DNA from: Thermomicrobiales bacterium
GTDB taxonomy: Bacteria; Chloroflexota; Chloroflexia; Thermomicrobiales; UBA6265
Direction: 5' to 3'
DNA length: 64,000 bases
Assembly: GCA_042408955.1 (NCBI GenBank)
Contig: JBHOQQ010000088.1
Coordinates: 650-64,649 of the forward strand
Shown: in pieces, positions 1-64,000 of the stretch
Numbering within the stretch: the first letter of the stretch is position 1
Layout of the letters: every line of letters begins with the position of its first letter
The notes under the pieces: model-generated
Seen by the model: only the letters and a program-made list of their open reading frames with translations
The model's database searches: none
Told to the model about the DNA's origin: nothing
Made by a program: the position numbers and the translations under genes

Positions 1-2796
<2,796 letters not shown>

Positions 2797-3009
2797 CCTG
2801 TCTCCAGCATGCAGTGATCCACGGTGAAACGGCATGGTACACGTCTCCCTTGGCCCAACGCTGAGACGCCTCTCGCTCCTGGCCGTGCGTCGCTTTGCTG
2901 AGGACCTAGGCCGTATGGTCGCGACTCGATCGCCAGCCAGCGTCCACACCGCGAGCCGTTCGCTGGTACCATCACCTGCGAAGGCGCGCTCAGCGCTCGC
3001 GAGGAGCCG

Positions 3010-3840
3010 ATGGACGAGGTTCGAGTTTCGAGCTGGGACGAACTCAACGAGCGGCTCTACGAAGGATCGTGGAACCAGTCGCTCGGGCGGTTTCGCTCAA
3101 CATTCGCATTCCGTGGCGTCGAAATCGCAGTTCGGGATTTGCGCACGAGCTTGGCGCGACTAGGAGGTGACTATCCAGAGCTTGAGCGCCATCTCCTTCG
3201 TAACTTCGTCAAATATGCCTACCGGGAAGTTGGAGCGCGCGGAAATTTCTGGGAAACGCTCGCGCTCGCGCAGCATCATGGTCTCCCGACTCGCTTGCTC
3301 GATTGGACGTACTCGCCCTATGTTGCCATGCACTTTGCCACGGCCAACGTCGAGCGCTTCCACCGTGACGCCGTCATCTGGTGCATCGACTTCGTCGCGT
3401 CGAACCGGTTTCTCCCGAAGCCATTGCAGACCCTCCTTGACCGCGAGGGAGCAGACGTCTTTACCGCGGAGATGCTCACCGCGGCCGCGCGCGATCTTGC
3501 CGCGTTCGACGCTCTGGCCGAGGAGACATTTCTTGTCTTTTTCGAGCCGCCTTCGCTTGATGCGCGCATCGTCAATCAGTTCGCGCTGTTCTCGTTGATG
3601 TCGAGTGCCACGGCCCGGCTGGACCGCTGGCTGCGCGATCATCCGGGCCTCGCGCGCCGCCTGATCATCCCCTCTGAGCTCAAATGGGAGATCCGCGACA
3701 AGCTGGACCAAGCGAATATCACTGAGCGTGTCTTGTTCCCCGGTCTTGATGGCCTGAGCAAATGGCTGAAACGCCATTACAGCCCACGGACGGTGCGCTT
3801 GCCCTTAGTTCCCGATGACTTCATCGGCGTTGATGACTAG
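3010..3840 (+). CDS. FRG domain protein
   Basis: FRG motif (FAFRG) and the family signature AQHHGLPTRLLDWT-SP-VA-HFA; GAGGAG RBS before the ATG. Confidence 0.9.
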   Translation: MDEVRVSSWDELNERLYEGSWNQSLGRFRSTFAFRGVEIAVRDLRTSLARLGGDYPELERHLLRNFVKYAYREVGARGNFWETLALAQHHGLPTRLLDWTYSPYVAMHFATANVERFHRDAVIWCIDFVASNRFLPKPLQTLLDREGADVFTAEMLTAAARDLAAFDALAEETFLVFFEPPSLDARIVNQFALFSLMSSATARLDRWLRDHPGLARRLIIPSELKWEIRDKLDQANITERVLFPGLDGLSKWLKRHYSPRTVRLPLVPDDFIGVDD

Positions 3841-4812
3841 CACCGCCGCTCCGTGCACGCGGCCACTGCGGACGGCGTCAATGGCCTCATTGGCGCGTTC
3901 CAAAGGATAGGTCGTGACTTGGGAGGTGATGGGAATCTTTGGCGCCAGGGCCAGGAATTCCTCCCCGTCGGCACGAGTGAGATTCGCGACCGAGCGTACC
4001 ATCCGCTCACCCCACAGGATCGCGTAGGGGAAGCTTGGGATGTCGCTCATATGGATACCGGCGCAGACGACGGTTCCACCCTTGGCGACGGCGCGGAGCG
4101 CTTGCGGCACGAGGGAGCCGGCCGGGGCAAAGATGATCGCCGCGTCCAGCGCTTCCGGTGGCAGCGCGTCACTGTCCCCGGCCCAGGCTGCCCCGAGCCG
4201 CCGGGCAAATTCCTGCCCCGCGGTATCCCCTGGCCGGGTAAAGGCATACACGGTGCGACCGTGGTGCTTGGCGACTTGAATGAGCAGGTGCGCCGCAGCC
4301 CCAAATCCATAAAACCCGATCCGCTCGGCTTCTCCTGCCAGGCGATATGACCGGTAGCCGATCAGCCCGGCGCAGAGCAACGGCGCTGCCTGAACATCCG
4401 GATATCCCTCCGGTATGGGAAAGCAATACCGGGCATCGGCGACGGTGAACTCTGCATAGCCACCGTCAATGTGGTAGCCGGTGAAGCGAGCGGAATCGCA
4501 CAGATTCTCGCGTCCGGAGCGGCAGTAACGACAGGTGCCGCATGTCCAGCCGAGCCACGGAATGCCGACACGGTCGCCTTCGCGATAGCGCTCGACGCCC
4601 TGCCCAAGCGCGACGATCGTGCCAACGATCTCGTGTCCGGGGATCAGCGGCAGCTTCGGGTCCGGCAAATCACCATCAATGACATGGAGGTCGGTTCGAC
4701 AGACAGCGCACGCGTGTACCCGCACCAGCACCTGCCCTGGTCCTGGCTCAGGAATGGGCACCTCCCGCAGGTGCAATGGAGAGCGCTGGGCCTCAAGCAT
4801 CATTGCGCGCAT
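3805..4812 (-). CDS. Zinc-dependent alcohol dehydrogenase family protein
   Basis: CRTDLH, GHE, structural Zn CGTCRYC...C, PLLCAG, GFGAAA. Confidence 0.93.
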   Translation of the reverse strand: MRAMMLEAQRSPLHLREVPIPEPGPGQVLVRVHACAVCRTDLHVIDGDLPDPKLPLIPGHEIVGTIVALGQGVERYREGDRVGIPWLGWTCGTCRYCRSGRENLCDSARFTGYHIDGGYAEFTVADARYCFPIPEGYPDVQAAPLLCAGLIGYRSYRLAGEAERIGFYGFGAAAHLLIQVAKHHGRTVYAFTRPGDTAGQEFARRLGAAWAGDSDALPPEALDAAIIFAPAGSLVPQALRAVAKGGTVVCAGIHMSDIPSFPYAILWGERMVRSVANLTRADGEEFLALAPKIPITSQVTTYPLERANEAIDAVRSGRVHGAAVLVINADEVIGN

Positions 4813-4877
4813 GTTATCTCCTTAGGAAAGAGCATTGGCTAGGCGGCGCAGCAGGCCTGGCAAGCGGCAACTCAACG

Positions 4878-5741
4878 TCATGCGGATTCACGGTAGGCGC
4901 GCTCTAGGCTCTCCCGTGCGCGGGGAAGCTCGGCAGCGAGCTGCTCAAGCGACCGCCGAAGCTGTTGTCTCGCCTCAGGATTGGTCGCCGCGGATTGCAG
5001 ATACGGATAAATCGAGCGCGTGAGGAGCTGGCGGATGTCGGCGATGAAGCTCGCCATCTCCCGGCAGATCTCGTCATCCAGATCGAGGCGGTGGAGGGCG
5101 AAGGCATCAGCAAATGCGAATGCCGCGTTCCCGACCTCTTTCCACGATTCCCAGCGAAGCGACTCGGCCGGTAGCTCATGGGGAAGCGTAAACGGCTCAC
5201 CTGGGAGCAACACGGGATTCGTGATGGCTACGACCGTCGTTTCCAGCTTGGTCAGGAGACGATAGAGCTCGGTCAGCGCCTCGGCGCGCCGTGACGCCGG
5301 TCCCACCACGGGAGAGCGCTGCGCGGCGATCGCGGCCATTGCCGCCCCAACAGCTTCGCGAAGCCGGCTCAGCTCCGCGTTGTGATGGTCGCGCACATCC
5401 CGCAAGGCTTGCTCTAGTGTGGCCACTGCTTTGCCGTCAACCTCACTCACTTGGCTGCGCAAGCGAACGAGATGCGTTTCCTGTTCCTGGGTCGAGGCGC
5501 GGAGCATGTCGCGGAAGCGCTGGATCTCCGCTTCCACATCGCCCAGGATCTGGCGGGTCTCGGAGCGCAGTCGCTCGATGTCTGCCTCGTAGCGGGACTC
5601 CAATTCGGCCCGGAGCGCGGCGAGCGCTCCACCCATGTCACTGGATAGCGACGTCTTCCCGAGCGTCCGTGGCAGATAATAGATTGCGCCGGTAATCGCA
5701 CCGATGAGTGCGACGACGAGGATGATGAGAACGATGTCCAC
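4878..5741 (-). CDS. Hypothetical N-terminally membrane-anchored coiled-coil protein
   Basis: Likely GTG start at 5741 (VDIVLIILVVALIGAITGAIYYL is a TM helix), then E/R/L-rich heptads. The longer ORF call to 6443 overlaps the opposite-strand gene. Confidence 0.7.
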   Translation of the reverse strand: MDIVLIILVVALIGAITGAIYYLPRTLGKTSLSSDMGGALAALRAELESRYEADIERLRSETRQILGDVEAEIQRFRDMLRASTQEQETHLVRLRSQVSEVDGKAVATLEQALRDVRDHHNAELSRLREAVGAAMAAIAAQRSPVVGPASRRAEALTELYRLLTKLETTVVAITNPVLLPGEPFTLPHELPAESLRWESWKEVGNAAFAFADAFALHRLDLDDEICREMASFIADIRQLLTRSIYPYLQSAATNPEARQQLRRSLEQLAAELPRARESLERAYRESA

Positions 5742-6035
5742 TCTTCCAACCCCTGCAAAGCTGGCGCGGGCTGTTCCGCTGCTTCTAGAAGATACCCGAC
5801 TTGCTGATGACACGCATCTACGCGCTGAAGAGTCTTGAATAGGGAAAGAAAGGCTGCCGGCTCGGATCCCGGCGCGACGATCGGCCGGGAACAGGCTCGG
5901 CATGGTATCACCAAACGAACGATGCGCCTCCTGGAGCGACCCGGCCAGCAATGCCAGGATCGACCCGCTGTGGAGCGCAAGTGGCAGGACCTGCGAGGCG
6001 TGTTTGCCTGCATGACCGCGCAGCAAGGAGGAGAC

Positions 6036-6935
6036 ATGAAGCGCATAGACCGGCGGAAGGTGATCGCGGCGGCGGTAGGTGGGCTCGCCGCGCGTGTGCT
6101 CGGCGTGCCCGAGCAGGGCCGCGCGCAGGGCGACGGCACCGATATCCGGACTCCGGCGCCGTCGCCGGATCCTTTGCTGCCGGGGCATCGCATCCTGTCG
6201 TACTATGGATTCCCTGGCAATAATCTCATGGGTATCCTTGGTGAATATTCGAAAGAAGAGTTGAGAAAACGTCTCATCCGCCAGTTGCGCGCCTACGAGC
6301 GCGTTGATAAATCTCGGCCGTGGAACCTTGCCTACGAAGTGATCGCCTCGGTCGCGCAGCGTGACCCGATGCCGGATGGCAGCTATCTGACCCGGACTGA
6401 TCCGAGGATCATCGACGAATATGCGAGCTACACGGCGCAGCATGACATGCTACTGATCTTGGATATGCAATTCGGTCGCCGCAGTGTCGAGGAAGAGCTT
6501 GAGGCGGCACTGCCATGGCTAGCGCTCCCACACGTGCATCTGGCGCTCGATCCAGAATTCAAGGTCAAAGAAGGTGAGCAACCCGGCGTTCACCTCGGGA
6601 GCATCGAGGCGGCGGACATCACGTATGCCCAAGAGACGCTTGCTGATTTTGCCAGCCGGCGAGGGCTGCCGCCGAAGCTGCTCATCGTTCACCAGTTCCA
6701 CTACGCGGTGATCGAGAATAAGGACCGGCTCCGGCCTGTTCCCGGCGTTCAATTCATCCTCGAGGTTGACGGCTTTGGGACCCCTGACGAGAAGCGAGAA
6801 ACCTACCGGGTGATGACGCAGAACCCCATTGAGTACCACGGGTTCAAGCTGTGGTACCGCCAGGATGAGCCGCTGATGACGGAGGAAGAGGTGCTAGCGC
6901 TGAATCCCTCGCCCGATCTCATCATTTACCAGTGA
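6036..6935 (+). CDS. Tat-exported conserved hypothetical protein (Chloroflexi/Actinobacteria lipoprotein-like family)
   Basis: AAGGAGG RBS before ATG 6036; twin-Arg signal DRRKVI...AQG; conserved-looking YYGFPG-MGILG, HLALDPEF, VHQF, DGFG, GFKLWY. Confidence 0.75.
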   Translation: MKRIDRRKVIAAAVGGLAARVLGVPEQGRAQGDGTDIRTPAPSPDPLLPGHRILSYYGFPGNNLMGILGEYSKEELRKRLIRQLRAYERVDKSRPWNLAYEVIASVAQRDPMPDGSYLTRTDPRIIDEYASYTAQHDMLLILDMQFGRRSVEEELEAALPWLALPHVHLALDPEFKVKEGEQPGVHLGSIEAADITYAQETLADFASRRGLPPKLLIVHQFHYAVIENKDRLRPVPGVQFILEVDGFGTPDEKRETYRVMTQNPIEYHGFKLWYRQDEPLMTEEEVLALNPSPDLIIYQ

Positions 6936-6947
6936 GGCGCGAGTCAC

Positions 6948-8168
6948 GTGGTTGGTGACCGTTTGGTGGGCGTTGGGTCGTTCCGGCTCCGGCTCGGCAC
7001 GCTGATCTCCTATTGCATCGGCGCTGAAGGGCCGGTGCGGACGACGCTCGACCGCTTGCGCCAGGTCGGCGTTGGTGAGCGTGTCATCAAGAGCGCAATT
7101 GCTGGAGGTCTGGCGTGGGAGATCGCCCAGATACTGCCGGGCAACAGCCAGCCGGTGCTGGCGCCGATCACGGCGGTCTTTTCGATCAGTCTGACCGTGG
7201 CTGGCTCAGTTCGGGAGGGGATCCAGCGCATCTTGGGCGTGATCTTGGGCGTCCTTGTGGCGGTAATTGCTAACCATTTCCTCGGGGCGAATGGATGGAC
7301 CATCACGCTCGTGGTGCTGATCGCCTTCGTTGCTGGCCGGCGGCTCGGGCTTGAAGCCTCTGGCGTGTCGCAGATGGCCGTCAGCGCGCTCATCGTGGCA
7401 CTCAGCGCGCGTGGGCCGGCTACACGCGATGCCGCGCTGCTCCACGTGGCAAACTCGGTCATGGGCACCGCCGTTGGCTTGACGCTCAATGCGGTGTTTG
7501 CGCCGCCGAATTATCTTCCAGCAGCGAGGGAATCGGTCGTGACGCTCGGCCAGCGGATTGGCGCGATTTTGGATGATCTCGCGTCCGCGCTCGCGAACGG
7601 CGTGACAGAGGTGCAGGCGAGAGATTGCCTGGAGCGAGCAAGGCTTATCGCAACATCGCTCGACGACGTCGAAGAGTCCATTACACGGGCGGAAGAGAGC
7701 CTCAAGTACAACGTGCTCGCCGGGCGCCAGCGTGCCAGGCTGGCGGTGTATCACCGCACGAACCGCGCACTGGAGCATGCAGCATTGCAAACACGGGTCA
7801 TTTGCCGCGCGGTGGTTGAAGCATTGGAGATGGCCCAGGCTGGGCAGCCGCGACCCGGATGGCTTGAGCCGGACCGGCTGGGGACGCCGCTCGCGAACCT
7901 TGTTAGCTCCCTCTCAGTCGCTCTCGACCACTTCCTGAGCTTGATTGACGCGCCGCGGGAGTCTCTGGAGGACGAGGCACTGGCGACAGAGGTGCAGCGC
8001 CAGCGGAAGGAAGTGATGGCGGCGGCCCAGGACTTCCTTGGGGAGCTTATGCCCGAGGGATGGGCAGTGCTTGGCCAGGCATTGGCCCTCTCCGACCAGC
8101 TTGTGACCGATCTCACCACCGCGGCGAATGAGCTTGGCCAGTTCAACAATCGAATTGCGCGCTCCTAG
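6948..8168 (+). CDS. FUSC / aromatic acid exporter family membrane protein
   Basis: N-terminal TM bundle (KSAIAGGLAW...LAPITAV...QRILGV) followed by a helical cytoplasmic C-terminal region. Confidence 0.75.
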   Translation: MVGDRLVGVGSFRLRLGTLISYCIGAEGPVRTTLDRLRQVGVGERVIKSAIAGGLAWEIAQILPGNSQPVLAPITAVFSISLTVAGSVREGIQRILGVILGVLVAVIANHFLGANGWTITLVVLIAFVAGRRLGLEASGVSQMAVSALIVALSARGPATRDAALLHVANSVMGTAVGLTLNAVFAPPNYLPAARESVVTLGQRIGAILDDLASALANGVTEVQARDCLERARLIATSLDDVEESITRAEESLKYNVLAGRQRARLAVYHRTNRALEHAALQTRVICRAVVEALEMAQAGQPRPGWLEPDRLGTPLANLVSSLSVALDHFLSLIDAPRESLEDEALATEVQRQRKEVMAAAQDFLGELMPEGWAVLGQALALSDQLVTDLTTAANELGQFNNRIARS

Positions 8169-8245
8169 CAATTACCCACCGGTAGCAGGAATGCGACCGT
8201 TTGTGCCGTGCGGCTCACACCGGTCCAACACGCCGTTGATCGCCT

Positions 8246-8782
8246 TTATCGAGAAATCGAGACCGTGGTGTGATGCAGCTTTTGCTCCAAGCGATCCACG
8301 GCGAGCAGCAAGCCATAGAGCAGGGCCTGAGGACGGGGTGGGCAGCCAGGAATGAAAACATCCACTGGCAGCACATGGGCAACACCGCCGGCTGTGCAAT
8401 AAGACCCCTGAAGCACCCCGCCGCCGCAGGCGCAAGCGCCCACGGCAATGACTAGGCCAGGCTGCGGCATCGCTTCATACGTCATGCGCACCGCTTGCTC
8501 CAGGTTCCGAGTGACCGAGCCAGTCACGAGCACACCATCGGCATGACGAGGAGAGGCCACAATATCAATGCCGAGCCGTTGCAGGTCGTAGGTCGGACCC
8601 AGCAACGCTTGAATTTCCCAATCGCAGCCATTGCACGATCCAGCGTCAAGGTGCCGTAAATGGAGCGAGCGGCGGAGCAGCGCTTGGATACGCGATCCCA
8701 GCTTTTCTGCCAGCGCATCCGGTGACGATGTTGTGCGCTGGGTATACAGCGTGGGCACGAGTAGAGTAGGTTGATCGCTCAT
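8246..8782 (-). CDS. hyfI: Group 4 hydrogenase small subunit (HycG/HyfI, NuoB-like)
   Basis: GSCNGC-E, SPRHAD, GACA, PGCPP: all four cluster Cys present. ATG 8782 overlaps the upstream stop (ATGA). Confidence 0.88.
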   Translation of the reverse strand: MSDQPTLLVPTLYTQRTTSSPDALAEKLGSRIQALLRRSLHLRHLDAGSCNGCDWEIQALLGPTYDLQRLGIDIVASPRHADGVLVTGSVTRNLEQAVRMTYEAMPQPGLVIAVGACACGGGVLQGSYCTAGGVAHVLPVDVFIPGCPPRPQALLYGLLLAVDRLEQKLHHTTVSISR

Positions 8783-9147
8783 CGTGACTTCTCCGGTCTT
8801 GACTCGGCTGCAAAGGTGACACACGTCACCAGGTCATGCGAGTCGCGGGTGGCAAGCTCAAATTCAGTGCCCAGCATGATGGCTTGATGTGGGCAGGCTT
8901 CGGCACACAGCCCACAAAAGACGCAGCGAGCATCATCGAGCGACCATGTCCAACCGGAGGAAGCAGTGCGGACAACAGCAATCGCAGCACTCGGACAAGC
9001 GCGGGCGCAGTCGCTTGAGCCGCAGCAACGATCTGTGCGGAGCATCACCTGCCCGCGAAACGCCTCCGGGGCTGGCTCTGGAACGAATGGATAGGGCTGG
9101 GTAGCTTTGCGAGCCTTCAGGCTGAGGTGAAAGAGCCGGAACATCAT
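8779..9147 (-). CDS. hyfH: Ferredoxin-type Fe-S subunit (HycF/HyfH, NuoI-like)
   Basis: T-YP, FRG, CCGSSDCARACP and CVFCGLCAEACP. Confidence 0.85.
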   Translation of the reverse strand: MMFRLFHLSLKARKATQPYPFVPEPAPEAFRGQVMLRTDRCCGSSDCARACPSAAIAVVRTASSGWTWSLDDARCVFCGLCAEACPHQAIMLGTEFELATRDSHDLVTCVTFAAESRPEKSR

Positions 9148-9164
9148 AACCTCCTTGGCCCGCC

Positions 9165-10766
9165 CTAGCGGTCAAGACAGGCATAACACAATTCAAAACT
9201 CTTATTGATGAGCGGAAAATCCGGCACCATGTTCCCTGGAACCGCTGCTGCTACTGCCGGCCAGTTACAGTAGCTCGCGGAGCGGACGCGATAGCGCCGG
9301 ATGGCATTGCCCGGTCCCGTGCGCACCCAGTGAAGATTCTCGCCCCGGGGCGATTCGGTGACTGCGTATCCAACAGCGTCAGATGGCAGGGGGCCGATTG
9401 CTCGATGAATCGGTCCTTCGGGCAGGATATCTAGTGTCGCCCGGATAATCGCGAGAGAGGCAATAACCTCGTCCATGCGGACGAGGACCCGCGCCAGCAC
9501 GTCGCCATCTGTTCGCACAGGAACAGGCACCGGCTCGGGAAGCTGGTTGTAAAAGCCGTGAGGATAATCTCGCCGGCAATCCACATCGAGTCCGCTGGCT
9601 CGCGCGGCCACGCCCACTACTCCCAGCGCGCGTGCGGTGTCCAACGGAAGACGACCTGTTCGAGTCAGACGCTCGACAGCGGTATCGCTCCCCATCAGAA
9701 TGCCGATAAATTCCTGAAATTCCCGGGCGATTCGCGAGAGGGTGTTGCGCACGTCGTGACAACCTGCTGCCGATAGGTCGCGCCGAACACCGCCGAGCCG
9801 GCAGACACCGCGGAGAAAGCGGTGTCCGGTCAGGCGCTCGTTGAGCCGCTGGAGGTCATCCTTGAGACGGGCGCCGTACGCTGCGCCGATGGCAAATCCT
9901 ATCCCCGCGCAGATATTCCCAAGGTCTCCGACATGGTTGTAGATACGCTCCAGTTCCAGGAAAAGGGTTCGCAGGGCGACCGCCCGCGGAGGAATTTCTG
10001 CCTCGGCAATCTGCTCAATCGCCTGGCAATAGGCAACGGCGTGGGAGCAGGCGCAGACGCCACAAATTCGCTCGGCAAGTTGGAGGACGTGTTCCGGGGA
10101 TTTCCCTTCAGCGAGCTTCTCGATCCCGCGATGCGTGTAAAAGAGTCTGGTCTCAAGATGCAAAATGAGCTCGCCAACCGCGGCGAAGCGAAAATGACCC
10201 GGCTCGATGACCCCTGCGTGAATCGGACCAACTGGAATCTCGACAATGCCGTCACCGTGAAGATTATGAAACCGGTACGGTTCGCGTGATGCTCTTGGCA
10301 CCGGAATGCGTGGATCAAAATCGGTGCGTAAGGGATAGACACCATCTGGCCAGTCATCATGCAAGACGAGCCGCCGTGGATCGGGATGATCCAGTGGCAC
10401 GAGGCCGAGAAGATCCTGCACCTCGCGTTCATACCAGTTTGCCGCGGGAATATCCGGTGTCACCGATGGGAACACCGGACGAGTGGCATCGAGGAGTGTC
10501 TCCAGGGTAAGCCACCGCCGGTCCGGCAGCGCGAAGATATAGGAGAGGCGAAAACTACCCGACCGAGCGCGATCATCCTCTCCGACCATCGTTGCCAGGC
10601 GTCCGCGGAGTTCCTGGGCTGCGTACCGGCAGGCATGGCGGAGATCGCTCGCAGCGATAACGAAGCGTGCCTCACCTGGCACACTGGCCGGTAACGAGGT
10701 TGCTGACACCGGGAGTGCGTGCGTGCCAGGCATGACAGAGCAAGCGGTGCTTGTGATTGTCGTCAT
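9165..10766 (-). CDS. hyfG: Group 4 [NiFe]-hydrogenase large subunit (HycE/HyfG, NuoC-D fusion type)
   Basis: WYERE-DL-G...GP-HAG-IEPGHFRF, HRGIEK; L1 motif ERICGVCACSH; L2 motif ELCYACLDR at the C-terminus. Confidence 0.9.
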   Translation of the reverse strand: MTTITSTACSVMPGTHALPVSATSLPASVPGEARFVIAASDLRHACRYAAQELRGRLATMVGEDDRARSGSFRLSYIFALPDRRWLTLETLLDATRPVFPSVTPDIPAANWYEREVQDLLGLVPLDHPDPRRLVLHDDWPDGVYPLRTDFDPRIPVPRASREPYRFHNLHGDGIVEIPVGPIHAGVIEPGHFRFAAVGELILHLETRLFYTHRGIEKLAEGKSPEHVLQLAERICGVCACSHAVAYCQAIEQIAEAEIPPRAVALRTLFLELERIYNHVGDLGNICAGIGFAIGAAYGARLKDDLQRLNERLTGHRFLRGVCRLGGVRRDLSAAGCHDVRNTLSRIAREFQEFIGILMGSDTAVERLTRTGRLPLDTARALGVVGVAARASGLDVDCRRDYPHGFYNQLPEPVPVPVRTDGDVLARVLVRMDEVIASLAIIRATLDILPEGPIHRAIGPLPSDAVGYAVTESPRGENLHWVRTGPGNAIRRYRVRSASYCNWPAVAAAVPGNMVPDFPLINKSFELCYACLDR

Positions 10767-10805
10767 CCCACGTTGTCCTTATGCCTATTGACCACCGGGC
10801 AGGTC

Positions 10806-12317
10806 CTAGCGGGGCGCGATCGCCAGGGTGGCGATGGCATCGTTGATCAAGCGGGCTACTCCGGCGGGCACGTGGAGTCCGAGAAGAACGGTCACAGCCG
10901 CGAGAGGCACCGTGCTCAGCGTGAGCGCGAGATCGATCCGGTCTGGTGATCGCGCGGAGGTTACGGGGCTGCTTGTGCTCAGGCCGTTCATGCCCTCGTA
11001 AAGCAGGCGCAATGCATGGCTCAGCAGACTGCCAAAGATCACGCCGAGCAGGGCTACCGTCGTGATAGCCGCTGCCAGCGCCAACCAGCGATCGGCAAGC
11101 GCGGCGCTGAGCATCCCCACCTCGCTGACAAAAATGCCGGACGGGGGAAGGCCGGAGATGGCAAAGATCCCGATGAAGAAACCCCAGCCGATCAATGGAG
11201 ACGTCCGCAGAGCGCCGCGGCTGGCGGATATGCGGTGCGTCCCAAACCGCTGGACCAAATCGCCAGCCAAGAAAAACAGGAACGATTTGGTTGCTGCGTG
11301 GCACACCACGTGGAGCAAGCCAGCGGTGGCAGCAAGCTGGCTGCCGATACCGAACGCAATCGCCATCAAGCCCATATGCTCCACGCTCGAATAGGCGAGC
11401 AGTCGCTTGAGATCGCGTTGGATCAACATGAACGGGGTGGCCACCGCGACTGACAAGACACCAGTGGCGATCAGGAGATTCCCGGCGAATTGGGTACCTG
11501 TTGCGTGATTCGCAAGTGCTTGGAATCGCAGAATGCCAAACAATGAGCAACTCAAGAGGATTCCTGACAACAGCCCGCTGATAGGAGATGGAGCTTGGCT
11601 ATGAGCGTCAGCCAGCCAGGTGTGAAGTGGCGCAAACCCGGCTTTCGCTCCAAAGCCGACCAGAATAAAAGCGAAGGCGAGGCGCATGAGGGCGGGATCC
11701 AAGCGCGTGCCTGCCTGGCTCAGGGTGCTCCAGTTGAGCGAGGCGGTGTCACCACCCTGACGAGCCGCATAGTAGGTAAGCAGCACCCCAAAGAGCGCGC
11801 AGGTAATGCCCACGGTGCAGAGAATCAAGTACTTCCAAGCGGCTTCCAGTGCTGCTTGCGTTCGGTAAAAGCCGACGAGCAGCGCAGATGCGAGGGTCGT
11901 GGCCTCGATCCCCACCCAGAGCAGCCCGAGATTGTTGACGAGAACGGTGACGGTCATGGTCCAGAGAAACGTGTGCAGGCCGAAAAAATACCAACGAGCG
12001 CCTTGGCGGCCATCAGGCACATGACCGGCGGCGAGGTCGTGTCGAAGATATCTTGGTGAGATGATCGCGGCTGCCACGCCGAGCGTGGCGATCGTGCCAA
12101 GCATAATTGCCGAGAGAGCATCGACATAAATCTGCCGGCGATAAGCGATGAGGGGACCATGCGTAGCGACGTGGGTAACGATCGCCAAGGAAAGGCCGGC
12201 GGTCGTCGCCGCCCCGGCCACGTTGAAGCGCTCAATGCGCTGCAAATCCCAGCTGAAACGGCAGACGACCGCGGTGAACAGAGGGACAAGCAGCAGCGCC
12301 AACAGGAGAATTTCCAT
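10806..12317 (-). CDS. hyfF: Hydrogenase-4 antiporter-like membrane subunit F
   Basis: WVGIEATT, EAAWKY, GFGAKAG-APLHTWL-DAHSQAP, KRLLAYSSVEH. Confidence 0.9.
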   Translation of the reverse strand: MEILLLALLLVPLFTAVVCRFSWDLQRIERFNVAGAATTAGLSLAIVTHVATHGPLIAYRRQIYVDALSAIMLGTIATLGVAAAIISPRYLRHDLAAGHVPDGRQGARWYFFGLHTFLWTMTVTVLVNNLGLLWVGIEATTLASALLVGFYRTQAALEAAWKYLILCTVGITCALFGVLLTYYAARQGGDTASLNWSTLSQAGTRLDPALMRLAFAFILVGFGAKAGFAPLHTWLADAHSQAPSPISGLLSGILLSCSLFGILRFQALANHATGTQFAGNLLIATGVLSVAVATPFMLIQRDLKRLLAYSSVEHMGLMAIAFGIGSQLAATAGLLHVVCHAATKSFLFFLAGDLVQRFGTHRISASRGALRTSPLIGWGFFIGIFAISGLPPSGIFVSEVGMLSAALADRWLALAAAITTVALLGVIFGSLLSHALRLLYEGMNGLSTSSPVTSARSPDRIDLALTLSTVPLAAVTVLLGLHVPAGVARLINDAIATLAIAPR

Positions 12318-12334
12318 GCTCTGAATTCCGTCTC

Positions 12335-13012
12335 CTAACCACGCAGCGTTCGTAAGCGATCAATGCTGGTCGTCCCCAGGAGCTGATTGATCTCATGGAT
12401 GACGAGGCTCATCACGCCGACACCGGTGAGCACATCCACTGCGACACCAAATTCCACAGCGAAGGGCAGCCCGCGCGTTGCCGCCACCGTGGCGAGATAG
12501 ATCCCGTTTTCCATAGTGACGAGCCCCATCACGTGCGAAATCGCTTTTCGTCTCGTCACCATGGTGAATAGGCCGATCAGCAGGAGACCAATGGCTGCTG
12601 GGAGCGCATTTGGAGCGGCGAAAGCACCGGTTGCGCGGACGGTGAAAGGCGACGCAGTGCTGTAGGCTAGTGGCACGAGCAGCGTCGCCAGCGGGAATGC
12701 CACTTTGACCGGCAGGACCGGATCAAGCTCGCGCTTCACCGCCATCCGGCGTAGCACAAGCCAAAGCACAGCGGGAATAAAGCCACTCTTCACTGTCAGA
12801 GCAACAACGAATGCGGCCCAGGATCGCCAGTTCATCTCCGCGAGCGCCGCTGCTCCGGCCGTGATGCCGAGAAGGAGTCCCTGGAAGGCCAGCAAGACGA
12901 TGGCGGTGCTGAGTCGTTGAACCAGCGATCCAAACAATGCCAAGGCAAGCAGCCCGAGTGCCGCGGCATCGATTACCTGGGACGCCGTTGCAAACGAGAT
13001 CGCGCCGTGCAT
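12335..13012 (-). CDS. hyfE: Hydrogenase-4 membrane subunit E
   Basis: Hydrophobic protein of about 225 aa with QG, KxxxIP, MENG, E-G-DV and C-terminal LxxLRG. Confidence 0.85.
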   Translation of the reverse strand: MHGAISFATASQVIDAAALGLLALALFGSLVQRLSTAIVLLAFQGLLLGITAGAAALAEMNWRSWAAFVVALTVKSGFIPAVLWLVLRRMAVKRELDPVLPVKVAFPLATLLVPLAYSTASPFTVRATGAFAAPNALPAAIGLLLIGLFTMVTRRKAISHVMGLVTMENGIYLATVAATRGLPFAVEFGVAVDVLTGVGVMSLVIHEINQLLGTTSIDRLRTLRG

Positions 13013-13951
13013 CTATCGCCCCACCACGTACCGAGCCATCACAGCAAATAGGCCGAGGACGCTAGCCAGACCTAAGAGATCTGGGGCGCGAAAGATCCGC
13101 AGCTTAGCGAACGCAGACTCGATGATGGCGAGCAAAAGACCGAGCGCTGCGATCTTCGCCGTGAAGGCCACGATGGCAATACCAAGGCGAGTGAGCCCAA
13201 CGTCGCTTGGCGGTGCCATGCCCCATGGGAAAAACAGGGCAGCTGCAAGCGATATGATCGCGAGCTGCTTGATTTGCGTCGCCCAGTGAATGATCCCCAA
13301 GGGACGGCCACTGTATTCGAGGATCATGCCCTCATGGGCCATGGTGAGCTCAAGGTGCGTGTCGGGATTGTCGATAGGGATGCGGCCGGTTTCCGCGATC
13401 ATGACAATGAGCATGGATCCGAACGCGAGGAGATCCGCGGCGCTCGGGAAACGGTGGCCGATCAGCGCCGTCAGCGATGTTGAGCCGGCGGGAAGCGCTG
13501 CGGCAAACAGCACCAGAAGGAGGGCTGGCTCAACGAGCGCGGCAAAGGCGACTTCCCGGCTGGCGCCCATGCCGCCGAAATTGCTCGCGGTGTCAAGCGC
13601 GGCAAGCGCCAAGGCGAACCTCGCAAGGGCGAACAAACCGACGAAGACGATGGCATCGCCGGCCCCGCCGGTCGCAGAGCGCCGAACCAGCGTGGGAACC
13701 ATGCTGGCCGCGGTGAGGAGCGCAGCGGCATACACGGCGGGCGCCCAGCGAAAAATCCAGGACACTTGATCGGACACGACGCTCTCGCGCGAGAGCAATT
13801 TGGCGATATCCCTAGCTGGCTGCAGCCATCCCGGCCCCTGCCGCATCTGAAATCGTGCTTTGCAGCTCTTGATGAACCCTTGTAGCAACGGGGCAAGGAG
13901 CAGCATCATCACAATTTGAACTGGCAACAGGCGCGCATCCACGACGGGCAC
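13013..13951 (-). CDS. hyfC: Hydrogenase membrane anchor subunit (HyfC/HycD, NuoH-like)
   Basis: RQGP-QP-RD-KL, FGGMGASRE, ETGRIP-DNP-THLELTM-HE-M-LEYSG. Confidence 0.9.
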   Translation of the reverse strand: MPVVDARLLPVQIVMMLLLAPLLQGFIKSCKARFQMRQGPGWLQPARDIAKLLSRESVVSDQVSWIFRWAPAVYAAALLTAASMVPTLVRRSATGGAGDAIVFVGLFALARFALALAALDTASNFGGMGASREVAFAALVEPALLLVLFAAALPAGSTSLTALIGHRFPSAADLLAFGSMLIVMIAETGRIPIDNPDTHLELTMAHEGMILEYSGRPLGIIHWATQIKQLAIISLAAALFFPWGMAPPSDVGLTRLGIAIVAFTAKIAALGLLLAIIESAFAKLRIFRAPDLLGLASVLGLFAVMARYVVGR

Positions 13952-13953
13952 TC

Positions 13954-16011
13954 CTATCGTGCTATGAGGAGAATGAGCATCAAGGTCAGGAACAGGTACG
14001 TGAGGTACAGCCGCAATGAGCCGCTCTGGAGCTGGCGGGCGCGGTGGGACATTGCCACGAGCCAGCGCGTCAGACGCTCGTAGAGATGTTGCTCATAGAC
14101 AGCGGCAAGACGCTCTTCATACCGGATCGCGCTGACGACAAACTGCGATGGCGACCGCTCGATCTGAACCGTGCGCTGGGGACGAATGACCGCTTGGAAA
14201 ATGAGGCGGATTGGTTTTGCGAAGGCAGTGGCAGAGTATTGCATGGAAGGCTCAAGGCTAATACCACACACCCAGGTTGGGGCGCGCCGCTGGCGAAGCG
14301 GTCCCGCAGAAACGCGGGCCACGATCCAGGGGACCACCCCGAGGCACACCAGCCCTGCCGCGATCATCAGGGGCGAGTAGGCTCCCCCACTTGGCGTTTG
14401 GGTCAAAGCGGGAGTGACGCTTAGAGAGGGCTGAGCCCTCGCACCGACCAATTGCTCGCTGACCGGGCGAAGGAGCTGGAGGAGGAGACTCGGTAGTAGG
14501 CCGAGCAGGACACAGCCGCTAGCTAACAGGCCCATGCCACCGATCATCGACGCTGGCACCTCACGCGCGCCTTTCGCTTCCTCGGACTGTGGTTGTGCGA
14601 GAAATCCAATGCCAAAGACGCGGACAAAGCACGCGATCGCCAGTGCACTGGTCAGAGCTAGCATGGCGGCCGCGCTTCCCGCCAAGATGCCGCCACGGAC
14701 ATGCGTGCTTGCGGCGCCAAGGTTCAGGAAGGCTTGAAACAAGAGCCATTCTCCTGCAAAACCATTGAGTGGAGGTACGGCCGCGATCGACATGCAGCCA
14801 ATGAGCATCAAGATGGATGTTCGTGGCATCCGGTGAATGAGGCTACCGAGACGCTCAAGGTCTCGCACGCCGGATCCCGTTTGGATCGCCCCAGCCCCGA
14901 GAAAGAGGAGTCCCTTGAACAACGAATGATTCAATACGTGTGTCAAGGTAGCGACAAGGGCGAGCGCGGCAAGTGATGAGTGGCCACTACCGCCCATGTA
15001 CAAGGTCGCGCCGGTTCCCATCGTGAGAATGCCGATGTGCTCGACAGTCGAATAGGCAAGGATGCGCTTTAGGTCGCGTTCCATCAGGGCATACAGCACG
15101 CCGAGCACTGCCGAAACTCCACCACCCAGGATGAGCAATGCGCCCCACCACGGTGCTGGCGGTCCTGCCAACTCCATGGCGAGGCGGAAGAGTCCGTAGA
15201 GTGCGGTCTTGACCATTACCCCAGACATGAGCGCGGAGACGTGGCTCGGAGCCGCGGGGTGGGCGCGAGGAAGCCAAACGTGGAGTGGAATCAGCCCAGC
15301 CTTTGTGCCAAAGCCGAGCAAGGCCAGCAGGAAAATGACGGCGCGTTGACTCTGGCCGAGAGTTGCTGCGGTCTCAGCGATCGTTGCGAATTGGAACGAC
15401 TGGGCGTGGCGAGCCAGCAGCAAGAGGGAGACGACGAGCGCTCCAGTGCCAGCATGGGTCATCACTGCATAGATGAAGGCGGAGCGCCGGTTAAGGTAGC
15501 TCCGGCCATCGCCAATTACCAGAAAAAATGAAACAAGGGACATAAGCTCCCAGAAAAAGAGAAAGCCGAAAATGCCATCCGCCAGCACCAGGAGCGACAT
15601 GCTGGCAAGGAAGATGGCGACCTGCCCATCGATGCCCTCACGTGCCGGGGTCGAATGCCCATCCTGGTTATCACCGTGGGAAGTGAGGTAGCCCACGCCA
15701 TACCAGGCTGACGCAACCGCGGACACCGAGATGACAAGTAAGAACCATGCGGCTAGCGGATCGAGGCGAAAGCCTACCTGGGCAAATGGTGCGACCATCC
15801 ACCCGCTGAGGGAAAGCGTTTGCTCAGTGAGGAGTGCCCAGACCGCGACGATCGCGCCAGTCACGCCACCGGCCATGGTGCATGCCGAGGAGAGCCACCC
15901 GAGCAGAGTCTTGCCCAGCAGCGCACGCGTGATGACGACCACGAGCGCAACTGCATACCAAGCGACGGGCAGGAGTATCACGCCCGCCTTCATGGAAGAG
16001 GTATCCATCAA
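13954..16011 (-). CDS. hyfB: Hydrogenase-4 subunit B (HyfB/HycC, NuoL-like)
   Basis: WELMS, [47 protein letters not shown], W-CG...MQYSA. Confidence 0.9.
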   Translation of the reverse strand: [685 protein letters not shown]

Positions 16012-16341
16012 ACGGCAAGTCCTTCCCAGAAGCTAATGGCGCTGAGACGGCAGACCACGGCTCGCTCCCAGCCGGCCAATGTGGCCGCGCGGGCGAAAGC
16101 CTGGATCCAACCCAGGTGGTGTTGACCAGGCAGCACGGAAAATCGCCGCAAGAGACAGCGGGAATGCTGCGCGCGTATCACTGCGAGCGTACGACTCCAA
16201 TCGAAGCACTCTTCTCGCCGCGCGCTTGGAGGACCAGTTGATCAAGGCGTGGTAGGTCCCACTGTTGCTCCGGAGGCTGCTGCACGCTGGGTTCTCCTGC
16301 TATGTTGCTTCCTGCAAATCTTTGAATCTAACGCTATCGCC

Positions 16342-16370
16342 ATATTAGCGGGTACGCGCCGCATTGACAA
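16342..16370 (-). promoter_or_regulatory. Putative sigma70 promoter of the hydrogenase operon
   Basis: Minus strand TTGTCA-N17-TAATAT, about 330 nt upstream of hyfB. Confidence 0.5.
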
Positions 16371-16530
16371 CCGGCTATCTCCTCCGACGTACCGCGGCCG
16401 CTGTTTCTAAGTGCTGGCATGCCTCAGACCGGAATGGTCGGTGCTACACTCGCTCGCATATGATCTTCAGCGGCGCGCAGCGGTGCTCAGGGGCAATGTG
16501 GCTGCGCAAGGTAACAGGAGAACGCTGTCT

Positions 16531-19500
16531 ATGTCTCTCGGCGTCGAAGCATCTGCGCCAAGGATAAAGAAGTCTGGCGGAAACGGCGCGCCCGACTCGA
16601 CGCTCCGTGAGCGTCGCGCCGCGCTGGAGACGGCGCGGGTGCTCGAAGTTGAGCTGCGTGCCCGGCTAGCTGGTGAGGTCCGCTTCGATAAGACGGCGCG
16701 CATGCTCTACTCGACCGATGCCTCGAACTACCAGATCGAGCCGGTTGGCGTCGTCATTCCCAAGACGCTCGACGATGTCCAAGCGACAGTCGAGCTTGCC
16801 GCGAGCCACGGCGTGCCGATCCTGCCGCGGGGTGGCGGCTCGTCGCTGGCAGGTCAGGCGGTCGGTGCCGCGCTCGTCATTGATTTCTCCAAATATCTCA
16901 ACCGGATCGTCGCCTTCGAGCCGGAAGCACGGCGTGTCACTGTCGAGCCGGGCATCAATCTCGATCAACTCAACAAGGCGCTCAAACCGAGCGGATTGAT
17001 GTTTGGTCCTGATCCCTCCTCCAGCAATCGCGCGACGGTCGGTGGGGTGGTCGGCAACAACTCGGCTGGCGCTCACTCCATTTTGTACGGGATGACCGCC
17101 GACCACGTCCTGTCGGTGCGCGTCGCGTTGGTGGAAGGCGGCGTCGTCGAGCTTGGCCCCGGCACGGACGCGGAGCTCGCGGCGCTGGCGGCGGTGGAGG
17201 ATGCGCGTGGCCGGCTCCTTCGCGACCTGCTGGCATTCCGGGAGGCGCATCGCGACCTGATTGCCCGCGACTTTCCCCGGCACTGGCGACGCGCGACCGG
17301 CTACTCACTCAACGAATTCTTGAAACCCGATGGCGAGTTCAACCCGGCACGCTTGCTGGTGGCGTCTGAAGGCACGCTTGGCACCCTGCTGAGTGTGACG
17401 CTGAACTTGGTGCCAACACCGCGGATGACCGGGCTGGTGCTGCTGCAATTCGACGAGCTCGTTGCCGCGATGGCGGCCACCCCGGTCATCCTCGAGGCTG
17501 AGCCGTCGGCCATCGAGCTGATGGACCGGATGCTCATCAACCTCACCCGGTCCCAACCAGGCTATGCGCCACAGATCGCATTTATCCAGGGCGACCCAGC
17601 CGGGGTGCTGGCTGTCGAGTTTTATGGGGAGAGCGAAGCAGAGCTGGCCGCGAAATGCGACCGTCTCGAAGCTCACCTGGCGAAGCGTGGTGTCCGCCTG
17701 AGCGCACCGGCGTTGCGGGTGCTCGACGCAAAGCGACAAGCCGATGTCTGGTCGGTACGCAAGGCGGGTCTCGGGCTCTTGATGAGCATGCGCGGTGATG
17801 CGAAGCCGGTCCCTGTCATCGAAGATGTCGCCGTGCCGGTGGAGCACCTCGCGGAGTACGTGGGCGCCATCGAGCGGCTGGTGGCCGAGCATGGAACGAC
17901 GGCGGCTTTCTATGCGCATGCCTCGGCCGGATGCCTCCACATTCGCCCCCTCATCAATCTCAAGGATGTCAAAGGGGTGGAGACGATGGTCGCGCTGGCA
18001 CACGGTGCTGCCGAGCTCGCCCACCGATTTGGCGGCGTGATGAGCGGAGAGCATGGTGATGGATTGCAACGCTCTGAGCTCAACGAGCTGATCTTCGGGC
18101 CAGAGCTCTACGCGGCTATGCGCGAATTCAAGGCGATCTTCGATCCACGGGGACTGATGAATCCCGGTAAGAAGGTTGATGCTCCCCCCATGACGGAGCA
18201 TCTCCGCTATGGGCCGTCGTACCGCCCGGTCGAGCCGAAGACGCATCTCGACTTTTCGAAAGAGGGTGGGTTCCTGCGGGCCATCGAGATGTGCAATGGC
18301 GCGGCAGTCTGCCGGAAGCTCAAAGCCGGCACGATGTGCCCCTCATACATGGCTACGCGTGACGAACAGGACACCACGCGCGCGCGGGCGAATGCGCTGC
18401 GCAACGCGCTGGCTGGCCGCGTGTTCGACCGGAGCGACTTTACCTCCAAAGCCACCTATGAGGTGATGGATCTTTGCCTGTCGTGCAAGGCATGCAAGAC
18501 CGAATGTCCCTCCAGCGTCGACATGGCCAAGATCAAGACGGAATTCCTTGCCCACTACTACGACGCGCATGGAACGCCGCTGCGCGCGCGGGTCTTCGGG
18601 CATATCCATACGATTTCTAAACTCACGGCGCCAATTGCGCCGCTGGCGAATCTCCTGCTGCGCACCCCGCTGAGCGCGCCAGCGATGCGGGCGCTTGGCG
18701 TGCACCCGGAGCGTAAGCTTTCCCCGTTCGCGCGGCGGACGTTCGTCGCTCGGTGGCGGCAGCATCTGAAACACCTGCCGGCGGGACGGCCCACGCGTGG
18801 CAAAGTGGTCTATTTTCACGATACGTTCACCACCTACAACTATCCACGCGTGGGCCTGGCGGCCGTCAAGCTGCTGGAGGCTGCTGGATTCGATGTGATT
18901 GTCGAGGAGCGCCGGACCTGTTGTGGCCGCCCGATGCTGTCGAAGGGCCTCGTCAACGACGCGCGGAAGGTTGCCCGGAAGAATGTGCTGGTGCTGGCAC
19001 CCTATGCCCGCGCTGGATATCCGATCATCGGAACGGAGCCAAGCTGCATTCTCACCTTGCGCGATGAATATCTCGATTTGTTGCCTGGTGATCCCGAGGC
19101 GGAGGCCGTTGCCTCCCAGGCGATGATGCTCGATGAGTTCCTCGCGAAGCTAGCTGCCGAGGACGATCTTGGCATCACCTGGAAAAGTGGCGCGGCGCCT
19201 GAGGTGTTGTTCCACGGACATTGCCACCAAAAGGCGTTGATCGGGGTTGGGCCATCGCTGGCGATCTTGCGGCATGCTGGGTATCGAGTCACTGAGAGCG
19301 GGGCCGGGTGCTGCGGCATGGCTGGCTCCTTTGGCTACGAAGCGGAGCACTACGAGATCTCTCGGAAGATCGGGGAGGACCGCCTGTTCCCGGCGATCGA
19401 GGCAACCTCGCCAGAAACGGTGATCGCAGTCGCAGGCGTTTCCTGCCGCCAGCAGATCGAGCATTTTACCGGCCGCCGGGCTCGCCATATCGCGGAGGTG

Positions 19501-19590
19501 CTGGCGGGGCGCATCGCGCCTGGGCATGTCTGGCAGCCACCCGCCGTGATGCCGTCGCTGAGCCCGGAGGATGCTCTGACACGTGCCTAA
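16531..19590 (+). CDS. FAD-linked oxidase / Fe-S / CCG-domain oxidoreductase (YdiJ-GlcD/GlpC-type)
   Basis: AGGAG RBS; DASNYQ, RGGGSSLAGQ, SGEHGDG, CNG--C...MCPSY, CLSCKACKTECP, TCCG, HGHCHQKA, CCGMAGSFG. Confidence 0.9.
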   Translation: MSLGVEASAPRIKKSGGNGAPDSTLRERRAALETARVLEVELRARLAGEVRFDKTARMLYSTDASNYQIEPVGVVIPKTLDDVQATVELAASHGVPILPRGGGSSLAGQAVGAALVIDFSKYLNRIVAFEPEARRVTVEPGINLDQLNKALKPSGLMFGPDPSSSNRATVGGVVGNNSAGAHSILYGMTADHVLSVRVALVEGGVVELGPGTDAELAALAAVEDARGRLLRDLLAFREAHRDLIARDFPRHWRRATGYSLNEFLKPDGEFNPARLLVASEGTLGTLLSVTLNLVPTPRMTGLVLLQFDELVAAMAATPVILEAEPSAIELMDRMLINLTRSQPGYAPQIAFIQGDPAGVLAVEFYGESEAELAAKCDRLEAHLAKRGVRLSAPALRVLDAKRQADVWSVRKAGLGLLMSMRGDAKPVPVIEDVAVPVEHLAEYVGAIERLVAEHGTTAAFYAHASAGCLHIRPLINLKDVKGVETMVALAHGAAELAHRFGGVMSGEHGDGLQRSELNELIFGPELYAAMREFKAIFDPRGLMNPGKKVDAPPMTEHLRYGPSYRPVEPKTHLDFSKEGGFLRAIEMCNGAAVCRKLKAGTMCPSYMATRDEQDTTRARANALRNALAGRVFDRSDFTSKATYEVMDLCLSCKACKTECPSSVDMAKIKTEFLAHYYDAHGTPLRARVFGHIHTISKLTAPIAPLANLLLRTPLSAPAMRALGVHPERKLSPFARRTFVARWRQHLKHLPAGRPTRGKVVYFHDTFTTYNYPRVGLAAVKLLEAAGFDVIVEERRTCCGRPMLSKGLVNDARKVARKNVLVLAPYARAGYPIIGTEPSCILTLRDEYLDLLPGDPEAEAVASQAMMLDEFLAKLAAEDDLGITWKSGAAPEVLFHGHCHQKALIGVGPSLAILRHAGYRVTESGAGCCGMAGSFGYEAEHYEISRKIGEDRLFPAIEATSPETVIAVAGVSCRQQIEHFTGRRARHIAEVLAGRIAPGHVWQPPAVMPSLSPEDALTRA

Positions 19591-19646
19591 GCGCCAGGCA
19601 AGGCCACGACGGATTGATCGGACGAAGCCAAGCGCTGGAGGAAGCG

Positions 19647-20144
19647 ATGGGTCAGATCCGCGTCGTTGCCGAGCGAATCATCGGGGCGCCGCCAGAGCGC
19701 GTTTATGGTGTGCTGCGGGATTATCGGGAGCATCATCCAAAGATTCTGCCGCCGGCATTTTCTGACTTCCGCATTGAGGAAGGGGGTGTCGGCGCAGGCA
19801 CCATCGTCTCCTTCACGATGACTGCCGGTGGCCGAAAGCGCAACTTCCGATCGCGCATCGACGAGCCGGAACCGGGCCGCGTCTTGCGCGAGACCGATCT
19901 GGAGTCCAGCGCGGTGACGAGCTTTACCATCACGCCAGAGCGCCCGGGGAGCCACGTCCGGATCGAGACGTCCTGGCAGGGAGGCGGTGGCTTCGGCGGC
20001 TTGATGGAGCGGCTCTTTGCGCCTCGCATCTTGCGCCGGTTGTACGCCGATGAGCTCGGCCGGCTCGACCACTATGTCCGAGAGCGCGGCGTGATAGGGA
20101 GCACTGACGTTTCAACCCAGGAGGGGGGCACCACCGCGCAATGA
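19647..20144 (+). CDS. SRPBCC (polyketide cyclase/dehydrase) family protein
   Basis: GGAGG RBS; I-APPERVY--L-DY--HHP-ILP, GG-GAGT, EPEPGRVL-E. Confidence 0.82.
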   Translation: MGQIRVVAERIIGAPPERVYGVLRDYREHHPKILPPAFSDFRIEEGGVGAGTIVSFTMTAGGRKRNFRSRIDEPEPGRVLRETDLESSAVTSFTITPERPGSHVRIETSWQGGGGFGGLMERLFAPRILRRLYADELGRLDHYVRERGVIGSTDVSTQEGGTTAQ

Positions 20145-20794
20145 TCCGCGCTGTGATTTTCGATATGGATGGTGTGCTGATCGATTCGGAGCCGCTGTGG
20201 CGCATCGCAGAGGTGGAAGTCCTATCTCGTGTCGGCGTGCCCATCACGTATGAGCGAACGTTGGAAACGATGGGACTTCGCACCGATGAGGTCGTGGAGT
20301 ACTGGCACCAGCGCTATCCCTGGGCTGAACCACCGAAGAAAGAAGTGGAGGCAGGCATCGACCGGCGCGTACTTGAGCTCATTCGGGAGCGCGGCAAGCC
20401 GGCCAGAGGTGCGCTGGCGGCCATCGAGCGATGTGCTGCCGCCGGTTTTCCGCTAGCAATTGCTTCATCGTCCGCGAGCGACCTCATCGCTGCCGTGGTC
20501 GACACGCTTGGCGTGCGCGACCGGTTTGCCGTGCTGCAATCGGCCGAGCATGAGCCGTACGGCAAGCCGCATCCCGCGGTGTACATCGAGGCGGCTCGCG
20601 CCCTTGGCATCCCGCCCGACCAGTGCCTTGCCATCGAGGATTCCCCAAACGGTCTGCTGGCGGCCAAAGCGGCGAGGATGCGTTGCATCGTCGTTCCCGA
20701 TCCGGCCCTCCGGCATGATCGCCGGTATTGCATTGCTGATGCCGTGCTCGATTCGCTTGAGGACCTCAGCCTCGATTTGGTTCGCTCGTTGTGA
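20141..20794 (+). CDS. HAD-family phosphatase (HxpB/YniC-like)
   Basis: FDMDGVLIDSEPLW, ASSS, KPHP, EDS-NG; ATGA overlap with the upstream gene. Confidence 0.88.
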   Translation: MIRAVIFDMDGVLIDSEPLWRIAEVEVLSRVGVPITYERTLETMGLRTDEVVEYWHQRYPWAEPPKKEVEAGIDRRVLELIRERGKPARGALAAIERCAAAGFPLAIASSSASDLIAAVVDTLGVRDRFAVLQSAEHEPYGKPHPAVYIEAARALGIPPDQCLAIEDSPNGLLAAKAARMRCIVVPDPALRHDRRYCIADAVLDSLEDLSLDLVRSL

Positions 20795-20924
20795 CCACCT
20801 CGTGCGTTGCGCCTGTTGCCGCAGCTCGCGCCGACTCGCTCATGTACGTGATGACGAGATGAGTGAGGCGGCGTCCTCCGCGGCTGCTCCTCTGCTGTCT
20901 CCGCGCCGCCCATTCACCAGCGCG

Positions 20925-21497
20925 TCAGGACTGTTCCTTGTCGTGATGCGCCCGCTCGCCGGTCTTAGCCAGCAGCGGCGAGGCGCCAGCCGCATGGTCC
21001 TCGAAGCGAGCGAGGACGAAGAGAAACGAGGAAAGACGGTTCACGTACCGGAGAATTTGTGGATTGGTGATGTGACCGGCATTGGCTAAGGTCACGGCTT
21101 GGCGCTCGGCACGGCGGGCAACGGTGCGAGCAACGTCGAGCGCGGCCCCGGCGACGGAGTCGCCAGGAAGAATGAATTGCGGCGGGAGATTCAATGTGGC
21201 TGAGATGAAGTCCGTCAATTCTTCTAAGCGTAACACGCGATCCTCCGCCAGGGAGAAACTCGCCGGGCGCAGTTCCTCCGTGAAAGCGAGCTCTGCCATG
21301 AGGTGATAGAGATCGCGCTGCACTTCGACCAACCATTCCTTAGACTGTGGTGATTGTGTAAGAGCCCGTGCCAGGCCGAGGCTTGACGTCGTCTCGTCCA
21401 GCGTTCCGATCAGCTCGATGCGTGGATCGTCTTTCGGAACGCGGGCGCCCAGCAGATCGGTGGTGCCCTGGTCTCCTTTTCCAGTGAATATGCGCAT
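20925..21497 (-). CDS. pduO: PduO-type ATP:cob(I)alamin adenosyltransferase
   Basis: IFTGKGDQGTT, G-LDE, FILPG, ARTVARRAER, YVNRLSS-LF-LAR. Confidence 0.88.
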   Translation of the reverse strand: MRIFTGKGDQGTTDLLGARVPKDDPRIELIGTLDETTSSLGLARALTQSPQSKEWLVEVQRDLYHLMAELAFTEELRPASFSLAEDRVLRLEELTDFISATLNLPPQFILPGDSVAGAALDVARTVARRAERQAVTLANAGHITNPQILRYVNRLSSFLFVLARFEDHAAGASPLLAKTGERAHHDKEQS

Positions 21498-21703
21498 GTC
21501 CCAACTCCCTTGCTCGTGGTGCAATCCCAGTGGAATCCCAGCCTGTGCTTGGGACATCCTGCCATAGCGTACTGCCCACGCCGAGCCCACGAGGTGCAGC
21601 AAGCGCGCCGGAACGTGCAGCAGCCGCGGAGGCAGACGGAGCAGTCATTGCCGAGCGATCGTGTAGGATTGCCGGCCGGTGACCAAGCGTCACCGGAGGG
21701 CAT

Positions 21704-22855
21704 GTGGGCAACGTGATGAGAGAGACACGAGTCATGATCGGTTCGGATCGGGTGCGAGGTGGGGGGCCTCGCTCGGGCGTCATTCGGGTTGGCGTGATTG
21801 GAGCCGGGCACGCGGCGATGATGCATCTTCCGGCGCTCAACCACCTCCCGGATACCGAAGTGGTGGCATTGTGCTCGCGCCGGCCGGATCGCGCACACCT
21901 GGTTGCCGCGCGCTATGGCGTGCGCAACGTGGTGGCGGACTATCGGGACGTGCTGCTTGATCCAGGGATCGATGCCGTCATCATCGCCACGCCGCCCTAC
22001 CTCCACCATCAGATGGTGCTCGCGGCGCTAGAAGCCCGCAAGCACATCCTCTGTGAAAAGCCGCTGGCGCGGACGCTGGCCGAGGCCCGAGACATGGCAA
22101 AGATGGCGGAGTCGGCAGGCGTCGTGGCGATGATCAACCACGAGTACCGGTTCATCCCGGCGCGGGCGCGTGCCAAAGAGCTTATCGACGAGGGCTATCT
22201 CGGCGATCCCTACTCGGCATCCGTGACGGTCTATCGCTCCAGCCTCAACGATCCCTTTGGCGAGGCGTGGGACTGGCTTTCGGAGGCCGCCAAGGGGGGC
22301 GGCATGCTAGCCGCGGCTGGCTCGCACCATATTGATGCCCTGCGTTGGTGGCTGGGGGAGATCAAAGCCGTCGCCGGGGCCACGGCAACAATGGTCAAGC
22401 GTCGCCGGCTGCCGGAATCAAGCCAGACCGCGCCGGTGGACGCCGACGACAACTTCGCCGTCTTGCTGCGGTTCGTCAGTGGCGCCCTGGCGACGATCCA
22501 TTACTCGGCCACGGCGACGCACGATGTTGGCGATGAAGTCATATTGTCTGGCTCCGAGGGCATCTTGGTGATCACCGGTGATGGACGGTTGCTCGGGGGG
22601 AGACGGCGCGAGGCGCTGGACGAGTTGCCGATACCGGAGCGGCTTGAGCCGGAGATGCCACCATTTGAGCATCCGCTCACCGCGCCGACGGTCCTGCTCC
22701 TGAAGCAATGGGTGCGCGCAATCCGCCTGGGTCTGCAAGGCTCACCCTCGTTCGCGGACGGGATCAAGGTGCAAGAAGTGCTCGATGGTGTGGTGCGGTC
22801 GGCGCAGCAGGGGAGGTGGATTGAGCTCGTGCGGTCGCGCTTTCAGATCGGCTAA
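21704..22855 (+). CDS. Gfo/Idh/MocA family oxidoreductase (start uncertain, possibly 21734)
   Basis: GVIGAG, IATPP--H, CEKP, GGG-L---GSH-ID. Confidence 0.88.
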   Translation: MGNVMRETRVMIGSDRVRGGGPRSGVIRVGVIGAGHAAMMHLPALNHLPDTEVVALCSRRPDRAHLVAARYGVRNVVADYRDVLLDPGIDAVIIATPPYLHHQMVLAALEARKHILCEKPLARTLAEARDMAKMAESAGVVAMINHEYRFIPARARAKELIDEGYLGDPYSASVTVYRSSLNDPFGEAWDWLSEAAKGGGMLAAAGSHHIDALRWWLGEIKAVAGATATMVKRRRLPESSQTAPVDADDNFAVLLRFVSGALATIHYSATATHDVGDEVILSGSEGILVITGDGRLLGGRRREALDELPIPERLEPEMPPFEHPLTAPTVLLLKQWVRAIRLGLQGSPSFADGIKVQEVLDGVVRSAQQGRWIELVRSRFQIG

Positions 22856-22990
22856 TCTGGCAGGTGCTGCTCGTGAGCGTGCCGGGCTACCCTGCGATAA
22901 TAAGCGCCCCGCGGGCTCTCGCCGCGCTGGAAATGATGATCATTGTCGCTTGCCAGCATTGGACTGGGCATATGTGAGGAGGATGGAGAC

Positions 22991-24121
22991 ATGACGGCGA
23001 CGGTTGCGATGCCAGCGCGGGCGTTCGTTGATCCGGCCCAGGAGCTCGACACGCCCTGCATGGTCATCGACGAGGCTTCGCTGCATCAGAACATTGCGGA
23101 GATGGCCGCCTGGGCCAAGAGTATCGGCGTGGCCATGCGCCCGCATATCAAAACACACAAGACACCAGAAATTGCCAAGCTGCAGCTGGCAGCCGGCGCG
23201 ATCGGGATCACCTGCGCCAAGCTCGGTGAGGCGGAGGTGATGGCCAGCGCGGGCATTGAGGACATCTTGATCGGACATGAAATCGTCGGAGCGCCGAAGA
23301 TTCGCCGCTTGCTCGCCCTCATGGAGCGCGCTCGTGTCATCGTTGGCGTCGATTCGCATGAGGGCGCCGAAGCGCTCTCGGCGGCCATGGCGTCGGCTGA
23401 GCGCACGCTTGACGTATATATCGAGGTGGATACCGGCCATCACCGGGCGGGCGTGCCAGCGGGTGAGCCAGCGTGCCGCCTGGCGCTTGAGGTGGCGCGC
23501 CTGCCAGGGTTGCGTGTTATTGGCCTATTCACGCATGAAGGGCATGCCAACGCCGCGCCGCCTGACCAGATCGAGGAGATCGCGCGGGCGGCGGGGCGGG
23601 CCATGGCGGAAACGGCCGAGCGAATCCGCTCCCAGGGACTGGACATCGAGGCCGTCAGCGTTGGCTCGACACCCGCCGCTGCGTATACCCCGACGGTGCC
23701 AGGAATCACCGAGATGCGGCCAGGAACCTATGTTTTCCGGGACGCCAGCGGGTTCCGTTACGGCATCTACGGGCCGGACCGGTGCGCTGCCCGGATCGTT
23801 GCGACCGTCGTCAGCCGGCCGGCGCCGGACCGCGCCGTGCTGGATGCGGGCTCGAAAGTGCTCGCGCTCGATAAGACCCCGTCTCATCTGGGTCATGGTT
23901 ATATCGTTGGCCACGAGCGGGCCATCATCGACCGGCTGAGCGAGGAGCACGGCGTGGTGATCCTGCCGCCGGATGAGACCGGTCTGCGGGTGGGTGACCG
24001 GGTGGAGATTATCCCCAATCACGTCTGCCCGACGGTCAATTTGGCCGACGAACTGCTGGTGCTCCGCGACGGTCGCGTCACTGATGTCTGGAAGGTCGCG
24101 GCGCGCGGCAAGGTGCGGTGA
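22991..24121 (+). CDS. Fold-type III PLP enzyme (DSD1 / D-threonine aldolase-like)
   Basis: LDTP, RPHIKTHK (PLP Lys), EVDTG--RAG, GSTP, E-RPG-Y, SEEHG, PNHVC. Confidence 0.88.
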   Translation: MTATVAMPARAFVDPAQELDTPCMVIDEASLHQNIAEMAAWAKSIGVAMRPHIKTHKTPEIAKLQLAAGAIGITCAKLGEAEVMASAGIEDILIGHEIVGAPKIRRLLALMERARVIVGVDSHEGAEALSAAMASAERTLDVYIEVDTGHHRAGVPAGEPACRLALEVARLPGLRVIGLFTHEGHANAAPPDQIEEIARAAGRAMAETAERIRSQGLDIEAVSVGSTPAAAYTPTVPGITEMRPGTYVFRDASGFRYGIYGPDRCAARIVATVVSRPAPDRAVLDAGSKVLALDKTPSHLGHGYIVGHERAIIDRLSEEHGVVILPPDETGLRVGDRVEIIPNHVCPTVNLADELLVLRDGRVTDVWKVAARGKVR

Positions 24122-24185
24122 ACTCCGGGAGATTGCCGCTCTGACATCATCACCTGACCGTGTTGAGCCGAGGCGTGATAATGTC

Positions 24186-25586
24186 GTGACGCAGCTAAGT
24201 TCGGGTGAAGTCCTGCGCATCCCTGATCCTTCTCTCGTTGTTCTCATTGGCGTCGCGGGGTCAGGAAAATCCACCTTTGCGATGCGTCACTTCCGGCCGA
24301 CCGAGGTGGTCTCGTCAGACGCCTGCCGGGCGCTGGTCTCCGACGATCCAGCCAATCAAGCGGCGACGCGCGCCGCATTCGAGGTATTGCACCTCATCGT
24401 TGCGAAGCGCCTGGAATTTCTCAAGCTCGCAGTCGTAGACGCCACGAACGTTCAGCCGCGTGCGCGGGAGCGCCTGATCCGCCTTGCCGCAGAGCACGAC
24501 TTGCCCGCGATCGCCATCGTATTGGATCTGCCCGCGCGTCTATGCGAGGAGCGCGACCGGGCGCGGCCGGACCGCCAAGTCGGTCCTGATGTGATCCGGT
24601 ATCAATATGAGACGCTGCACCGGTCGCTGCCATCCCTGGCCAGCGAAGGGTTCCGAGCTGTCTACCGCCTGACAACTCCGGAGGCGATCGAGGCCACGCG
24701 TGTGGAGCGCGTGCCCCTTCCACCGGATCGCCGGACGGACCATGGACCGTTTGACATCATCGGTGACGTGCACGGCTGCTTCGAAGAGCTCTGCGAATTG
24801 CTTGGCGAGCTTGGATACGCGATCTCCGAGCGTGCTTGCGAGGACAGCAGCCCCTGGTATCACGTGCGGCCGCCAGCGGGCCGGCGGGCGCTGTTCCTTG
24901 GCGACCTTGTTGACCGGGGGCCCAACAGCCCGGCTGTGCTCCGGCTCGTGATGGGGATGGTCCAGGCAGGCACCGCACTCTGCGTCCCAGGCAACCACGA
25001 TGACAAACTGATGCGCTACCTCAATGGCCGCAAAGTCAAGATCGCCCATGGGCTGGCAACGACCCTGGAGCAACTGGAGCGAGAGTCACCGGACTTTCGC
25101 GAGCGCGTCCGTGCGTTCATTGCAGGGCTGACCCACCATTACGTGCTGGACGGAGGGCAGCTGGTGGTCGCCCACGCTGGGATGAAAGAGCAGTTGCAGG
25201 GGCGAGATTCGAAGCGCGTCCGGGATTATGCGTTGTACGGGGAAACGACCGGTGAGCTTGATGAGTATGGATTGCCCATCCGGATTGATTGGGCCGCGCA
25301 CTACCAGGGCCGGGCGATCGTCGTCTATGGGCATACCCCGGTGCACGAGCCAACCTGGGTCAATCGGACGATCAATATTGATACCGGTTGTGTGTTTGGT
25401 GGCCGGCTGACAGCCCTTCGGTATCCAGAGCTGGTGTTGGCCTCGGTGCTGGCCCGCCAGACGTACGCTGTCCGAGGACGGCCATTTTTGCGTCCGGTCG
25501 AGGCTGGGCTGCCCCCGGCTCCTGGCTTTGCCGTGGAGCGAGCGCTGGGTAGAGGCAACGAGCTCGATCGACTGGGCGGCACCTGA
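24186..25586 (+). CDS. Polynucleotide kinase-phosphatase (Pnkp-like) without the C-terminal ligase domain
   Basis: P-loop GVAGSGKST, SSD, DATN; metallophosphoesterase GDVHG, GDLVDRG, GNHD, HAG, YGHTP, DTGC. The ORF stops right after the phosphatase. Confidence 0.85.
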   Translation: MTQLSSGEVLRIPDPSLVVLIGVAGSGKSTFAMRHFRPTEVVSSDACRALVSDDPANQAATRAAFEVLHLIVAKRLEFLKLAVVDATNVQPRARERLIRLAAEHDLPAIAIVLDLPARLCEERDRARPDRQVGPDVIRYQYETLHRSLPSLASEGFRAVYRLTTPEAIEATRVERVPLPPDRRTDHGPFDIIGDVHGCFEELCELLGELGYAISERACEDSSPWYHVRPPAGRRALFLGDLVDRGPNSPAVLRLVMGMVQAGTALCVPGNHDDKLMRYLNGRKVKIAHGLATTLEQLERESPDFRERVRAFIAGLTHHYVLDGGQLVVAHAGMKEQLQGRDSKRVRDYALYGETTGELDEYGLPIRIDWAAHYQGRAIVVYGHTPVHEPTWVNRTINIDTGCVFGGRLTALRYPELVLASVLARQTYAVRGRPFLRPVEAGLPPAPGFAVERALGRGNELDRLGGT

Positions 25587-25916
25587 GCGAATCCGCTAAG
25601 CCCTGGGCCTCCATCTCATCCGCCGTGGTGGCGCAAAGGCAGCAGCATCGGAGCGCAATCCCGTCCGGGCCCGGCTCAGGCGCTCGTTGCCATTGCCGGG
25701 CAAGAGCCTGGCGCGGGTATCTCCTCACCGTACAGCGCGGAAGGTGATTCCGGTGATCTCGATACTATCAGCAAGCGACGATCTGGACGCTACGAACGCC
25801 TTGGTGCAACGATCACCAACTGATGCGTTAAGCATCGTTGACGTGCCTATCTGACGAACTATTGCTGGTCAGCACTCTACGGGACGATTCGTTGCCGGGA
25901 AAGCGCGCGCCGGGGC

Positions 25917-25948
25917 AAAAACGAGCGGGCAGCATACACTGCCCGCTC
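25917..25948 (-). terminator. Intrinsic terminator of gltB
   Basis: Minus strand GAGCGGGCAG-TGTATG-CTGCCCGCTC then GTTTTT, about 30 nt after the gltB stop. Confidence 0.75.
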
Positions 25949-25979
25949 ACAGGGTCCGCATCTGCGAAATGTGACAGCG

Positions 25980-28900
25980 TCAGTCCGCTGCGCCCTTGGC
26001 CTCGACCTCGTCAGGCGTGGTGACGGAAAGCAGTAACGTCGCCCGCGGAATCACCTTCCAGGTCGCGCTCAGGGTCTCGTTCCAGTTCGCAAGCAACGCC
26101 TGTGCGTGCGCGCTCCCGGTCAGCTCCACATGCCGCTCGATCAGCTCACGCAGGCGTGCGGCATCCTCGGTGCTCAGTCCGCGCTCAACCAGCACCGATT
26201 CGCCATTGATCCGGCCGTCGAACTCTCCCGCTGGGTCGTAGACATACGCGATGCCGTTGGTCATCCCAGCGCCGAAATTGCGCCCGGTCGGGCCGAGGAC
26301 GACGACGGTGCCGCCGGTCATGTACTCGCAGCCATGATCGCCGACACCCTCGACCACAGCGGTGGCTCCGCTGTTGCGGACGGCGAAGCGCTCTCCGGCC
26401 TTACCCGCGAGGTAGAGCTCGCCGCCGGTAGCGCCGTACAAGATAGTGTTGCCCGCAATCACTTGCGGATCGCGGAATGAAGCCTCACGCGGCGGCCGGA
26501 TGGCGATCACGCCGCCGCTCATGCCTTTGCCAACGTAGTCATTCGCTTCCCCTTCCAAGATGAGCCGCATGCCGTCTACGAGGAACGCGCCAAAGCTCTG
26601 GCCGGCGCTGCCAGTGAACCGCGCGACCACCTTGCCGATGCGCGGGTTGTTCTTGCCGCGCAAGAGCGCAAGCTCGCCGGCTACACGAGCGCCGACCGTG
26701 CGATCCGGTGTGCCGATCTGGTGCTTGATGCTCACCGAGCGGCCCTCCCGGATGGCGTCGCCCACGGTTTCCAGCATCCAGTCATCAATCGTCGGCTGCG
26801 CATCCTGGACGTCGATCGTCTTGCGGCGCTCGGTCTCGGGCGCGGGGGCGGCGAAGAGGGACGACAGGTCCAGCATGGCCGCGCGGCCCGACAGATCGGT
26901 GCGCTGCGCAAGGAGATCGGAGCGCCCGACGATCTCATCAATGGAGCGAGCGCCGATATCGGCCAATACCTGGCGAACTCCCTCGGCCAGCAGGAGGAAG
27001 TAATTGATGATCTGCTCCGGCGTGCCGGCGAACCGCTTCCGTAGCTCTTCCTTTTGCGTGGCGATGCCGGTCGGGCAGGAGTTGAGGTGGCACTGGCGGG
27101 CCATGTCGCAGCCGATGGCAACAAGCGCCGAGGTGCCGAAGCCGAATTCCTCCGCGCCGAGCATCGCGGCAATCACGACATCTTCGGGCGTCTTGATCCC
27201 GCCGTCGGTGCGGAGCCGGACGCGCGACCGCAACCCATTCATCACCAGGGTTTGCTGCGTTTCGGCCAGACCGAGTTCCCACGGGCAACCCGCGTGCTTG
27301 ATCGACGCTAGCGGCGACGCGCCCGTTCCGCCACTGTGGCCGCTGATCAGGATGTAATCGGCGCGCGCCTTGGCGACGCCGGCGGCGATGGTGCCCACTC
27401 CTGCCTCGGCAACCAGCTTGACGCCGATCTTTGCCCGCGGGTTGCACTGCCGCAGGTCGTAGATCAATTGCGCCAAATCTTCGATCGAGTAGATATCGTG
27501 GTGTGGCGGGGGCGAGATCAGCGGAAGGCCCGGCACAGCGTGGCGAATGCGGGCGATGAACTCGGTCACCTTGTGGCCTGGAAGCTGGCCGCCTTCACCG
27601 GGCTTGCTGCCTTGGGCCATCTTGATCTCGAGTTCCGAGGCCATCGCCAGATAGCGCGCGGTCACGCCGAAGCGGCCGGACGCGACCTGTTTGACCTTCG
27701 AGTGGGCGATGTCTGGACCGGGCTCGTCGTACCAATCCGGATCCTCGCCGCCTTCGCCGGAGTTCGAGCGTGCCCCCAGGCGATTCATCCCGATCGCAAG
27801 CGTTCGATACGCCTCGGGGCTGAGCGCGCCCAGCGACATGGCCGTGACGACGAATCGCTGCACGATCTCCGATGCCGGCTCGACCTCATCGCGTGGGACG
27901 GGGTCGCCCAGCGGCTTGATCGTCATCAGGTCGCGGACGGCCGTCAGCGGGTGATTCCTCACCAACTCACGGTACGCGGCAAAGTCCGACAGGCTGCCGC
28001 TGTTCGCCGCTGCCTGCAATGCCTTGACGGCGGTCGGATTGAACGCGTGATGCTCACCGTCCTTGCGGAACCGGACGAAGCCAGGGTCTGGAAGCTTGGT
28101 GGCTGGCTCCCCGAATGCCTCCCGGTGGCGTCGCAGCACATCAGCCTCGATTTCGGCCAGCCCGATGCCCCCCAGACGCGAAGGAGTGCCGCTGAAGTAC
28201 CGATCAATAACCTCCTGGGACAACCCGATCGCTTCGAAGATCTGCGCTCCCCGGTAGCCCATGGCCGTGGAGATGCCCATCTTCGACGCAACTTTCAGGA
28301 AGCCGTGTTCCAGCGCCTTGATGTAGTTGCGCTGCAAATCCGCCGCTGTCTTGTCCTCGTGCCCCCGGGTACCGGCAAGCTCACCCGCAGCCTGGAGGGC
28401 GAGATAGGGATGGACGGCGGATGCGCCATAGCCGATCAGGCAGGCCAGATGATGCACATCCCAGACCTCACCGGTCTCACAGACGAGATCGGCCTGCATG
28501 CGTAAGCCCTTGCGGCGCAGATCGTGGTGTATGGCACCGACTGCCAGAAGCATCGGGATCGGCGCGCACCGCTCGCTGACTCCCCGGTCCGACAGAATGA
28601 GCACCGAGACACCCTCGCGCACAGCAGACTCTGCCTGGGCGATCAGGCAGTCGAGCGCCGCCTGGAGTGGCGCGGCGGGCACCGGCCCGGATGCGGCCTC
28701 GTCACCCGGCACTTCAAAGAGCGTGGAGAGCCGGCGCGCGCGGAGCCGGCCAGTGTTCAAGGCGGCCAGGACCTCAAGCTGGTCTTCCGAGAGGACGATG
28801 CTGGGCAAGTGAACTAGCTCAGCCGCGTCGGGCGTCTCCACGAGGAGGTTGACGCGCGGCCCCACGAACGAATCGAGCGCCATGATCTTCTTTTCGCGCA

Positions 28901-30491
28901 GCGAGTCAATCGGTGGATTGGTGACCTGGGCGAAGCGCTGGCGGAAGTAGGCGGACAGCGGGCGCGGCCGTTCGGAGAGCACGGCCAGCGGCGCATCGTC
29001 TCCCATCGACCAGGTCGGTTCCTTGGCTTCGCTTGCCATCGGCTGGATGATGAGTCGCGCATCTTCCGCCGAGTAACCAAAGGCGCGCTGCACCGCGAGG
29101 AGATTCTCGAGCCGAGTGCGGGCGGGCGACTCATCGCTCGGCGGTATCGTGATGCGGCGCGTGGCCAGCCAGTAACCGTAGGGAGCGCGGGCCGCGATCT
29201 CCTGCTTGATATCGGGGTTCCGCAAGACCAGGCCACGCTGGGTATCGACGACGATCATCTGTCCCGGCCCAAGGCGGCCTTTCTCGACGACGCGCTCCTG
29301 CTCGACAGCAACGGTGCCAGCTTCCGATCCGGCGATCAGGAGGCCGTCGTTGGTAATCGCGTAGCGCAAGGGGCGCAGGCCGTTGCGGTCGAGCGTGGCC
29401 CCGGCGATTACGCCATCCGTAAAGGCGAGCGCCGCTGGCCCATCCCACTGCTCGATCAGGCCGGCGTGGAAATCGTAGAAAGCGCGCCGGTCCGCGGGCA
29501 TCTCGGGAAGCTGCTCCCAGGGCTCCGGTACGAGCATCATCAGGGCATGAGGCAGCGACCGGCCGCCGTGGTAGAGAAGCTCCACAACGTTATCGAGGCT
29601 GGCCGAGTCGCTCCCGGTGAGCGAAACGACCGGTTCAAGCCGCTCTGGGCCAATACCGTCCGCATATGCGAGGGACGACGTTCGGGCCAGCATCCATTGG
29701 CGATTCCCCTGGACGGTGTTGATCTCGCCGTTATGGGCAATGAAGCGGAATGGCTGGGCCATTGCCCACGTCGGTAGCGTGTTCGTGCTGTAGCGCTGGT
29801 GGAAAAGCGCGATCGCGCTGGTGAACGCGGGATCACGCAGGTCGGCATAGAACGCCGCGAGGTCCTCGGGCAGGCAGAAACCCTTGTAGATGATCGTTCG
29901 TGCCGAGCAGGACACTACATATAGATCGTGAAGCGTCACCGCTTCCGCCCGGCGCTCGGCGGCTTTCCTCGCCAGCATGAGCGCGCGTTCGAATTGCTCG
30001 ATGGTTTGCGCGGCAGGGCGAGCGACCAGTAATTGGGCGATGCACGGTTGCGTTCGCGCGGCAATTTGTCCGAGCACAGATGAATCAGTTGGGACGGTGC
30101 GCCAGCCTATGACCGGCAGCCCGGTCTCGCGCATGGCCGCTTCGAGCATCTCTCTGCCGCGGACTTCTTTATCGTCGTCGCGTGGGAGAAAGACCATCGC
30201 CACACCGTAGTCTCCGGCGGCCATGGAGGGATAGCCGTGCTTGGCAAGCTCGGGCGCAAAGAGGGCGTGCGGGATCTGGGTGAGGATGCCGGCGCCGTCG
30301 CCCGTCCGCTCGTCGGCGCTGACGCCGCCGCGGTGAGTCAAGTTGATTAAACCGGCCAGCGCGCGCTCGACGATCTCCCGGCTCGGACGGCCCTGGATAT
30401 CGACAACTAATCCGACACCGCATGCATCATGCTCAAACGTTGGATCATAGAGCGGCGCCAAGGTAACCGTTTCGCGAGATTGGCGTGTCAT
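25980..30491 (-). CDS. gltB: Glutamate synthase large subunit
   Basis: GAGGAGG RBS; HDACGVG (Ntn Cys), HQRYSTNT, HNGEINT, KQVASGRFG, KMAQGSKPGEGG, ISPPPHHDIYSIEDL, CDMARQCHLNSCP, C-terminal GXGXG repeats. Confidence 0.97.
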   Translation of the reverse strand: MTRQSRETVTLAPLYDPTFEHDACGVGLVVDIQGRPSREIVERALAGLINLTHRGGVSADERTGDGAGILTQIPHALFAPELAKHGYPSMAAGDYGVAMVFLPRDDDKEVRGREMLEAAMRETGLPVIGWRTVPTDSSVLGQIAARTQPCIAQLLVARPAAQTIEQFERALMLARKAAERRAEAVTLHDLYVVSCSARTIIYKGFCLPEDLAAFYADLRDPAFTSAIALFHQRYSTNTLPTWAMAQPFRFIAHNGEINTVQGNRQWMLARTSSLAYADGIGPERLEPVVSLTGSDSASLDNVVELLYHGGRSLPHALMMLVPEPWEQLPEMPADRRAFYDFHAGLIEQWDGPAALAFTDGVIAGATLDRNGLRPLRYAITNDGLLIAGSEAGTVAVEQERVVEKGRLGPGQMIVVDTQRGLVLRNPDIKQEIAARAPYGYWLATRRITIPPSDESPARTRLENLLAVQRAFGYSAEDARLIIQPMASEAKEPTWSMGDDAPLAVLSERPRPLSAYFRQRFAQVTNPPIDSLREKKIMALDSFVGPRVNLLVETPDAAELVHLPSIVLSEDQLEVLAALNTGRLRARRLSTLFEVPGDEAASGPVPAAPLQAALDCLIAQAESAVREGVSVLILSDRGVSERCAPIPMLLAVGAIHHDLRRKGLRMQADLVCETGEVWDVHHLACLIGYGASAVHPYLALQAAGELAGTRGHEDKTAADLQRNYIKALEHGFLKVASKMGISTAMGYRGAQIFEAIGLSQEVIDRYFSGTPSRLGGIGLAEIEADVLRRHREAFGEPATKLPDPGFVRFRKDGEHHAFNPTAVKALQAAANSGSLSDFAAYRELVRNHPLTAVRDLMTIKPLGDPVPRDEVEPASEIVQRFVVTAMSLGALSPEAYRTLAIGMNRLGARSNSGEGGEDPDWYDEPGPDIAHSKVKQVASGRFGVTARYLAMASELEIKMAQGSKPGEGGQLPGHKVTEFIARIRHAVPGLPLISPPPHHDIYSIEDLAQLIYDLRQCNPRAKIGVKLVAEAGVGTIAAGVAKARADYILISGHSGGTGASPLASIKHAGCPWELGLAETQQTLVMNGLRSRVRLRTDGGIKTPEDVVIAAMLGAEEFGFGTSALVAIGCDMARQCHLNSCPTGIATQKEELRKRFAGTPEQIINYFLLLAEGVRQVLADIGARSIDEIVGRSDLLAQRTDLSGRAAMLDLSSLFAAPAPETERRKTIDVQDAQPTIDDWMLETVGDAIREGRSVSIKHQIGTPDRTVGARVAGELALLRGKNNPRIGKVVARFTGSAGQSFGAFLVDGMRLILEGEANDYVGKGMSGGVIAIRPPREASFRDPQVIAGNTILYGATGGELYLAGKAGERFAVRNSGATAVVEGVGDHGCEYMTGGTVVVLGPTGRNFGAGMTNGIAYVYDPAGEFDGRINGESVLVERGLSTEDAARLRELIERHVELTGSAHAQALLANWNETLSATWKVIPRATLLLSVTTPDEVEAKGAAD

Positions 30492-30531
30492 CCAGCTATC
30501 CTCCTCAAGCAAGGTGTCGGGTGCCGGGACG

Positions 30532-30548
30532 TTCGGCGCTCAGCACAA
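30532..30548. promoter_or_regulatory. Candidate PucR-family operator, site 1
   Basis: TTCGG-CGCTCAG-CACAA resembles TTGTG-N7-CACAA and shares the GCGCTCAG-AC core with site 2. Confidence 0.4.
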
Positions 30549-30728
30549 ATCGTGATGTCTCTCACAATGTCTAGAGGCGAATGAAATTCTGAGAGCGTCC
30601 TGGCGGCTTCATTGCCGGCGAAGGCGTCGCCCCAGCCAAGGCGTGGCACGGCCATCGATGGGGTGAAGTGTAGAAACGGTACGCGCACGAGAACACGTGC
30701 CGAGCGCAGCATTCTTGGCACTCGGGAA

Positions 30729-30745
30729 TTGTGCGCTCAGTACCA
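30729..30745. promoter_or_regulatory. Candidate PucR-family operator, site 2
   Basis: TTGTG-CGCTCAG-TACCA. Confidence 0.4.
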
Positions 30746-30920
30746 AGCCGTGCGTCTTCAACGAACAGTTTGCACGAGTTCGTCCCCCTGCCTAGGCGTG
30801 CGCTGGACCGAGGGGTTGAGGATAAGCGGGCGAAGGTTGATTCACGCATCGCATCGGGCTACGCTTTGTGCCAGTGTTTTTGGATCGAGCGCCCAAATGG
30901 AAGGGCGGAAGGATTGTTGG

Positions 30921-32270
30921 ATGGTCATCGAGACAAATCCGGACGCTGCCACGACGCGTGGGGTGGGTCACATGCTAGATCGGCTGGCAGCCGCAAATGT
31001 GCGCCTGGTTGATCTCCTCTTCTCGGATATTACTGGTGGAGCCAAGGCGCTCACGATTCCGGTCGAATTGCTCGCAACCACCCTGGAGCAGGGATATCGC
31101 TTCGACGGCTCTGCGCTGACGGGAACTCGCCGGGTCGAGCTTGATCTTTACCTGGTTCCGGATCCGGCGACGCTCCTCGTGCTGACGGCAGCCGAGCAGC
31201 GAGATCGCCGCGCACGGATGTGCTGCTCGGTCAAACGGCGCGATGGGCAACCGTTTGACGGCGATCCACGCTCGGTGTTGGAGCGCCAGCTTGCGGTGGC
31301 GCGCGCGGCTGGCTTCGAGTATCGCGTGGGGATCGAGGTCGAGTTCTACCTGGTTCGTGGCGACTGGCCGGATCCGGTGCGCACGCGCGATGCGGCCGGG
31401 TATTTCGATGTCGGCGAGGATGCCTCATCTCGCGTGCGTGATGAGGTTGTGGAAACGCTGCATGCCCTGGGGATCGGCGTGGGTGGCGCACATCACGAGA
31501 CCGGACCCGGCCAGGAAGAGCTTGACCTGCTCGCAACCGACGCGCTGCGCATGGCCGACCAGCTCATCACGGTGCGGCAGGTGGTGCGCTCGGTTGCGCA
31601 ACGACACGGGCTGCGGGCGACATTTATGCCAAAGCCGTTCTCCGACGCGCCTGGGTCAGGGATGCACATCTTTCAGCGCTTGCGCCGGTACCCGGACGGG
31701 AGCGACGCGTTCCTCGTTCGCGAAGGAGATGCGCTCTCCGCAACCGCGTATCACTTCATCGCGGGCCAGCTCTCGCACGCGACCGGTATGTGCGCGGTGT
31801 TGTGTCCGACGGTCAATTCCTACAAACGGCTCAACGCAGGACACCGGGCGCCGCGGCATGCGACCTGGGCGCACGTCAGCCAGTCGTCGCTGATCCGCGT
31901 TCCGTCGTGGGCGCCGGGTGGCGAGGCAGCCATCGAGCTGCGTTCGCCCGATGCGATGGCGAATCCCTATCTTGCGCTCGCGGTAACGCTCGCCTGTGGT
32001 CTCGACGGCATTCGCCAGGGAGAGGAGCCGCCCGAGCCATTGGAGGAGACGCTCACTGCATACGACGACGAAGGCATGCAGCGCATCGGAGTGCCGCGCT
32101 TGCCGAGCACCCTGGGAGAGGCGCTCAGCGCCTTGACGCATGACCCGGTGGTCCAAGATGCGCTCGGTGTCTACGTCTACGACCAATTGCTCGCGGTCAA
32201 GCGCGCGGAGTGGGAAGAGTATCGCGCACAGGTCGGATCGTGGGAGCTCCAGCGTTACGGCGATGCCTGA
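30921..32270 (+). CDS. Glutamine synthetase type I family protein (divergent active site)
   Basis: FDGS, GIEVEF, HHETGPGQEE, ATFMPKP, GSGMH, NSYKRL, IELRSPD, NPYL. It has GHRAP instead of GYEAP and SQS instead of NRS. Confidence 0.85.
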   Translation: MVIETNPDAATTRGVGHMLDRLAAANVRLVDLLFSDITGGAKALTIPVELLATTLEQGYRFDGSALTGTRRVELDLYLVPDPATLLVLTAAEQRDRRARMCCSVKRRDGQPFDGDPRSVLERQLAVARAAGFEYRVGIEVEFYLVRGDWPDPVRTRDAAGYFDVGEDASSRVRDEVVETLHALGIGVGGAHHETGPGQEELDLLATDALRMADQLITVRQVVRSVAQRHGLRATFMPKPFSDAPGSGMHIFQRLRRYPDGSDAFLVREGDALSATAYHFIAGQLSHATGMCAVLCPTVNSYKRLNAGHRAPRHATWAHVSQSSLIRVPSWAPGGEAAIELRSPDAMANPYLALAVTLACGLDGIRQGEEPPEPLEETLTAYDDEGMQRIGVPRLPSTLGEALSALTHDPVVQDALGVYVYDQLLAVKRAEWEEYRAQVGSWELQRYGDA

Positions 32271-32294
32271 TGCGGCTCGTAGTGTGATGGCTCA

Positions 32295-33941
32295 GTGCTG
32301 ATGATCACTGTCCGGAATCTCTTAGAACATGGCTTGCCTGCTGGGACGCACGTCGTCGCGGGGGAAGCCGGTCTCGATGATGAGGTGACCTGGGCGACAC
32401 GCCCAGCGCCTAGCCCTCCCGCGTTTGGTCATCTGCGCGGCGGTGAGCTGGTGCTGCTCACTGCCAAGGCGCTGCAAAGCGTTGATGAGCGCCTGACCCT
32501 GGAGGGCGCCATCCGCCAGCTCGCGGCCGCAGGAGTGTCGGCAATAGCCTTCGCTGGGAGGATCACCGCGAGTGCGCGCTCGGCCGCGGATGCCGCGACG
32601 CTGCCGCTGCTGCAATTGCCGGCTGATGCGGATCTGGCCATGCTGGAGCGGGAAACATCCCACCTCATCGCCGAGCGCCGCCGGGAGGCGCATCGTCAAG
32701 GGCTCGAAGCAGGCCGGCGGCTGATGGAGCTGGCCATTGCTGGTGAGTCGTTAGCGGTTGTTGCCCGGACGCTGGCGGAGATGGCGCGGCGGAGCACGGT
32801 GATCGAAGGCCGTGATGGCCGCATCCTGGCGATTGGCGGGAGTGAGACGATCACCCCAGAGCATTTGGCAACCTTGTTGGATCGGGGGCGCCCTGCCCTC
32901 GCCCTGTGGCTTCGCACCAGCGCCGTTGCAAGTCCAGCCGAGCCTCCGACGACGACCGTCGATCTCGATCAGCACCGCAAGCGGGTCGTCGCCCCGATCT
33001 TCGGGCAGGATGGTCTGCTGGGATTGCTGTCGTTGCTGCTGCCAGGGAAGCAGGAATCGCCCGAGGATGCATTGCTGGCATCACGAGGCGCCGCTGCCTG
33101 CGCGGTGGTCCTGGCCCGCGAGCGCGCTGCGGCTGCCGCGCGGCAAGAGCTTGCGCTCAACGTGCTCGATGAAATCCTCGATGGCGCACTGCAAAGCGAA
33201 GTCTCCTTGCTGCAACAGGCCAGGCGGTTGGGCCACGATTTGGAAGCGCCGCACGCTGTCATCGTTGCGCGGCTCGATCAGCGAGCCGGGACCAACGCCG
33301 TCCGTCCCCGTGACGGACGGTGGGCGGTCTTCGAGGAGACGCTGGCGCGTCATGGTGCGCGCCGGCTCTGGCGGATTCGCCACAACCAGGTCGAGATCGT
33401 CTGGCCGGTAGCAGATAAGCGTGAAGCTACTGCCGCTGCCCAGCTCCTCTTTGAGGATGCCCGGCGGCGCTTGCCCGACGGTGCCGGAATGGATGTCTCG
33501 ATGGGATTGGGCCGGGTCGGCTCTGGCCTGCGGGGAATACGCCAGTCGTATCACGAGGCGAAGCAAGCGCTGACCATGGGCCGGCGCCTGCATGGTCCGG
33601 GCCGCCTGACACGCTTCGATGATCTCGGCGTTTACCGCCTCCTCTTCGCGGCGCAAGACCTGCCGGAGCTCCGGACGTTCCACGACGAGGCGCTTGGCCC
33701 GCTCATCGAATACGACCGGGAAAATGGTGCCGACTTGATTCGCACGCTCGAAGCCTTCTTCGCGGCGCGTTGTGGTCCGAAGGAGGCGGCCGCATTGCTC
33801 GGCGTGCACCGCAATACGGTGCTGTACCGGTTGGAGCGCATTCGGGAGCTGACCCGCCTCGATCTCGACGACGCGGATGTCCGCCTGCGTCTGCATTTGG
33901 CGCTCTGCGCGCACGCGGCGCTGTTCGGCCAGCGCGAGTAG
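32295..33941 (+). CDS. PucR family transcriptional regulator
   Basis: N-terminal PucR domain (VVAG-AGLD-EV-W...L-GGELVL) and C-terminal HTH_30 (L-TL-AFF...AA-L-VHRNTV-YRL-RI). Confidence 0.92.
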   Translation: MLMITVRNLLEHGLPAGTHVVAGEAGLDDEVTWATRPAPSPPAFGHLRGGELVLLTAKALQSVDERLTLEGAIRQLAAAGVSAIAFAGRITASARSAADAATLPLLQLPADADLAMLERETSHLIAERRREAHRQGLEAGRRLMELAIAGESLAVVARTLAEMARRSTVIEGRDGRILAIGGSETITPEHLATLLDRGRPALALWLRTSAVASPAEPPTTTVDLDQHRKRVVAPIFGQDGLLGLLSLLLPGKQESPEDALLASRGAAACAVVLARERAAAAARQELALNVLDEILDGALQSEVSLLQQARRLGHDLEAPHAVIVARLDQRAGTNAVRPRDGRWAVFEETLARHGARRLWRIRHNQVEIVWPVADKREATAAAQLLFEDARRRLPDGAGMDVSMGLGRVGSGLRGIRQSYHEAKQALTMGRRLHGPGRLTRFDDLGVYRLLFAAQDLPELRTFHDEALGPLIEYDRENGADLIRTLEAFFAARCGPKEAAALLGVHRNTVLYRLERIRELTRLDLDDADVRLRLHLALCAHAALFGQRE

Positions 33942-34082
33942 GGATGCAATGCCTCCCCAGCTGGGTGGGGATAGCGGATATCCACTGAGAGTAAGCCGGT
34001 TCCAGCCGGCTTCGTGGGCTCAGTACGGGGATATCAGCACCAGCTTCCTCAGGTGGTGCCTTGTGCAGCGGTGGAATCCAGC

Positions 34083-34271
34083 TTAGGTAAAGAGATGCAA
34101 GAGGAGCCAAATGATTCCGGCCCACAGCGCCAGACCGGCCGGAACCAGGATCCGCAACGCCATGAACGCTCCAAGATCGTCAGACGATTGCTGATCTGTC
34201 CTCGCGTCAAATGGCAGTGAGGCTGCGGGATGGTGATTCGGGACAAGCGCTTGGTCCACGGGTTGCCGCTC
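34083..34271 (-). CDS. Possible small membrane protein (start uncertain)
   Basis: The 3' part of the ORF encodes a clean TM segment (LGAFMALRILVPAGLALWAGIIWLLLHLF). Confidence 0.35.
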   Translation of the reverse strand, partial: ERQPVDQALVPNHHPAASLPFDARTDQQSSDDLGAFMALRILVPAGLALWAGIIWLLLHLFT

Positions 34272-34656
34272 CGATCGATTTGCCCAGCGGCGTGATACGC
34301 TGCCACGCCTGAACGCTTTGATCCTAGACGATCGCGTGGTGGGCAGGGAGGGACAAGGAGTCCTAGTCTGGCCTCCCAGTGTTCCTACGCCAGCGCCTTC
34401 CATCCGGCCTAGTCGCTGGCGGGACCGATGTCCGGGACTCGGCCGGACACCCCTGGGCCGGCGCCATCGCGGCATCGCGGCGCGATTCCTGGTGAGCCGC
34501 CGATATCCTGGCGCGGGGCGTTTCGCCGGTGCGTCCTGGCGCGGGCTTGGGGCAAGGTGACCGCCTGGTGGCTGATCCATGAGGCCATCCTCGTTCTGGG
34601 AACGAGCGCTGCGACACGAGCGAGGCCACACAACAGAGGATCATCGTTGATCTCGG

Positions 34657-34962
34657 CTAGCGCAGCGAGTCCCCAACCTCATGATACGCCGAGCGGCGTT
34701 CGGGGTGGTCGGGGCTAAGTACTGGCATTCGGCTGGAACGGTAGGTTTTTGCCATCGACACGCCGGAAACGACAGCCCACGTGCCTTCAAGGAGAAAAAA
34801 GCCCCATTGCCCATCGAGGAGTGCAATGACGGTCAGCAATGCTGAGCCGGCGAGGTTGAGCAGGAGATACCAGCGTGAGGTGTGGCTCAGCAACTGAAGC
34901 TGAGCGAGGATGAAGCCGGCGAGAATCAGCACGGCCCCAGCGATCTGGATGACTTGATTCAT
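34657..34962 (-). CDS. Small 3-TM membrane protein (CBU_0592-like)
   Basis: Q--GA-LIL-F...YLLLNL-GS-LL...QWGF-LLE-W pattern. Confidence 0.7.
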   Translation of the reverse strand: MNQVIQIAGAVLILAGFILAQLQLLSHTSRWYLLLNLAGSALLTVIALLDGQWGFFLLEGTWAVVSGVSMAKTYRSSRMPVLSPDHPERRSAYHEVGDSLR

Positions 34963-35184
34963 CGTCTACTACCGCAGCGTGTCTGGCGAGCGCTCGTGCC
35001 GCGTTGCCCGCGCTGAGACAACGCACGGGCGGAGTGTACGGCATTCGAGCATGCTCCAATCATGCCAGGCATGCTGCCTAGTGTGCACGGCAGCGGACGT
35101 GCGTGGTCCTTGCCCAGCACCAGTCGAGCCGTCACAATCCAGCGAACTGGTTGGAGTCGCATCACACTCCAAGGAGGCGTGCCA

Positions 35185-35511
35185 ATGCCGATCCTCGCCG
35201 TTGAGCTTGACGACGTTGAGGTGCAGCACCGTCAGGTGGGGAAGCCCTGGTTGGAATTCTTGCGCGTTCCCTCGCTGAGCGTCGGTCTTTATGCGTTGCC
35301 TGCCGGTGGCACCGATCCCCAAAGTCCGCATCAGGAGGATGAGGTGTACGTTGTGGTGCGCGGGCGGGCAATGCTTCGGGTCGCCGATGAAGACCGGCCG
35401 GTCCGGCCAGGTTCAATCGTCTTCGTGGGGAAGGGCGTGGAGCACCGGTTTCACAGCATTGAGGAGCCGCTGAGCGTGCTGGTCATCTTCGCCCCGGCGC
35501 ACACCGCGTGA
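35185..35511 (+). CDS. Cupin domain protein
   Basis: AAGGAGG RBS; DPQSPH-EDEVY-V-G, FV--GVEHRFH. Confidence 0.85.
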   Translation: MPILAVELDDVEVQHRQVGKPWLEFLRVPSLSVGLYALPAGGTDPQSPHQEDEVYVVVRGRAMLRVADEDRPVRPGSIVFVGKGVEHRFHSIEEPLSVLVIFAPAHTA

Positions 35512-35745
35512 GGGACCGTGTGCTCGTCCTGGTGACTCGCGTGGTGACGCATCCGGCAGTGACCGCCGTGGCTTTCGCTGAGCGTGCCGGCCGGTATCGG
35601 ACCGGCACACCACGCCTGGCCGGGTCAACGTGTGCCTGTGCGCGACAGGGGCAGGAGTACCAAGCATCCCCGACGAGCTTTTACCCATCGGTGGGTCAAC
35701 GAAACGCGGTTCCCCAGTACCTCGGATGCCTTCTATATGATTGCC

Positions 35746-36240
35746 TTATTGCCTTAATCGCCGGGTTAGCAGCGCGACCATCCCCAGCGACAGGACAGCA
35801 GCGCTAACGCCGACGGCCAGCAGAGCGAGACTCCCTGGACCAGAGAGATCAACGAACACAACCTCAAGCAGACCTACACCGAGCGAGCAGGCAACGAGTA
35901 GCGCCATGGCTCGCAGCCGGCGCCACACAAGGCCCGTCTCCTCGTTACAATGCGTGCGCCGTTCCAGCGACCAATAGGCGAGTTCGGCCGTCAATAGCAA
36001 CGCCGATCCAAAAACAGCCGCGATGAGGTCGAGCGACTCACCGCGGATGTACACCGACACGACAAATTCGGCGCCAAGAATACCGAGTGCCCATACGACG
36101 CCAGAATGCCAATTCCATACGAGTGAGACTCCGAGCAGCACGGGCGCCACCAAACCGAGCGTCAGCAGACCCGCCGCATCGTGAGCGAAGAGCGCCGGAT
36201 AGGCGGCGAGCACCACTGACACGCCAATCGCCATGGTCAT
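35746..36240 (-). CDS. Membrane protein of the MoxR cluster
   Basis: Multiple TM helices, AELAYWSLE motif; immediately after the DUF58 gene. Confidence 0.65.
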   Translation of the reverse strand: MTMAIGVSVVLAAYPALFAHDAAGLLTLGLVAPVLLGVSLVWNWHSGVVWALGILGAEFVVSVYIRGESLDLIAAVFGSALLLTAELAYWSLERRTHCNEETGLVWRRLRAMALLVACSLGVGLLEVVFVDLSGPGSLALLAVGVSAAVLSLGMVALLTRRLRQ

Positions 36241-36245
36241 CGTGA

Positions 36246-37520
36246 TCAGGCGCGTGCCCGACGTGCGGATCGGCGGAATGCTTGAACCTCCTGTACAACG
36301 GCGTCGAGAGCTTGGCTCGCTTCCCACGCTCCAATCGGGACGCCCAGACGGCGAAACCGATCGCGCAGCAGCTCGCGCTCAAGGGCCCAAACGTGAATGG
36401 CGATATCCTTGGCTGGTCTCGCCGGCTGAGCGACGAATGGGATTGGCGACACTTCGATGATTGCCAGATCGAACCGCCGCGCTCGAAGATCGAACAAGGC
36501 GTTGATGGTTCGCTCATCCAACAGGGGCGTGATTGCCACGAGCAAGGCCTTCGGCGGAAGGGTGGCGGGTGGAATCACGTCGATCCCCTTCCAGGCGAAG
36601 CTCACCACCACCTCAGTGTCGATCAGCGCTTCAACGATTTGGTAGTACTGCGCCAACCCCATTGCGGGTCGCAGCCAGCGCAGGATACCGCCGAATCCGA
36701 TAAGTCCAACTCGGTCCCGCCGTTGCAGGTAACGCTCCGCGAGCGCCGCCGTGGCGCGAATTGCCTCGTCCAAGGTACCGTTGTTTCCGTGACGCGCCTC
36801 CGCGAACGTGTCGAGGAAGAGGATGATGTCAGTGTTCTGCTCCCGTTGAAACTCGTTGACGTACAATTCCCGTCGCCGCGTGCTGAGGCGCCAATTGACA
36901 CGGCGGACGCGGTCGCCGGGCGCGAAGGGCCGGACGTCGATGAATTCAATGCCGTCGCCTTTGGCCCGTGAGAGCTCGTTTCCTACGAAGACCTGAGTCT
37001 CGGACGCACGAATGATCGAGCGCAGAGCCGCCGGCAGCGGATAGACGCGCAGAGGACATTGCGGGTGGAAATGCACCTCTGTAACGAAGAAACCGAAGGT
37101 ATCGCGCGCACGCACATATAGCTCGCCGACAGCATAGCCACCCCAGCGACGACAGTGAATGACCCGGCGCATTCGCTGCGGTGCCGTTGTCGTGAGACTG
37201 CGCGCGTGAACGAGGGCGCCACCGTCCTCCTCCAGCCCTGGGGGTAGGCGCAGTACAATCTCCGCCCTCGCTACCGGCGCTGTTGCTTCAAGCATGACCT
37301 CGACTTCGACATCCTCGCCCTCCAGCGCCTGCTCGCGGGTAAGATTGACGACCGCCCGAATCCTGGGCATCTGGGCGAGTGCGAGGCCGATCCCAAGGGC
37401 TACCAGAAACGGTGCGGCGAGCAGGACCGGCTCTGCTCGCCGCAGCACCAGTCCGGTGCTGCATCCCGTTACGGCTAATGCGATATAGGCGGGGAGCTTC
37501 GGTGAGGCAAAGGTATTCAT
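36246..37520 (-). CDS. DUF58 (vWA-like) protein
   Basis: GIEF-DVRPF-PGD--RRVNW--S-R---L-VN, FLD, DRVG; ATGA overlap with moxR. Confidence 0.9.
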   Translation of the reverse strand: MNTFASPKLPAYIALAVTGCSTGLVLRRAEPVLLAAPFLVALGIGLALAQMPRIRAVVNLTREQALEGEDVEVEVMLEATAPVARAEIVLRLPPGLEEDGGALVHARSLTTTAPQRMRRVIHCRRWGGYAVGELYVRARDTFGFFVTEVHFHPQCPLRVYPLPAALRSIIRASETQVFVGNELSRAKGDGIEFIDVRPFAPGDRVRRVNWRLSTRRRELYVNEFQREQNTDIILFLDTFAEARHGNNGTLDEAIRATAALAERYLQRRDRVGLIGFGGILRWLRPAMGLAQYYQIVEALIDTEVVVSFAWKGIDVIPPATLPPKALLVAITPLLDERTINALFDLRARRFDLAIIEVSPIPFVAQPARPAKDIAIHVWALERELLRDRFRRLGVPIGAWEASQALDAVVQEVQAFRRSARRARA

Positions 37521-38503
37521 TGCTCACCTGGCCCCGCCTCGTCGATGGGCGGGGTGGGAACCTGCGTCAGGCAGTCGAGCACGATGTCCTCCGGACGTAC
37601 CCGCTGGACCCAAAGCTCGGGCCGGAGGATGATCCGATGAGACAGCGCGGGAACGGCGACCGCCTTCACGTCGTCAGGGACGACGTAGTCACGCCCGGCG
37701 AGGACAGCCCGCCCACGGGCCAGCTTCATCAGGGCGAGCGTGCCACGCGGGCTGGCCCCGACCTGAACTCGGCGGCTGGCGCGCGTGGCCGCGACAAGAT
37801 CGACCATGTAGTACGCGACAGCAGAGGAGACGTACACTTCCTCAACTGCTCGCTGCATTGCCACCAGGGTCGGACCGTCGACAATTGGATTGAGCTCGAT
37901 CTCATCGGTCTGTCGCTCGATCCGGTTGCGCAGCATCTGCCATTCCTCGTCGCGCGATGGGTAGCCAACGCCCGTTCGCAGCAGGAAGCGGTCGAGTTGC
38001 GCCTCGGGCAGGGGATAGGTGCCCTCGTACTCGATCGGGTTCTGCGTCGCCATGACAACAAAAGGAGACATCAACCGGTGCGTAATCCCCTCGATTGTCA
38101 CCTGTCGTTCCTGCATCGCTTCCAGGAGCGCCGCCTGCGTCTTAGCTGGGGCGCGGTTGATCTCGTCGGCTAGGAGGAAGTTCGTGAAGATTGGTCCAGG
38201 GCGAAACTCGAAATCACCGAGGCGCTGATTATAGATCAAGGACCCAGTCACATCCGCCGGCATCAGATCAGGAGTGAATTGGATTCGCTTGAAGTCAAGC
38301 CGGGCGACTTGGGCGAAGGATCGAGCGATCAGCGTCTTGGCCAATCCGGGGTAATCCTCAATGAGAACGTGACCGTCGGCGAGGATAGCTATGAGCACGA
38401 GCTCGGTCACCGCCCGTTTGCCAACCACCGCCCGTTCCACCTCGGTGAGCATCTGGCGTGCTAATTCAGTTACTTGCTCAAGTGCGAGCGTTGTGGCTGC
38501 CAT
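37517..38503 (-). CDS. moxR: MoxR family AAA+ ATPase
   Basis: EDYPGLAKT, RIQFTPDL, DEINRAPAKTQAALLEAMQE, ATQNPIEYEGTYPLPEAQLDRF, GASPR. Confidence 0.95.
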   Translation of the reverse strand: MAATTLALEQVTELARQMLTEVERAVVGKRAVTELVLIAILADGHVLIEDYPGLAKTLIARSFAQVARLDFKRIQFTPDLMPADVTGSLIYNQRLGDFEFRPGPIFTNFLLADEINRAPAKTQAALLEAMQERQVTIEGITHRLMSPFVVMATQNPIEYEGTYPLPEAQLDRFLLRTGVGYPSRDEEWQMLRNRIERQTDEIELNPIVDGPTLVAMQRAVEEVYVSSAVAYYMVDLVAATRASRRVQVGASPRGTLALMKLARGRAVLAGRDYVVPDDVKAVAVPALSHRIILRPELWVQRVRPEDIVLDCLTQVPTPPIDEAGPGEQ

Positions 38504-39050
38504 CCAGTCTCTCCAATGCCTCGACGACCGTCCACAATGTATCGACACTGATCCCAGGGCCGGCTCTATCCTGCACATCAATCGCTGGTGCAAGCAGCAC
38601 CCAGACAGGCTCACCGAGCGCGGCGCGGGCGGCCTCTGGCTCCGCGTCGATGTTGATGCTGAGATAGGAGGTGAGTCGCTGCGCGGCAATCTGGCGAAGA
38701 ACGGGTCGGAGTCGCGCCTGGAACTCTCGCCTGTCCCAACCCGCCGATGCCACGAGTCGCTCGATTTGGCGGAGCCGTTCTGGCGGTTCCGGTGGAACTG
38801 TCCACCGTTCTTGGGCCAGATCGAAGGCTGTCCGTCTGTGGATCGGGTGTGTCTTGGCAGCCACTCGCGCCGTGGTGCCCAGCGCCGTCAGTCCGACGAG
38901 TAGCAGCCACCAGCGGAGCGCTCGTGTGACCTGGTCCGGCCAGACCAGGGTCATCACCACGAGCCCCAAAGTGGCGAGCGAGGCGACAACGAGGACGGCA
39001 AGCGCTGCTTGTCTGACCCGGTCTGCGTAATTGTCGAAAGGACCGTTCAT
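38478..39050 (-). CDS. Membrane protein of the MoxR cluster
   Basis: Two N-terminal TM helices, then LRP-LR--A--RL...W and C-terminal V--LE-L. Confidence 0.7.
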   Translation of the reverse strand: MNGPFDNYADRVRQAALAVLVVASLATLGLVVMTLVWPDQVTRALRWWLLLVGLTALGTTARVAAKTHPIHRRTAFDLAQERWTVPPEPPERLRQIERLVASAGWDRREFQARLRPVLRQIAAQRLTSYLSINIDAEPEAARAALGEPVWVLLAPAIDVQDRAGPGISVDTLWTVVEALERLDGSHNART

Positions 39051-39057
39051 TGATGGC

Positions 39058-40065
39058 TCACAGCTCCTGCCGAATCGCAGTCACTGCCGCGATGGCTTGC
39101 TCTTGCATGGAGGGGATGATGTCATGCTGACTGAACCTGGCCAACTCAAACAAGCGGGTCAGGCGGCGGATCTCCCTCGCGCCCAGTCCAAGCTCTCGCA
39201 GGACACGCGCGGCGTACTCCTCTGGCGTCTCGACCTCGCGCCGGGGGAACCCGTGCCGTGCGAGAATGCGCTCCATTCGCACGTATGCTTTGATCACCGC
39301 GCGGCGTGGATCCCTCTCGCGGCGCAAGTCTTCTAAACTCTCATCCAGGGCTGCTGCCAGGTCCTGGGTGAGATCTGACGTGGCTGACTCCAGCGTCCTA
39401 GGCTTCTCCCAGGCTATTGTGCTCCCTCGGCGAAGAGTCCAGCCAGCGAGCGCAAGCGCTGCGACGCCGAGCATTGCAGCGGCCCCAATCGCCACCCAAT
39501 GGGAGCCGCGTGTGGCGACCGCCGGTCCCGTGGGGACGGGTTCACTCGATCGTGGCGGAGCGATGGGAGCAACCGGGCCGCCATCTCGCACCTGCGTTGC
39601 GGGAGATGAGGTATCGATCTGAGTGGTATACACCAGGGAGACCACTCCCGCGATGAGGAGGAATGGAAGCGCGGTCAGGGCGAATTTGACAGCCCAATGT
39701 ATCCTGACTGGCTCGGTGTACTCCTCGAACTCCTCCTCGTCCTTCCCTCGCCTCCGGCGCCGCGTCGGCCAAAAGATAAAAGCGAGGATTGCCGCGCCAA
39801 CTACTGTCGCAACCATAACGGCTACCACAATCACATTGTCGAGGACATTGATGGCCGTGGTGTTCGTTTGCGCGTGGGTGCTCGGGCTGGCATATGGCCG
39901 TGTCCCTACGAGGACAAGGAAGATCAAGAGAGTAATCGTGACGCCGGAAAATGCCAGGCGCACCGGCGGGCGCAGATGGCGAGCCGTGGCCGGTGCCACG
40001 GCGGGCATACCACCGCTCTTCGCGTTTTCCTCGATACCGGTGTATCGCAGATCAGTCGGCGTCAT
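39058..40065 (-). CDS. DUF4129 domain membrane protein
   Basis: TM segments, then DPRRAVI-AY-RME--L---G--R---ETP-EY--R...LT-LFE-ARFS-H. Confidence 0.85.
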   Translation of the reverse strand: MTPTDLRYTGIEENAKSGGMPAVAPATARHLRPPVRLAFSGVTITLLIFLVLVGTRPYASPSTHAQTNTTAINVLDNVIVVAVMVATVVGAAILAFIFWPTRRRRRGKDEEEFEEYTEPVRIHWAVKFALTALPFLLIAGVVSLVYTTQIDTSSPATQVRDGGPVAPIAPPRSSEPVPTGPAVATRGSHWVAIGAAAMLGVAALALAGWTLRRGSTIAWEKPRTLESATSDLTQDLAAALDESLEDLRRERDPRRAVIKAYVRMERILARHGFPRREVETPEEYAARVLRELGLGAREIRRLTRLFELARFSQHDIIPSMQEQAIAAVTAIRQEL

Positions 40066-40675
40066 AAGGTGAATTCCACCTGTCAGCGGGGTGTGCCACT
40101 TTCAGCACATCGGCGGCGGCACGGCGCACCGCTGCATTGGGATCATGCATTGCTGCCTGGTGGAGTGCCTCGTCTGCTGCCGGATGAGTAAAGCACCCAA
40201 GGGCCTGGACGGCCGCAATCCTCTGGCGAAGGTGGCGATGGCGCAGGACACCAGTCAAGGGCACGATGGCAGCTTCGTCTCTCAATTCGGCGAGCGCTTG
40301 GATAATTGCCATTGACACGTCGTCGGCATCGAGCCACCGGTCAAGCGCGGCGATCAGCGGCGCAACGGCGCCGCTCACCCGGCGCTGGCCTAGAATCTCG
40401 GCGCTGATCGCGGCGACATCGGGACGATTCTGCCTCAGGGCCGCGATCAGTTTGTCGTCGAACGTGTCCACATCTCGCTCCCGCGCACCGCGCGCCTCGT
40501 CTCGCCTCGCTGTAGCGCTGCTCGGGTCTCTTGATGGACAGGCTGCCGAGGCGGGAGGTTTGTCGAGCACCATGGTCCGTTCCTGGAGAGCACCTCTGAA
40601 CTGCTGTCGAGAGCGCTCATGTTGCTGATGCAGCGTCATGCTAATTCGAGCGAATCCCCGGCTCATCTTGGTCAT
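40052..40675 (-). CDS. HEAT/PBS-lyase repeat protein (start uncertain)
   Basis: AEILG...AVAPLIAAL, ALAEL...AIVPL, RIAAVQALG, DPNAAVRRAA. Confidence 0.75.
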   Translation of the reverse strand: MTKMSRGFARISMTLHQQHERSRQQFRGALQERTMVLDKPPASAACPSRDPSSATARRDEARGARERDVDTFDDKLIAALRQNRPDVAAISAEILGQRRVSGAVAPLIAALDRWLDADDVSMAIIQALAELRDEAAIVPLTGVLRHRHLRQRIAAVQALGCFTHPAADEALHQAAMHDPNAAVRRAAADVLKVAHPADRWNSPYDAD

Positions 40676-41843
40676 CCTGATCCGGCAGGTCGGGGCCGGC
40701 AGCCTCGACCGGCAGGAGCGTCAGCGCCTGCCGCAGGGTTGCAAAGACATCGAGGCTTTGGGCTGCGGTAACTGGAGGAAATTGCACGAGGCCGCCCGGT
40801 TTGGCGCCAAGCCGCCAGGCCACATGTGTCTCCAACACCGACCGGCGCAGCTCAATGGAGGTTACCTGAGTCAGTGGATAGACCAACACTTCCCCCTTAT
40901 CTGGAAGAGAGACGACGAAAAGGTGCTCCTGTGTCACGGCAATGAGGCGGGGGCCCTCGCCAGTGTCAGGGATCATGGCCAGGGCGCGGACACGCCTCGG
41001 AGCTCCATCTGGGCCAGGGTACCTGCGCAAGCTATCCAAAAGGCGCTCTTGAAGTGCCGCGCCGAGCGCCGGATCGACGACATCGGTGACGCGCGGGCGA
41101 GATCGCTGATTGGGCGTTCGTGAAACCAGCGTCTGCAGATGATTGCGCGGCGCGAAGAAACCAGGGAGTCGTGGCCGGCGCTCATCTGAGCGGGGAAGAA
41201 ATCGTTCGATCAGCGTCACCAGCGTTTCGATATCGGTGATTGCCTCTCCTGGAAAGATCCAGGTAATCGTCTCTTGAGCTTCAGACGCTCGCACCGCGAT
41301 GGCAAGCTGAACCCCCTTACCCGCGACTTTCTTCAACCAAGAGACATGAGCGAGTCGTTCATAGGTGGTCACGTCAACCGAGTATCCGGAGAAATACATG
41401 CCGGCCACCGGCTCTTCGTCATCGCGTAGAAGGAGAATCTGGCGAGTGGTGGCAAGGAGCAGCCCCTCCCGTGGCTGCCGCCCACCGGGGGTGAGCGCGC
41501 GGCTCAGCCGCGCGCGCCAGCTATCTGTTGCCCGGTCACTCCAGGGAACGAACGCAAGGATCCGCTCATGCGGGAAGAGGTATTCCTCAGCGTACTTGAG
41601 GAAGCGCCCGGAGAGGCGGTAGAGCGAATATTCAGCATCAGTATTCCGGTCTGCGTGGCGGTCGAGCGGCCGCAGCCGCTCGAGATGAACCGGCGAGATG
41701 CTCCCCTCTTCCTGTCCCGCCCAAATGGCTGCCACGGTCCGCCAGGCAGGTTGGACAGGGCGACGTAACGCCTCGCGCCGCGCTGGCGGAGTGGAGGTCG
41801 TGTGGGCGGAAGGTGAGGGGATCTGTGGGGTTGACTCGATCAT
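40641..41843 (-). CDS. Hypothetical protein
   Basis: 400-aa ORF with AGAGG RBS, in operon orientation; no motif recognised with confidence. Confidence 0.6.
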   Translation of the reverse strand: MIESTPQIPSPSAHTTSTPPARREALRRPVQPAWRTVAAIWAGQEEGSISPVHLERLRPLDRHADRNTDAEYSLYRLSGRFLKYAEEYLFPHERILAFVPWSDRATDSWRARLSRALTPGGRQPREGLLLATTRQILLLRDDEEPVAGMYFSGYSVDVTTYERLAHVSWLKKVAGKGVQLAIAVRASEAQETITWIFPGEAITDIETLVTLIERFLPRSDERRPRLPGFFAPRNHLQTLVSRTPNQRSRPRVTDVVDPALGAALQERLLDSLRRYPGPDGAPRRVRALAMIPDTGEGPRLIAVTQEHLFVVSLPDKGEVLVYPLTQVTSIELRRSVLETHVAWRLGAKPGGLVQFPPVTAAQSLDVFATLRQALTLLPVEAAGPDLPDQDDQDEPGIRSN

Positions 41844-41903
41844 CTGGATTCCTCTAGGAGATTTGCTCTGCCGTGGCGTGTCATTGCCCCCTGGGCCGCT
41901 GCA

Positions 41904-42422
41904 TCAGGGGTGCTTCTCTGCGCGTTGCAGCATCACGCGGACGATGTCGGCACGGCCAATCACGCCAACGAGCTCACCATTGTTGACAACCAGAACGGGA
42001 TGAACGCCCCGATTGGCCATAATCGCCGCAACCTCGATGACGTTTGCCTCCTCGCTAACGCTAACCACCGTACGGCGCATGACCTTCTCAACGGGTGTTA
42101 GCGGCAGGCTGCTCGCCTTTTGGTCAAGGGAGTCGTATCGAAGAATCGGCATCGGGCTAGCGTGAGGTAACGGCGCTCGCAAGATATCCCGGATGCCGAT
42201 GACCCCAGCGACATGGCCATCTTCATCGAGAACGGGCAAGGCGTTGACGCCGTGGTCAACCATGAGTTGGGCGGCATCGGCCAGCGATGTGCCGTGCTGA
42301 ACCGTGATTACCGATCGCTGCATGATCTCTTTAGCGTGCACGATCGAGTTGCTTGTCTCGGGCAATGGTCGCGATGTCGTGCTCAATCGGTGCCGGCTTG
42401 GGCCATGGCGTGAGGGATTCAT
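41904..42422 (-). CDS. CBS domain pair protein
   Basis: AKEIM...V--LPV-D--G-V-GVI---DI and VEKVM...V-VV--GELVGVI-RADI. Confidence 0.88.
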   Translation of the reverse strand: MNPSRHGPSRHRLSTTSRPLPETSNSIVHAKEIMQRSVITVQHGTSLADAAQLMVDHGVNALPVLDEDGHVAGVIGIRDILRAPLPHASPMPILRYDSLDQKASSLPLTPVEKVMRRTVVSVSEEANVIEVAAIMANRGVHPVLVVNNGELVGVIGRADIVRVMLQRAEKHP

Positions 42423-42440
42423 CGGAACGCTCGCTCCTTT

Positions 42441-42863
42441 CTAGCGCACGATCAGCACGGAACAGGCAGCGTGCCGGCTGACCTTGTCGGTCGTCGTGCC
42501 TAAGAACGATCCCCAGACGCCAGAGTGTCCGCTGTGGCCGAGCACGATCAGGTCGTAGCCGCCGGTCTTCGTGTGCTCGGCCAAAGTCTGCGCCGTGTGG
42601 CCGTGCACGATCTTCGCTTCGACGCTCACGCCGTGCTCGGCAGCGATTTGCCGCGCGTGCTCTTGCACTTGCCGCATGTAGGCTTCTGCCGCCTCGCTCT
42701 CTTCGTTGACCTCACCCACAGTGCCGGCGTAACGCGCGGCCGGCTCGATCACCGAGAGCGCATGCAGGGCGGCGCCGAATTCTCTCGCCAGCGCGGCTGC
42801 CACCTCCATCGCACGCATTGAGCCCGCGGAACCGTCGAGCCCGACCAGGATCTTGCGGAACAT
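42441..42863 (-). CDS. Universal stress protein (UspA family)
   Basis: MFRKILVGLDGS...DLIVLGHSGHSG-WG-FLG-T-DKV-RHA-CSVLIVR. Confidence 0.92.
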   Translation of the reverse strand: MFRKILVGLDGSAGSMRAMEVAAALAREFGAALHALSVIEPAARYAGTVGEVNEESEAAEAYMRQVQEHARQIAAEHGVSVEAKIVHGHTAQTLAEHTKTGGYDLIVLGHSGHSGVWGSFLGTTTDKVSRHAACSVLIVR

Positions 42864-42876
42864 CGTCTGCCTCTTT

Positions 42877-44118
42877 TCAATCATTCACCGTGGCTGGCTG
42901 AAATGCCTCTCGTTCCGGCAGCCCACTGGACGTTGCCCGTGCTACCTCCGCCGGCTCAACCGCGGGGACAGCTGGACGGAAGAACGACTGGGCGATCAGT
43001 GTTGGCACGACGGCGCTGCCGATGACAACCGTGACGAGGATGGTGTATTGCTCCTGGTCAATGATATGGTTTGTCAGCCCAAAGAGAGCCGAGATTGTGC
43101 CGAAGGTCAGTCCTGTGCTCATCAGCAACGTCGTATAGACGCCATTACGTGGAATCATTTGGAACGCGCGCGTCAAGGGCCACACGCCCAGGGTCTTGGT
43201 GACCATCTTGAGGGCAAGCAACACGACGATGAGCCCGAACCCCGCGACAAAAGCTGAGAGCGAGACATAGCTGCCGGCCTTGAGAAAGTAGAAAGGCGTC
43301 AGCAGGGAAAAGGTAATCGAGCGCATCCGCGTGGCGAGCGTGCGGTCGCGCAGGAAGGTGCCGGCGATGACTAGTCCGACGAGATACGCTGGAAGCACCG
43401 CCTCGCTCCGTGCCGTCGTGGCGAAGCCGCCGAGGAGAAACAAGATCAGAAAAAGGAACTTGATCTCCGGCTCGCTGACCCGGTGACCGTAATGAGCCAG
43501 GATCCAGCGAGTCACACGGCCAAGATGCCAGAGTACGAACGCGGTTACGACGACAAAGACCGCCAGCCAGGAGTTGAAGTTGGCGAAGATCAGTCCGAGC
43601 GCTAGGACAGTGCCAAGATCGTTGACGAAGCAGGCGGCAAGGATGAGTTTCCCGAGATCCGTTTGATTCAGCCCAGTTTCGACCATGACCGCGTAGACGA
43701 CCGCGACCGACGTGGTCGAAAGGGCAATCCCTGCGATCTGGCTTGCGTGCCATGCCCACCCCGCAACGTAGTAGGCGAAGAGCCAGACGCCGGCAAACGG
43801 GAACAAGAAGGCGATGCCGCCGATCGTCAGGCTAGGCTTGATGTGGCGGCGTAAGCTCTCTGGATCGATCTCAGCGCCGGCAAGGAAGGTCAGGAGACCG
43901 GATCCGAAGGTGGCGAGGAAATCGATCCAGGGGGTTGTCTTCAGATTGAGAAAATTGCCTGCCAGCACACCGATGAAGATCTCAGCGAGCGCGACCGAGA
44001 TGCCTACCCTGATCGAGATGAGGCTAGCAATCAAGGCGAGCCCCATCCACGCGGCCGCGACGAACCACACGTTCCGGGCCTGACCGAGATTAACGATAGT
44101 GAAGGCAAGGGGAACCAT
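42877..44118 (-). CDS. Cation:proton antiporter (CPA2 / Na+/H+ exchanger family)
   Basis: GAGGAGG RBS; F-AG-EID, ALSTTSVAVVY, ACFVND, SE-VLPAY-G, TPFYF, MSTGLTFGTI. Confidence 0.9.
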   Translation of the reverse strand: MVPLAFTIVNLGQARNVWFVAAAWMGLALIASLISIRVGISVALAEIFIGVLAGNFLNLKTTPWIDFLATFGSGLLTFLAGAEIDPESLRRHIKPSLTIGGIAFLFPFAGVWLFAYYVAGWAWHASQIAGIALSTTSVAVVYAVMVETGLNQTDLGKLILAACFVNDLGTVLALGLIFANFNSWLAVFVVVTAFVLWHLGRVTRWILAHYGHRVSEPEIKFLFLILFLLGGFATTARSEAVLPAYLVGLVIAGTFLRDRTLATRMRSITFSLLTPFYFLKAGSYVSLSAFVAGFGLIVVLLALKMVTKTLGVWPLTRAFQMIPRNGVYTTLLMSTGLTFGTISALFGLTNHIIDQEQYTILVTVVIGSAVVPTLIAQSFFRPAVPAVEPAEVARATSSGLPEREAFQPATVND

Positions 44119-44205
44119 AAGCGGTACCTCCTCGCTTAGCGACATGGCCAGAATAATCGTCCACGCGTCGCTGCTTCGGGGTACCGCTGATCGGGAGCCG
44201 CCCAG

Positions 44206-44249
44206 AAACACAAAGCTCCTGCCCGTGCAGCAACGCGGGACCAGGAGCC
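44206..44249 (-). terminator. Riboswitch-linked intrinsic terminator
   Basis: GGCTCCTG..CCCG / CGGG..CAGGAGCT stem followed by TTGTGTTT. Its 5' arm is the aptamer's pseudoknot strand. Confidence 0.75.
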
Positions 44250-44319
44250 ATCACCGGCCATCTGACCGGAGTTTGGGTACGACCCATGTGCGTCGCACCC
44301 TGGCGGCCTCCATCGCCAG
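44242..44319 (-). ncRNA. Fluoride (crcB motif) riboswitch aptamer 1
   Basis: CTGGCG-ATGGAGGC-CGCCAG (P1), two inserted hairpins, AAAC, P2 CCGGTCA/TGGCCGG, TGATGGCTCCTG; pseudoknot GGAG/CTCC. Confidence 0.88.
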
Positions 44320-44323
44320 CCTC

Positions 44324-44352
44324 ATTGTACTGCTCATGCCAATGTTCCGCAA
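44324..44352 (-). promoter_or_regulatory. Sigma70 promoter directly upstream of riboswitch 1
   Basis: TTGCGG-N17-TACAAT; the aptamer begins about 5 nt after the -10 box. Confidence 0.7.
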
Positions 44353-44378
44353 GGCTGGAGGAAGATGGAGGAGTACGG

Positions 44379-45668
44379 TCAGATTGCCGTGGTCAACGCC
44401 CCGAGCAAATCTGCTCGGTCAGCCATGCCAATAACCCTGCCGTGAGGATCGGTCACGATGACCATCTTGATGTGCTTGGCCAGAGCTTGGTCGATCACAT
44501 CAGCGATTGGGGCGTCCGCGGTCACGATGAGGAGCCGATCCACCGGCCGCATCACCTCGTGGGCACGCTCCGCGGTGCGCAGGCGCCTCATAGCCTCGTC
44601 CTCGGGAACATGGGGGCGTACCCTGCGCATCAATGCGGCAAAGAGGCCCGGATGCGCTGCCGGGGTCACCCGTTGCAGGAGATCGGTGTCGACAATCCCC
44701 CCGATGGGGCGGCCCTCCTCATCGACGACAACCGCACGATGCAGCCGCGTTGACATCACCGCGTTCAACACGTCCGCCAAGGGCGCATCCGGACGCACCA
44801 TCGGCACGTCACGGTTCATGATCTCGCCGATGCGGCGTGGGGTCCGGTGCCAATACGGAGCCGTGGGGTGCTCAGGTGATGGAGCAGCCAGCGTAACGGT
44901 CTTGAGGATATCGAAACGGCTAAGTATGCCAAGTAAACGGCCGTGTTCGTCGACGACCGGCAGGCGTTTTAGCCGCATCGTCAACATGAGCCGTGCTGCC
45001 TCATCCAGAGGCATGTCCGGACCAATGGTCATAACATTCGGCGTCATGATCGTCGCTGCTGTGCGGCCCTCACCCTCGAGCGCGGCAAGATGCACGGCAA
45101 CGCGCGGATCGTCCGCCTCCCCGAGCGCCCGCAGCAGTTCTAGGCGCAGCGGCAGCCCAGCCCGCCTCACGAGATCACTGTTCGTTATCATGCCGACGAC
45201 GAGCCGCTCATCATCGACAACAGGAACGGCGTTACGCCGCTTTCGCAGCAGCAGGCGAACAACGGCTAGCAGGTCCGCGCCAGGCTGAACTGTGTCGACC
45301 CGCTCGGCGGGGGTCATCACATCACATACGCGGAGCCTTGCCGGCACGGTGCGCAAGACGGGGCGGGGCCATTTGACCACGCTCACTTCTTCGATCGTAA
45401 TCAGGCCGTCAACCAGTTCTTTCAATCGTGGCAAGCAGCGCGCGATGCGTTCTGAAGTGTCAACCCACTCAACCACAACTGGTAGCGGTCCCGATAGATC
45501 GACGAGCGAAGCAGTATGAATCTGCCCGTGGACTCCGAACCCCGCAATTCCCTTAAATGCGCTTGCACCGGCGCCTCCTTCTCGCCGCAGGGTCTCGAGG
45601 ATAGCCGGAACAGGACCGTCTTCTGCGAGATAGATACGAACGCGGTGTGCATTCTGTGCGGTATCCAT
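44379..45668 (-). CDS. DUF190 (PII-like) domain fused to four CBS motifs
   Basis: GA----GIAGFG--G-IHT--L-DLS--LPVVVEWVD, then four CBS repeats. Confidence 0.88.
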   Translation of the reverse strand: MDTAQNAHRVRIYLAEDGPVPAILETLRREGGAGASAFKGIAGFGVHGQIHTASLVDLSGPLPVVVEWVDTSERIARCLPRLKELVDGLITIEEVSVVKWPRPVLRTVPARLRVCDVMTPAERVDTVQPGADLLAVVRLLLRKRRNAVPVVDDERLVVGMITNSDLVRRAGLPLRLELLRALGEADDPRVAVHLAALEGEGRTAATIMTPNVMTIGPDMPLDEAARLMLTMRLKRLPVVDEHGRLLGILSRFDILKTVTLAAPSPEHPTAPYWHRTPRRIGEIMNRDVPMVRPDAPLADVLNAVMSTRLHRAVVVDEEGRPIGGIVDTDLLQRVTPAAHPGLFAALMRRVRPHVPEDEAMRRLRTAERAHEVMRPVDRLLIVTADAPIADVIDQALAKHIKMVIVTDPHGRVIGMADRADLLGALTTAI

Positions 45669-45839
45669 TGGTTTCGTTTGGGTTTGGCTGGATTCTGCTT
45701 ATCTCCGTCTTCTGCGGGTGACCGGCTTGCGAGCGCTGTCAATGTGGCTAGAACGTTCTTATGGCCGAATCACCAAGTTCGGTTGATCGCCCCAATGGTA
45801 CGACACCCGGACGCGGTCGGCGGCGGGTATCTGCCCTCT

Positions 45840-48800
45840 CTACGACGCGGCCGGAGCGGTGGTGAAACGAGCGAGCGATGCTTTGGGCGCCGTGCCAAAA
45901 ACCCGGAGATACGCATCGGCCCCAAAACTCGTCGGGAGCGGTTCGCCTTCAAGAATTCGGAACGTTCGCTGGCCGTTAGGCAACCGCTCGGCGCGCAAGA
46001 ACATAGCCCGGGCAAGGTGATCCGCTTGCGCCTGATTGAACACCAGCCGCGCTAGGTGATACAGGTGCGTAACAAAGAAAACCTTGATACCTTCGTCGAG
46101 CAGAGCGTGGATGACGTGACGAGCGATCTCCGATCCCTCTCGTTCGTTTGTGGCCGCGAACGACTCATTGCAGAGCAGCAGACTCGTGGGCACGATGTGC
46201 TTGCCAATTTCGCTCATTCTGCTCAGCTCCTCCTCGAATTTTCCGAGCTTCATCGTCGGATCTTCTTCCCGCTTGAAATGGGTGAAGATCTGCTGGCAGA
46301 CGTTGGCGTGGAATGACGTGGCTGGCACAAACATGCCACATTGCATCATCAACTGTGCGAGCCCCACGCTGCGGAGGAACGTTGTCTTGCCGCCCTGGTT
46401 AGCGCCAGTAATCATGACAAGGGAGATGCCGTCGGCCATCACGTCATTGGCGACGGGCTGGCCAGCCAGATGAAGCGCCAGGGTGGGGTCATACAGCCCA
46501 CGGGAACGAAACATGGGCCTATCTGCTGGAAGCGGCGTGGGGAAAGATATGGCTGCACCCTTGGCAGTGAGCCGCTGATGCAAGTTCATACAGCCCAGAT
46601 AGAAGGCAAGTTCAGTTCGGAGCAGCGCGAAGAAGTCGCGAATGTGATCGGCAGATTGTGCGAGAGCGTTGGCCACCGCGTTGAGCCCCTTGCCTTGGAG
46701 GGTTTCCAGGCTACGAAAGCCGCTCTCGTCACGGTCTGGAACGGTGAAGCTATAGCTCGCTTGAGCGGGGCCGATCAGCCGCTGGAGCCAAGTCCGATGC
46801 GGAGCCTGATGGAGAATCTGACGTGCCGGCTTGTTCCCCGGGCCCAGTCCGGCACTCATGAAGACACCCTTGTTCAGTTTCAACTCGGAAAGATGTTGGG
46901 CGATGAGCGCGAAATAGGCGTCATCGAGCTCGCGCTGAAGCATGGTGAAGAACTGGGTAAACCCTTCAGACCGGAATTGCTGACCGTAGGCATCTGCGAT
47001 CGCCCGCAACCTTCGCAGGAGGCCGGCATACAGCTCCATCATCTGCACCGATCGGTGAAGGATCGAGCCAGGAGAATCGCGGAGCCAGCCATAACGCACC
47101 TGTCGCTCAACATGAACGCCCTCGACAGCGATCTCGTAGAGTTGCCGCACAATATCAGGGAATTCAAGGCAATCGGTCAGGATTTGCTGGCGATACATGA
47201 TCGTTTGTGGATCCTTGAGACTAGAGAGCACAGCGTTCTTTGCCACCCCGAGGAGGAAGGCATCGCCGCCAGCCATGGCGTCAAAGATGGTCGTGAGCTC
47301 CAAATCCGCGATGAGTGTGTCGGCGTGAGGCGGTAGCGTGTCCTCTTCATCAACATCCCGATCTCGATACATGAGAAAAACCTTCATCACCCCGTTCGAT
47401 CTCGGAGTAGGCTGGGACGGCGGCGCGCTTGCAGCGCGATGGTTCTGAGCAATGCGCTGGCGGAGGGCATCATAGGTGAGCGCATATTTCTCTGCGAGGA
47501 CGGCCGCGTAGGCGAGGCCATCGGCTGGCTTCCGGACGATGCGAAATGTGCGCTTGGCAGGGTTCTCCGGCACGACGGTACTGACCATGCTCACCGTTTC
47601 CGGGCCGAGGGTGGACAGCTCATCGATGAATGTCACATACACACCGATCAGACCCCGGGCGATGAGCTCGTTCAAGACCGCGGTGCCTAGCAAGATGGCG
47701 TCGTCCAGTGTCGTGGAGCCGAAGCTTTCGTTCATGATGACGATACTGCGATCGGTTGCCTGTTGAAGAATGTCTCGGATGCGCGTCAGCTCATCTTCCA
47801 GTTTGCCTCGCAGATTCTCGATATGCTCTTCGCGCTCGAAGTGTGTGAACAGGCGGTCGGGCAAGAAGAGCTGAGCCGTGGTAGCGGGAACGAGAAGACC
47901 GAGAGTGGCAAGGTAGTGCAGTTGACCGAACATGCGCGCAAACGTCGTTTTGCCGCCCTGGTTTGGTCCGGTGACCACGATGATGCGCTCCGGACCATGG
48001 AGATCGAAATCGTTGAGGACTACGGACTCGCCGCTGGCGATCAGTCGCTGGGCCAGGGCAACATCAAATCCGCCAGTGACCGCGATGTCTTTGGTGTCCG
48101 CGGATATCGTCGGGTAGCAAAACGGCAGGTTGGCATGTTGGAATCGAGAGATATACTCGAGATATGCCACATAGAATTGCACTTCCCGGTCAAATGTGCT
48201 GATGAGAGGATCAATAAAATCGCGATATTTCGTGCAATATTCGTGCAGCGGCACAAAGATGTCGGGATAGAGGCGGTCGACCAACTCGACGATGCGCGCT
48301 TCGACATGATCCATTTCTGGCCATTCCGGCAGCCGTACGCGGTAATCCTTAACCGCGCCACGCCGGAATTTTGCGAAAACCGTTTCGATCTCGGTGCTGT
48401 AGTCTGGCTCGTTCTCGTATCGGCTCACGGTCACCCGACCCCCACGGACGTGGAGGGTGTAGCGGACCGAGGCAAGTGCCTCACGGCGCGCGCTCGTGTT
48501 GTCATGAAATTGGGTAAAGGCGTCTGACGTAATGTAGGACCGTAAAGAGTTGTGAAACGCCTGAAGACCGGCTGACCGCAGGTCGGTCTGCGAGAGTGCG
48601 TTCGCGAGCGAAATGACGGCATCGCAGTAGGTCGCAGCGGCGTCGAGGAACCAACGCTCGCGTTGTGGGAGGTAATGCGCCTTCTGCGATTGGGCAAGAG
48701 CGTCGCGCATGGCGCGCATCTTCTCGGCGAATGCCCGAACGGCCGCAACAACGAGAGGCCGCTCCAGGTCGCGCAGGATCGCTTGGCGATACTGGATTGC

Positions 48801-48980
48801 CTCTGGATGGTGCAAGGGGGTGTAATAGAATGGTTTGAGATGATATTCGTCTCGTCCAGCAGTGATTGTTGCCACCACCTGATCCAGGTTCAAATCACGG
48901 AAGTGCAGAGGCTCTTCCGATTGGAGGTTATCCAGGGTGGTATCACCAGGCGGGAACAAGATGCTGCGAAACGAATGCAT
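45840..48980 (-). CDS. Tandem (fused) MutS domain V-type ATPase
   Basis: Two similar halves: TGPNQGGKTT...THFEREE...GKLEDEL...MNESF-ST and TGANQGGKTT...THFKREE...GKFEEEL...CNESF-AT. No mismatch-binding domain I or Smr domain is visible. Confidence 0.88.
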   Translation of the reverse strand: MHSFRSILFPPGDTTLDNLQSEEPLHFRDLNLDQVVATITAGRDEYHLKPFYYTPLHHPEAIQYRQAILRDLERPLVVAAVRAFAEKMRAMRDALAQSQKAHYLPQRERWFLDAAATYCDAVISLANALSQTDLRSAGLQAFHNSLRSYITSDAFTQFHDNTSARREALASVRYTLHVRGGRVTVSRYENEPDYSTEIETVFAKFRRGAVKDYRVRLPEWPEMDHVEARIVELVDRLYPDIFVPLHEYCTKYRDFIDPLISTFDREVQFYVAYLEYISRFQHANLPFCYPTISADTKDIAVTGGFDVALAQRLIASGESVVLNDFDLHGPERIIVVTGPNQGGKTTFARMFGQLHYLATLGLLVPATTAQLFLPDRLFTHFEREEHIENLRGKLEDELTRIRDILQQATDRSIVIMNESFGSTTLDDAILLGTAVLNELIARGLIGVYVTFIDELSTLGPETVSMVSTVVPENPAKRTFRIVRKPADGLAYAAVLAEKYALTYDALRQRIAQNHRAASAPPSQPTPRSNGVMKVFLMYRDRDVDEEDTLPPHADTLIADLELTTIFDAMAGGDAFLLGVAKNAVLSSLKDPQTIMYRQQILTDCLEFPDIVRQLYEIAVEGVHVERQVRYGWLRDSPGSILHRSVQMMELYAGLLRRLRAIADAYGQQFRSEGFTQFFTMLQRELDDAYFALIAQHLSELKLNKGVFMSAGLGPGNKPARQILHQAPHRTWLQRLIGPAQASYSFTVPDRDESGFRSLETLQGKGLNAVANALAQSADHIRDFFALLRTELAFYLGCMNLHQRLTAKGAAISFPTPLPADRPMFRSRGLYDPTLALHLAGQPVANDVMADGISLVMITGANQGGKTTFLRSVGLAQLMMQCGMFVPATSFHANVCQQIFTHFKREEDPTMKLGKFEEELSRMSEIGKHIVPTSLLLCNESFAATNEREGSEIARHVIHALLDEGIKVFFVTHLYHLARLVFNQAQADHLARAMFLRAERLPNGQRTFRILEGEPLPTSFGADAYLRVFGTAPKASLARFTTAPAAS

Positions 48981-49081
48981 CGTCGGTAGTCCTCATGTTC
49001 GGGTTCGCATGAGAGCGCTGATTCCCGCTGACCCTACGAACCGATGACTTCCTGATGCGCGGCTTGGGATACGCGCCCAAC

Positions 49082-49124
49082 AAAAATGGCCTCTACCGCT
49101 GCTGGTGCAGCCAGTAGAAGCCAT
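49082..49124 (-). terminator. Riboswitch-linked intrinsic terminator
   Basis: ATGGCTTCTACT(G)GCTGC-ACCA-GCAGCGGTAGAGGCCAT followed by TTTT; overlaps the aptamer 3' strand. Confidence 0.85.
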
Positions 49125-49178
49125 CAGCCGGCTAACCGGCGTAGCCGCCATCGCCTGCGGCCCGCGGGCCTCATCGCA
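49112..49178 (-). ncRNA. Fluoride (crcB motif) riboswitch aptamer 2
   Basis: GCG-ATGAGGCC-CGC ... GCCGG-TTAG-CCGGC-TGATGGCTTCTACTG; pseudoknot GAGGCC/GGCTTC. Very close to the remembered Thermotoga petrophila aptamer ends (GCGAUGAGGCCCGC...GCUGAUGGCCUCUACUG). Confidence 0.85.
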
Positions 49179-49214
49179 TCATCGCCGGTCGAGCAAACGC
49201 CGACCGGCACCTCC

Positions 49215-49244
49215 ATTGTAGCGGCGTGCGTGGTCCGGTGGCAA
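49215..49244 (-). promoter_or_regulatory. Sigma70 promoter upstream of riboswitch 2
   Basis: TTGCCA-N18-TACAAT. Confidence 0.65.
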
Positions 49245-49365
49245 CCAGGGCGCTCGACCGGATCAGGTTTGGCGACTGCTCAGTATTTGCTAGACTTGCA
49301 AGCGGCCGCCATGCGGGTATCGCGTGGACGCCGTGCCAAGCACGGTGAGATAGCCGGCGCGGGGA

Positions 49366-50142
49366 ATGCCGATGGAACCATCGCGAACGCCGCCACACCC
49401 TGCCGGCTCCAGTACGACCGGTACGCCGTCGCCTCCTGGAGGAAATGGCGCTGTGCGTGGCAGATGGCCTGCGCGCGGTCCAGGGCCAGAGCAGGCGCTC
49501 GCCCGCCTCAGCGACGTCGAGCTTGTCGCCAAGCTACAGGAGCGGCAGGCTGCCGCGCTGGCCGTCCTCTATGATCGCTATGCGCCATCGGTTCACGGGC
49601 TGGCGCGCGCGATTCTCCGTGATCCGCGCCTCGCCGAAGACGTGACGCACGACGTGTTTTTACACCTCTGGCAGGATCCGCAAGCCTTCGTACCCAGCCG
49701 GGGACCGTTTCCTGGCTGGCTGCTGCGCGTGGCTCGCAATCGCGCCATTGATGTGTTACGGAAGCGCCGAGAACAGCCATTCCTCACAACCCTCACCGAC
49801 ACCGGGGAGGCGCTCGATCCAGCGTCGTTGCTGGTCGATCCGGAGCCAGATCCTGCCGATCAAGCAGTTGCTCAGGCAATGAGACAAGACGTCCGCCGAG
49901 CGCTGGCGAGCTTGACACCCGATCATCGCCGCCTGTTGGAGATGGCGTATTTCGGTGGTCTCACCCAGCGGGAGATTGCTGCTCAGGTGAATCGCCCACT
50001 CGGCACGATCAAGACGCAGATTCGCGCGGCGATGCAACGCATGGCTGACTTCTTACGCGTCCAACCGGCGGCACCAGGTGACGATCGCTGGCGAGATGAA
50101 CCAGCAGTCGGATGCGGCAGAGGAGGCGCTGAGCCCCAATGA
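49366..50142 (+). CDS. ECF RNA polymerase sigma factor (SigK-like)
   Basis: LYDRY...AEDV-HDVF--LW...WL---ARNRAID; region 4 AYFGGLTQREIA...PLGTIKT-IR. Confidence 0.92.
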   Translation: MPMEPSRTPPHPAGSSTTGTPSPPGGNGAVRGRWPARGPGPEQALARLSDVELVAKLQERQAAALAVLYDRYAPSVHGLARAILRDPRLAEDVTHDVFLHLWQDPQAFVPSRGPFPGWLLRVARNRAIDVLRKRREQPFLTTLTDTGEALDPASLLVDPEPDPADQAVAQAMRQDVRRALASLTPDHRRLLEMAYFGGLTQREIAAQVNRPLGTIKTQIRAAMQRMADFLRVQPAAPGDDRWRDEPAVGCGRGGAEPQ

Positions 50143-50942
50143 GTGGCCCGACGGCTCTGCCTATGACGTGCAACGAGGTGCAAGATGCGCTCGGCGCGTA
50201 TGCCCTGGGAGCACTTGATCCCGAGGAGCAACGAGGGATCGCCCAGCACCTGGCGACGTGCCTCGAATGTCGGCAACGGCTTGCGATCTACGATGCAGTA
50301 ACCGAGGCGCTAGGAAGTGCTCCGGACCCGGTCGCACCGCCGCCTGCTCTGCGCGAGCGGCTGTTACACACTCTTCAAGCCACCGCCGTGCCGGCCCGGC
50401 GCCCGCCGTTTGGTAGTCGTCATGCCGCACGGACGATCACCGTTTCATGGTGGATAGCGGGAGCAGTCGCTGCCATCCTGGTGGCACTCTTGGTTGGTTC
50501 CGGCCTGCTGGCAACGCGTTTGATAGAGACCCGGAATGAGCGGGCTGACGCCGTCGCGGCTGAGCGAAAGCTAGCGCAATACCTTGGATCGGGAGGCCGG
50601 GTCATCACCCTCACCTCGCTGCCGGCGTCGGATTACGGTGACTCGATTGGCCGTGGGAGGCTTATCACAGCGCCAGGTTTGCCTCCGCTGATCGTCGTCA
50701 ATGGCTGCCCCCCGTCGGCGAAGCAGCGCATCTATCGTGTCTGGGTTGCCCGTGGCGATGACCGAACGCGCATTGGCGAACTCGTCGTGCGCGACGATGG
50801 CACTGGCTGGATGGAGGTCAAAATGTCGGAGCCCCTGACGAACTTCGATCGTCTTGGTGTCACCATGGAGATCGGTGGAGGAATTCGGCGAGATATCCTT
50901 GTCGGATCAATTCCCAATGGCGTAAGTGCATCTCGCCCATAG
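50139..50942 (+). CDS. Zinc-binding anti-sigma factor (RskA-like)
   Basis: AYALGAL...HLATCLEC (HxxxCxxC), PPP-LRERLL, a TM helix, C-terminal Y-VW...VT-E; ATGA overlap. Confidence 0.85.
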   Translation: MSGPTALPMTCNEVQDALGAYALGALDPEEQRGIAQHLATCLECRQRLAIYDAVTEALGSAPDPVAPPPALRERLLHTLQATAVPARRPPFGSRHAARTITVSWWIAGAVAAILVALLVGSGLLATRLIETRNERADAVAAERKLAQYLGSGGRVITLTSLPASDYGDSIGRGRLITAPGLPPLIVVNGCPPSAKQRIYRVWVARGDDRTRIGELVVRDDGTGWMEVKMSEPLTNFDRLGVTMEIGGGIRRDILVGSIPNGVSASRP

Positions 50943-51110
50943 CACGACAGCAGGCCAAGCACGCGTTCTCTCGGCAAGCATCCGAAAAACTCTGTATAAT
51001 TCACGTTAATGGAGGTAGGCTGCGGGAAGGCAGCCGCGGACTGGGTCCACGATCGCTTGGCGGCGCGGTGCCGTGCGTCGCTGCGCGGTGGAGGCTGAAA
51101 CAGGCACGTC

Positions 51111-51512
51111 ATGGCCCTAGCGTTCGTTGATCAGACGCTTGTTTGCGTTGATTGTCATCAACCGTTTGTCTTTTCTGTAGCAGAGCAAGCTTTTTATGCG
51201 GAGCGCGGATGTCGCCAGCCAGAGCGTTGCCCAGACTGCCGGGCGAAACGCCGGGCGGAGCGCAACGCGGAGGCGATCCGGGCCATTGAATCGCTGAGCC
51301 ATACCGCCGAGCCCCTGACCGGGTCCGGCGGTTTTTGTAGCTCGGTGATTGCTGGCGGGCGCAGCCGGCGGAATGGCAAAGCGGCTGGTCCGCGGTTCGC
51401 CTATCCAGCGATTTGCACGGCCTGTGGCCGCCAGACCGAGGTTCCCTTCTCGCCGCGCAATGGCCGTCCGGTGTTCTGCCGGGAATGCTTCGATCTGCGG
51501 CGCGGCCGGTAG
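51111..51512 (+). CDS. Zinc-ribbon / CxxC-x17-CxxC domain protein
   Basis: D-TL-CVDC--F-FS-EQ-FY--RG---P-RC-DCR and C--CG----VPF-P--GRPVFCREC. Confidence 0.9.
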   Translation: MALAFVDQTLVCVDCHQPFVFSVAEQAFYAERGCRQPERCPDCRAKRRAERNAEAIRAIESLSHTAEPLTGSGGFCSSVIAGGRSRRNGKAAGPRFAYPAICTACGRQTEVPFSPRNGRPVFCRECFDLRRGR

Positions 51513-51919
51513 CACGCGTTTCACGCTTCACCAAACAGGATGTCGCTTCCTGTGCCACTGCCGTCCGTGGGGCGACGCTCCTATTTCGAACCGAGAATTT
51601 CTTCCATCGCTTTTTCCTGAGCGCTGGAAGGCGCCAGTGCGTACCCGACGGTGACCTGATCAGCGTACTGCCGCTTCCCAAGCGGACCGCATGTCATCGT
51701 TCGTCTTTCCCGTCGCGCTCGTCCAACGCGCGGGCTGGAAGACCTCCTCCCACGCTCCGATTCCAGGTTGGAACCTGGGACGCTCATTGCGGTAAGCCAG
51801 CGCGGCTGGCAAAGGGTCGCTCGTGGCGGGCAAGCATGCTAGGCTCTTCCAGGTGCATGGCGGGCAATGCTCGCGGAGTGGGCGCCGCATCTGATGATGT
51901 GCTGCTGAGGGTTGCAGGA

Positions 51920-52885
51920 GTGAGCGAGGAGCTGTTTGAGGAGCGAGTAGCGCTGGTCTTCCCTGGGCAGGGGAGCCAGTTCGTGGGAATGGGACTGGAA
52001 CTAGCGGCGATGTCACCGGCCGCGAAGCGCGTCCTGCGTGAGGCAGACACGACGCTCGGGATTCCCTTGACAGAGATCATCTTCTCCGGACCGGCCGAGA
52101 CGCTGGAGGATACCATCAATGCGCAACCGGCGATCCTGGCGGTCAGCATTGCGGCGCTGGAGGCACTGCGCGAGCGCCTGGCCGAGCACGGGAAGACGCT
52201 CACTCCGATGATGGTGGCTGGGCATTCCCTTGGTGAATTTACCGCACTGGTCGCGGCTGGATCTCTCACCTATCCCGATGCCTTGCTTCTGGTACGGGAG
52301 CGCGGGCGTTTGATGAAAGAGGCAGGAACGCAGCGGCCCGGCGGCATGGCAGCGGTGCTTGGACTCAATGACGACATGCTCGCCGGGATTTGCCGGGAAG
52401 CACGTGACGAGGGAGTCGTCGTCCTGGCCAACGCGAATTGCCCTGGCCAGACCGTCATCTCGGGCGAGTTGCCGGCGCTTGAGCGAGCCATGGAGCTAGC
52501 AAAGGAACGCGGAGCGAAGCGTGTCGCGCGCCTAGGGGTCAGCATCGCTTCGCATTCTCCCCTCATGGCAGATGCATCGGCGCAGTTTGCGGCAATCGTG
52601 GCGCGGACGCCTCTGCGCGAGCCGGCGCTCCCCGTTGTGGCCAATGTCTCAGCCGAGCCATTGACCACGGTGGAGGCGATCCGGGATGAGCTTTCGCGCC
52701 AGATCGCGAGTCCGGTGAACTGGACCGGCTCCGTGCGCCGGATGATCGACGAAGGTGTCACCACGTTCGTCGAGATCGGACCAGGGCAGGTGCTGACCGG
52801 GCTGATCAAGCGCATTGACCGGGGTGTGCGGGCTATCGGACTCGGCGATCTTGGCGTGGGATTGCCTCCGGTCGTTGCGCGGTAA
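51920..52885 (+). CDS. fabD: Malonyl-CoA:ACP transacylase
   Basis: FPGQGSQ, AQPA, GHSLGE, GGMAAV, N-N---Q-VISG, ASHSPLM, EIGPG-VL. Confidence 0.95.
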   Translation: MSEELFEERVALVFPGQGSQFVGMGLELAAMSPAAKRVLREADTTLGIPLTEIIFSGPAETLEDTINAQPAILAVSIAALEALRERLAEHGKTLTPMMVAGHSLGEFTALVAAGSLTYPDALLLVRERGRLMKEAGTQRPGGMAAVLGLNDDMLAGICREARDEGVVVLANANCPGQTVISGELPALERAMELAKERGAKRVARLGVSIASHSPLMADASAQFAAIVARTPLREPALPVVANVSAEPLTTVEAIRDELSRQIASPVNWTGSVRRMIDEGVTTFVEIGPGQVLTGLIKRIDRGVRAIGLGDLGVGLPPVVAR

Positions 52886-53078
52886 CCCGCGCGGACGGAA
52901 GAGCTGAGCAAGCTCGCGTCCGCTCGTGAACGGGCAGGCAACTTCCCGTACACTTGGAGACATCATGTGACCGGCCGGCAACGCGGGAAGGCGTCTCGGC
53001 AGGGAACGGTCGCGGGTGGGAACGAGCCATTCACGAAGTGTCGCATCAGGCGGCCATGCCAGGAAGGGGAGCCAGTCG

Positions 53079-54317
53079 GTGAGACGGGTGGTGGTAACCG
53101 GGGTGGGCGCGATCACCCCGCTCGGAATCGGGGTCAAGGCGTTCTGGGAGGGCATGGTCGCCGGTCGATCGGGCATTGATCGGATCCAGGCTTGGGATCC
53201 ATCGTCGCTGGACGTCCAGATCGCGGGTGAGGTGCGTGGCTTCGACCCCAAGGATCACATGGATCCCAAGGCGGCCAAGCGCATGGATCGGTTCGCGCAG
53301 TTTGCCGTGGCTGCTGCCCGTGAGGCGATCGAGGGCGCGTGCCTGCGCATCACCGATCAGAATCGGGACATGATCGGCGCGATCATCAACACGGGCGGTG
53401 GCGGTATCCCGACGATCGAAACAGAAGTCCAGAACATGTATACGAAGGGACAGAAAGCCGTGAGCCCCTTCCTGATTCCGATCTTTGCGCCGAACATGGC
53501 CAGTTGCCAGGTCTCGATCGCGTTTGGGCTACGCGGACCATCGATCACGGCTGCCGCAGCGTGCGCCTCGGGCATTCAGGCATTCATTGATGCCGTGCAC
53601 ATGATCCGGCGGGGCGAGATTGATGTAGCGATCACCGGTGGAACCGAGGCCGGCATCACGCCGGTCGCCGTCGCTGGTCTGGCGAACATGAAGGCGCTCT
53701 CGAAGCGGAATCACGATCCGGCGGGCGCGAGCCGGCCGTTTGACCTGGAGCGAGATGGCTTCGTGTTTTCTGAAGGGGCGGCGGTAATGGTCCTCGAAGC
53801 CGAGGAGCACGCGCTCGACCGCGGCGCACCGATCATTTGCGAAGCGCTCGGCGGGGCGTACACCTCCGATGCGTATCACATCACCGCTCCAGATCCGACC
53901 GGGAGCGGAGCGGCGCTGGCCATGACGCGCGCCATCACGTGGGCGGGATTGCAGCCAACCGATGTCAATTACATCGCTGCTCATGCGACTGCCACACCGA
54001 TCGGCGATATCGCTGAGACAGATGCGATCAAGCGGGCATTTGGCGATCATGCCTATAAGCTTGCCGTGTCGGCGAACAAGTCCATGCTTGGCCACCTTCT
54101 GGGCGCTGCTGGGGCGGTTTCAGCGCTCGGCTGCGTACTCGCCATCCGAGATCAGATTGCGCCACCGACGATCAACCTCACGCATCCCGATCCGAAGTGC
54201 GATCTCGACTATGTGCCAAACGTGGCACGCAAAATGACCATCAACGTTGCGCTCGCGAATGGATTCGGCTTTGGCGGACAAAACGCGGTGGCCGTCTTCC
54301 GCCGGTACGAACGTTAG
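53079..54317 (+). CDS. fabF: Beta-ketoacyl-ACP synthase II
   Basis: RRVVVTG-G, AACA (catalytic Cys), DAYH-TAP, AHATAT--GD, KSMLGHLLGAAG, NGFGFGGQN. Confidence 0.95.
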   Translation: MRRVVVTGVGAITPLGIGVKAFWEGMVAGRSGIDRIQAWDPSSLDVQIAGEVRGFDPKDHMDPKAAKRMDRFAQFAVAAAREAIEGACLRITDQNRDMIGAIINTGGGGIPTIETEVQNMYTKGQKAVSPFLIPIFAPNMASCQVSIAFGLRGPSITAAAACASGIQAFIDAVHMIRRGEIDVAITGGTEAGITPVAVAGLANMKALSKRNHDPAGASRPFDLERDGFVFSEGAAVMVLEAEEHALDRGAPIICEALGGAYTSDAYHITAPDPTGSGAALAMTRAITWAGLQPTDVNYIAAHATATPIGDIAETDAIKRAFGDHAYKLAVSANKSMLGHLLGAAGAVSALGCVLAIRDQIAPPTINLTHPDPKCDLDYVPNVARKMTINVALANGFGFGGQNAVAVFRRYER

Positions 54318-55002
54318 CGCGCTGCGCCACGCACGAGCTTCAGCACCGTTCCTTGGTCGGTCCCAGCGGAATGCGAACGTTCGATGATTGCGGTCGGCGG
54401 CTGAAGGAGATGCCGCCGCCATCGCGTCATTCCGTTCGCGCCTGCGCGGGAGTGCACAGCGAGGAATCTCGTTCGCGCGTGCCGGTTCGCGCGAACCCGA
54501 TAGGATGCGATCTGCTCGGTGACGCGGCGCAGTGTTCCTTACGCACCATGGAGACGGGAAACCCCACGTGTGCTCCCGAACCCGGCCAGGCGGGATGATG
54601 GCGACAGGAGGCACGGGGAGCCGGCTTGGGAACAAGCGTAAGCTCCCGGTGCGGCATCCAAGGCGCAGCGCTCGGCGGCGTATCCATATGATCTTCGGGC
54701 GGGGATCTCGCTCATGCAAGCGTGCACCGCGTCATCACGTTTCCGAAGAGCGTTCATCCAAAGGAAGCAGCGATACAAGAGTATCATCTCCGCGGCGCGG
54801 AATTGCGGCCTCTTGCGTTCCTTACCTGGTGCAATCGTCCCGATTGGGAGCGATCTCTAGGCGTGGGGAATGCAATTTCCATAAAAACTTGCTAAGGTAG
54901 CAGAAGCCAGAGGGCGGGAGAACGGAGACCAGGGTCAGGAATGCGTTCTGGCTCCGCATGCCTCCGTTGCCTGCGGTGTGTGACGCACAAGGGGTCTGAG
55001 CA

Positions 55003-55626
55003 GTGGCGGAACGGCCTGAAGGGGAAGCAGCTTTTGAGCGAGAGGTCCATCAGCGGCTACTCGCTGGGGATCGTACTGCTCCTCATGACTTGTGCGCACA
55101 TTTTCTTGAGCGGCTCTGCCGCACGCTTCAGCGCAAGAATCCGACAGTAGATGCGGATCTCGTGAGCGATGCTGTTACGAACGCGCTGCTCGACTATAGC
55201 GAGCATCCTGACCGCTTCAACCCGGACAAGCGCTCCCTGACCGGGTATCTGCTAATGTCCGCGCAGGGCGATCTCCGCAATTTGCTCCGGGCTCGGAAGC
55301 GTGAGCGCCAGGAATTGCCGCTCAACGAGGATGTCGAAAACACGTCTGGCGAGCGGAATAGATTGGCAGAGACAGGGGAATCGCCGGATGACATTCTGGA
55401 TTCCCTGATCGCAGAAGAGTGTCGCCAGCAGGTGATGGCCTTGGCGCAGAACGAAGAAGAGCGGATCGTGTTGCGGCTCATGATGGATGGTGAACGGGAG
55501 ACGGGCGTCTTTCTTGATCAATTGGGGTGGCAAGGTCCGCGCGACGAGCTGAGCACCCGCTTGTACCGCATGAAAGACCGCCTCGTCAAAAGGGTCCGGC
55601 GTTCGCTTGAGGTATGCCATGGATAA
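55003..55626 (+). CDS. Divergent ECF/sigma70-like factor
   Basis: Region 2-like DA---ALL-Y---P--FNP----L--YL---A--DL-N; region 4-like E--VL-LM-DG-R-T...LG...V/LYR-KDRL-KR-RR. Confidence 0.7.
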   Translation: MAERPEGEAAFEREVHQRLLAGDRTAPHDLCAHFLERLCRTLQRKNPTVDADLVSDAVTNALLDYSEHPDRFNPDKRSLTGYLLMSAQGDLRNLLRARKRERQELPLNEDVENTSGERNRLAETGESPDDILDSLIAEECRQQVMALAQNEEERIVLRLMMDGERETGVFLDQLGWQGPRDELSTRLYRMKDRLVKRVRRSLEVCHG

Positions 55627-56020
55627 CGCGGACCAACGTTCGCAACCTGAAGAAACGAGTGTCGCGTTGATGTGCCGGGCTGCGCGGGCCGCCGAGCGCC
55701 GGCCCGCGTTCCTGGCCTCAGTGTTCGCGGCCTACCGAGCCGCAGAGCAACTGGACGAACTTGGGCTTTCGCGCATGTTGAACATTCCGCCCGAGCAGGT
55801 TTGCGGGCTGGCACTTTGTCTTCGCCCGCGCGCCGAGTTCTTTCGCGAGGACGTGCAACGGATCGCCGAGCGTTTTCATGTAGATCCGCAAACGCTGGCA
55901 GGGATTATCCGGCACGTTGAAGCGATCGCGGCGATCGAAGCGGCCAGCACCGCGCACGGGAAAATTGCCGCGGCAGCGCGTGACGCGGAGGAATCATCTG
56001 ACAAGGATGGGACTCCATGA
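55619..56020 (+). CDS. Small helical protein, putative XRE/HTH-like
   Basis: GAGGT RBS; overlaps both neighbours; FLA--F--Y...L---L------V--LALC-RP; C-terminal AAARD. Confidence 0.6.
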   Translation: MDNADQRSQPEETSVALMCRAARAAERRPAFLASVFAAYRAAEQLDELGLSRMLNIPPEQVCGLALCLRPRAEFFREDVQRIAERFHVDPQTLAGIIRHVEAIAAIEAASTAHGKIAAAARDAEESSDKDGTP

Positions 56021-56718
56021 GCGATGCACTGCTGCACAAGCTCGCGGATCGGTTCTGGCGCGAGGCGGGCGGAGCCCCGCCGGAGCCACGCGATCTGGTG
56101 CGGGCAGTGTCGCTGGCGCTCCCGGTAGCGGTGGTCTTCATGCCAGCACTCACCTTAGAGCGGGTACACATCTGGCTCGAGCGGCGCGGCGCTCCCTACC
56201 GCGTTGATTGTGCATCTCGTCGCCTGCGTGGCTGCCTGGTGGCGGCTGGCGGGCGCGGCATCGTCTTCGTTGAGGGCGCCGATCCGGCAGACGAACGCCG
56301 GTTTACCCTTGCACACGAGGTTGCGCACTTTCTGCTTCATTACCAGTATCCGCGCGAGCGGGCAGTGCGCCGCCTTGGACCGGGAATCCTGCCGGTGCTC
56401 GACGGCTTGCGCGAGCCTACCCCCGAGGAGCGGATCGGTGCGGTACTGGCCGGCTGCCCGCTGGGCGTGCACACGCATCTGCTCGAACGCACCGGGGACG
56501 CGGGTGCGCTGGCCGCCGGAGCGGAAAACGAGGCGGACCGGCTCGCCTGGGAACTCCTGGCACCACAGGCCGATCTGCGAAGCGTGCCGGCAGGTGACCG
56601 GGAGCGCGTCTTGCAGACCCGCTTCGGCTTGCCCAGCCCGGAAGCAGCACGGTACGCCCGATGGCTGCGGCGCCGATTCGACGGCCCACCGACCTATTTG
56701 GACTGGCTAGGCTCCTGA
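56017..56718 (+). CDS. ImmA/IrrE family Zn metallopeptidase
   Basis: RRFTLAHEVAHF (HExxH) and E-EAD-LA-ELLAP; ATGA overlap. Confidence 0.88.
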   Translation: MSDALLHKLADRFWREAGGAPPEPRDLVRAVSLALPVAVVFMPALTLERVHIWLERRGAPYRVDCASRRLRGCLVAAGGRGIVFVEGADPADERRFTLAHEVAHFLLHYQYPRERAVRRLGPGILPVLDGLREPTPEERIGAVLAGCPLGVHTHLLERTGDAGALAAGAENEADRLAWELLAPQADLRSVPAGDRERVLQTRFGLPSPEAARYARWLRRRFDGPPTYLDWLGS

Positions 56719-56751
56719 CTCCGTTCCGCGCCCGCACGCGGAGGTGATCCG

Positions 56752-57993
56752 ATGTCCGCAACTCCCGCTGAGAACCCATCACCACCCACGGCGCGTGTCC
56801 GGCCGGGGCCGCCTGCGACCGGCGATCAGCGGCTGATGGCCGATGATGCGTTTCAGGCCGCGTTTGGTGAGCCGCTGTCCCGCACGCTCGATTTGGAAAC
56901 CTGGCTGCCGGGCGAGGACCTGCAACGGCTGTACGAGCGTTTGGAGCAGGAGGTCAAGGGAGCGCTGTCGTATGAGGACGCGGCGCTGCGCACGATCCGG
57001 CACCAGGTGTTGCCGAGAATCGCGCACAACCTGCGGGTGCCGGAGGTTGCGGGCGTCTACCGCGTATCGGCTGAGGATATCGCCCGCGTCCACCGCTTGG
57101 TGCTGTTCAATGGCGGCGTTGAAGCAGCCGATGGTACCTTCGTTGGGCATGACACCCTGGCGATGACGATTACCCAGGTCGGCGTTTGCCTGGTCAGCTA
57201 CCAGGGTGATAGCGGCTCGTGGGTGCACCGGCTGTACCGGCGCGACCTGCGGGCGCATGTCATGGATCCAGTCGAGGAAGTCGAGGCGCTCCTCATGCGG
57301 CGTCAGCGCCGGACCGGCGGGGACGAGCGCGACCGGCGCTCGCAGTTGAGCATGCTGGCGCAGCGGGCCATCCTCGCCTTTGCCGAGCGGGCAGCCCTCT
57401 TGGATCGGTCGACCGCGCCGTGGCGGATGGGCCACGGAAATCCGGTCCCCGTCGAGCTTCTTTCAGGATCCGGCTACATGGCGCTGCTCGATGCCGCGCT
57501 GCCGCTCTTGCGCCGACTCATCGGCGAGCACCGCAAGATCGTCTATGTGCCGAGCGAGCCGCGCGAGGGCGGGCTGCTGACGATCGGGTATGCCTTGCAG
57601 CCGCTCGAATACGCGGTCATCGATACCATGCAGTTGCGGTTGAGCGACGTGGTCGAGCGGTATCACTATGACCGGGCGCACTTCAACGCGGCGCGCGCCT
57701 TTGTCGAGGAGATCGGACCGCAGCTCGTGATTGGGGTCTACCGGGTCTCCTCGCTCGGCCCGCCACGCCTCTTCTACGCGCACCGGGAGCACGCGCATGA
57801 GGCGGCGCTGATCGCGATGGCAGATAGCGCGCTCCAGGAGCATCGCGCGTTCCCGATGCTCATTGATCTTGCCGACACCGTCTGCCACACCATCTTCGGT
57901 CCCGCCGATTTTCGGGACTCGGTCCGGCTGGCTTACCTCGACGCTGGGCATCCCTACAGCTACCTCGGTGAGCGAGAGATGCGCGAACGGTAG
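56752..57993 (+). CDS. Putative divergent NurA-like (RNase H fold) protein
   Basis: GGAGGT RBS; VEAADGT followed by beta strands (ITQVGVCLV); C-terminal FPMLIDLAD echoes NurA YPxxLxxAH/D. Confidence 0.55.
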   Translation: MSATPAENPSPPTARVRPGPPATGDQRLMADDAFQAAFGEPLSRTLDLETWLPGEDLQRLYERLEQEVKGALSYEDAALRTIRHQVLPRIAHNLRVPEVAGVYRVSAEDIARVHRLVLFNGGVEAADGTFVGHDTLAMTITQVGVCLVSYQGDSGSWVHRLYRRDLRAHVMDPVEEVEALLMRRQRRTGGDERDRRSQLSMLAQRAILAFAERAALLDRSTAPWRMGHGNPVPVELLSGSGYMALLDAALPLLRRLIGEHRKIVYVPSEPREGGLLTIGYALQPLEYAVIDTMQLRLSDVVERYHYDRAHFNAARAFVEEIGPQLVIGVYRVSSLGPPRLFYAHREHAHEAALIAMADSALQEHRAFPMLIDLADTVCHTIFGPADFRDSVRLAYLDAGHPYSYLGEREMRER

Positions 57994-58230
57994 CGCCGGG
58001 TAAGGGCACTCCCGATCCTAAGCCCGAGCCTCCGAAGGGTGCGAGTGAAGGAAAACGCACCCGATGCTTGACCGGTTGGAAAAGAAGATGGTGTGATGAA
58101 ATGTGGAAGAACTTTGGTCAGAACACCGTGATGTGTGAATTAGTGAACGAAGTCTTCATGAACATTGAAATTCATCGCCTATGGAAGTTGAGCGTTGCCA
58201 AATGATTTCAGGAAAAAACAGGAGAATGTG

Positions 58231-58846
58231 ATGGGCGGGTACGGATCAGGACGCTGACCTCGCTGGGATGCACGCCCCACCACCGACCGGTTGTACCGCC
58301 TGGTGCTGCACGACTGGACACGGCACGACCGGCTCCAACCCGGTCTCTGGGGCAGCACCCGCTGGCTGCGCGGTGAGCGGGTGACCGGTGCCGTCGGCTG
58401 GATCGTCCTTGGGCAAACGACCGATTCCAGCGTGCGTATGCCGGAGGCACTGCTGCTTCACTATCAGGCCGAGGGTGCGGTGATCTGCGAGCGGATCGCC
58501 CTGACCTGGACCGCCTACCCGCTCGGCGGTCTGTCCGGGGTGCGGGCGACCCTGCGCGGTACTCTCTGGCGGCGTTCACTTTTGCTGCCGGCGCTGTCAC
58601 GGTCTAGCCTATGCCAGCACGCGCGAGGAGCCGTACGAGCGGGCGCTGCGCCGTGCCCAGGCGATCCGCCAGCGGCTGGGGGGATCGCCCAATCTCCTGG
58701 CCCCATTCCCTGCCAAGCCGCCCCGGATGCACTGGCGCACCTACTGGCGGCTTGTAGCGGAGGCGATGGAGTGTGAGGCGGTCTGGGGAGCGGGACGTGC
58801 GGCGTGGCTGGAGCAGGTGGTCAGTCTTGCGCGGCCGCGAAGGTGA
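58231..58846 (+). pseudogene. Decayed Zn-finger hypothetical gene of the MGGxGSG family (mobile-element associated)
   Basis: MGGYGSGR then an in-frame TGA at codon 9. A frameshift near 58530 leads into CPGCGR...CRRCHGLAY-S-RE...RLGG...KPPRMHWRTY-RL. Confidence 0.7.
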
Positions 58847-58859
58847 CGGGAGGACCCCG

Positions 58860-59231
58860 ATGGGACGGAAGGATGGCGTCGCCCGGCGTGAGCAGGCTTT
58901 GCATCGGCACTGGGAACGGCAGGTTCGCCGGTGGGAGGCATGGCAGGACGCGGCCGATGCCGTGCACGACGTGCTGCCTCAGGCGATGGCTGTGCTGAAG
59001 GAGATCCTACAGACCGGGGACCCGAAGGCGCGCCTAATGGTAGTGCTCGCGCTGCTGCGGTGGGCGAGCATCACGCCGCAAGCCGTTTGCCCGTCACCGG
59101 TCGTGACCTGGCTGGATGAGCACCTGGCGGATGCCTTGCTCGTGACCAGCGGCGAAGCACCGGAGCTGATGCCGATGACCGCCGAGCGAAATCGCAACGA
59201 GCCAGCAACGAAACCCGTGCGCGATGCGTGA
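58860..59231 (+). CDS. Hypothetical protein
   Basis: GGAGG RBS before ATG 58860; helical A--VL-E-L--GD--ARL pattern. Confidence 0.45.
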   Translation: MGRKDGVARREQALHRHWERQVRRWEAWQDAADAVHDVLPQAMAVLKEILQTGDPKARLMVVLALLRWASITPQAVCPSPVVTWLDEHLADALLVTSGEAPELMPMTAERNRNEPATKPVRDA

Positions 59232-59400
59232 CACTACCTCACCTCAGCGGTCAATGAACGATCCCGTGAATTGCCCGGCTCGCTCACGACAGGTTGCAGG
59301 CCGGGTGCACAGCCCCGCGAGCCCTGTGTAGAATCCAGTGCCAATGACGTAATCTATCGATGCAGGGCTTCACGCTAGCCGAGAGAGAAGGATCGTTTCT

Positions 59401-62280
59401 GTGATTGCTTCCTCCGTGACACGGCCCGCAGTTGGCTCGCTCGTCTCCGTTCGTAAACGCGATTGGGTCGTCCTGCCGGCCGATGAGCCCGATGTCGTCC
59501 GCCTCCGGCCGCTGACCGGACTCGCGGACGATGCCATCGGCATTTTGCTCCCGTTGGAGCGTGTTGAGCCGAGCCAGTTCCCGAAGCCGGACCCGGCGAC
59601 CGCGTGGGACACGCAGGGTGGCCTGCTGCTGCTGGATGCCGTCCGCCTTGCTCTGCGCGATGGCGCCGCTCCGTTCCGCTCCCTCGGCCGCCTGTCCTTT
59701 ACGCCGCGCCCGTACCAGTTCGTCCCCTTGATCATGGCGCTGCGCCAGGACCCGGTGCGCCTGCTCATCGCCGACGATGTGGGCGTCGGCAAAACGATCG
59801 AGGCCGGCATGATCGCTCGTGAGCTCCTCGACCGTGGCCTCGCGCACCGCCTTGCCGTCATCTGCCCGGCGCACCTCTGCGAGCAGTGGGAAGCTGAGCT
59901 AGCCGAAAAGTTTGGCATTCAGGCTGCCGTCATTCAATCTGCCCGCTTTGCCCGCCTGGAGCGCGAGCTGCCGCGTCCCGATCTGAGCGTCTTCTCGTAT
60001 TACCGGCACCTCATCGCCAGCATCGACTACGTCAAGTCCGGCGCACACCGGGGGCCCTTCCTCGACAACGCGCCCGACCTTGTCATCGTCGACGAGGCGC
60101 ACATGGCGGCCCGTCCCCGCGGTCAGGCCGGCAACGTGCAGCACCAGCGCTACGAGTTCCTGCGCGACCTCGCTGCCAATCCGCGGCGGCATATCCTTCT
60201 CGTGACTGCCACACCACACAGTGGCATCGAGGAGAGCTTCCGCTCGCTCCTTGGCCTGCTGGATCGGCGCTTCGACATCACCGGCCCTGACGACCCAGCA
60301 GACTTCCCGCGTGAGGCGCTCCTGCCGCATCTTGTCCAACGCCAGCGGAAGGACTTGGAGCGCTGGCTCGGCAATGAGACCCCATTCCCTCGGCGTGAAT
60401 CTCAGGAGCGCCCTTATCCGCTATCCCGCGCCTACCACGCGCTTTTCGACGACGTCCTCGCCTACTGCCGGGAATCGGTTCGCTCCGGCGGCGGGCTCGG
60501 TTCGCAGCAACAGCGAGTCCGCCACTGGGCGGCCATCGCTCTCCTCCGCTGCGTCCTCTCCAGTCCGCGCGCGGCGGTCTCGGTCCTCGCCGAACGAGCG
60601 AAGAAGCAGGGGCTGACCGAGGCCGAGCAGGCCCCGCCGGATGACGAGATCGACGCGATCTACCGGCCGCAAGTCCTCGATCCGATTGACGAGGAAGCAG
60701 TTGGCGATTACGTCCCGGCCGCGCCCATCGAAGACGCCGAGATCCTGCTCGCCGATTCGGAGCGCCGCCGCCTGTCCAGCTTCCTCAAGCGCGCTCGCGA
60801 GCTCGAAGGCCCATCCCACGACGCGAAGCTCGCCGAGCTCGGCACCGCCGTTGCCGAGCTGTTGCGCGACGGCTACCGACCGATCGTCTTCTGCCGCTAC
60901 ATCGCCACTGCCGACTATCTGGCAGCGTGGCTGCCGAAGGTGGTGAACACGGATGCGCCGAACCTCCGCGTGGTCGCCGTCACCGGCGAGATCGGGGACG
61001 AGGAGCGGCGCGCGAAGATCGACGAGCTCGTTGCCGAGACCGGCCCGCGCGTCCTCGTCGCCACCGACTGCCTGTCGGAAGGGATCAATCTCCAAGAGCA
61101 CTTCGACGCCGTTGTTCACTACGACCTGCCCTGGAATCCGAACCGCATCGAGCAGCGCGAGGGGCGCGTCGACCGCTTCGGGCAGACCAAGCCGGTCATT
61201 AGGACGATGCTCCTGTACGGCTCAGACAACCCGGTTGACCGCGTCGTCTTGGACGTTCTGATCCGGAAGGCGAGGACGATCCGGGACCGGCTGGGGGTCT
61301 CCATCCCCGTGCCGGGCGAGACCGAGCTCATCGTCCAGAGCGTTGTCGAGAGCGTGCTCCTGCAGGGCTCGGCAGCGGCGATGCCGGCCCGGTCGGGCGT
61401 GCAGCTCACCCTCGGCTTGACCGGCCCTGAAGTCAGCCGGCTCCACGCCGCCTGGGAGGCCGCGGCAGACAAAGAGCGAGCGAGCCGCGCGTTCTTCGCG
61501 CAGCGCGGCATCAAACCGGACGAGGTGGCCCGGGAGCTGGAAGCCGCCGACCCCGTCCTTGGCGATGCCGACTCCGTCCGCCGCTTCCTTGCGGGTGCGC
61601 TGCAACGCTTCGGCGGCGAGCTGCGTCCCACCACGCGCGAGGGCGTCTTTGAGCTGTTCCCCGGGCAGCTTGCTTCAACGCTTGAGGATCGCGGCTTCTC
61701 CGGCTCCCCCCTGCGCGTCACCTTCGACCGGCGCCACGATCCAACCGCGATCGCCCTCGGCCGCACCCACCCAATCGTCGCCGCCGTCTGCGACGCGGTG
61801 ATCGGCCGCGCCATGACTCCCGGCGGTGACCGCGCCTTCGCCCGGTGCGGCGCCACCTTCACCACCGCCGTCACCCGCCGGACGGCCGTCCTCCTCCTGC
61901 GCTTGCGCTATCTCCTCAAGGAGCAGGAGACCGACCAATTCGCCGAGGAGATTGTGCTCGCCGCCTTCGAGCCGCGCGAGGGCCGCCCGGCGTGGCTGGA
62001 ACCACTCGACTCCGCGGCCCGCGACCTCCTCGCTCGCTCCCGCCCGCTCGTCAACGCGAGCCAGAAAGAGCGCGCCGAGCAGGTAGCCTGGGCGCTCTCG
62101 TTCCTCGACCGCGATCCGGCGTGGTTCCGGCCGATCGTCACCTGGCGCGAGGCGCAGCTTCAGGAGTCGCACGCCCGGTTGCGCAAGCTCGCCAAGGCGC
62201 CGCGGCTCCAGGTCCGGCCACATGAGCCACCCGACATCCTCGGCTGCTATGTCCTCGTCCCCGCTGGAGGAACCCGCTGA
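59401..62280 (+). CDS. SNF2-family helicase (DISARM DrmD-like)
   Basis: PYQ, LLIADDVGVGKTIEAG, DEAH, TATPHSG, ATD-LSEGINLQ, YDLPWNPNR-EQR-GRVDR-GQ. Confidence 0.88.
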   Translation: MIASSVTRPAVGSLVSVRKRDWVVLPADEPDVVRLRPLTGLADDAIGILLPLERVEPSQFPKPDPATAWDTQGGLLLLDAVRLALRDGAAPFRSLGRLSFTPRPYQFVPLIMALRQDPVRLLIADDVGVGKTIEAGMIARELLDRGLAHRLAVICPAHLCEQWEAELAEKFGIQAAVIQSARFARLERELPRPDLSVFSYYRHLIASIDYVKSGAHRGPFLDNAPDLVIVDEAHMAARPRGQAGNVQHQRYEFLRDLAANPRRHILLVTATPHSGIEESFRSLLGLLDRRFDITGPDDPADFPREALLPHLVQRQRKDLERWLGNETPFPRRESQERPYPLSRAYHALFDDVLAYCRESVRSGGGLGSQQQRVRHWAAIALLRCVLSSPRAAVSVLAERAKKQGLTEAEQAPPDDEIDAIYRPQVLDPIDEEAVGDYVPAAPIEDAEILLADSERRRLSSFLKRARELEGPSHDAKLAELGTAVAELLRDGYRPIVFCRYIATADYLAAWLPKVVNTDAPNLRVVAVTGEIGDEERRAKIDELVAETGPRVLVATDCLSEGINLQEHFDAVVHYDLPWNPNRIEQREGRVDRFGQTKPVIRTMLLYGSDNPVDRVVLDVLIRKARTIRDRLGVSIPVPGETELIVQSVVESVLLQGSAAAMPARSGVQLTLGLTGPEVSRLHAAWEAAADKERASRAFFAQRGIKPDEVARELEAADPVLGDADSVRRFLAGALQRFGGELRPTTREGVFELFPGQLASTLEDRGFSGSPLRVTFDRRHDPTAIALGRTHPIVAAVCDAVIGRAMTPGGDRAFARCGATFTTAVTRRTAVLLLRLRYLLKEQETDQFAEEIVLAAFEPREGRPAWLEPLDSAARDLLARSRPLVNASQKERAEQVAWALSFLDRDPAWFRPIVTWREAQLQESHARLRKLAKAPRLQVRPHEPPDILGCYVLVPAGGTR

Positions 62281-64000
62281 TGGTCTACACGGCGATCACC
62301 ATTGAAGGAGGGCTTTTCCCCTCCGACCTCCTCGACCGCGTCGCCACCGGCGAGGGGCCGGGCCAGGCGCCGAAGGACTTCGGCCTCGACAGCGGCCGCC
62401 TCAGCGACGAGATCCAATCCGCCTTCTCCGACATCCACGCCTATTGGGACGCCTTCCAGCGGCGTCTCGCTCACTCCAGGGAGAGCGCGACGACGATCAC
62501 GCGCGAGAGCTGGGTCACCCCCCTGCTGGAACGCCTCGGCTTTACGCTGGAGTACCAGCGCGCGGGCGCGGTGATCGGCGGGGAGGTCTTCCCGATCTCG
62601 CACCGCGCCGGCGACGACCCGGGCGCACCACCGGTTCACATCGTCGCCATCGGCCAGTCGCTCGACCGAAAGGAAGGCGCCCGCCGCTCGCCGCACGCCC
62701 TCGTCCAGGAGTACCTCAACCGCTCCGATGCGCTCTGGGGCATCGTCACGAACGGCGAGCGGCTGCGCCTGCTGCGCGACTCCGCCCGTCTCTCCCGCCC
62801 GACCTACCTGGAGTTCGACCTGCGGGGGATGATCGAGGGGAATCTCTACAGCGAGTTCGTCCTGTTTTACCGCCTGCTCCACCGCACCCGCTTCCCGCAG
62901 GGCGCCGCCGATGCACAGGCCTGCGTGCTGGAACGCCTCTACCAGGCGGGGATCGACGCCGGCGGCCGCGTCCGCGAGAAGCTGCGCGAAGGCGTTGAGC
63001 AAGCCCTTGAGATCCTTGGCCAGGCGTTTCTCAGCCACCCGGACAGTGCCGAGCTGCGGGAGGCGATCGCCAGCGGCCGGCTTGATGCGGCTGGCTACTA
63101 CCGCCAGCTCCTCCGCCTCATTTACCGCCTCCTCTTCCTCTTCGTCGCCGAGGAGCGCCGTCTCATCTTCCCGCCGGAGGACGCACCCTCCCCGCTCCCA
63201 GGGTTGGACGAGGGGCCAGGGGCGAGGGCCGGCATCTACTATCGCTATTACAGTGTCAGCCGTCTCCGCGAACGCTGCGAGCGGCCCTTTGCTGCCGACC
63301 GCTTCGCTGACCTCTGGCAGGGACTGCTGATGACCTTCCGCCTCTTCCGCGAGCATGACGCCGCCCGGCACCTCGGGATCGAACCCCTCGATGGCGAGCT
63401 TTTCGGCCCCGCTGCCTGTCGCGACCTGGAGGGCGCCGGCTGCGAGAATGCCGCTCTCCTGCGCGCCATCTTCCACCTCTCGACCTTTCTCGACGAGGGC
63501 GAAGAGGGAGCAGGGCACCGCCGTTCGCAGCGGACGAGCAAAGCCATCCGCCGCCGCGTCAACTACGCCGCGCTCGATGTGGAGGAGCTTGGCTCCGTCT
63601 ACGAGAGCCTCCTCGACCTGCAACCGGCCCTCACCCCCAGCTCCTTCCGCCTCGTTGCTGGCACCGAGCGCAAAACGACCGGTTCCTACTACACCCCGCC
63701 AGAGCTCGTGAACGAGCTGATTGAGTCTGCCCTCGTGCCAGTCATCGAGGAGCGGTTGCGCACGGCCAAAACGCCGGCGGAGCGGGAGTCGGCGCTGCTG
63801 AGCATCCGTGTCTGCGATCCTGCCTCGGGCTCTGGCCACTTCCTGCTGGCCGCCGCCCGCCGGCTCGGCCGGGAGCTGGCGAAGGTGCGCACCGGCGAGG
63901 CCGAGCCCGCGCCGGGCGCCTACCGCCATGCCGTGCGCGACGTCATCCGCCAGTGCGTCTACGCGGTGGATAAGAACCCCCTCGCCGTTGACCTGTGCAA
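62280..64000 (+). CDS. N6-adenine DNA methyltransferase, Eco57I/type IIG or DrmMI-like (3' partial; absent from the ORF track)
   Basis: TGATG overlap; MVYTAITIEGGLFP..., WGIVTNG--LRLLRD, EELGSVYESLL, ERKTTGSYYTP, DPASGSGHFL, YAVDKNPLAV. Confidence 0.88.
   Translation, partial: MVYTAITIEGGLFPSDLLDRVATGEGPGQAPKDFGLDSGRLSDEIQSAFSDIHAYWDAFQRRLAHSRESATTITRESWVTPLLERLGFTLEYQRAGAVIGGEVFPISHRAGDDPGAPPVHIVAIGQSLDRKEGARRSPHALVQEYLNRSDALWGIVTNGERLRLLRDSARLSRPTYLEFDLRGMIEGNLYSEFVLFYRLLHRTRFPQGAADAQACVLERLYQAGIDAGGRVREKLREGVEQALEILGQAFLSHPDSAELREAIASGRLDAAGYYRQLLRLIYRLLFLFVAEERRLIFPPEDAPSPLPGLDEGPGARAGIYYRYYSVSRLRERCERPFAADRFADLWQGLLMTFRLFREHDAARHLGIEPLDGELFGPAACRDLEGAGCENAALLRAIFHLSTFLDEGEEGAGHRRSQRTSKAIRRRVNYAALDVEELGSVYESLLDLQPALTPSSFRLVAGTERKTTGSYYTPPELVNELIESALVPVIEERLRTAKTPAERESALLSIRVCDPASGSGHFLLAAARRLGRELAKVRTGEAEPAPGAYRHAVRDVIRQCVYAVDKNPLAVDLC

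What the first reader, a model, noticed from the sequence alone, without database searches (positions are those of the whole stretch)
35746..49244. Two-riboswitch fluoride regulon with no canonical fluoride exporter
Seen: two complete promoter-aptamer-terminator units about 4.8 kb apart on the same strand. One leads double-MutS then DUF190-CBS; the other leads CPA antiporter, USP, CBS and more. No crcB/fluC or CLC-F ORF is recognisable in the window. Known: fluoride riboswitches are ON switches reported upstream of Na+/H+ antiporter, USP and MutS-like genes whose role in fluoride resistance is largely unexplained. Inference: an uncharacterised fluoride-stress system in which the antiporter may export F- or offset acidification from HF influx.
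Basis: partly seen in the sequence, partly recalled or inferred. Interest (0 to 1): 0.75.

Follow-up and report, generated by a model that had tools for sequence, protein, structure and literature searches.

The report
Two fluoride riboswitch operons, Chloroflexota
Two genuine fluoride-sensing RNA switches turn on a MutS-like ATPase operon and a cation/proton antiporter operon in a hot-spring Chloroflexota genome, which is an ordinary known kind of fluoride response because the genome keeps its normal fluoride channel genes elsewhere.

Summary
Two promoter-aptamer-terminator units lie 4.86 kb apart on the minus strand. RS2 (aptamer 49178..49114) leads a fused double MutS-like ATPase, then DUF190-CBS. 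RS1 (44317..44241) leads a CPA2-type antiporter, USP and a CBS pair. Both score below Rfam's cut-off (25.0 and 25.3 bits against 34). They are still real. Orthologous genes in relatives carry above-threshold fluoride riboswitches at the same place. All four helices covary. Each terminator overlaps the 3' pseudoknot strand. The low scores come from an extra hairpin between P1 and the linker. In RS2 that hairpin's loop mimics the P1 motif and misled the Rfam alignment. The hairpin already appears in the 2010 crcB alignment, so it is not new.

"No canonical exporter" is true only of the window. The genome has two crcB genes on another contig, beside a third riboswitch. The antiporter keeps the cation-binding Asp of CPA transporters, so fluoride export by it is unsupported. 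MutS, antiporter and USP associations are in print. Verdict: a real, well-formed new member of a known kind, of modest interest.

The parts
49215..49244 (-). Promoter-like site of unit RS2: TTGCCA, 18 nt, TACAAT
   Evidence: 10 of 12 matches to the consensus; coordinates checked. Consensus match only; no transcript data.
49114..49178 (-). RS2 fluoride aptamer: P1, pseudoknot, inserted hairpin, P2
   Evidence: RF01734 at 25.0 bits, E 0.0025, with P1 mis-assigned to the hairpin loop. Re-aligned by my own model R1 at 19.9 bits, E about 6e-5. The relative's MutS riboswitch has the same layout (L043 6664..6584). An X3 contig covers 49096-49300 with 0 differences.
49079..49124 (-). RS2 intrinsic terminator. 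Its 5' arm includes the pseudoknot 3' strand CUUC. A U-tract follows.
   Evidence: Fold (z -2.95); coordinates checked.
45840..48980 (-). Fused double MutS-like clamp ATPase, 1046 aa. Two MutS-core halves are joined by a 19-aa linker.
   Evidence: Two MutS_V domains. The halves are separate genes with an ATGA overlap in L043 and lie in two pieces in G113, G105 and G009. An X2 contig covers 47236-47634, across the joint, with 0 differences. Fold of half 1: pLDDT 91.4, best matches MutS and MutS2 core.
44379..45668 (-). DUF190 (PII-like by recall) fused to four CBS domains. It lies 171 nt after the MutS-like stop, with no terminator seen in the gap.
   Evidence: Pfam, (DUF190 82 bits, CBS 152.9 bits). 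Gap sequence. Terminator scan.
44324..44352 (-). Weak promoter-like site of unit RS1: TTGCGG, 17 nt, TACAAT
   Evidence: Read. It was not listed by the scan because the -35 hexamer matches only 3 of 6. Uncertain.
44241..44317 (-). RS1 fluoride aptamer with a 9-bp inserted hairpin
   Evidence: RF01734 at 25.3 bits, E 0.002. My own model R1 gives 65.9 bits, but RS1 was one of the 11 sequences the model was built from. P2 carries compensatory changes relative to the orthologues.
44206..44248 (-). RS1 intrinsic terminator. Its 5' arm GCUCCUG includes the pseudoknot 3' strand CUCC. The U-tract is TTTGTGTTT.
   Evidence: Fold (z -2.69); coordinates checked.
42877..44118 (-). CPA2-type cation/proton antiporter. 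The likely start is ATG 44118, after the ribosome-binding site GAGGAGG. The GTG at 44211 from the ORF list lies inside the terminator U-tract.
   Evidence: Na_H_Exchanger 139.1 bits. Start region. Profile match to NapA, E 4e-10. The [N/T]-D motif and invariant K339 are shown.
42441..42884 (-). Universal stress protein. It overlaps the antiporter stop by 8 nt.
   Evidence: Usp 115.7 bits. A USP follows the antiporter in 14 of the 16 class loci. G116, G119, G129 and T131 are invariant.
41904..42422 (-). CBS-pair protein, 18 nt after USP, with ribosome-binding site AAAGGAG
   Evidence: Pfam; sequence. tblastn at E 1e-8 gave one weak match, in L048 3.5 kb upstream of the antiporter on the other strand; no homologue lies downstream of the antiporter in any related locus.
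35746..41843 (-). Seven further co-directional ORFs: a 400-aa unknown, HEAT repeats, DUF4129, a 190-aa unknown, a MoxR AAA+ ATPase, DUF58 and a 193-aa unknown. Whether they belong to the fluoride-controlled transcript is uncertain.
   Evidence: Pfam. No convincing terminator between them. The run DUF4129 to DUF58 also follows antiporter-USP in L043, but in no other related locus searched.

Best explanation
The window holds two of this genome's three fluoride riboswitches. Each is a transcriptional ON switch. Without fluoride, a strong terminator forms whose 5' arm contains the 3' strand of the aptamer pseudoknot. With fluoride bound, the pseudoknot holds that strand and RNA polymerase reads through. 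That mechanism comes from the family's published work and is not tested here.

RS2 turns on a single-chain pair of MutS-core clamp ATPases and probably the DUF190-CBS protein behind it. RS1 turns on a CPA2-type cation/proton antiporter, its translationally coupled USP and a CBS-pair protein. RS1 also gates any read-through from the upstream operon.

Fluoride export itself falls to a heterodimer-type crcB (Fluc) pair on another contig, in front of which no riboswitch was detected. The window genes are therefore accessory, inducible fluoride-stress functions.

Inferred: the antiporter exchanges Na+ or K+ for H+ to manage the pH gradient that drives HF entry and fluoride trapping. Lowering the pH gradient while respiration restores the membrane potential would also favour fluoride exit through the channel. 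Also inferred: the USP and CBS proteins are nucleotide-sensing regulators. The role of the MutS-like clamp is unknown.
For: Homology of the RNAs:
- RF01734 matches at E 0.002 and 0.0025.
- All 3 order genomes with strong orthologues of the MutS-like gene have RF01734 above the cut-off upstream (48.8, 42.4, 35.8 bits).
- Of 16 class genomes with antiporter orthologues, 14 have RF01734 upstream, 10 of them above the cut-off.
- All 28 genome-contig loci that include the antiporter's 5' flank have a match to my model R1 just upstream on the same strand.

Structure, on 55 riboswitches:
- 95.2% of cells pair, against 77.6% in shuffles.
- 16 of 19 pairs show a change on both sides.
- Values for slid registers are far lower.

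Switch logic: each terminator overlaps the pseudoknot strand.

Exporter elsewhere: two CrcB genes on C99. No riboswitch was found on their strand.

Antiporter: Pfam Na_H_Exchanger. The profile hits NapA. D198 is kept in 17 of 18 sequences and K339 is invariant.

Dedicated paralogues: the genome has 3 other MutS_V genes and 2 other Na_H_Exchanger genes.

Literature:
- The crcB motif lies upstream of mutS and ion-transport genes (PMC2864571, passages).
- Na+/H+ antiporters are the next most common riboswitch-associated class after the exporters (PMC11139923, passages).
- A USP lies in a fluoride-induced riboswitch operon of E. cloacae (PMC5533749, passages).
Against: - Neither aptamer reaches Rfam's gathering score.
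- RS2's linker reads UA(C) instead of the usual GAA or AAA. Its P1 closes with a U-G pair. My own model scores it at only 19.9 bits. Fluoride affinity could therefore be weak or lost.
- RS1's -35 hexamer is poor.
- No RNA data exist for this organism, so neither fluoride response nor operon extent is shown.
- The direction and ion of antiport are pure inference.
- A 171-nt gap lies before DUF190-CBS. In L043 that gene lies apart, on the other strand and with no riboswitch of its own, so its control by RS2 is uncertain.
Confidence: 0.72

Rival explanations
1. RS2 is a decaying relic. It descends from a fluoride riboswitch but no longer binds fluoride. Its intact terminator would then simply keep the MutS-like operon low or leaky.
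For: The linker lacks the usual A-rich GAA/AAA. P1 has a U-G closing pair. Scores are low under both models (25.0 bits in Rfam with a wrong register; 19.9 bits with R1).
Against: All four helices can form. The pseudoknot GAGG:CUUC matches the type seen in other MutS-associated members. The closest relative's MutS riboswitch shares the odd linker (UUC) and the same architecture, which suggests a conserved subtype rather than decay. The downstream 1046-aa ORF is intact.
Confidence: 0.15
2. The antiporter is itself a fluoride exporter that replaces Fluc or CLC-F.
For: It is the transporter most tightly linked to the riboswitch in this clade (28 of 28 and 14 of 16 loci). Cation:H+ antiporter genes (flH) are conserved in actinomycete fluorinase clusters (PMC9173684, passage).
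Against: The genome has a crcB pair. In L067 the same antiporter sits directly behind crcB-crcB-DUF190, so it accompanies the channel rather than replacing it. The cation-binding Asp and the TM10 Lys are kept.
Confidence: 0.05
3. RS1 controls one long transcript from the antiporter down to 35746, so the MoxR-DUF58-DUF4129 module is part of the fluoride response.
For: There are ten co-directional ORFs with short gaps or overlaps and no convincing terminator. The run DUF4129 to DUF58 also follows antiporter-USP in L043.
Against: Only this genome and one close relative show the adjacency. In the other related loci the antiporter-USP pair ends the cluster or is followed by other genes. The CBS pair has no homologue downstream of the antiporter in any related locus (its one weak match, in L048, lies upstream on the other strand), and the 400-aa and HEAT ORFs have no homologue in any. 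MoxR-DUF58 modules are common stand-alone clusters (my own knowledge).
Confidence: 0.25
4. The two RNA matches are chance resemblances in GC-rich intergenic DNA.
For: Both fall below Rfam's cut-off. Two similar-scoring matches elsewhere in the genome (C9 at 21 bits, C192 at 22 bits) lie inside long ORFs and look like chance.
Against: Both are intergenic, on the correct strand, with a promoter-like site and an overlapping terminator. They sit upstream of exactly the gene families whose orthologues carry above-threshold riboswitches.
Confidence: 0.02

Closest known systems
Fluoride riboswitch (crcB motif, Rfam RF01734), transcriptional ON type
   Same: P1, P2 and pseudoknot are present. So are the conserved GAUGG/GAUGA and (C/G)UGAUGGCU(C/U)CU blocks. 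A terminator competes with the pseudoknot. The 5'-UTR location and the associated gene families also match.
   Different: Both copies score below the curated cut-off. Both carry a hairpin between P1 and the linker. That hairpin already appears in several members of the original 2010 alignment. RS2 has a non-consensus linker.
Enterobacter cloacae FRM fluoride operon (ppaC-uspA-eno-gpmA-crcB-orf5249) under one riboswitch (PMC5533749)
   Same: A fluoride riboswitch drives a multigene accessory operon that includes a USP.
   Different: That operon includes the exporter crcB and fluoride-inhibited enzymes. Here the exporter lies elsewhere with no riboswitch detected, and the cargo is an antiporter and a MutS-like ATPase.
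flH (cation:H+ antiporter) and flJ (DUF190) of actinomycete fluorinase clusters (PMC9173684, PMC3999930; passages only)
   Same: A CPA antiporter and a DUF190 protein occur together in a fluoride-handling gene cluster.
   Different: Those clusters make organofluorines, and no riboswitch is reported there. Sequence relatedness of FlH and FlJ to the window proteins was not tested, because no sequence was at hand.
Thermus thermophilus NapA (PDB 4bwz, 5bz3), CPA2 Na+/H+ antiporter
   Same: Best solved relative by profile search (E 4e-10 over about 340 residues). The TM4 and TM5 motifs align.
   Different: NapA's DD motif reads ND here and N/T-D across the clade. phmmer with the single sequence found no solved structure.
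MutS2 core (Thermus thermophilus, PDB 7vuf) and MutS domains III-V
   Same: Each half folds as lever, clamp and ABC-type ATPase with a C-terminal helix pair. Walker A is intact in both halves.
   Different: There is no mismatch-binding domain I, no Smr and no KOW. Two halves are fused in one chain. The Walker B Asp is replaced by Asn in both halves and in all 46 aligned family members.

Membership tests
Fluoride riboswitch RF01734 | Score at or above Rfam's gathering cut-off (34 bits) | tested here: not met
   25.3 and 25.0 bits. This is an operational cut-off. The shortfall comes from the 25-nt and 18-nt insertions, from non-consensus linker and P2 letters, and for RS2 from a wrong register.
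Fluoride riboswitch RF01734 | P1 and P2 helices plus the pseudoknot between the P1 loop and the 3' tail, supported by covariation | tested here: met
   Both window copies form all helices. Across 55 members 95.2% of cells pair, and 3 of 4, 4 of 4 and 3 of 5 pairs of P1, P2 and the pseudoknot show a change on both sides. The alignment was fitted to my model, which favours the structure.
Fluoride riboswitch RF01734 | Conserved sequence blocks: GAUGG/GAUGA in the P1 loop, and UGAUG..CU(C/U)CU in the 3' tail | tested here: met
Fluoride riboswitch RF01734 | A-rich linker (GAA/AAA) between P1 and P2 | tested here: inconclusive
   RS1 has AAAC. RS2 has UA(C), and its orthologue in L043 has UUC.
Fluoride riboswitch RF01734 | Orthologous position upstream of gene families known to be associated | tested here: met
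   3 of 3 MutS-like loci. 14 of 16 and 28 of 28 antiporter loci. Literature.
Fluoride riboswitch RF01734 | Selective binding of fluoride and a fluoride-dependent change in expression | not testable with these tools
   No RNA run is listed for this DNA. Needs in-line probing or a reporter assay.
Fluc/CrcB fluoride channel | A gene matching Pfam CRCB (PF02537) inside the window | tested here: not met
   The six-frame search of the whole genome found only C99:45865-46206 and C99:46446-46781. None lies on the window's contig C46.
CLC-F fluoride/proton antiporter | Signature sequences GNNLI/GMGLI, GREGT/V and GEVTP (review PMC11139923) | tested here: not met
   The only CLC locus (C69, outside the window) reads GREGP and GIFGP and lacks the other signatures. 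It is also split over two frames.
CPA2 monovalent cation:proton antiporter | Pfam Na_H_Exchanger and NCBIfam TIGR00932 cut-offs | tested here: inconclusive
   The Pfam cut-off is met (139.1 against 26.2 bits). TIGR00932 is below its cut-off (114.8 against 238.3 bits).
CPA2 monovalent cation:proton antiporter | TM5 DD motif. That this motif defines electrogenic CPA2 is recalled, not taken from a call. | tested here: not met
   N197-D198 in the window and N/T-D in the clade. The second Asp is kept in 17 of 18 sequences. This resembles the ND motif of electroneutral exchangers.
MutS family | Domain V ABC-type ATPase with Walker A | tested here: met
   Two MutS_V matches. GPNQGGKTT at residue 338 and GANQGGKTT at residue 859.
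MutS family | Mismatch-binding domain I (MutS1 type) or Smr nuclease (MutS2 type) | tested here: not met
   No Pfam match other than MutS_V and weak AAA hits. All NCBIfam MutS, MutS2 and KamC matches are far below their cut-offs.
Universal stress protein, ATP-binding type | Pfam Usp, plus the G-2x-G-9x-G-(S/T) motif (the motif is recalled) | tested here: met
   Usp 115.7 bits. G116, G119, G129 and T131 are invariant in 18 sequences.

The most novel reading that the evidence does not exclude
The riboswitch-controlled genes may be fluoride-hardened stand-ins for housekeeping proteins.

- The MutS-like clamp family (over 1,100 clusters at E 1e-30 or better) carries Asn in place of the Mg2+-coordinating Walker B Asp in all 46 aligned members. 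The same holds in both halves of the window's fused protein.
- Such a site could resist trapping by Mg-fluoride/ADP transition-state analogues. These may poison the genome's three ordinary MutS-family ATPases during fluoride stress.
- In the same way, the N/T-D antiporter with USP and DUF190-CBS would form a dedicated fluoride module. That module would be shared with the flH and flJ genes of fluorinase clusters.
Probability: 0.1. Interest if true: 0.65.

Novelty: new member of a known kind. Interest (0 to 1): 0.25.

Why it matters
The finding adds a clean, well-delimited example of the accessory fluoride regulon (MutS-like ATPase, DUF190-CBS, CPA antiporter, USP), whose biochemical roles are still unexplained.

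It has three useful practical points:
- Real fluoride riboswitches with the optional hairpin can fall below Rfam's cut-off. The model can even align them in the wrong register, so regulons in Chloroflexota may be under-annotated.
- One antiporter clade is almost always riboswitch-controlled, across Chloroflexota and Alphaproteobacteria. That makes it a good target for transport assays.
- The MutS-like partners are a large family with an invariant Walker B Asn. They occur as a translationally coupled pair or as a fusion, which gives a concrete handle for biochemistry.

None of this changes the accepted picture of fluoride resistance.

Tried and rejected
- **Complex prediction.** Antiporter (residues 32-444) with USP: no verdict, score 0.02 against a mark of 0.32. 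This is not evidence either way.
- **Sequencing runs.** No RNA holder is listed. The DNA holders are hot springs metagenome runs of one study, one of which may be the source.
- **phmmer of the single antiporter against solved structures.** 0 hits. The profile search was needed.
- **Atlas search for the 400-aa ORF.** Best score 0.88 to unnamed clusters, and recognition below the usual level, so no lead. Pfam at E up to 1 gave nothing for it or for the 193-aa ORF.
- **Two further riboswitch-like matches in the genome.** C9:19020-19090 (21 bits) and C192:4598-4676 (22 bits with R1) lie inside long ORFs. I set them aside as chance.
- **Riboswitch before the own crcB pair or near the CLC.** None found at E up to 1 or with R1.
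- **Base composition.** The region has only slightly lower GC (0.58-0.62) than its flanks, which is no clear sign of transfer.
- **Literature.**
  - 'fluoride riboswitch' + 'DUF190': 0 papers.
  - 'fluoride riboswitch' + 'MutS': 1 paper, irrelevant.
  - The hot spring / Chloroflexi / crcB search: nothing relevant.
  - Baker et al. 2012 and Breaker 2012 are not held. What I say of them is recalled.
- **The idea that the extra hairpin is a new variant.** Rejected after reading part 107 of supplementary file 4 of PMC2864571 (crcB.sto). Several 2010 members have a hairpin at the same place.

Full report
**1. Observation**

The Rfam scan of the whole window at gathering thresholds found nothing. 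A permissive scan of 35000-50000 listed 8 matches. Two were to the fluoride riboswitch RF01734: 44326..44235 (25.3 bits, E 0.002) and 49164..49108 (25.0 bits, E 0.0025). The cut-off is 34 bits. The other six matches had E of 0.39 or more.

Pfam gives the following minus-strand genes:

| Coordinates | Content |
|---|---|
| 48980..45840 | 1046-aa ORF with two MutS_V domains |
| 45668..44379 | DUF190 plus four CBS domains |
| 44211..42877 | Na_H_Exchanger |
| 42884..42441 | Usp |
| 42422..41904 | CBS pair |
| down to 35746 | seven more ORFs: 400-aa unknown, HEAT, DUF4129, 190-aa unknown, MoxR AAA_3, DUF58, 193-aa unknown |

**2. Are the two RNAs real?**

Comparative evidence says yes.

- *MutS-like gene.* Strong orthologues occur in only 3 of 150 other genomes of the order. 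Seven of 151 pass E 1e-20, counting the window's own genome and three weak partial hits. All 3 have RF01734 above the cut-off upstream (48.8, 42.4, 35.8 bits).
- *Antiporter, class sample.* Orthologues of 64-70% identity occur in 16 of 300 other genomes of the class, and in 0 of the 62 sampled from the window's own family. Of those 16 loci, 14 have RF01734 upstream: 10 above the cut-off, 4 below, 2 with none.
- *Antiporter, genome contigs.* The scan gave 31 loci from Chloroflexota (70-80% identity), many Alphaproteobacteria (about 60%) and one Chthoniobacterales MAG. All 28 loci that include the 5' flank have a riboswitch just upstream on the same strand, by my own covariance model R1.

**3. 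Why the Rfam scores are low**

The Chloroflexota-type members carry a hairpin inserted between the 3' strand of P1 and the GAA/AAA linker.

RS1 has a 9-bp version with an 8-nt loop. Its P2 reads CCGG/CCGG where the orthologues read GCCG/CGGC, which is a pair of compensatory changes.

Rfam aligned RS2 in the wrong register. The loop of RS2's inserted hairpin reads AGGCGAUG and mimics the P1 motif. R1 re-aligns RS2 over 49187..49108 as follows:

- P1 UGCG/CGCG
- P1 loop AUGAGGCC
- hairpin GCCGC/GCGGC
- linker UA(C)
- P2 GCCGG/CCGGC
- 3' tail UGAUGGCUUCUAC

The MutS-associated riboswitch of the closest relative (L043 6664..6584) has the same layout, with linker UUC. RS2 is therefore a complete aptamer, not a truncated one. 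Its linker is atypical and its R1 score is modest (19.9 bits).

On an alignment of 55 riboswitches (fitted to R1, which favours the structure), one search gave:

- 95.2% of cells paired, against 77.6% in shuffles (0 of 500 shuffles reached the observed value).
- 40-55% paired in slid registers.
- All 6 pairs of the inserted hairpin showing a change on both sides.

About half of the rows (27-30 of 55) have letters in the hairpin columns. One of these, RS3 from contig C99, is a mis-alignment.

The hairpin is not new. Part 107 of supplementary file 4 of Weinberg et al. 2010 (crcB.sto) shows several members with a hairpin at the same position.

**4. Expression platforms**

The minimum-free-energy folds of both leaders show P1, the inserted hairpin, P2 and a long terminator hairpin followed by a U-tract (z -2.69 and -2.95).

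- *RS1.* The 5' terminator arm GCUCCUG (44248..44242) contains the pseudoknot strand CUCC.
- *RS2.* The arm AUGGCUUCUAC... (from 49124) contains CUUC.

This is the ON-switch design described for the class (PMC2864571, passages). The fluoride-binding mechanism itself is recalled from Baker et al. 2012, which is not held here.

A promoter-like TTGCCA-18-TACAAT precedes RS2. RS1 has TACAAT with only a weak -35, so its own promoter is less certain. RS1's terminator would also stop or gate transcripts coming from the upstream operon.

The ORF-list start of the antiporter (GTG 44211) lies in the U-tract. The likely start is ATG 44118, behind GAGGAGG.

Contigs from two other runs of the same study reproduce the RS2 region (49096-49300) and the MutS fusion joint (47236-47634) without differences. 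These runs are not fully independent of the probable source.

**5. The exporter question**

The whole genome (199 contigs, 96.7% complete) has two CrcB genes on contig C99, on the plus strand. It also has a third riboswitch above the cut-off (36.6 bits) at C99:45601..45539 on the minus strand.

That third riboswitch has its own terminator. It leads a DUF6062 protein and an MFS transporter, and is divergent from the crcB pair. No riboswitch was found on the crcB strand.

In three family relatives the arrangement is riboswitch, crcB, DUF190. One of them, G134, is flagged unpublished; the gene order stated for locus L083 rests on it.

The only CLC gene (contig C69) has GREGP and lacks the CLC-F signatures quoted in PMC11139923. 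It also looks frameshifted.

So 'no canonical exporter' is true of the window only.

**6. The wider island**

In the closest relative (L043, a Chloroflexia MAG with an 80%-identical antiporter) all modules are contiguous:

- MFS, DUF6062 and a riboswitch on one strand;
- DUF190-CBS;
- the two MutS-like genes and their riboswitch;
- then riboswitch, antiporter, USP, DUF4129, a 190-aa ORF, MoxR and DUF58.

Other loci show related mixes:

- L067 has crcB-crcB-DUF190, riboswitch, antiporter, two USP domains, then a MutS-like gene.
- L045 has six riboswitch matches in 15 kb.

R1 matched in 14 of 60 other genomes of the family at E 1e-4 or better. That count includes the unpublished G134 and G095; without them it is 12 of 58.

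**7. The proteins**

*Antiporter.* The best solved relative by profile is Thermus NapA (E 4e-10). NapA's DD motif aligns with N197-D198. The clade shows N or T, then D. The Asp is present in 17 of 18 sequences and K339 is invariant. This fits cation/proton exchange and gives no support to anion transport.

*USP.* It overlaps the antiporter stop by 8 nt. A USP follows the antiporter in 14 of the 16 class loci and in a little under half of the genome-contig loci. The glycine-rich motif residues are invariant.

*MutS-like ORF.* It is an in-frame fusion of two paralogous genes. These are separate, with an ATGA stop/start overlap, in L043, and they lie in two pieces in G113, G105 and G009.

- Each half belongs to a large family: 1118 clusters at E 1e-30 or better. 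One of the best 150 is of double length.
- Half 1 folds with pLDDT 91.4. It matches the MutS and MutS2 core, that is lever, clamp and ATPase; 7vuf_D has TM 0.66 normalised by target.
- No domain I, Smr or KOW was found.
- Walker A is intact in both halves. The Walker B Asp is Asn in both halves and in all 46 aligned members, and it aligns with the DEL of MutS2 and MSH3.
- The genome has three other MutS_V genes and two other Na_H_Exchanger genes. The window copies are therefore extra, inducible paralogues.

**8. Mechanism**

| Status | Claim |
|---|---|
| Shown | Homology and architecture of the two switches |
| Shown | Gene content and conserved linkage |
| Shown | Exporter genes elsewhere in the genome |
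| Inferred from the family's published behaviour | Fluoride-dependent antitermination |
| Inferred | The antiporter manages the pH gradient that drives HF entry and fluoride trapping |
| Inferred | The USP and CBS proteins are nucleotide-sensing regulators |
| Inferred | The two MutS halves form a single-chain clamp |
| Unknown | What that clamp acts on |

The published generic view of the antiporter is pH homeostasis (PMC11139923). My refinement is untested: H+ import in exchange for Na+/K+ would lower the pH gradient and shift the proton-motive force towards membrane potential, which drives fluoride out through Fluc.

DNA holders of the stretch are labelled hot springs metagenome. Geothermal waters are often fluoride-rich; this comes from my own knowledge, not from a call.

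**9. Comparison and novelty**

- The crcB motif upstream of mutS and ion-transport genes is in the 2010 paper.
- Na+/H+ antiporters as the second most common associated class are in the 2024 review.
- A riboswitch-driven operon with a USP was tested in E. cloacae.
- flH (cation:H+ antiporter) and flJ (DUF190) co-occur in fluorinase clusters.
- I found no paper linking DUF190 to the fluoride riboswitch by name (0 papers).
- The supplements of Baker et al. 2012, which I could not see, probably list these associations.

Verdict: real, well-formed and correctly spotted. It is a new member of a known kind, and its headline claim, no exporter, fails at genome level.

Noticed in passing
Own genome, contig C99:44039-47101 (locus L001), outside the window: A third fluoride riboswitch (36.6 bits), with its own terminator, leads a DUF6062 protein and an MFS transporter. 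It is divergent from two crcB genes that have no riboswitch of their own. DUF6062 and/or MFS genes also sit behind riboswitches in L043, L044, L045, L028/L029, G019 and G134 (the last is unpublished).
   Followed up: partly
window 45840-48980 (residues 417 and about 937); alignment A7: The Walker B Asp of MutS ATPases is replaced by Asn in both halves of the fused protein and in all 46 aligned family members. It aligns with the DEL of MutS2 and MSH3.
   Followed up: partly
Own genome, contig C69:8384-9420 (locus L011): The only CLC gene is split over two overlapping frames (423-aa and 380-aa ORFs). It has the GREGP chloride-type motif. It may be a frameshift, a pseudogene or an assembly error.
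   Followed up: partly
L045 (a MAG labelled Proteobacteria), 1-15179: Six matches to the riboswitch model lie within 15 kb. They sit in front of DUF6062, MFS, the antiporter/DUF190-CBS/USP run, and several ORFs without any Pfam family.
   Followed up: partly
window 49185-49207 (minus strand): A leader hairpin (CCGGUCG ... CGACCGG) lies between the predicted transcription start and the RS2 aptamer. Its function is unknown.
   Followed up: no
window 49366-50939 (plus strand): An ECF-type sigma factor (Sigma70_r2/r4) and an anti-sigma factor (zf-HC2, RskA_C) are transcribed divergently from the RS2 promoter region.
   Followed up: no
window 25983-33938: Nitrogen-assimilation genes: glutamate synthase large subunit (minus strand), a glutamine synthetase and a PucR-type regulator (plus strand). 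They are unrelated to the finding.
   Followed up: no
window 40641-41843 and 40052-40675 (minus strand): A 400-aa ORF with no family in Pfam, NCBIfam or the Atlas, and a HEAT-repeat protein. Both lie between the CBS pair and the MoxR module. Neither has a homologue in any related locus searched.
   Followed up: partly
window 61293-61308 (minus strand): A 16-nt match to the P1 hairpin alone (GGGGAUGGAGACCCC, 12.1 bits). It is most likely chance.
   Followed up: no

Follow-up and report, generated by a model that had tools for sequence, protein, structure and literature searches.

A candidate protease-released sigma/anti-sigma switch linked to NurA-HerA in a mobile gene set, and its split copy in a Thermomicrobiales genome

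Four adjacent genes of a Thermomicrobiales bacterium encode a sigma-like factor (O1), a small XRE-like protein (O2), an M78 peptidase (O3) and a NurA-fold nuclease-like protein (O4). They lie on contig JBHOQQ010000088.1 within the 64-kb stretch of DNA that was analysed, hereafter the window. With a probability of roughly 0.55, these genes supply a conserved mobile system with its regulatory triad (O1-O3) and its nuclease, and in this system a protease-released sigma/anti-sigma switch turns on NurA-HerA; the switch probably serves modification-linked defence. The gene set is conserved, widespread and horizontally mobile, and is apparently undescribed. The window holds a derived split copy: HerA is encoded on another contig, a methyltransferase ortholog was not found in the genome, the nuclease promoter is absent and the internal motif is degenerate.

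Organization of the Cassette

The coordinates of the cassette are given in Table 1. The layout is that reported by the first-pass annotation, with all four genes on the plus strand, an 8-nt overlap between O1 and O2, an ATGA overlap between O2 and O3, and O4 after a spacer of 33 nt. The ribosome-binding site claimed ahead of O4 was read in this spacer. The ATG at 55619 was taken as the start of O2, and all homologues align to that methionine.

Table 1. Features of the cassette (positions in the window)
Feature	Position	Strand	Basis
O1, divergent ECF-like sigma factor, 207 aa	55003..55626	+	Sigma70_r2 match and family profile
O2, small helical XRE-like protein, 133 aa; candidate anti-sigma factor and protease substrate	55619..56020	+	
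O3, M78 (ImmA/IrrE/CapP-type) zinc peptidase, 233 aa	56017..56718	+	Peptidase_M78 match
O4, NurA-fold nuclease-like protein, 413 aa	56752..57993	+	Structural matches
GGAGGTGA, Shine-Dalgarno-like, ahead of O4 in the O3-O4 spacer	56740..56747	+	
Degenerate copy of the bipartite promoter-like motif, GTCGAAAAC...GGAATA, within the O1 coding sequence	55333..55360	+	Relaxed pattern
Breakpoint in the family NurA-HerA spacer, where conserved synteny stops	57999..58000	.	End of homology and X4 contig

Distribution of the Gene Set

Co-occurrence of the genes elsewhere had been set beforehand as a test, and gene content and order were observed directly in contigs representing one genome per species. An O4 relative is encoded at 189 of 226 pattern matches, and the best 80 loci come from Chloroflexota, Acidobacteriota, Planctomycetota, Nitrospirota, Cyanobacteria, Bacteroidota and further groups. 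O1, O2 and O3 are all present upstream of the O4 relative in 70 of the 72 loci with at least 2.3 kb of upstream sequence. Wherever found, the three genes have the same order and strand, except at one locus (L029) where O3 comes first. HerA (PF01935, 7.9e-19, and HerA_C) lies downstream of the O4 relative on the same strand and within 2.5 kb in 70 of 71 loci. A DNA methyltransferase (N6_N4_Mtase, 1.8e-22) is immediately upstream in 50 of 66 loci and anywhere in the locus in 57, and nine show none. The usual order is DNA methyltransferase, ECF-like sigma, XRE-like partner, M78 peptidase, NurA and HerA. The cassette had earlier been taken for a complete four-gene system; elsewhere it extends into HerA and usually begins with the methyltransferase.

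The occurrence of the set is patchy, with O4 found in 5 of 41 related genomes. The nearest flanking ORFs, 111 in all and taken from 70 loci, include 12 with matches to Cas1 or Cas4-Cas1 models, and their Pfam matches include Cas1 (7), Cas4 (7), Cas3-like C-terminal (3), WYL (3), TIR (2) and Schlafen AlbA_2 (2). Cultured carriers are Thermogemmatispora tikiterensis T81, Agaribacillus aureus BMA12 and Planctomycetales bacterium 10988. No model of PADLOC-DB 2.0.0 matches O1, O2 or O4 at E ≤ 1, in line with the earlier expectation of an unnamed system, and HerA matches only the generic HerA, mad8 and DndH models. A search for a published description of a sigma/partner/M78/NurA-HerA set found none.

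Regulatory Proteins

The window O1 matches Sigma70_r2 (PF04542) at E 1.7e-3 and 18.5 bits, which is under the 24-bit cut-off. At E ≤ 0.01 this model is matched by 16 of 36 O1 family members (best 7.7e-9), and none of the 36 matches the Pfam models of Sigma70 region 4. The best PDB matches of the O1 family profile are E. coli sigma-E, 1or7 and 6jbq (positions 4-195, borderline E of 0.014), and the alignment to 1or7 is full length, extending through the C-terminal domain. The earlier description of O1 as sigma-like is supported by the Sigma70_r2 matches and the profile alignment.

O2 gave no family match in profile searches. Foldseek with its model (pLDDT 91.3) returned XRE-type HTH proteins in the top rows, the first being the N-terminal domain of CapH (7t5u), a weak match (E 0.63, probability 0.51), with DdrO at rank 49. 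O2 has a conserved LALCRRP-type loop and an AARD motif, and C67, A120 and R121 are invariant in an alignment of 33 sequences. AARD is near-invariant across phyla and precedes a charged tail that varies. The first-pass annotation had placed AAARD in a flexible terminal tail; residues 117-121 of 133 instead lie inside a long predicted helix (H90-129), with the charged tail beyond.

Prediction of the O1+O2 complex gave ipSAE values of 0.85, 0.84 and 0.84 (median 0.84) against 0.00 for the best of three controls, this score being the model's own confidence. Among 80 solved complexes, 58 attained the mark set for ipSAE, and among 110 mismatched pairs 2 did so; these counts are only roughly valid for O1+O2 because custom alignments were used. 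Contact agreement between the runs was at least 51% and partner pLDDT at least 79. The predicted interface joins residues 22-67 of O1 with residues 11-31 and 63-86 of O2 and takes in the conserved GD.TA on the O1 side and the LALCRRP loop on the O2 side. The prediction supports binding of O1 and O2 to each other and fits the earlier proposal that the small protein is an anti-sigma factor. By its XRE-like fold match, which is weak, O2 could equally be a DNA-binding repressor.

O3 matches Peptidase_M78 (PF06114) at 5.6e-8 and 33.1 bits, over the 22-bit cut-off. The HExxH...E signature is intact, as had been noted: H100, E101, H104 and E170 are all in place, and among 77 homologues they are conserved in 77, 76, 77 and 77, respectively. 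In PADLOC, O3 scores best against capP (2.1e-10). The resemblance of O3 and O2 to an ImmA/CapP-type pair is thus supported. The match covers only positions 42-121 of the 242 in the capP model. In the available text of the published descriptions, CapP has peptidase, HTH and GAF domains, IrrE has HTH and GAF domains, and the ssDNA groove of both is formed by the GAF domain. From its sequence O3 probably has no GAF domain, and the trigger may therefore differ from that of IrrE and CapP.

The Nuclease and its Promoter-Like Motif

The five best of 48,161 chains aligned to O4 by VIA-align are all of the NurA family: 2ygk (Z 9.9, rmsd 5.6, 207 aligned), 7f6d_G (7.8), 8wet_G (7.6), 9x1l_G (6.5) and 1zup (6.0). 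The first Foldseek row is again 2ygk (E 0.05), and PF09376 is carried by 21-64% of the members of the neighbouring Atlas clusters. The O4 model is mediocre, with pLDDT of 64 and a conserved stretch (127-171) below 50. The Pfam NurA model PF09376 matches neither the window O4 nor any of 18 O4 family members at E ≤ 1, and a PDB sequence search with O4 gave no match. The earlier NurA-like label holds by fold and fails by Pfam sequence match. A genome-wide PF09376 search found only one other locus, a separate Pfam-recognisable NurA on contig C191.

The related loci share a bipartite, one-strand motif, TGTCGAACTT-N-GGAATA. In 1.115 Mb there are 89 sites on the operon strand and 4 on the opposite strand; in 20 shuffles the two strands combined averaged 6 sites and never exceeded 10. 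The spacing is identical in 72 of the 89 sites, and the motif is non-palindromic and always oriented toward the downstream genes. The O3-O4 spacer holds 40 sites in 39 of 70 loci and no strict motif in the other 31. A further 31 strict sites lie inside O1 in 31 of 76 loci, where the motif encodes the conserved VEL....GN of the sigma2-sigma4 linker. Five sites are just past HerA, and three of these are followed by a SAVED, RmuC or Metallophos gene. As a cognate bipartite promoter the motif would precede the co-inherited genes, and we infer that O1 reads it. The earlier suggestion that the sigma factor drives the nuclease gene or the downstream defence genes agrees with the motif placement for the nuclease gene, and is not supported for the defence genes, where no motif precedes DrmD.

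The Window Copy

Within the window, the strict patterns found no motif and the relaxed pattern found none in the O3-O4 spacer. The internal copy in O1 was found by the relaxed pattern only, and the protein there reads VENTSGERN. No HerA remnants are present in the 64 kb; the genome's own HerA is on contig C180 as an intact open frame of 632 aa, 76% identical to that of a same-genus relative, and the metallo-beta-lactamase and cupin genes that come after it are shared with the relative. One marginal methyltransferase match was found in the window and none beside the cassette, and the genome as a whole gave only short weak matches, among which no ortholog was found. The nucleotide homology between the relative and the window is limited to 55024-57983, and in the relative HerA begins 23 nt after O4. 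A contig of run X4 that is 98% alike matches the window to 57999 and continues differently beyond. If the window copy is active, O2, O3 and O4 are probably co-transcribed and HerA probably acts in trans. The window copy may also be inactive.

Proposed Mechanism and Alternatives

In the mechanism that we favour, O2 would keep O1 inactive by covering its N-terminal sigma2 helices. Upon a signal, which by analogy may be ssDNA or DNA damage caused by an invader, O3 would cleave O2, possibly at or near the conserved AARD. The freed O1 would then guide RNA polymerase to TGTCGAACTT-N-GGAATA as the promoter of the system. Of its two copies, the one ahead of nurA-herA would serve these genes, and the other, inside the sigma gene, would re-express the partner and the peptidase as a reset. 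NurA-HerA would then degrade DNA, and the usual linkage of a methyltransferase suggests that modified self DNA is spared. The gene observation of the first-pass annotation stands. Its interpretation is supported in the parts concerning the ImmA/CapP-type pair, the sigma-like factor, the candidate anti-sigma factor and the promoter-like motif ahead of the nuclease gene, and is not supported in those concerning DISARM, completeness and uniqueness.

The control of a downstream defence locus, as first proposed, is very improbable. The helicase-methylase locus does begin about 1.4 kb downstream, at 59401 and 1407 nt past O4 on the same strand, and its models (DrmD/DpdE-like SNF2 up to 3.1e-192, DrmMI 2.8e-48) identify it as DISARM-like (class 1). 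Lau et al. (10.1101/2022.04.27.489752), in the available text, describe CapH-CapP fusion proteins beside DISARM systems. Against this link, an SNF2/DrmD-like gene occurs within 8 kb in 2 of 80 related loci and a DrmMI match in none; the adjacency is therefore incidental. Strict and relaxed patterns alike found no family motif in 58000-59400, ahead of DrmD, and the synteny with the relative ends right after O4, which sets the DISARM genes apart from the cassette. An unlikely alternative of another kind is derepression of the CapH/CapP type, in which O2 would be an operator-bound XRE repressor cut by O3 after damage, and O1 an activator or a passenger that is not sequestered. The XRE repressors among the best Foldseek rows of O2 and the capP model as best for O3 agree with it, and CapH/CapP is experimentally established; where the available text of Lau et al. 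mentions co-encoded sigmas, it proposes no sequestration. The conserved motif is nevertheless bipartite, non-palindromic and strand-specific, and resembles a promoter rather than a dimeric operator. On the O2 side, moreover, the predicted interface with O1 involves the invariant loop and the end of what would be the recognition helix, and the genes are on the strand of the genes they would control, whereas capH/capP are placed on the opposite strand by Lau et al.

Two further readings accept the switch or the gene set and differ on what it does. The set could be a mobile, damage-inducible module for end processing and repair, with NurA-HerA resecting broken chromosomal ends much as IrrE/DdrO serves the repair genes of Deinococcus. 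NurA-HerA is known from end resection (PMC3326311, PMC12977600, in the available text), and Metallophos proteins make up 6 of the 111 nearest flanking ORFs, one of them behind the motif. We regard this reading as rather doubtful, since a DNA methyltransferase accompanies most of the loci, the occurrence is patchy, the flanks are unrelated inside one genus, the immediate neighbours include CRISPR, WYL, TIR, SAVED and Schlafen genes, and the genome has the separate NurA on another contig. It is also possible, though unlikely, that the window genes are a stranded remnant and no longer a working system, HerA having been separated by rearrangement. The relocated HerA, the missing methyltransferase and the missing strict motif are what a remnant would show, and an adjacent HerA is otherwise missing in only 1 of 71 loci. 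Yet all four frames are open, the window proteins retain every family-invariant residue, the detached HerA is intact, and the same-genus relative, which also has no methyltransferase and no spacer promoter, still keeps the operon.

Comparison with Known Systems

In CapH + CapP (10.1101/2022.04.27.489752; 10.64898/2026.05.16.725639), as in the cassette, the M78 peptidase gene adjoins that of a small XRE-like protein, and according to the available text both occur together with operons of a defence type. Lau et al. describe capH/capP as encoded upstream of the controlled operon and divergent from it, whereas O1-O4 in the window, and O1-O4 and HerA in the related loci, are co-directional. The genes controlled would here be nurA-herA, and O3 matches only the peptidase part of capP. 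Given the predicted binding of O2 to the sigma factor, the switch would act by setting sigma free, and not by loss of repression as in CapH/CapP. The first-pass annotation knew of no such switch with a dedicated sigma factor, a claim that is not supported: Lau et al., in the available text, count 24 CBASS systems that also encode a sigma factor of the sigma-70 family. The IrrE (PprI)/DdrO pair of Deinococcus and the ImmA/ImmR pair of ICEBs1 and phages share the peptidase family PF06114 and, by analogy, the logic proposed here, a regulator cut after DNA damage. Their substrates are DNA-bound repressors and no sigma factor is known to be involved, whereas the cassette has a sigma-like one.

Pairs of ECF sigma and anti-sigma factors under regulated proteolysis resemble the cassette, as we read it, in their small two-domain sigma, co-encoded inhibitor and dedicated promoter with an AAC-containing upstream element. 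In the cassette the presumed protease is of ImmA/IrrE type, in place of a membrane protease of the site-1 or site-2 kind, the sigma gene itself contains one of the promoter copies, and the candidate inhibitor O2 is cytoplasmic and XRE-like, with neither a zinc anti-sigma motif nor a membrane span. An immune regulon is known for the DdvS/DdvA pair of Myxococcus, where a CBASS-CRISPR island is under its control (PMC11506125, in the available text).

The best structural matches of O4 are the archaeal and Deinococcus NurA-HerA (2ygk, 7f6d, 9x1l) and TdpAB (8wet), a modification-sensing defence pair. O4 differs from known NurA in lacking a Pfam NurA match and in having an extra N-terminal helical region. 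Known NurA-HerA pairs are not known to have the linked methyltransferase or the proposed private transcription switch of the related loci, and the window copy has its two genes apart. Controller (C) proteins of restriction-modification systems, which bind DNA operators directly, are among the fold rows of O2 (C.AhdI 1y7y, C.EcoT38IS 2ef8, C.BclI 2b5a), all as weak matches. Like them, O2 is a small XRE-like protein in a methyltransferase-plus-nuclease unit and could time nuclease expression; the cassette adds a sigma factor and a protease. The restriction-modification-like linkage is a property of the 57 loci with a methyltransferase, and is absent beside the window cassette.

Significance

A broader reading can be offered tentatively, at somewhat less than even odds. 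A self-contained, host-independent transcription module would travel with a DNA-degrading machine, combining a cytoplasmic anti-sigma of XRE fold, an ImmA-type protease, a private ECF-like sigma and two promoters of its own. With the methyltransferase it would amount to restriction on demand, in which the modification-aware NurA-HerA nuclease is not expressed until an alarm is raised, and the module would represent a general and so far undescribed class of immune-operon activators. Because the second promoter lies in the sigma coding sequence (Val-Glu-Leu....Gly-Asn, the linker), activation would re-make the inhibitor and the protease. The known immune-operon regulators CapH/CapP, CapW/BrxR and CapK/CapS work through loss of a repressor, whereas the switch proposed here would give a positive output by releasing a private sigma. 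From a one-sentence remark in the available text of Lau et al., the triad seems to be placed ahead of other immune operons as well.

Since the system is present in cultured strains, every step is directly testable. If the proposal is true, a toxic nuclease system could cross phyla and still be correctly expressed, because it carries its own promoter specificity. O2 would be a new kind of anti-sigma, of XRE fold and protease-labile, and the motif in O1 a promoter conserved within coding sequence, which is rare. Bacterial NurA-HerA would then have a second, non-housekeeping role.

Conserved gene set

When genomes, one for each species, were scanned with a pattern, 189 of the 226 pattern matches were relatives of O4, the NurA-fold nuclease-like protein. 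The best 80 of these 189, from many phyla, were taken for locus analysis, in which ORFs were called and then searched with the window's proteins; the locus counts are of loci other than L004 (genome G007). Of the 72 loci having enough upstream sequence, 70 have all three of O1 (an ECF-like sigma candidate), O2 (its small XRE-like partner) and O3 (an M78 peptidase) upstream of O4. The order and strand of O1-O2-O3 were constant wherever these genes were found, except in locus L029, where O3 comes first. In addition, in 70 of 71 loci O4 is directly followed by a gene of about 620 aa encoding the ATPase HerA (PF01935, 7.9e-19; HerA_C), and a gene of about 425 aa encoding an N6_N4 DNA methyltransferase (1.8e-22) lies immediately upstream of O1 in 50 of 66 loci and anywhere in the locus in 57. 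The cassette belongs to a conserved system larger than the four genes. The annotation had read the four genes as a switch in which the protease cleaves the small protein and frees the sigma-like factor to drive the nuclease-like gene or the downstream defence genes; the switch has been retained, whereas the extent of the gene set and the involvement of DISARM have not.

Variant arrangements also exist. In L029 (Microcystaceae), an opposite-strand methyltransferase gene comes first, followed by O3, O1 and an open frame resembling an O2-O4 fusion. One Thermomicrobiales MAG seemingly holds the cassette twice, and the identities of the copies are mosaic (P0001, P0125, P0126, P0151): relative to the window, one contig has O4 at 94% and O1 at only 70%, and the other has O1 at 80% and O2 at 75%. 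This pattern suggests recombination between the copies.

Cassette and DISARM-like neighbor

The four-gene layout claimed for the window, with its two overlaps and short spacer, was borne out by the ORF listing and by direct reading. The start methionine of O2 is common to all 32 aligned homologues, and the closest homologues bear Thermomicrobiales names.

Features of the cassette and of the locus downstream
Feature	Position	Strand	Remarks
O1	55003-55626	+	ORF listing and direct reading
O2	55619 (ATG) to 56020	+	start overlaps O1 by 8 nt
O3	56017-56718	+	ATGA overlap with O2
O3-O4 spacer	33 nt	+	contains GGAGGTGA; direct reading
O4	56752-57993	+	ORF listing and direct reading
DrmD/DpdE-like SNF2 helicase	from 59401		score up to 3.1e-192
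DrmMI-like methylase	after SNF2 helicase gene		2.8e-48

The profile matches of the helicase and methylase identify the downstream locus as a DISARM-like system; its methylase gene is interrupted by the contig end, 626 bases past the window. The link drawn earlier between this locus and the cassette was not supported: an SNF2/DrmD-like match was present in only 2 of the 80 related loci and a DrmMI match in none, and the nucleotide similarity of the same-genus relative to the window covers 55024-57983 only (68.5% identity). On this comparison, the DISARM-like locus is a bystander to the cassette. A scan of 54300-59450 for sigma-70 promoters and terminators gave no excess over shuffles.

An AT-rich stretch (58060-58230) directly follows the synteny break in a genome with 61-69% G+C (2-kb bins). 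After it come two ORFs, 58291-58776, without a match in Pfam, the one library searched, and 58773-59231, without a match in all four libraries searched. The sole match to the DrmB type (PF09369) in the genome is a 1750-aa open frame on contig C112. Contig C180 was considered as a continuation of the DISARM locus and dropped, since PGA_cap and YkuD-like genes occupy its first 5 kb and the PF09369 match is on C112. Elsewhere in the window, at 49366-50942, the gene of a conventional ECF sigma factor of 258 aa has an ATGA overlap with the gene of a 267-aa protein, whose N-terminus is rich in Cys and His and which also has a hydrophobic stretch; judged by eye from the translations, the pair looks like an ordinary sigma factor and membrane anti-sigma factor.

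Sigma candidate and its partner

O1 matched Sigma70_r2 weakly, at 18.5 bits against a cut-off of 24 bits. Among 36 O1 orthologues, 16 matched this model at E<=0.01 (best 7.7e-9) and none matched any region 4 model. A search of the PDB with the O1 family profile placed E. coli sigma-E on top (1or7 and 6jbq), with an end-to-end alignment at E 0.014. On this borderline evidence, O1 is read as a divergent two-domain ECF-like sigma factor.

O2 had no family match in Pfam, NCBIfam, PHROGs or PADLOC, and its profile gave only chance-level rows against PDB sequences. The predicted fold (pLDDT 91.3) consists of five short helices followed by a long helix at 90-129. Foldseek returned XRE-type HTH proteins, the CapH N-terminal domain first, then restriction-modification controller proteins, with DdrO at rank 49; all rows are weak (best E 0.63). 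VIA-align was uninformative on the N-terminal domain, as the long C-terminal helix dominates its matches. The invariant residues of O2 are C67, in a LALCRRP-type loop, and A120-R121 (AARD).

The O1+O2 complex predicted with family alignments had ipSAE values of 0.85, 0.84 and 0.84, and the best of three controls had 0.00. Of 80 solved complexes, 58 attained this ipSAE mark, as did 2 of 110 mismatched pairs; these counts are only approximate for O1+O2 because our own alignments were used. At least 51% of contacts agreed between runs, and partner pLDDT was at least 79. The predicted interface comprises residues 22-67 of O1, which make up the N-terminal helices of sigma2 and contain the conserved GD.TA, and residues 11-31 and 63-86 of O2, including the invariant Cys loop. 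The prediction supports, but does not show, binding of O1 to O2.

Peptidase and nuclease-like protein

O3 is an M78 peptidase (33.1 bits). Its HExxH...E motif, described as intact in the first-pass annotation, is indeed so: H100, E101, H104 and E170 are retained in 76-77 of 77 homologues. The NurA-like character ascribed to O4 stood for the fold and not for the sequence. O4 matched nothing in Pfam, NCBIfam, PHROGs or PADLOC, Pfam NurA had no match among 18 O4 relatives, and the O4 profile had 0 matches at E<=10 among PDB sequences. With the O4 model (pLDDT 64), VIA-align placed the NurA family at ranks 1-5 of 48,161 chains (Z: 2ygk 9.9, 7f6d_G 7.8, 8wet_G 7.6, 9x1l_G 6.5 and 1zup 6.0). Foldseek also had 2ygk, a NurA, on top, at only E 0.05, and in protein-atlas clusters neighboring O4, 21-64% of members carry PF09376.

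Promoter-like motif

A bipartite motif, whose consensus is TGTCGAACTT followed by GGAATA, recurs in the O3-O4 spacers of related loci, and its spacing is identical in 72 of 89 sites. Over 1.115 Mb, the operon strand carries 89 sites of the strict pattern and the opposite strand 4, compared with a mean of 6 and a maximum of 10 for the two strands combined in 20 shuffles. Forty sites lie in the O3-O4 spacer (39 of 70 loci) and 31 within the O1 coding sequence (31 of 76 loci). The remainder lie just upstream of O1 (5), just after HerA (5), at the O4-HerA junction (2) and elsewhere (6). The placement of the motif is non-random. Within O1 it encodes VEL....GN, the sole conserved residues of the sigma2-sigma4 linker, and the fixity of the codons is an argument that the DNA itself is under selection there. 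The motif is non-palindromic, is always directed downstream and contains AAC in its upstream element, which are features expected of an ECF-type promoter; we infer that O1 may read it. Variants of the upstream element include GTCGAAC and GTCGCAC.

Three of the five copies after HerA precede genes for SAVED-domain, RmuC and Metallophos (SbcD-like) proteins; the accessory-gene sites are L017:11149, L024:11294 and L055:8137. The Chloroflexia loci L012, L019, L035, L047 (and L018) carry insertions of about 2.4 kb separating O3 from O4 and of 1.4-1.8 kb separating O4 from HerA; here the motif is found instead some 50 nt before O1.

Derived copy in the window

Searches of the 64-kb window by tblastn gave no match to any family HerA and one marginal match, at 33.4 kb, to the family methyltransferases; methyltransferase-like matches in the genome are short and weak only. 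The HerA orthologue of the genome is a 632-aa open frame at C180:5004-6854, 76% identical to the HerA of the relative. Metallo-beta-lactamase and cupin genes lie 3' of it, as in the relative, and unrelated PGA_cap and YkuD-like genes 5'. Strict and weight-matrix scans found no motif in or near the cassette, including the O3-O4 spacer; weak matches at 26972 and 6197 are distant and were taken as chance. Only a two-mismatch version of the O1-internal motif is present (55333-55360), likewise in the relative. The family-invariant residues are all kept in the four proteins. Elsewhere in the genome are a Pfam-recognizable NurA (C191) and a second DUF87/HerA-type match (C23).

A 316-nt contig of public run X1 bridges 57903-58217; it is not independent, as X1 may be the source sample. 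Another study is the source of run X4, one contig of which tracks O4 to 57999 with 6 differences over 308 nt and continues with 117 letters unlike the window. The start of this loose end and the stretch just before the C180 HerA have an 11-letter string, CCGCGTGGGAG, in common. This weak hint suggests an unbroken NurA-HerA pair in close strains, the break having fallen within the short NurA-HerA spacer in this strain. Stretches without cover in runs X2-X4 were left uninterpreted. The window's copy is derived and split, and possibly weakened.

Flanking genes

O4 is present in 5 of 41 related genomes. Among the 111 nearest flanking ORFs of 70 loci (at least 200 aa, at most 900 nt from the core), 12 matched Cas1/Cas4-Cas1 models, and Pfam recorded 7 Cas1, 7 Cas4, 3 Cas3-like C-terminal, 3 UvrD, 3 WYL/WCX, 2 TIR, 2 Schlafen AlbA_2 and 6 Metallophos, along with a few transposases. 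These counts, raw and without a matched background, are typical of defence islands. In L066, L008, L042, L065, L069, L033 and others, a Cas4 or Cas4-Cas1 gene begins at most about 100 nt past HerA on the same strand, and 7 to 12 of the 111 ORFs are of this type. The proximity may reflect a link to CRISPR adaptation or mere island clustering.

Relation to known systems

MADS was considered because HerA matches mad8 and the methyltransferase matches mad2; it was rejected because O1-O4 match no mad model and the nuclease module of MADS is of the OLD type (PMC13662399). The cassette resembles CapH/CapP in that capP is the best PADLOC model for O3 and CapH gave the first, weak Foldseek row for O2; it differs in that O3 matches the peptidase part of capP only, CapP being laid out as peptidase-HTH-GAF, with the CapH cut site at F82-R83, in bioRxiv 10.64898/2026.05.16.725639. 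Lau et al. (bioRxiv 10.1101/2022.04.27.489752) have reported 24 CBASS systems in which a sigma-70-family sigma factor accompanies capH and capP, as well as fused CapH-CapP proteins that adjoin DISARM. DdvS/DdvA is an earlier case of immune genes under sigma/anti-sigma control (PMC11506125). No description of the six-gene set was found in the literature searched, including passages of PMC12839542 and PMC10853773. Overall, the family of the cassette is a new combination built from known modules.
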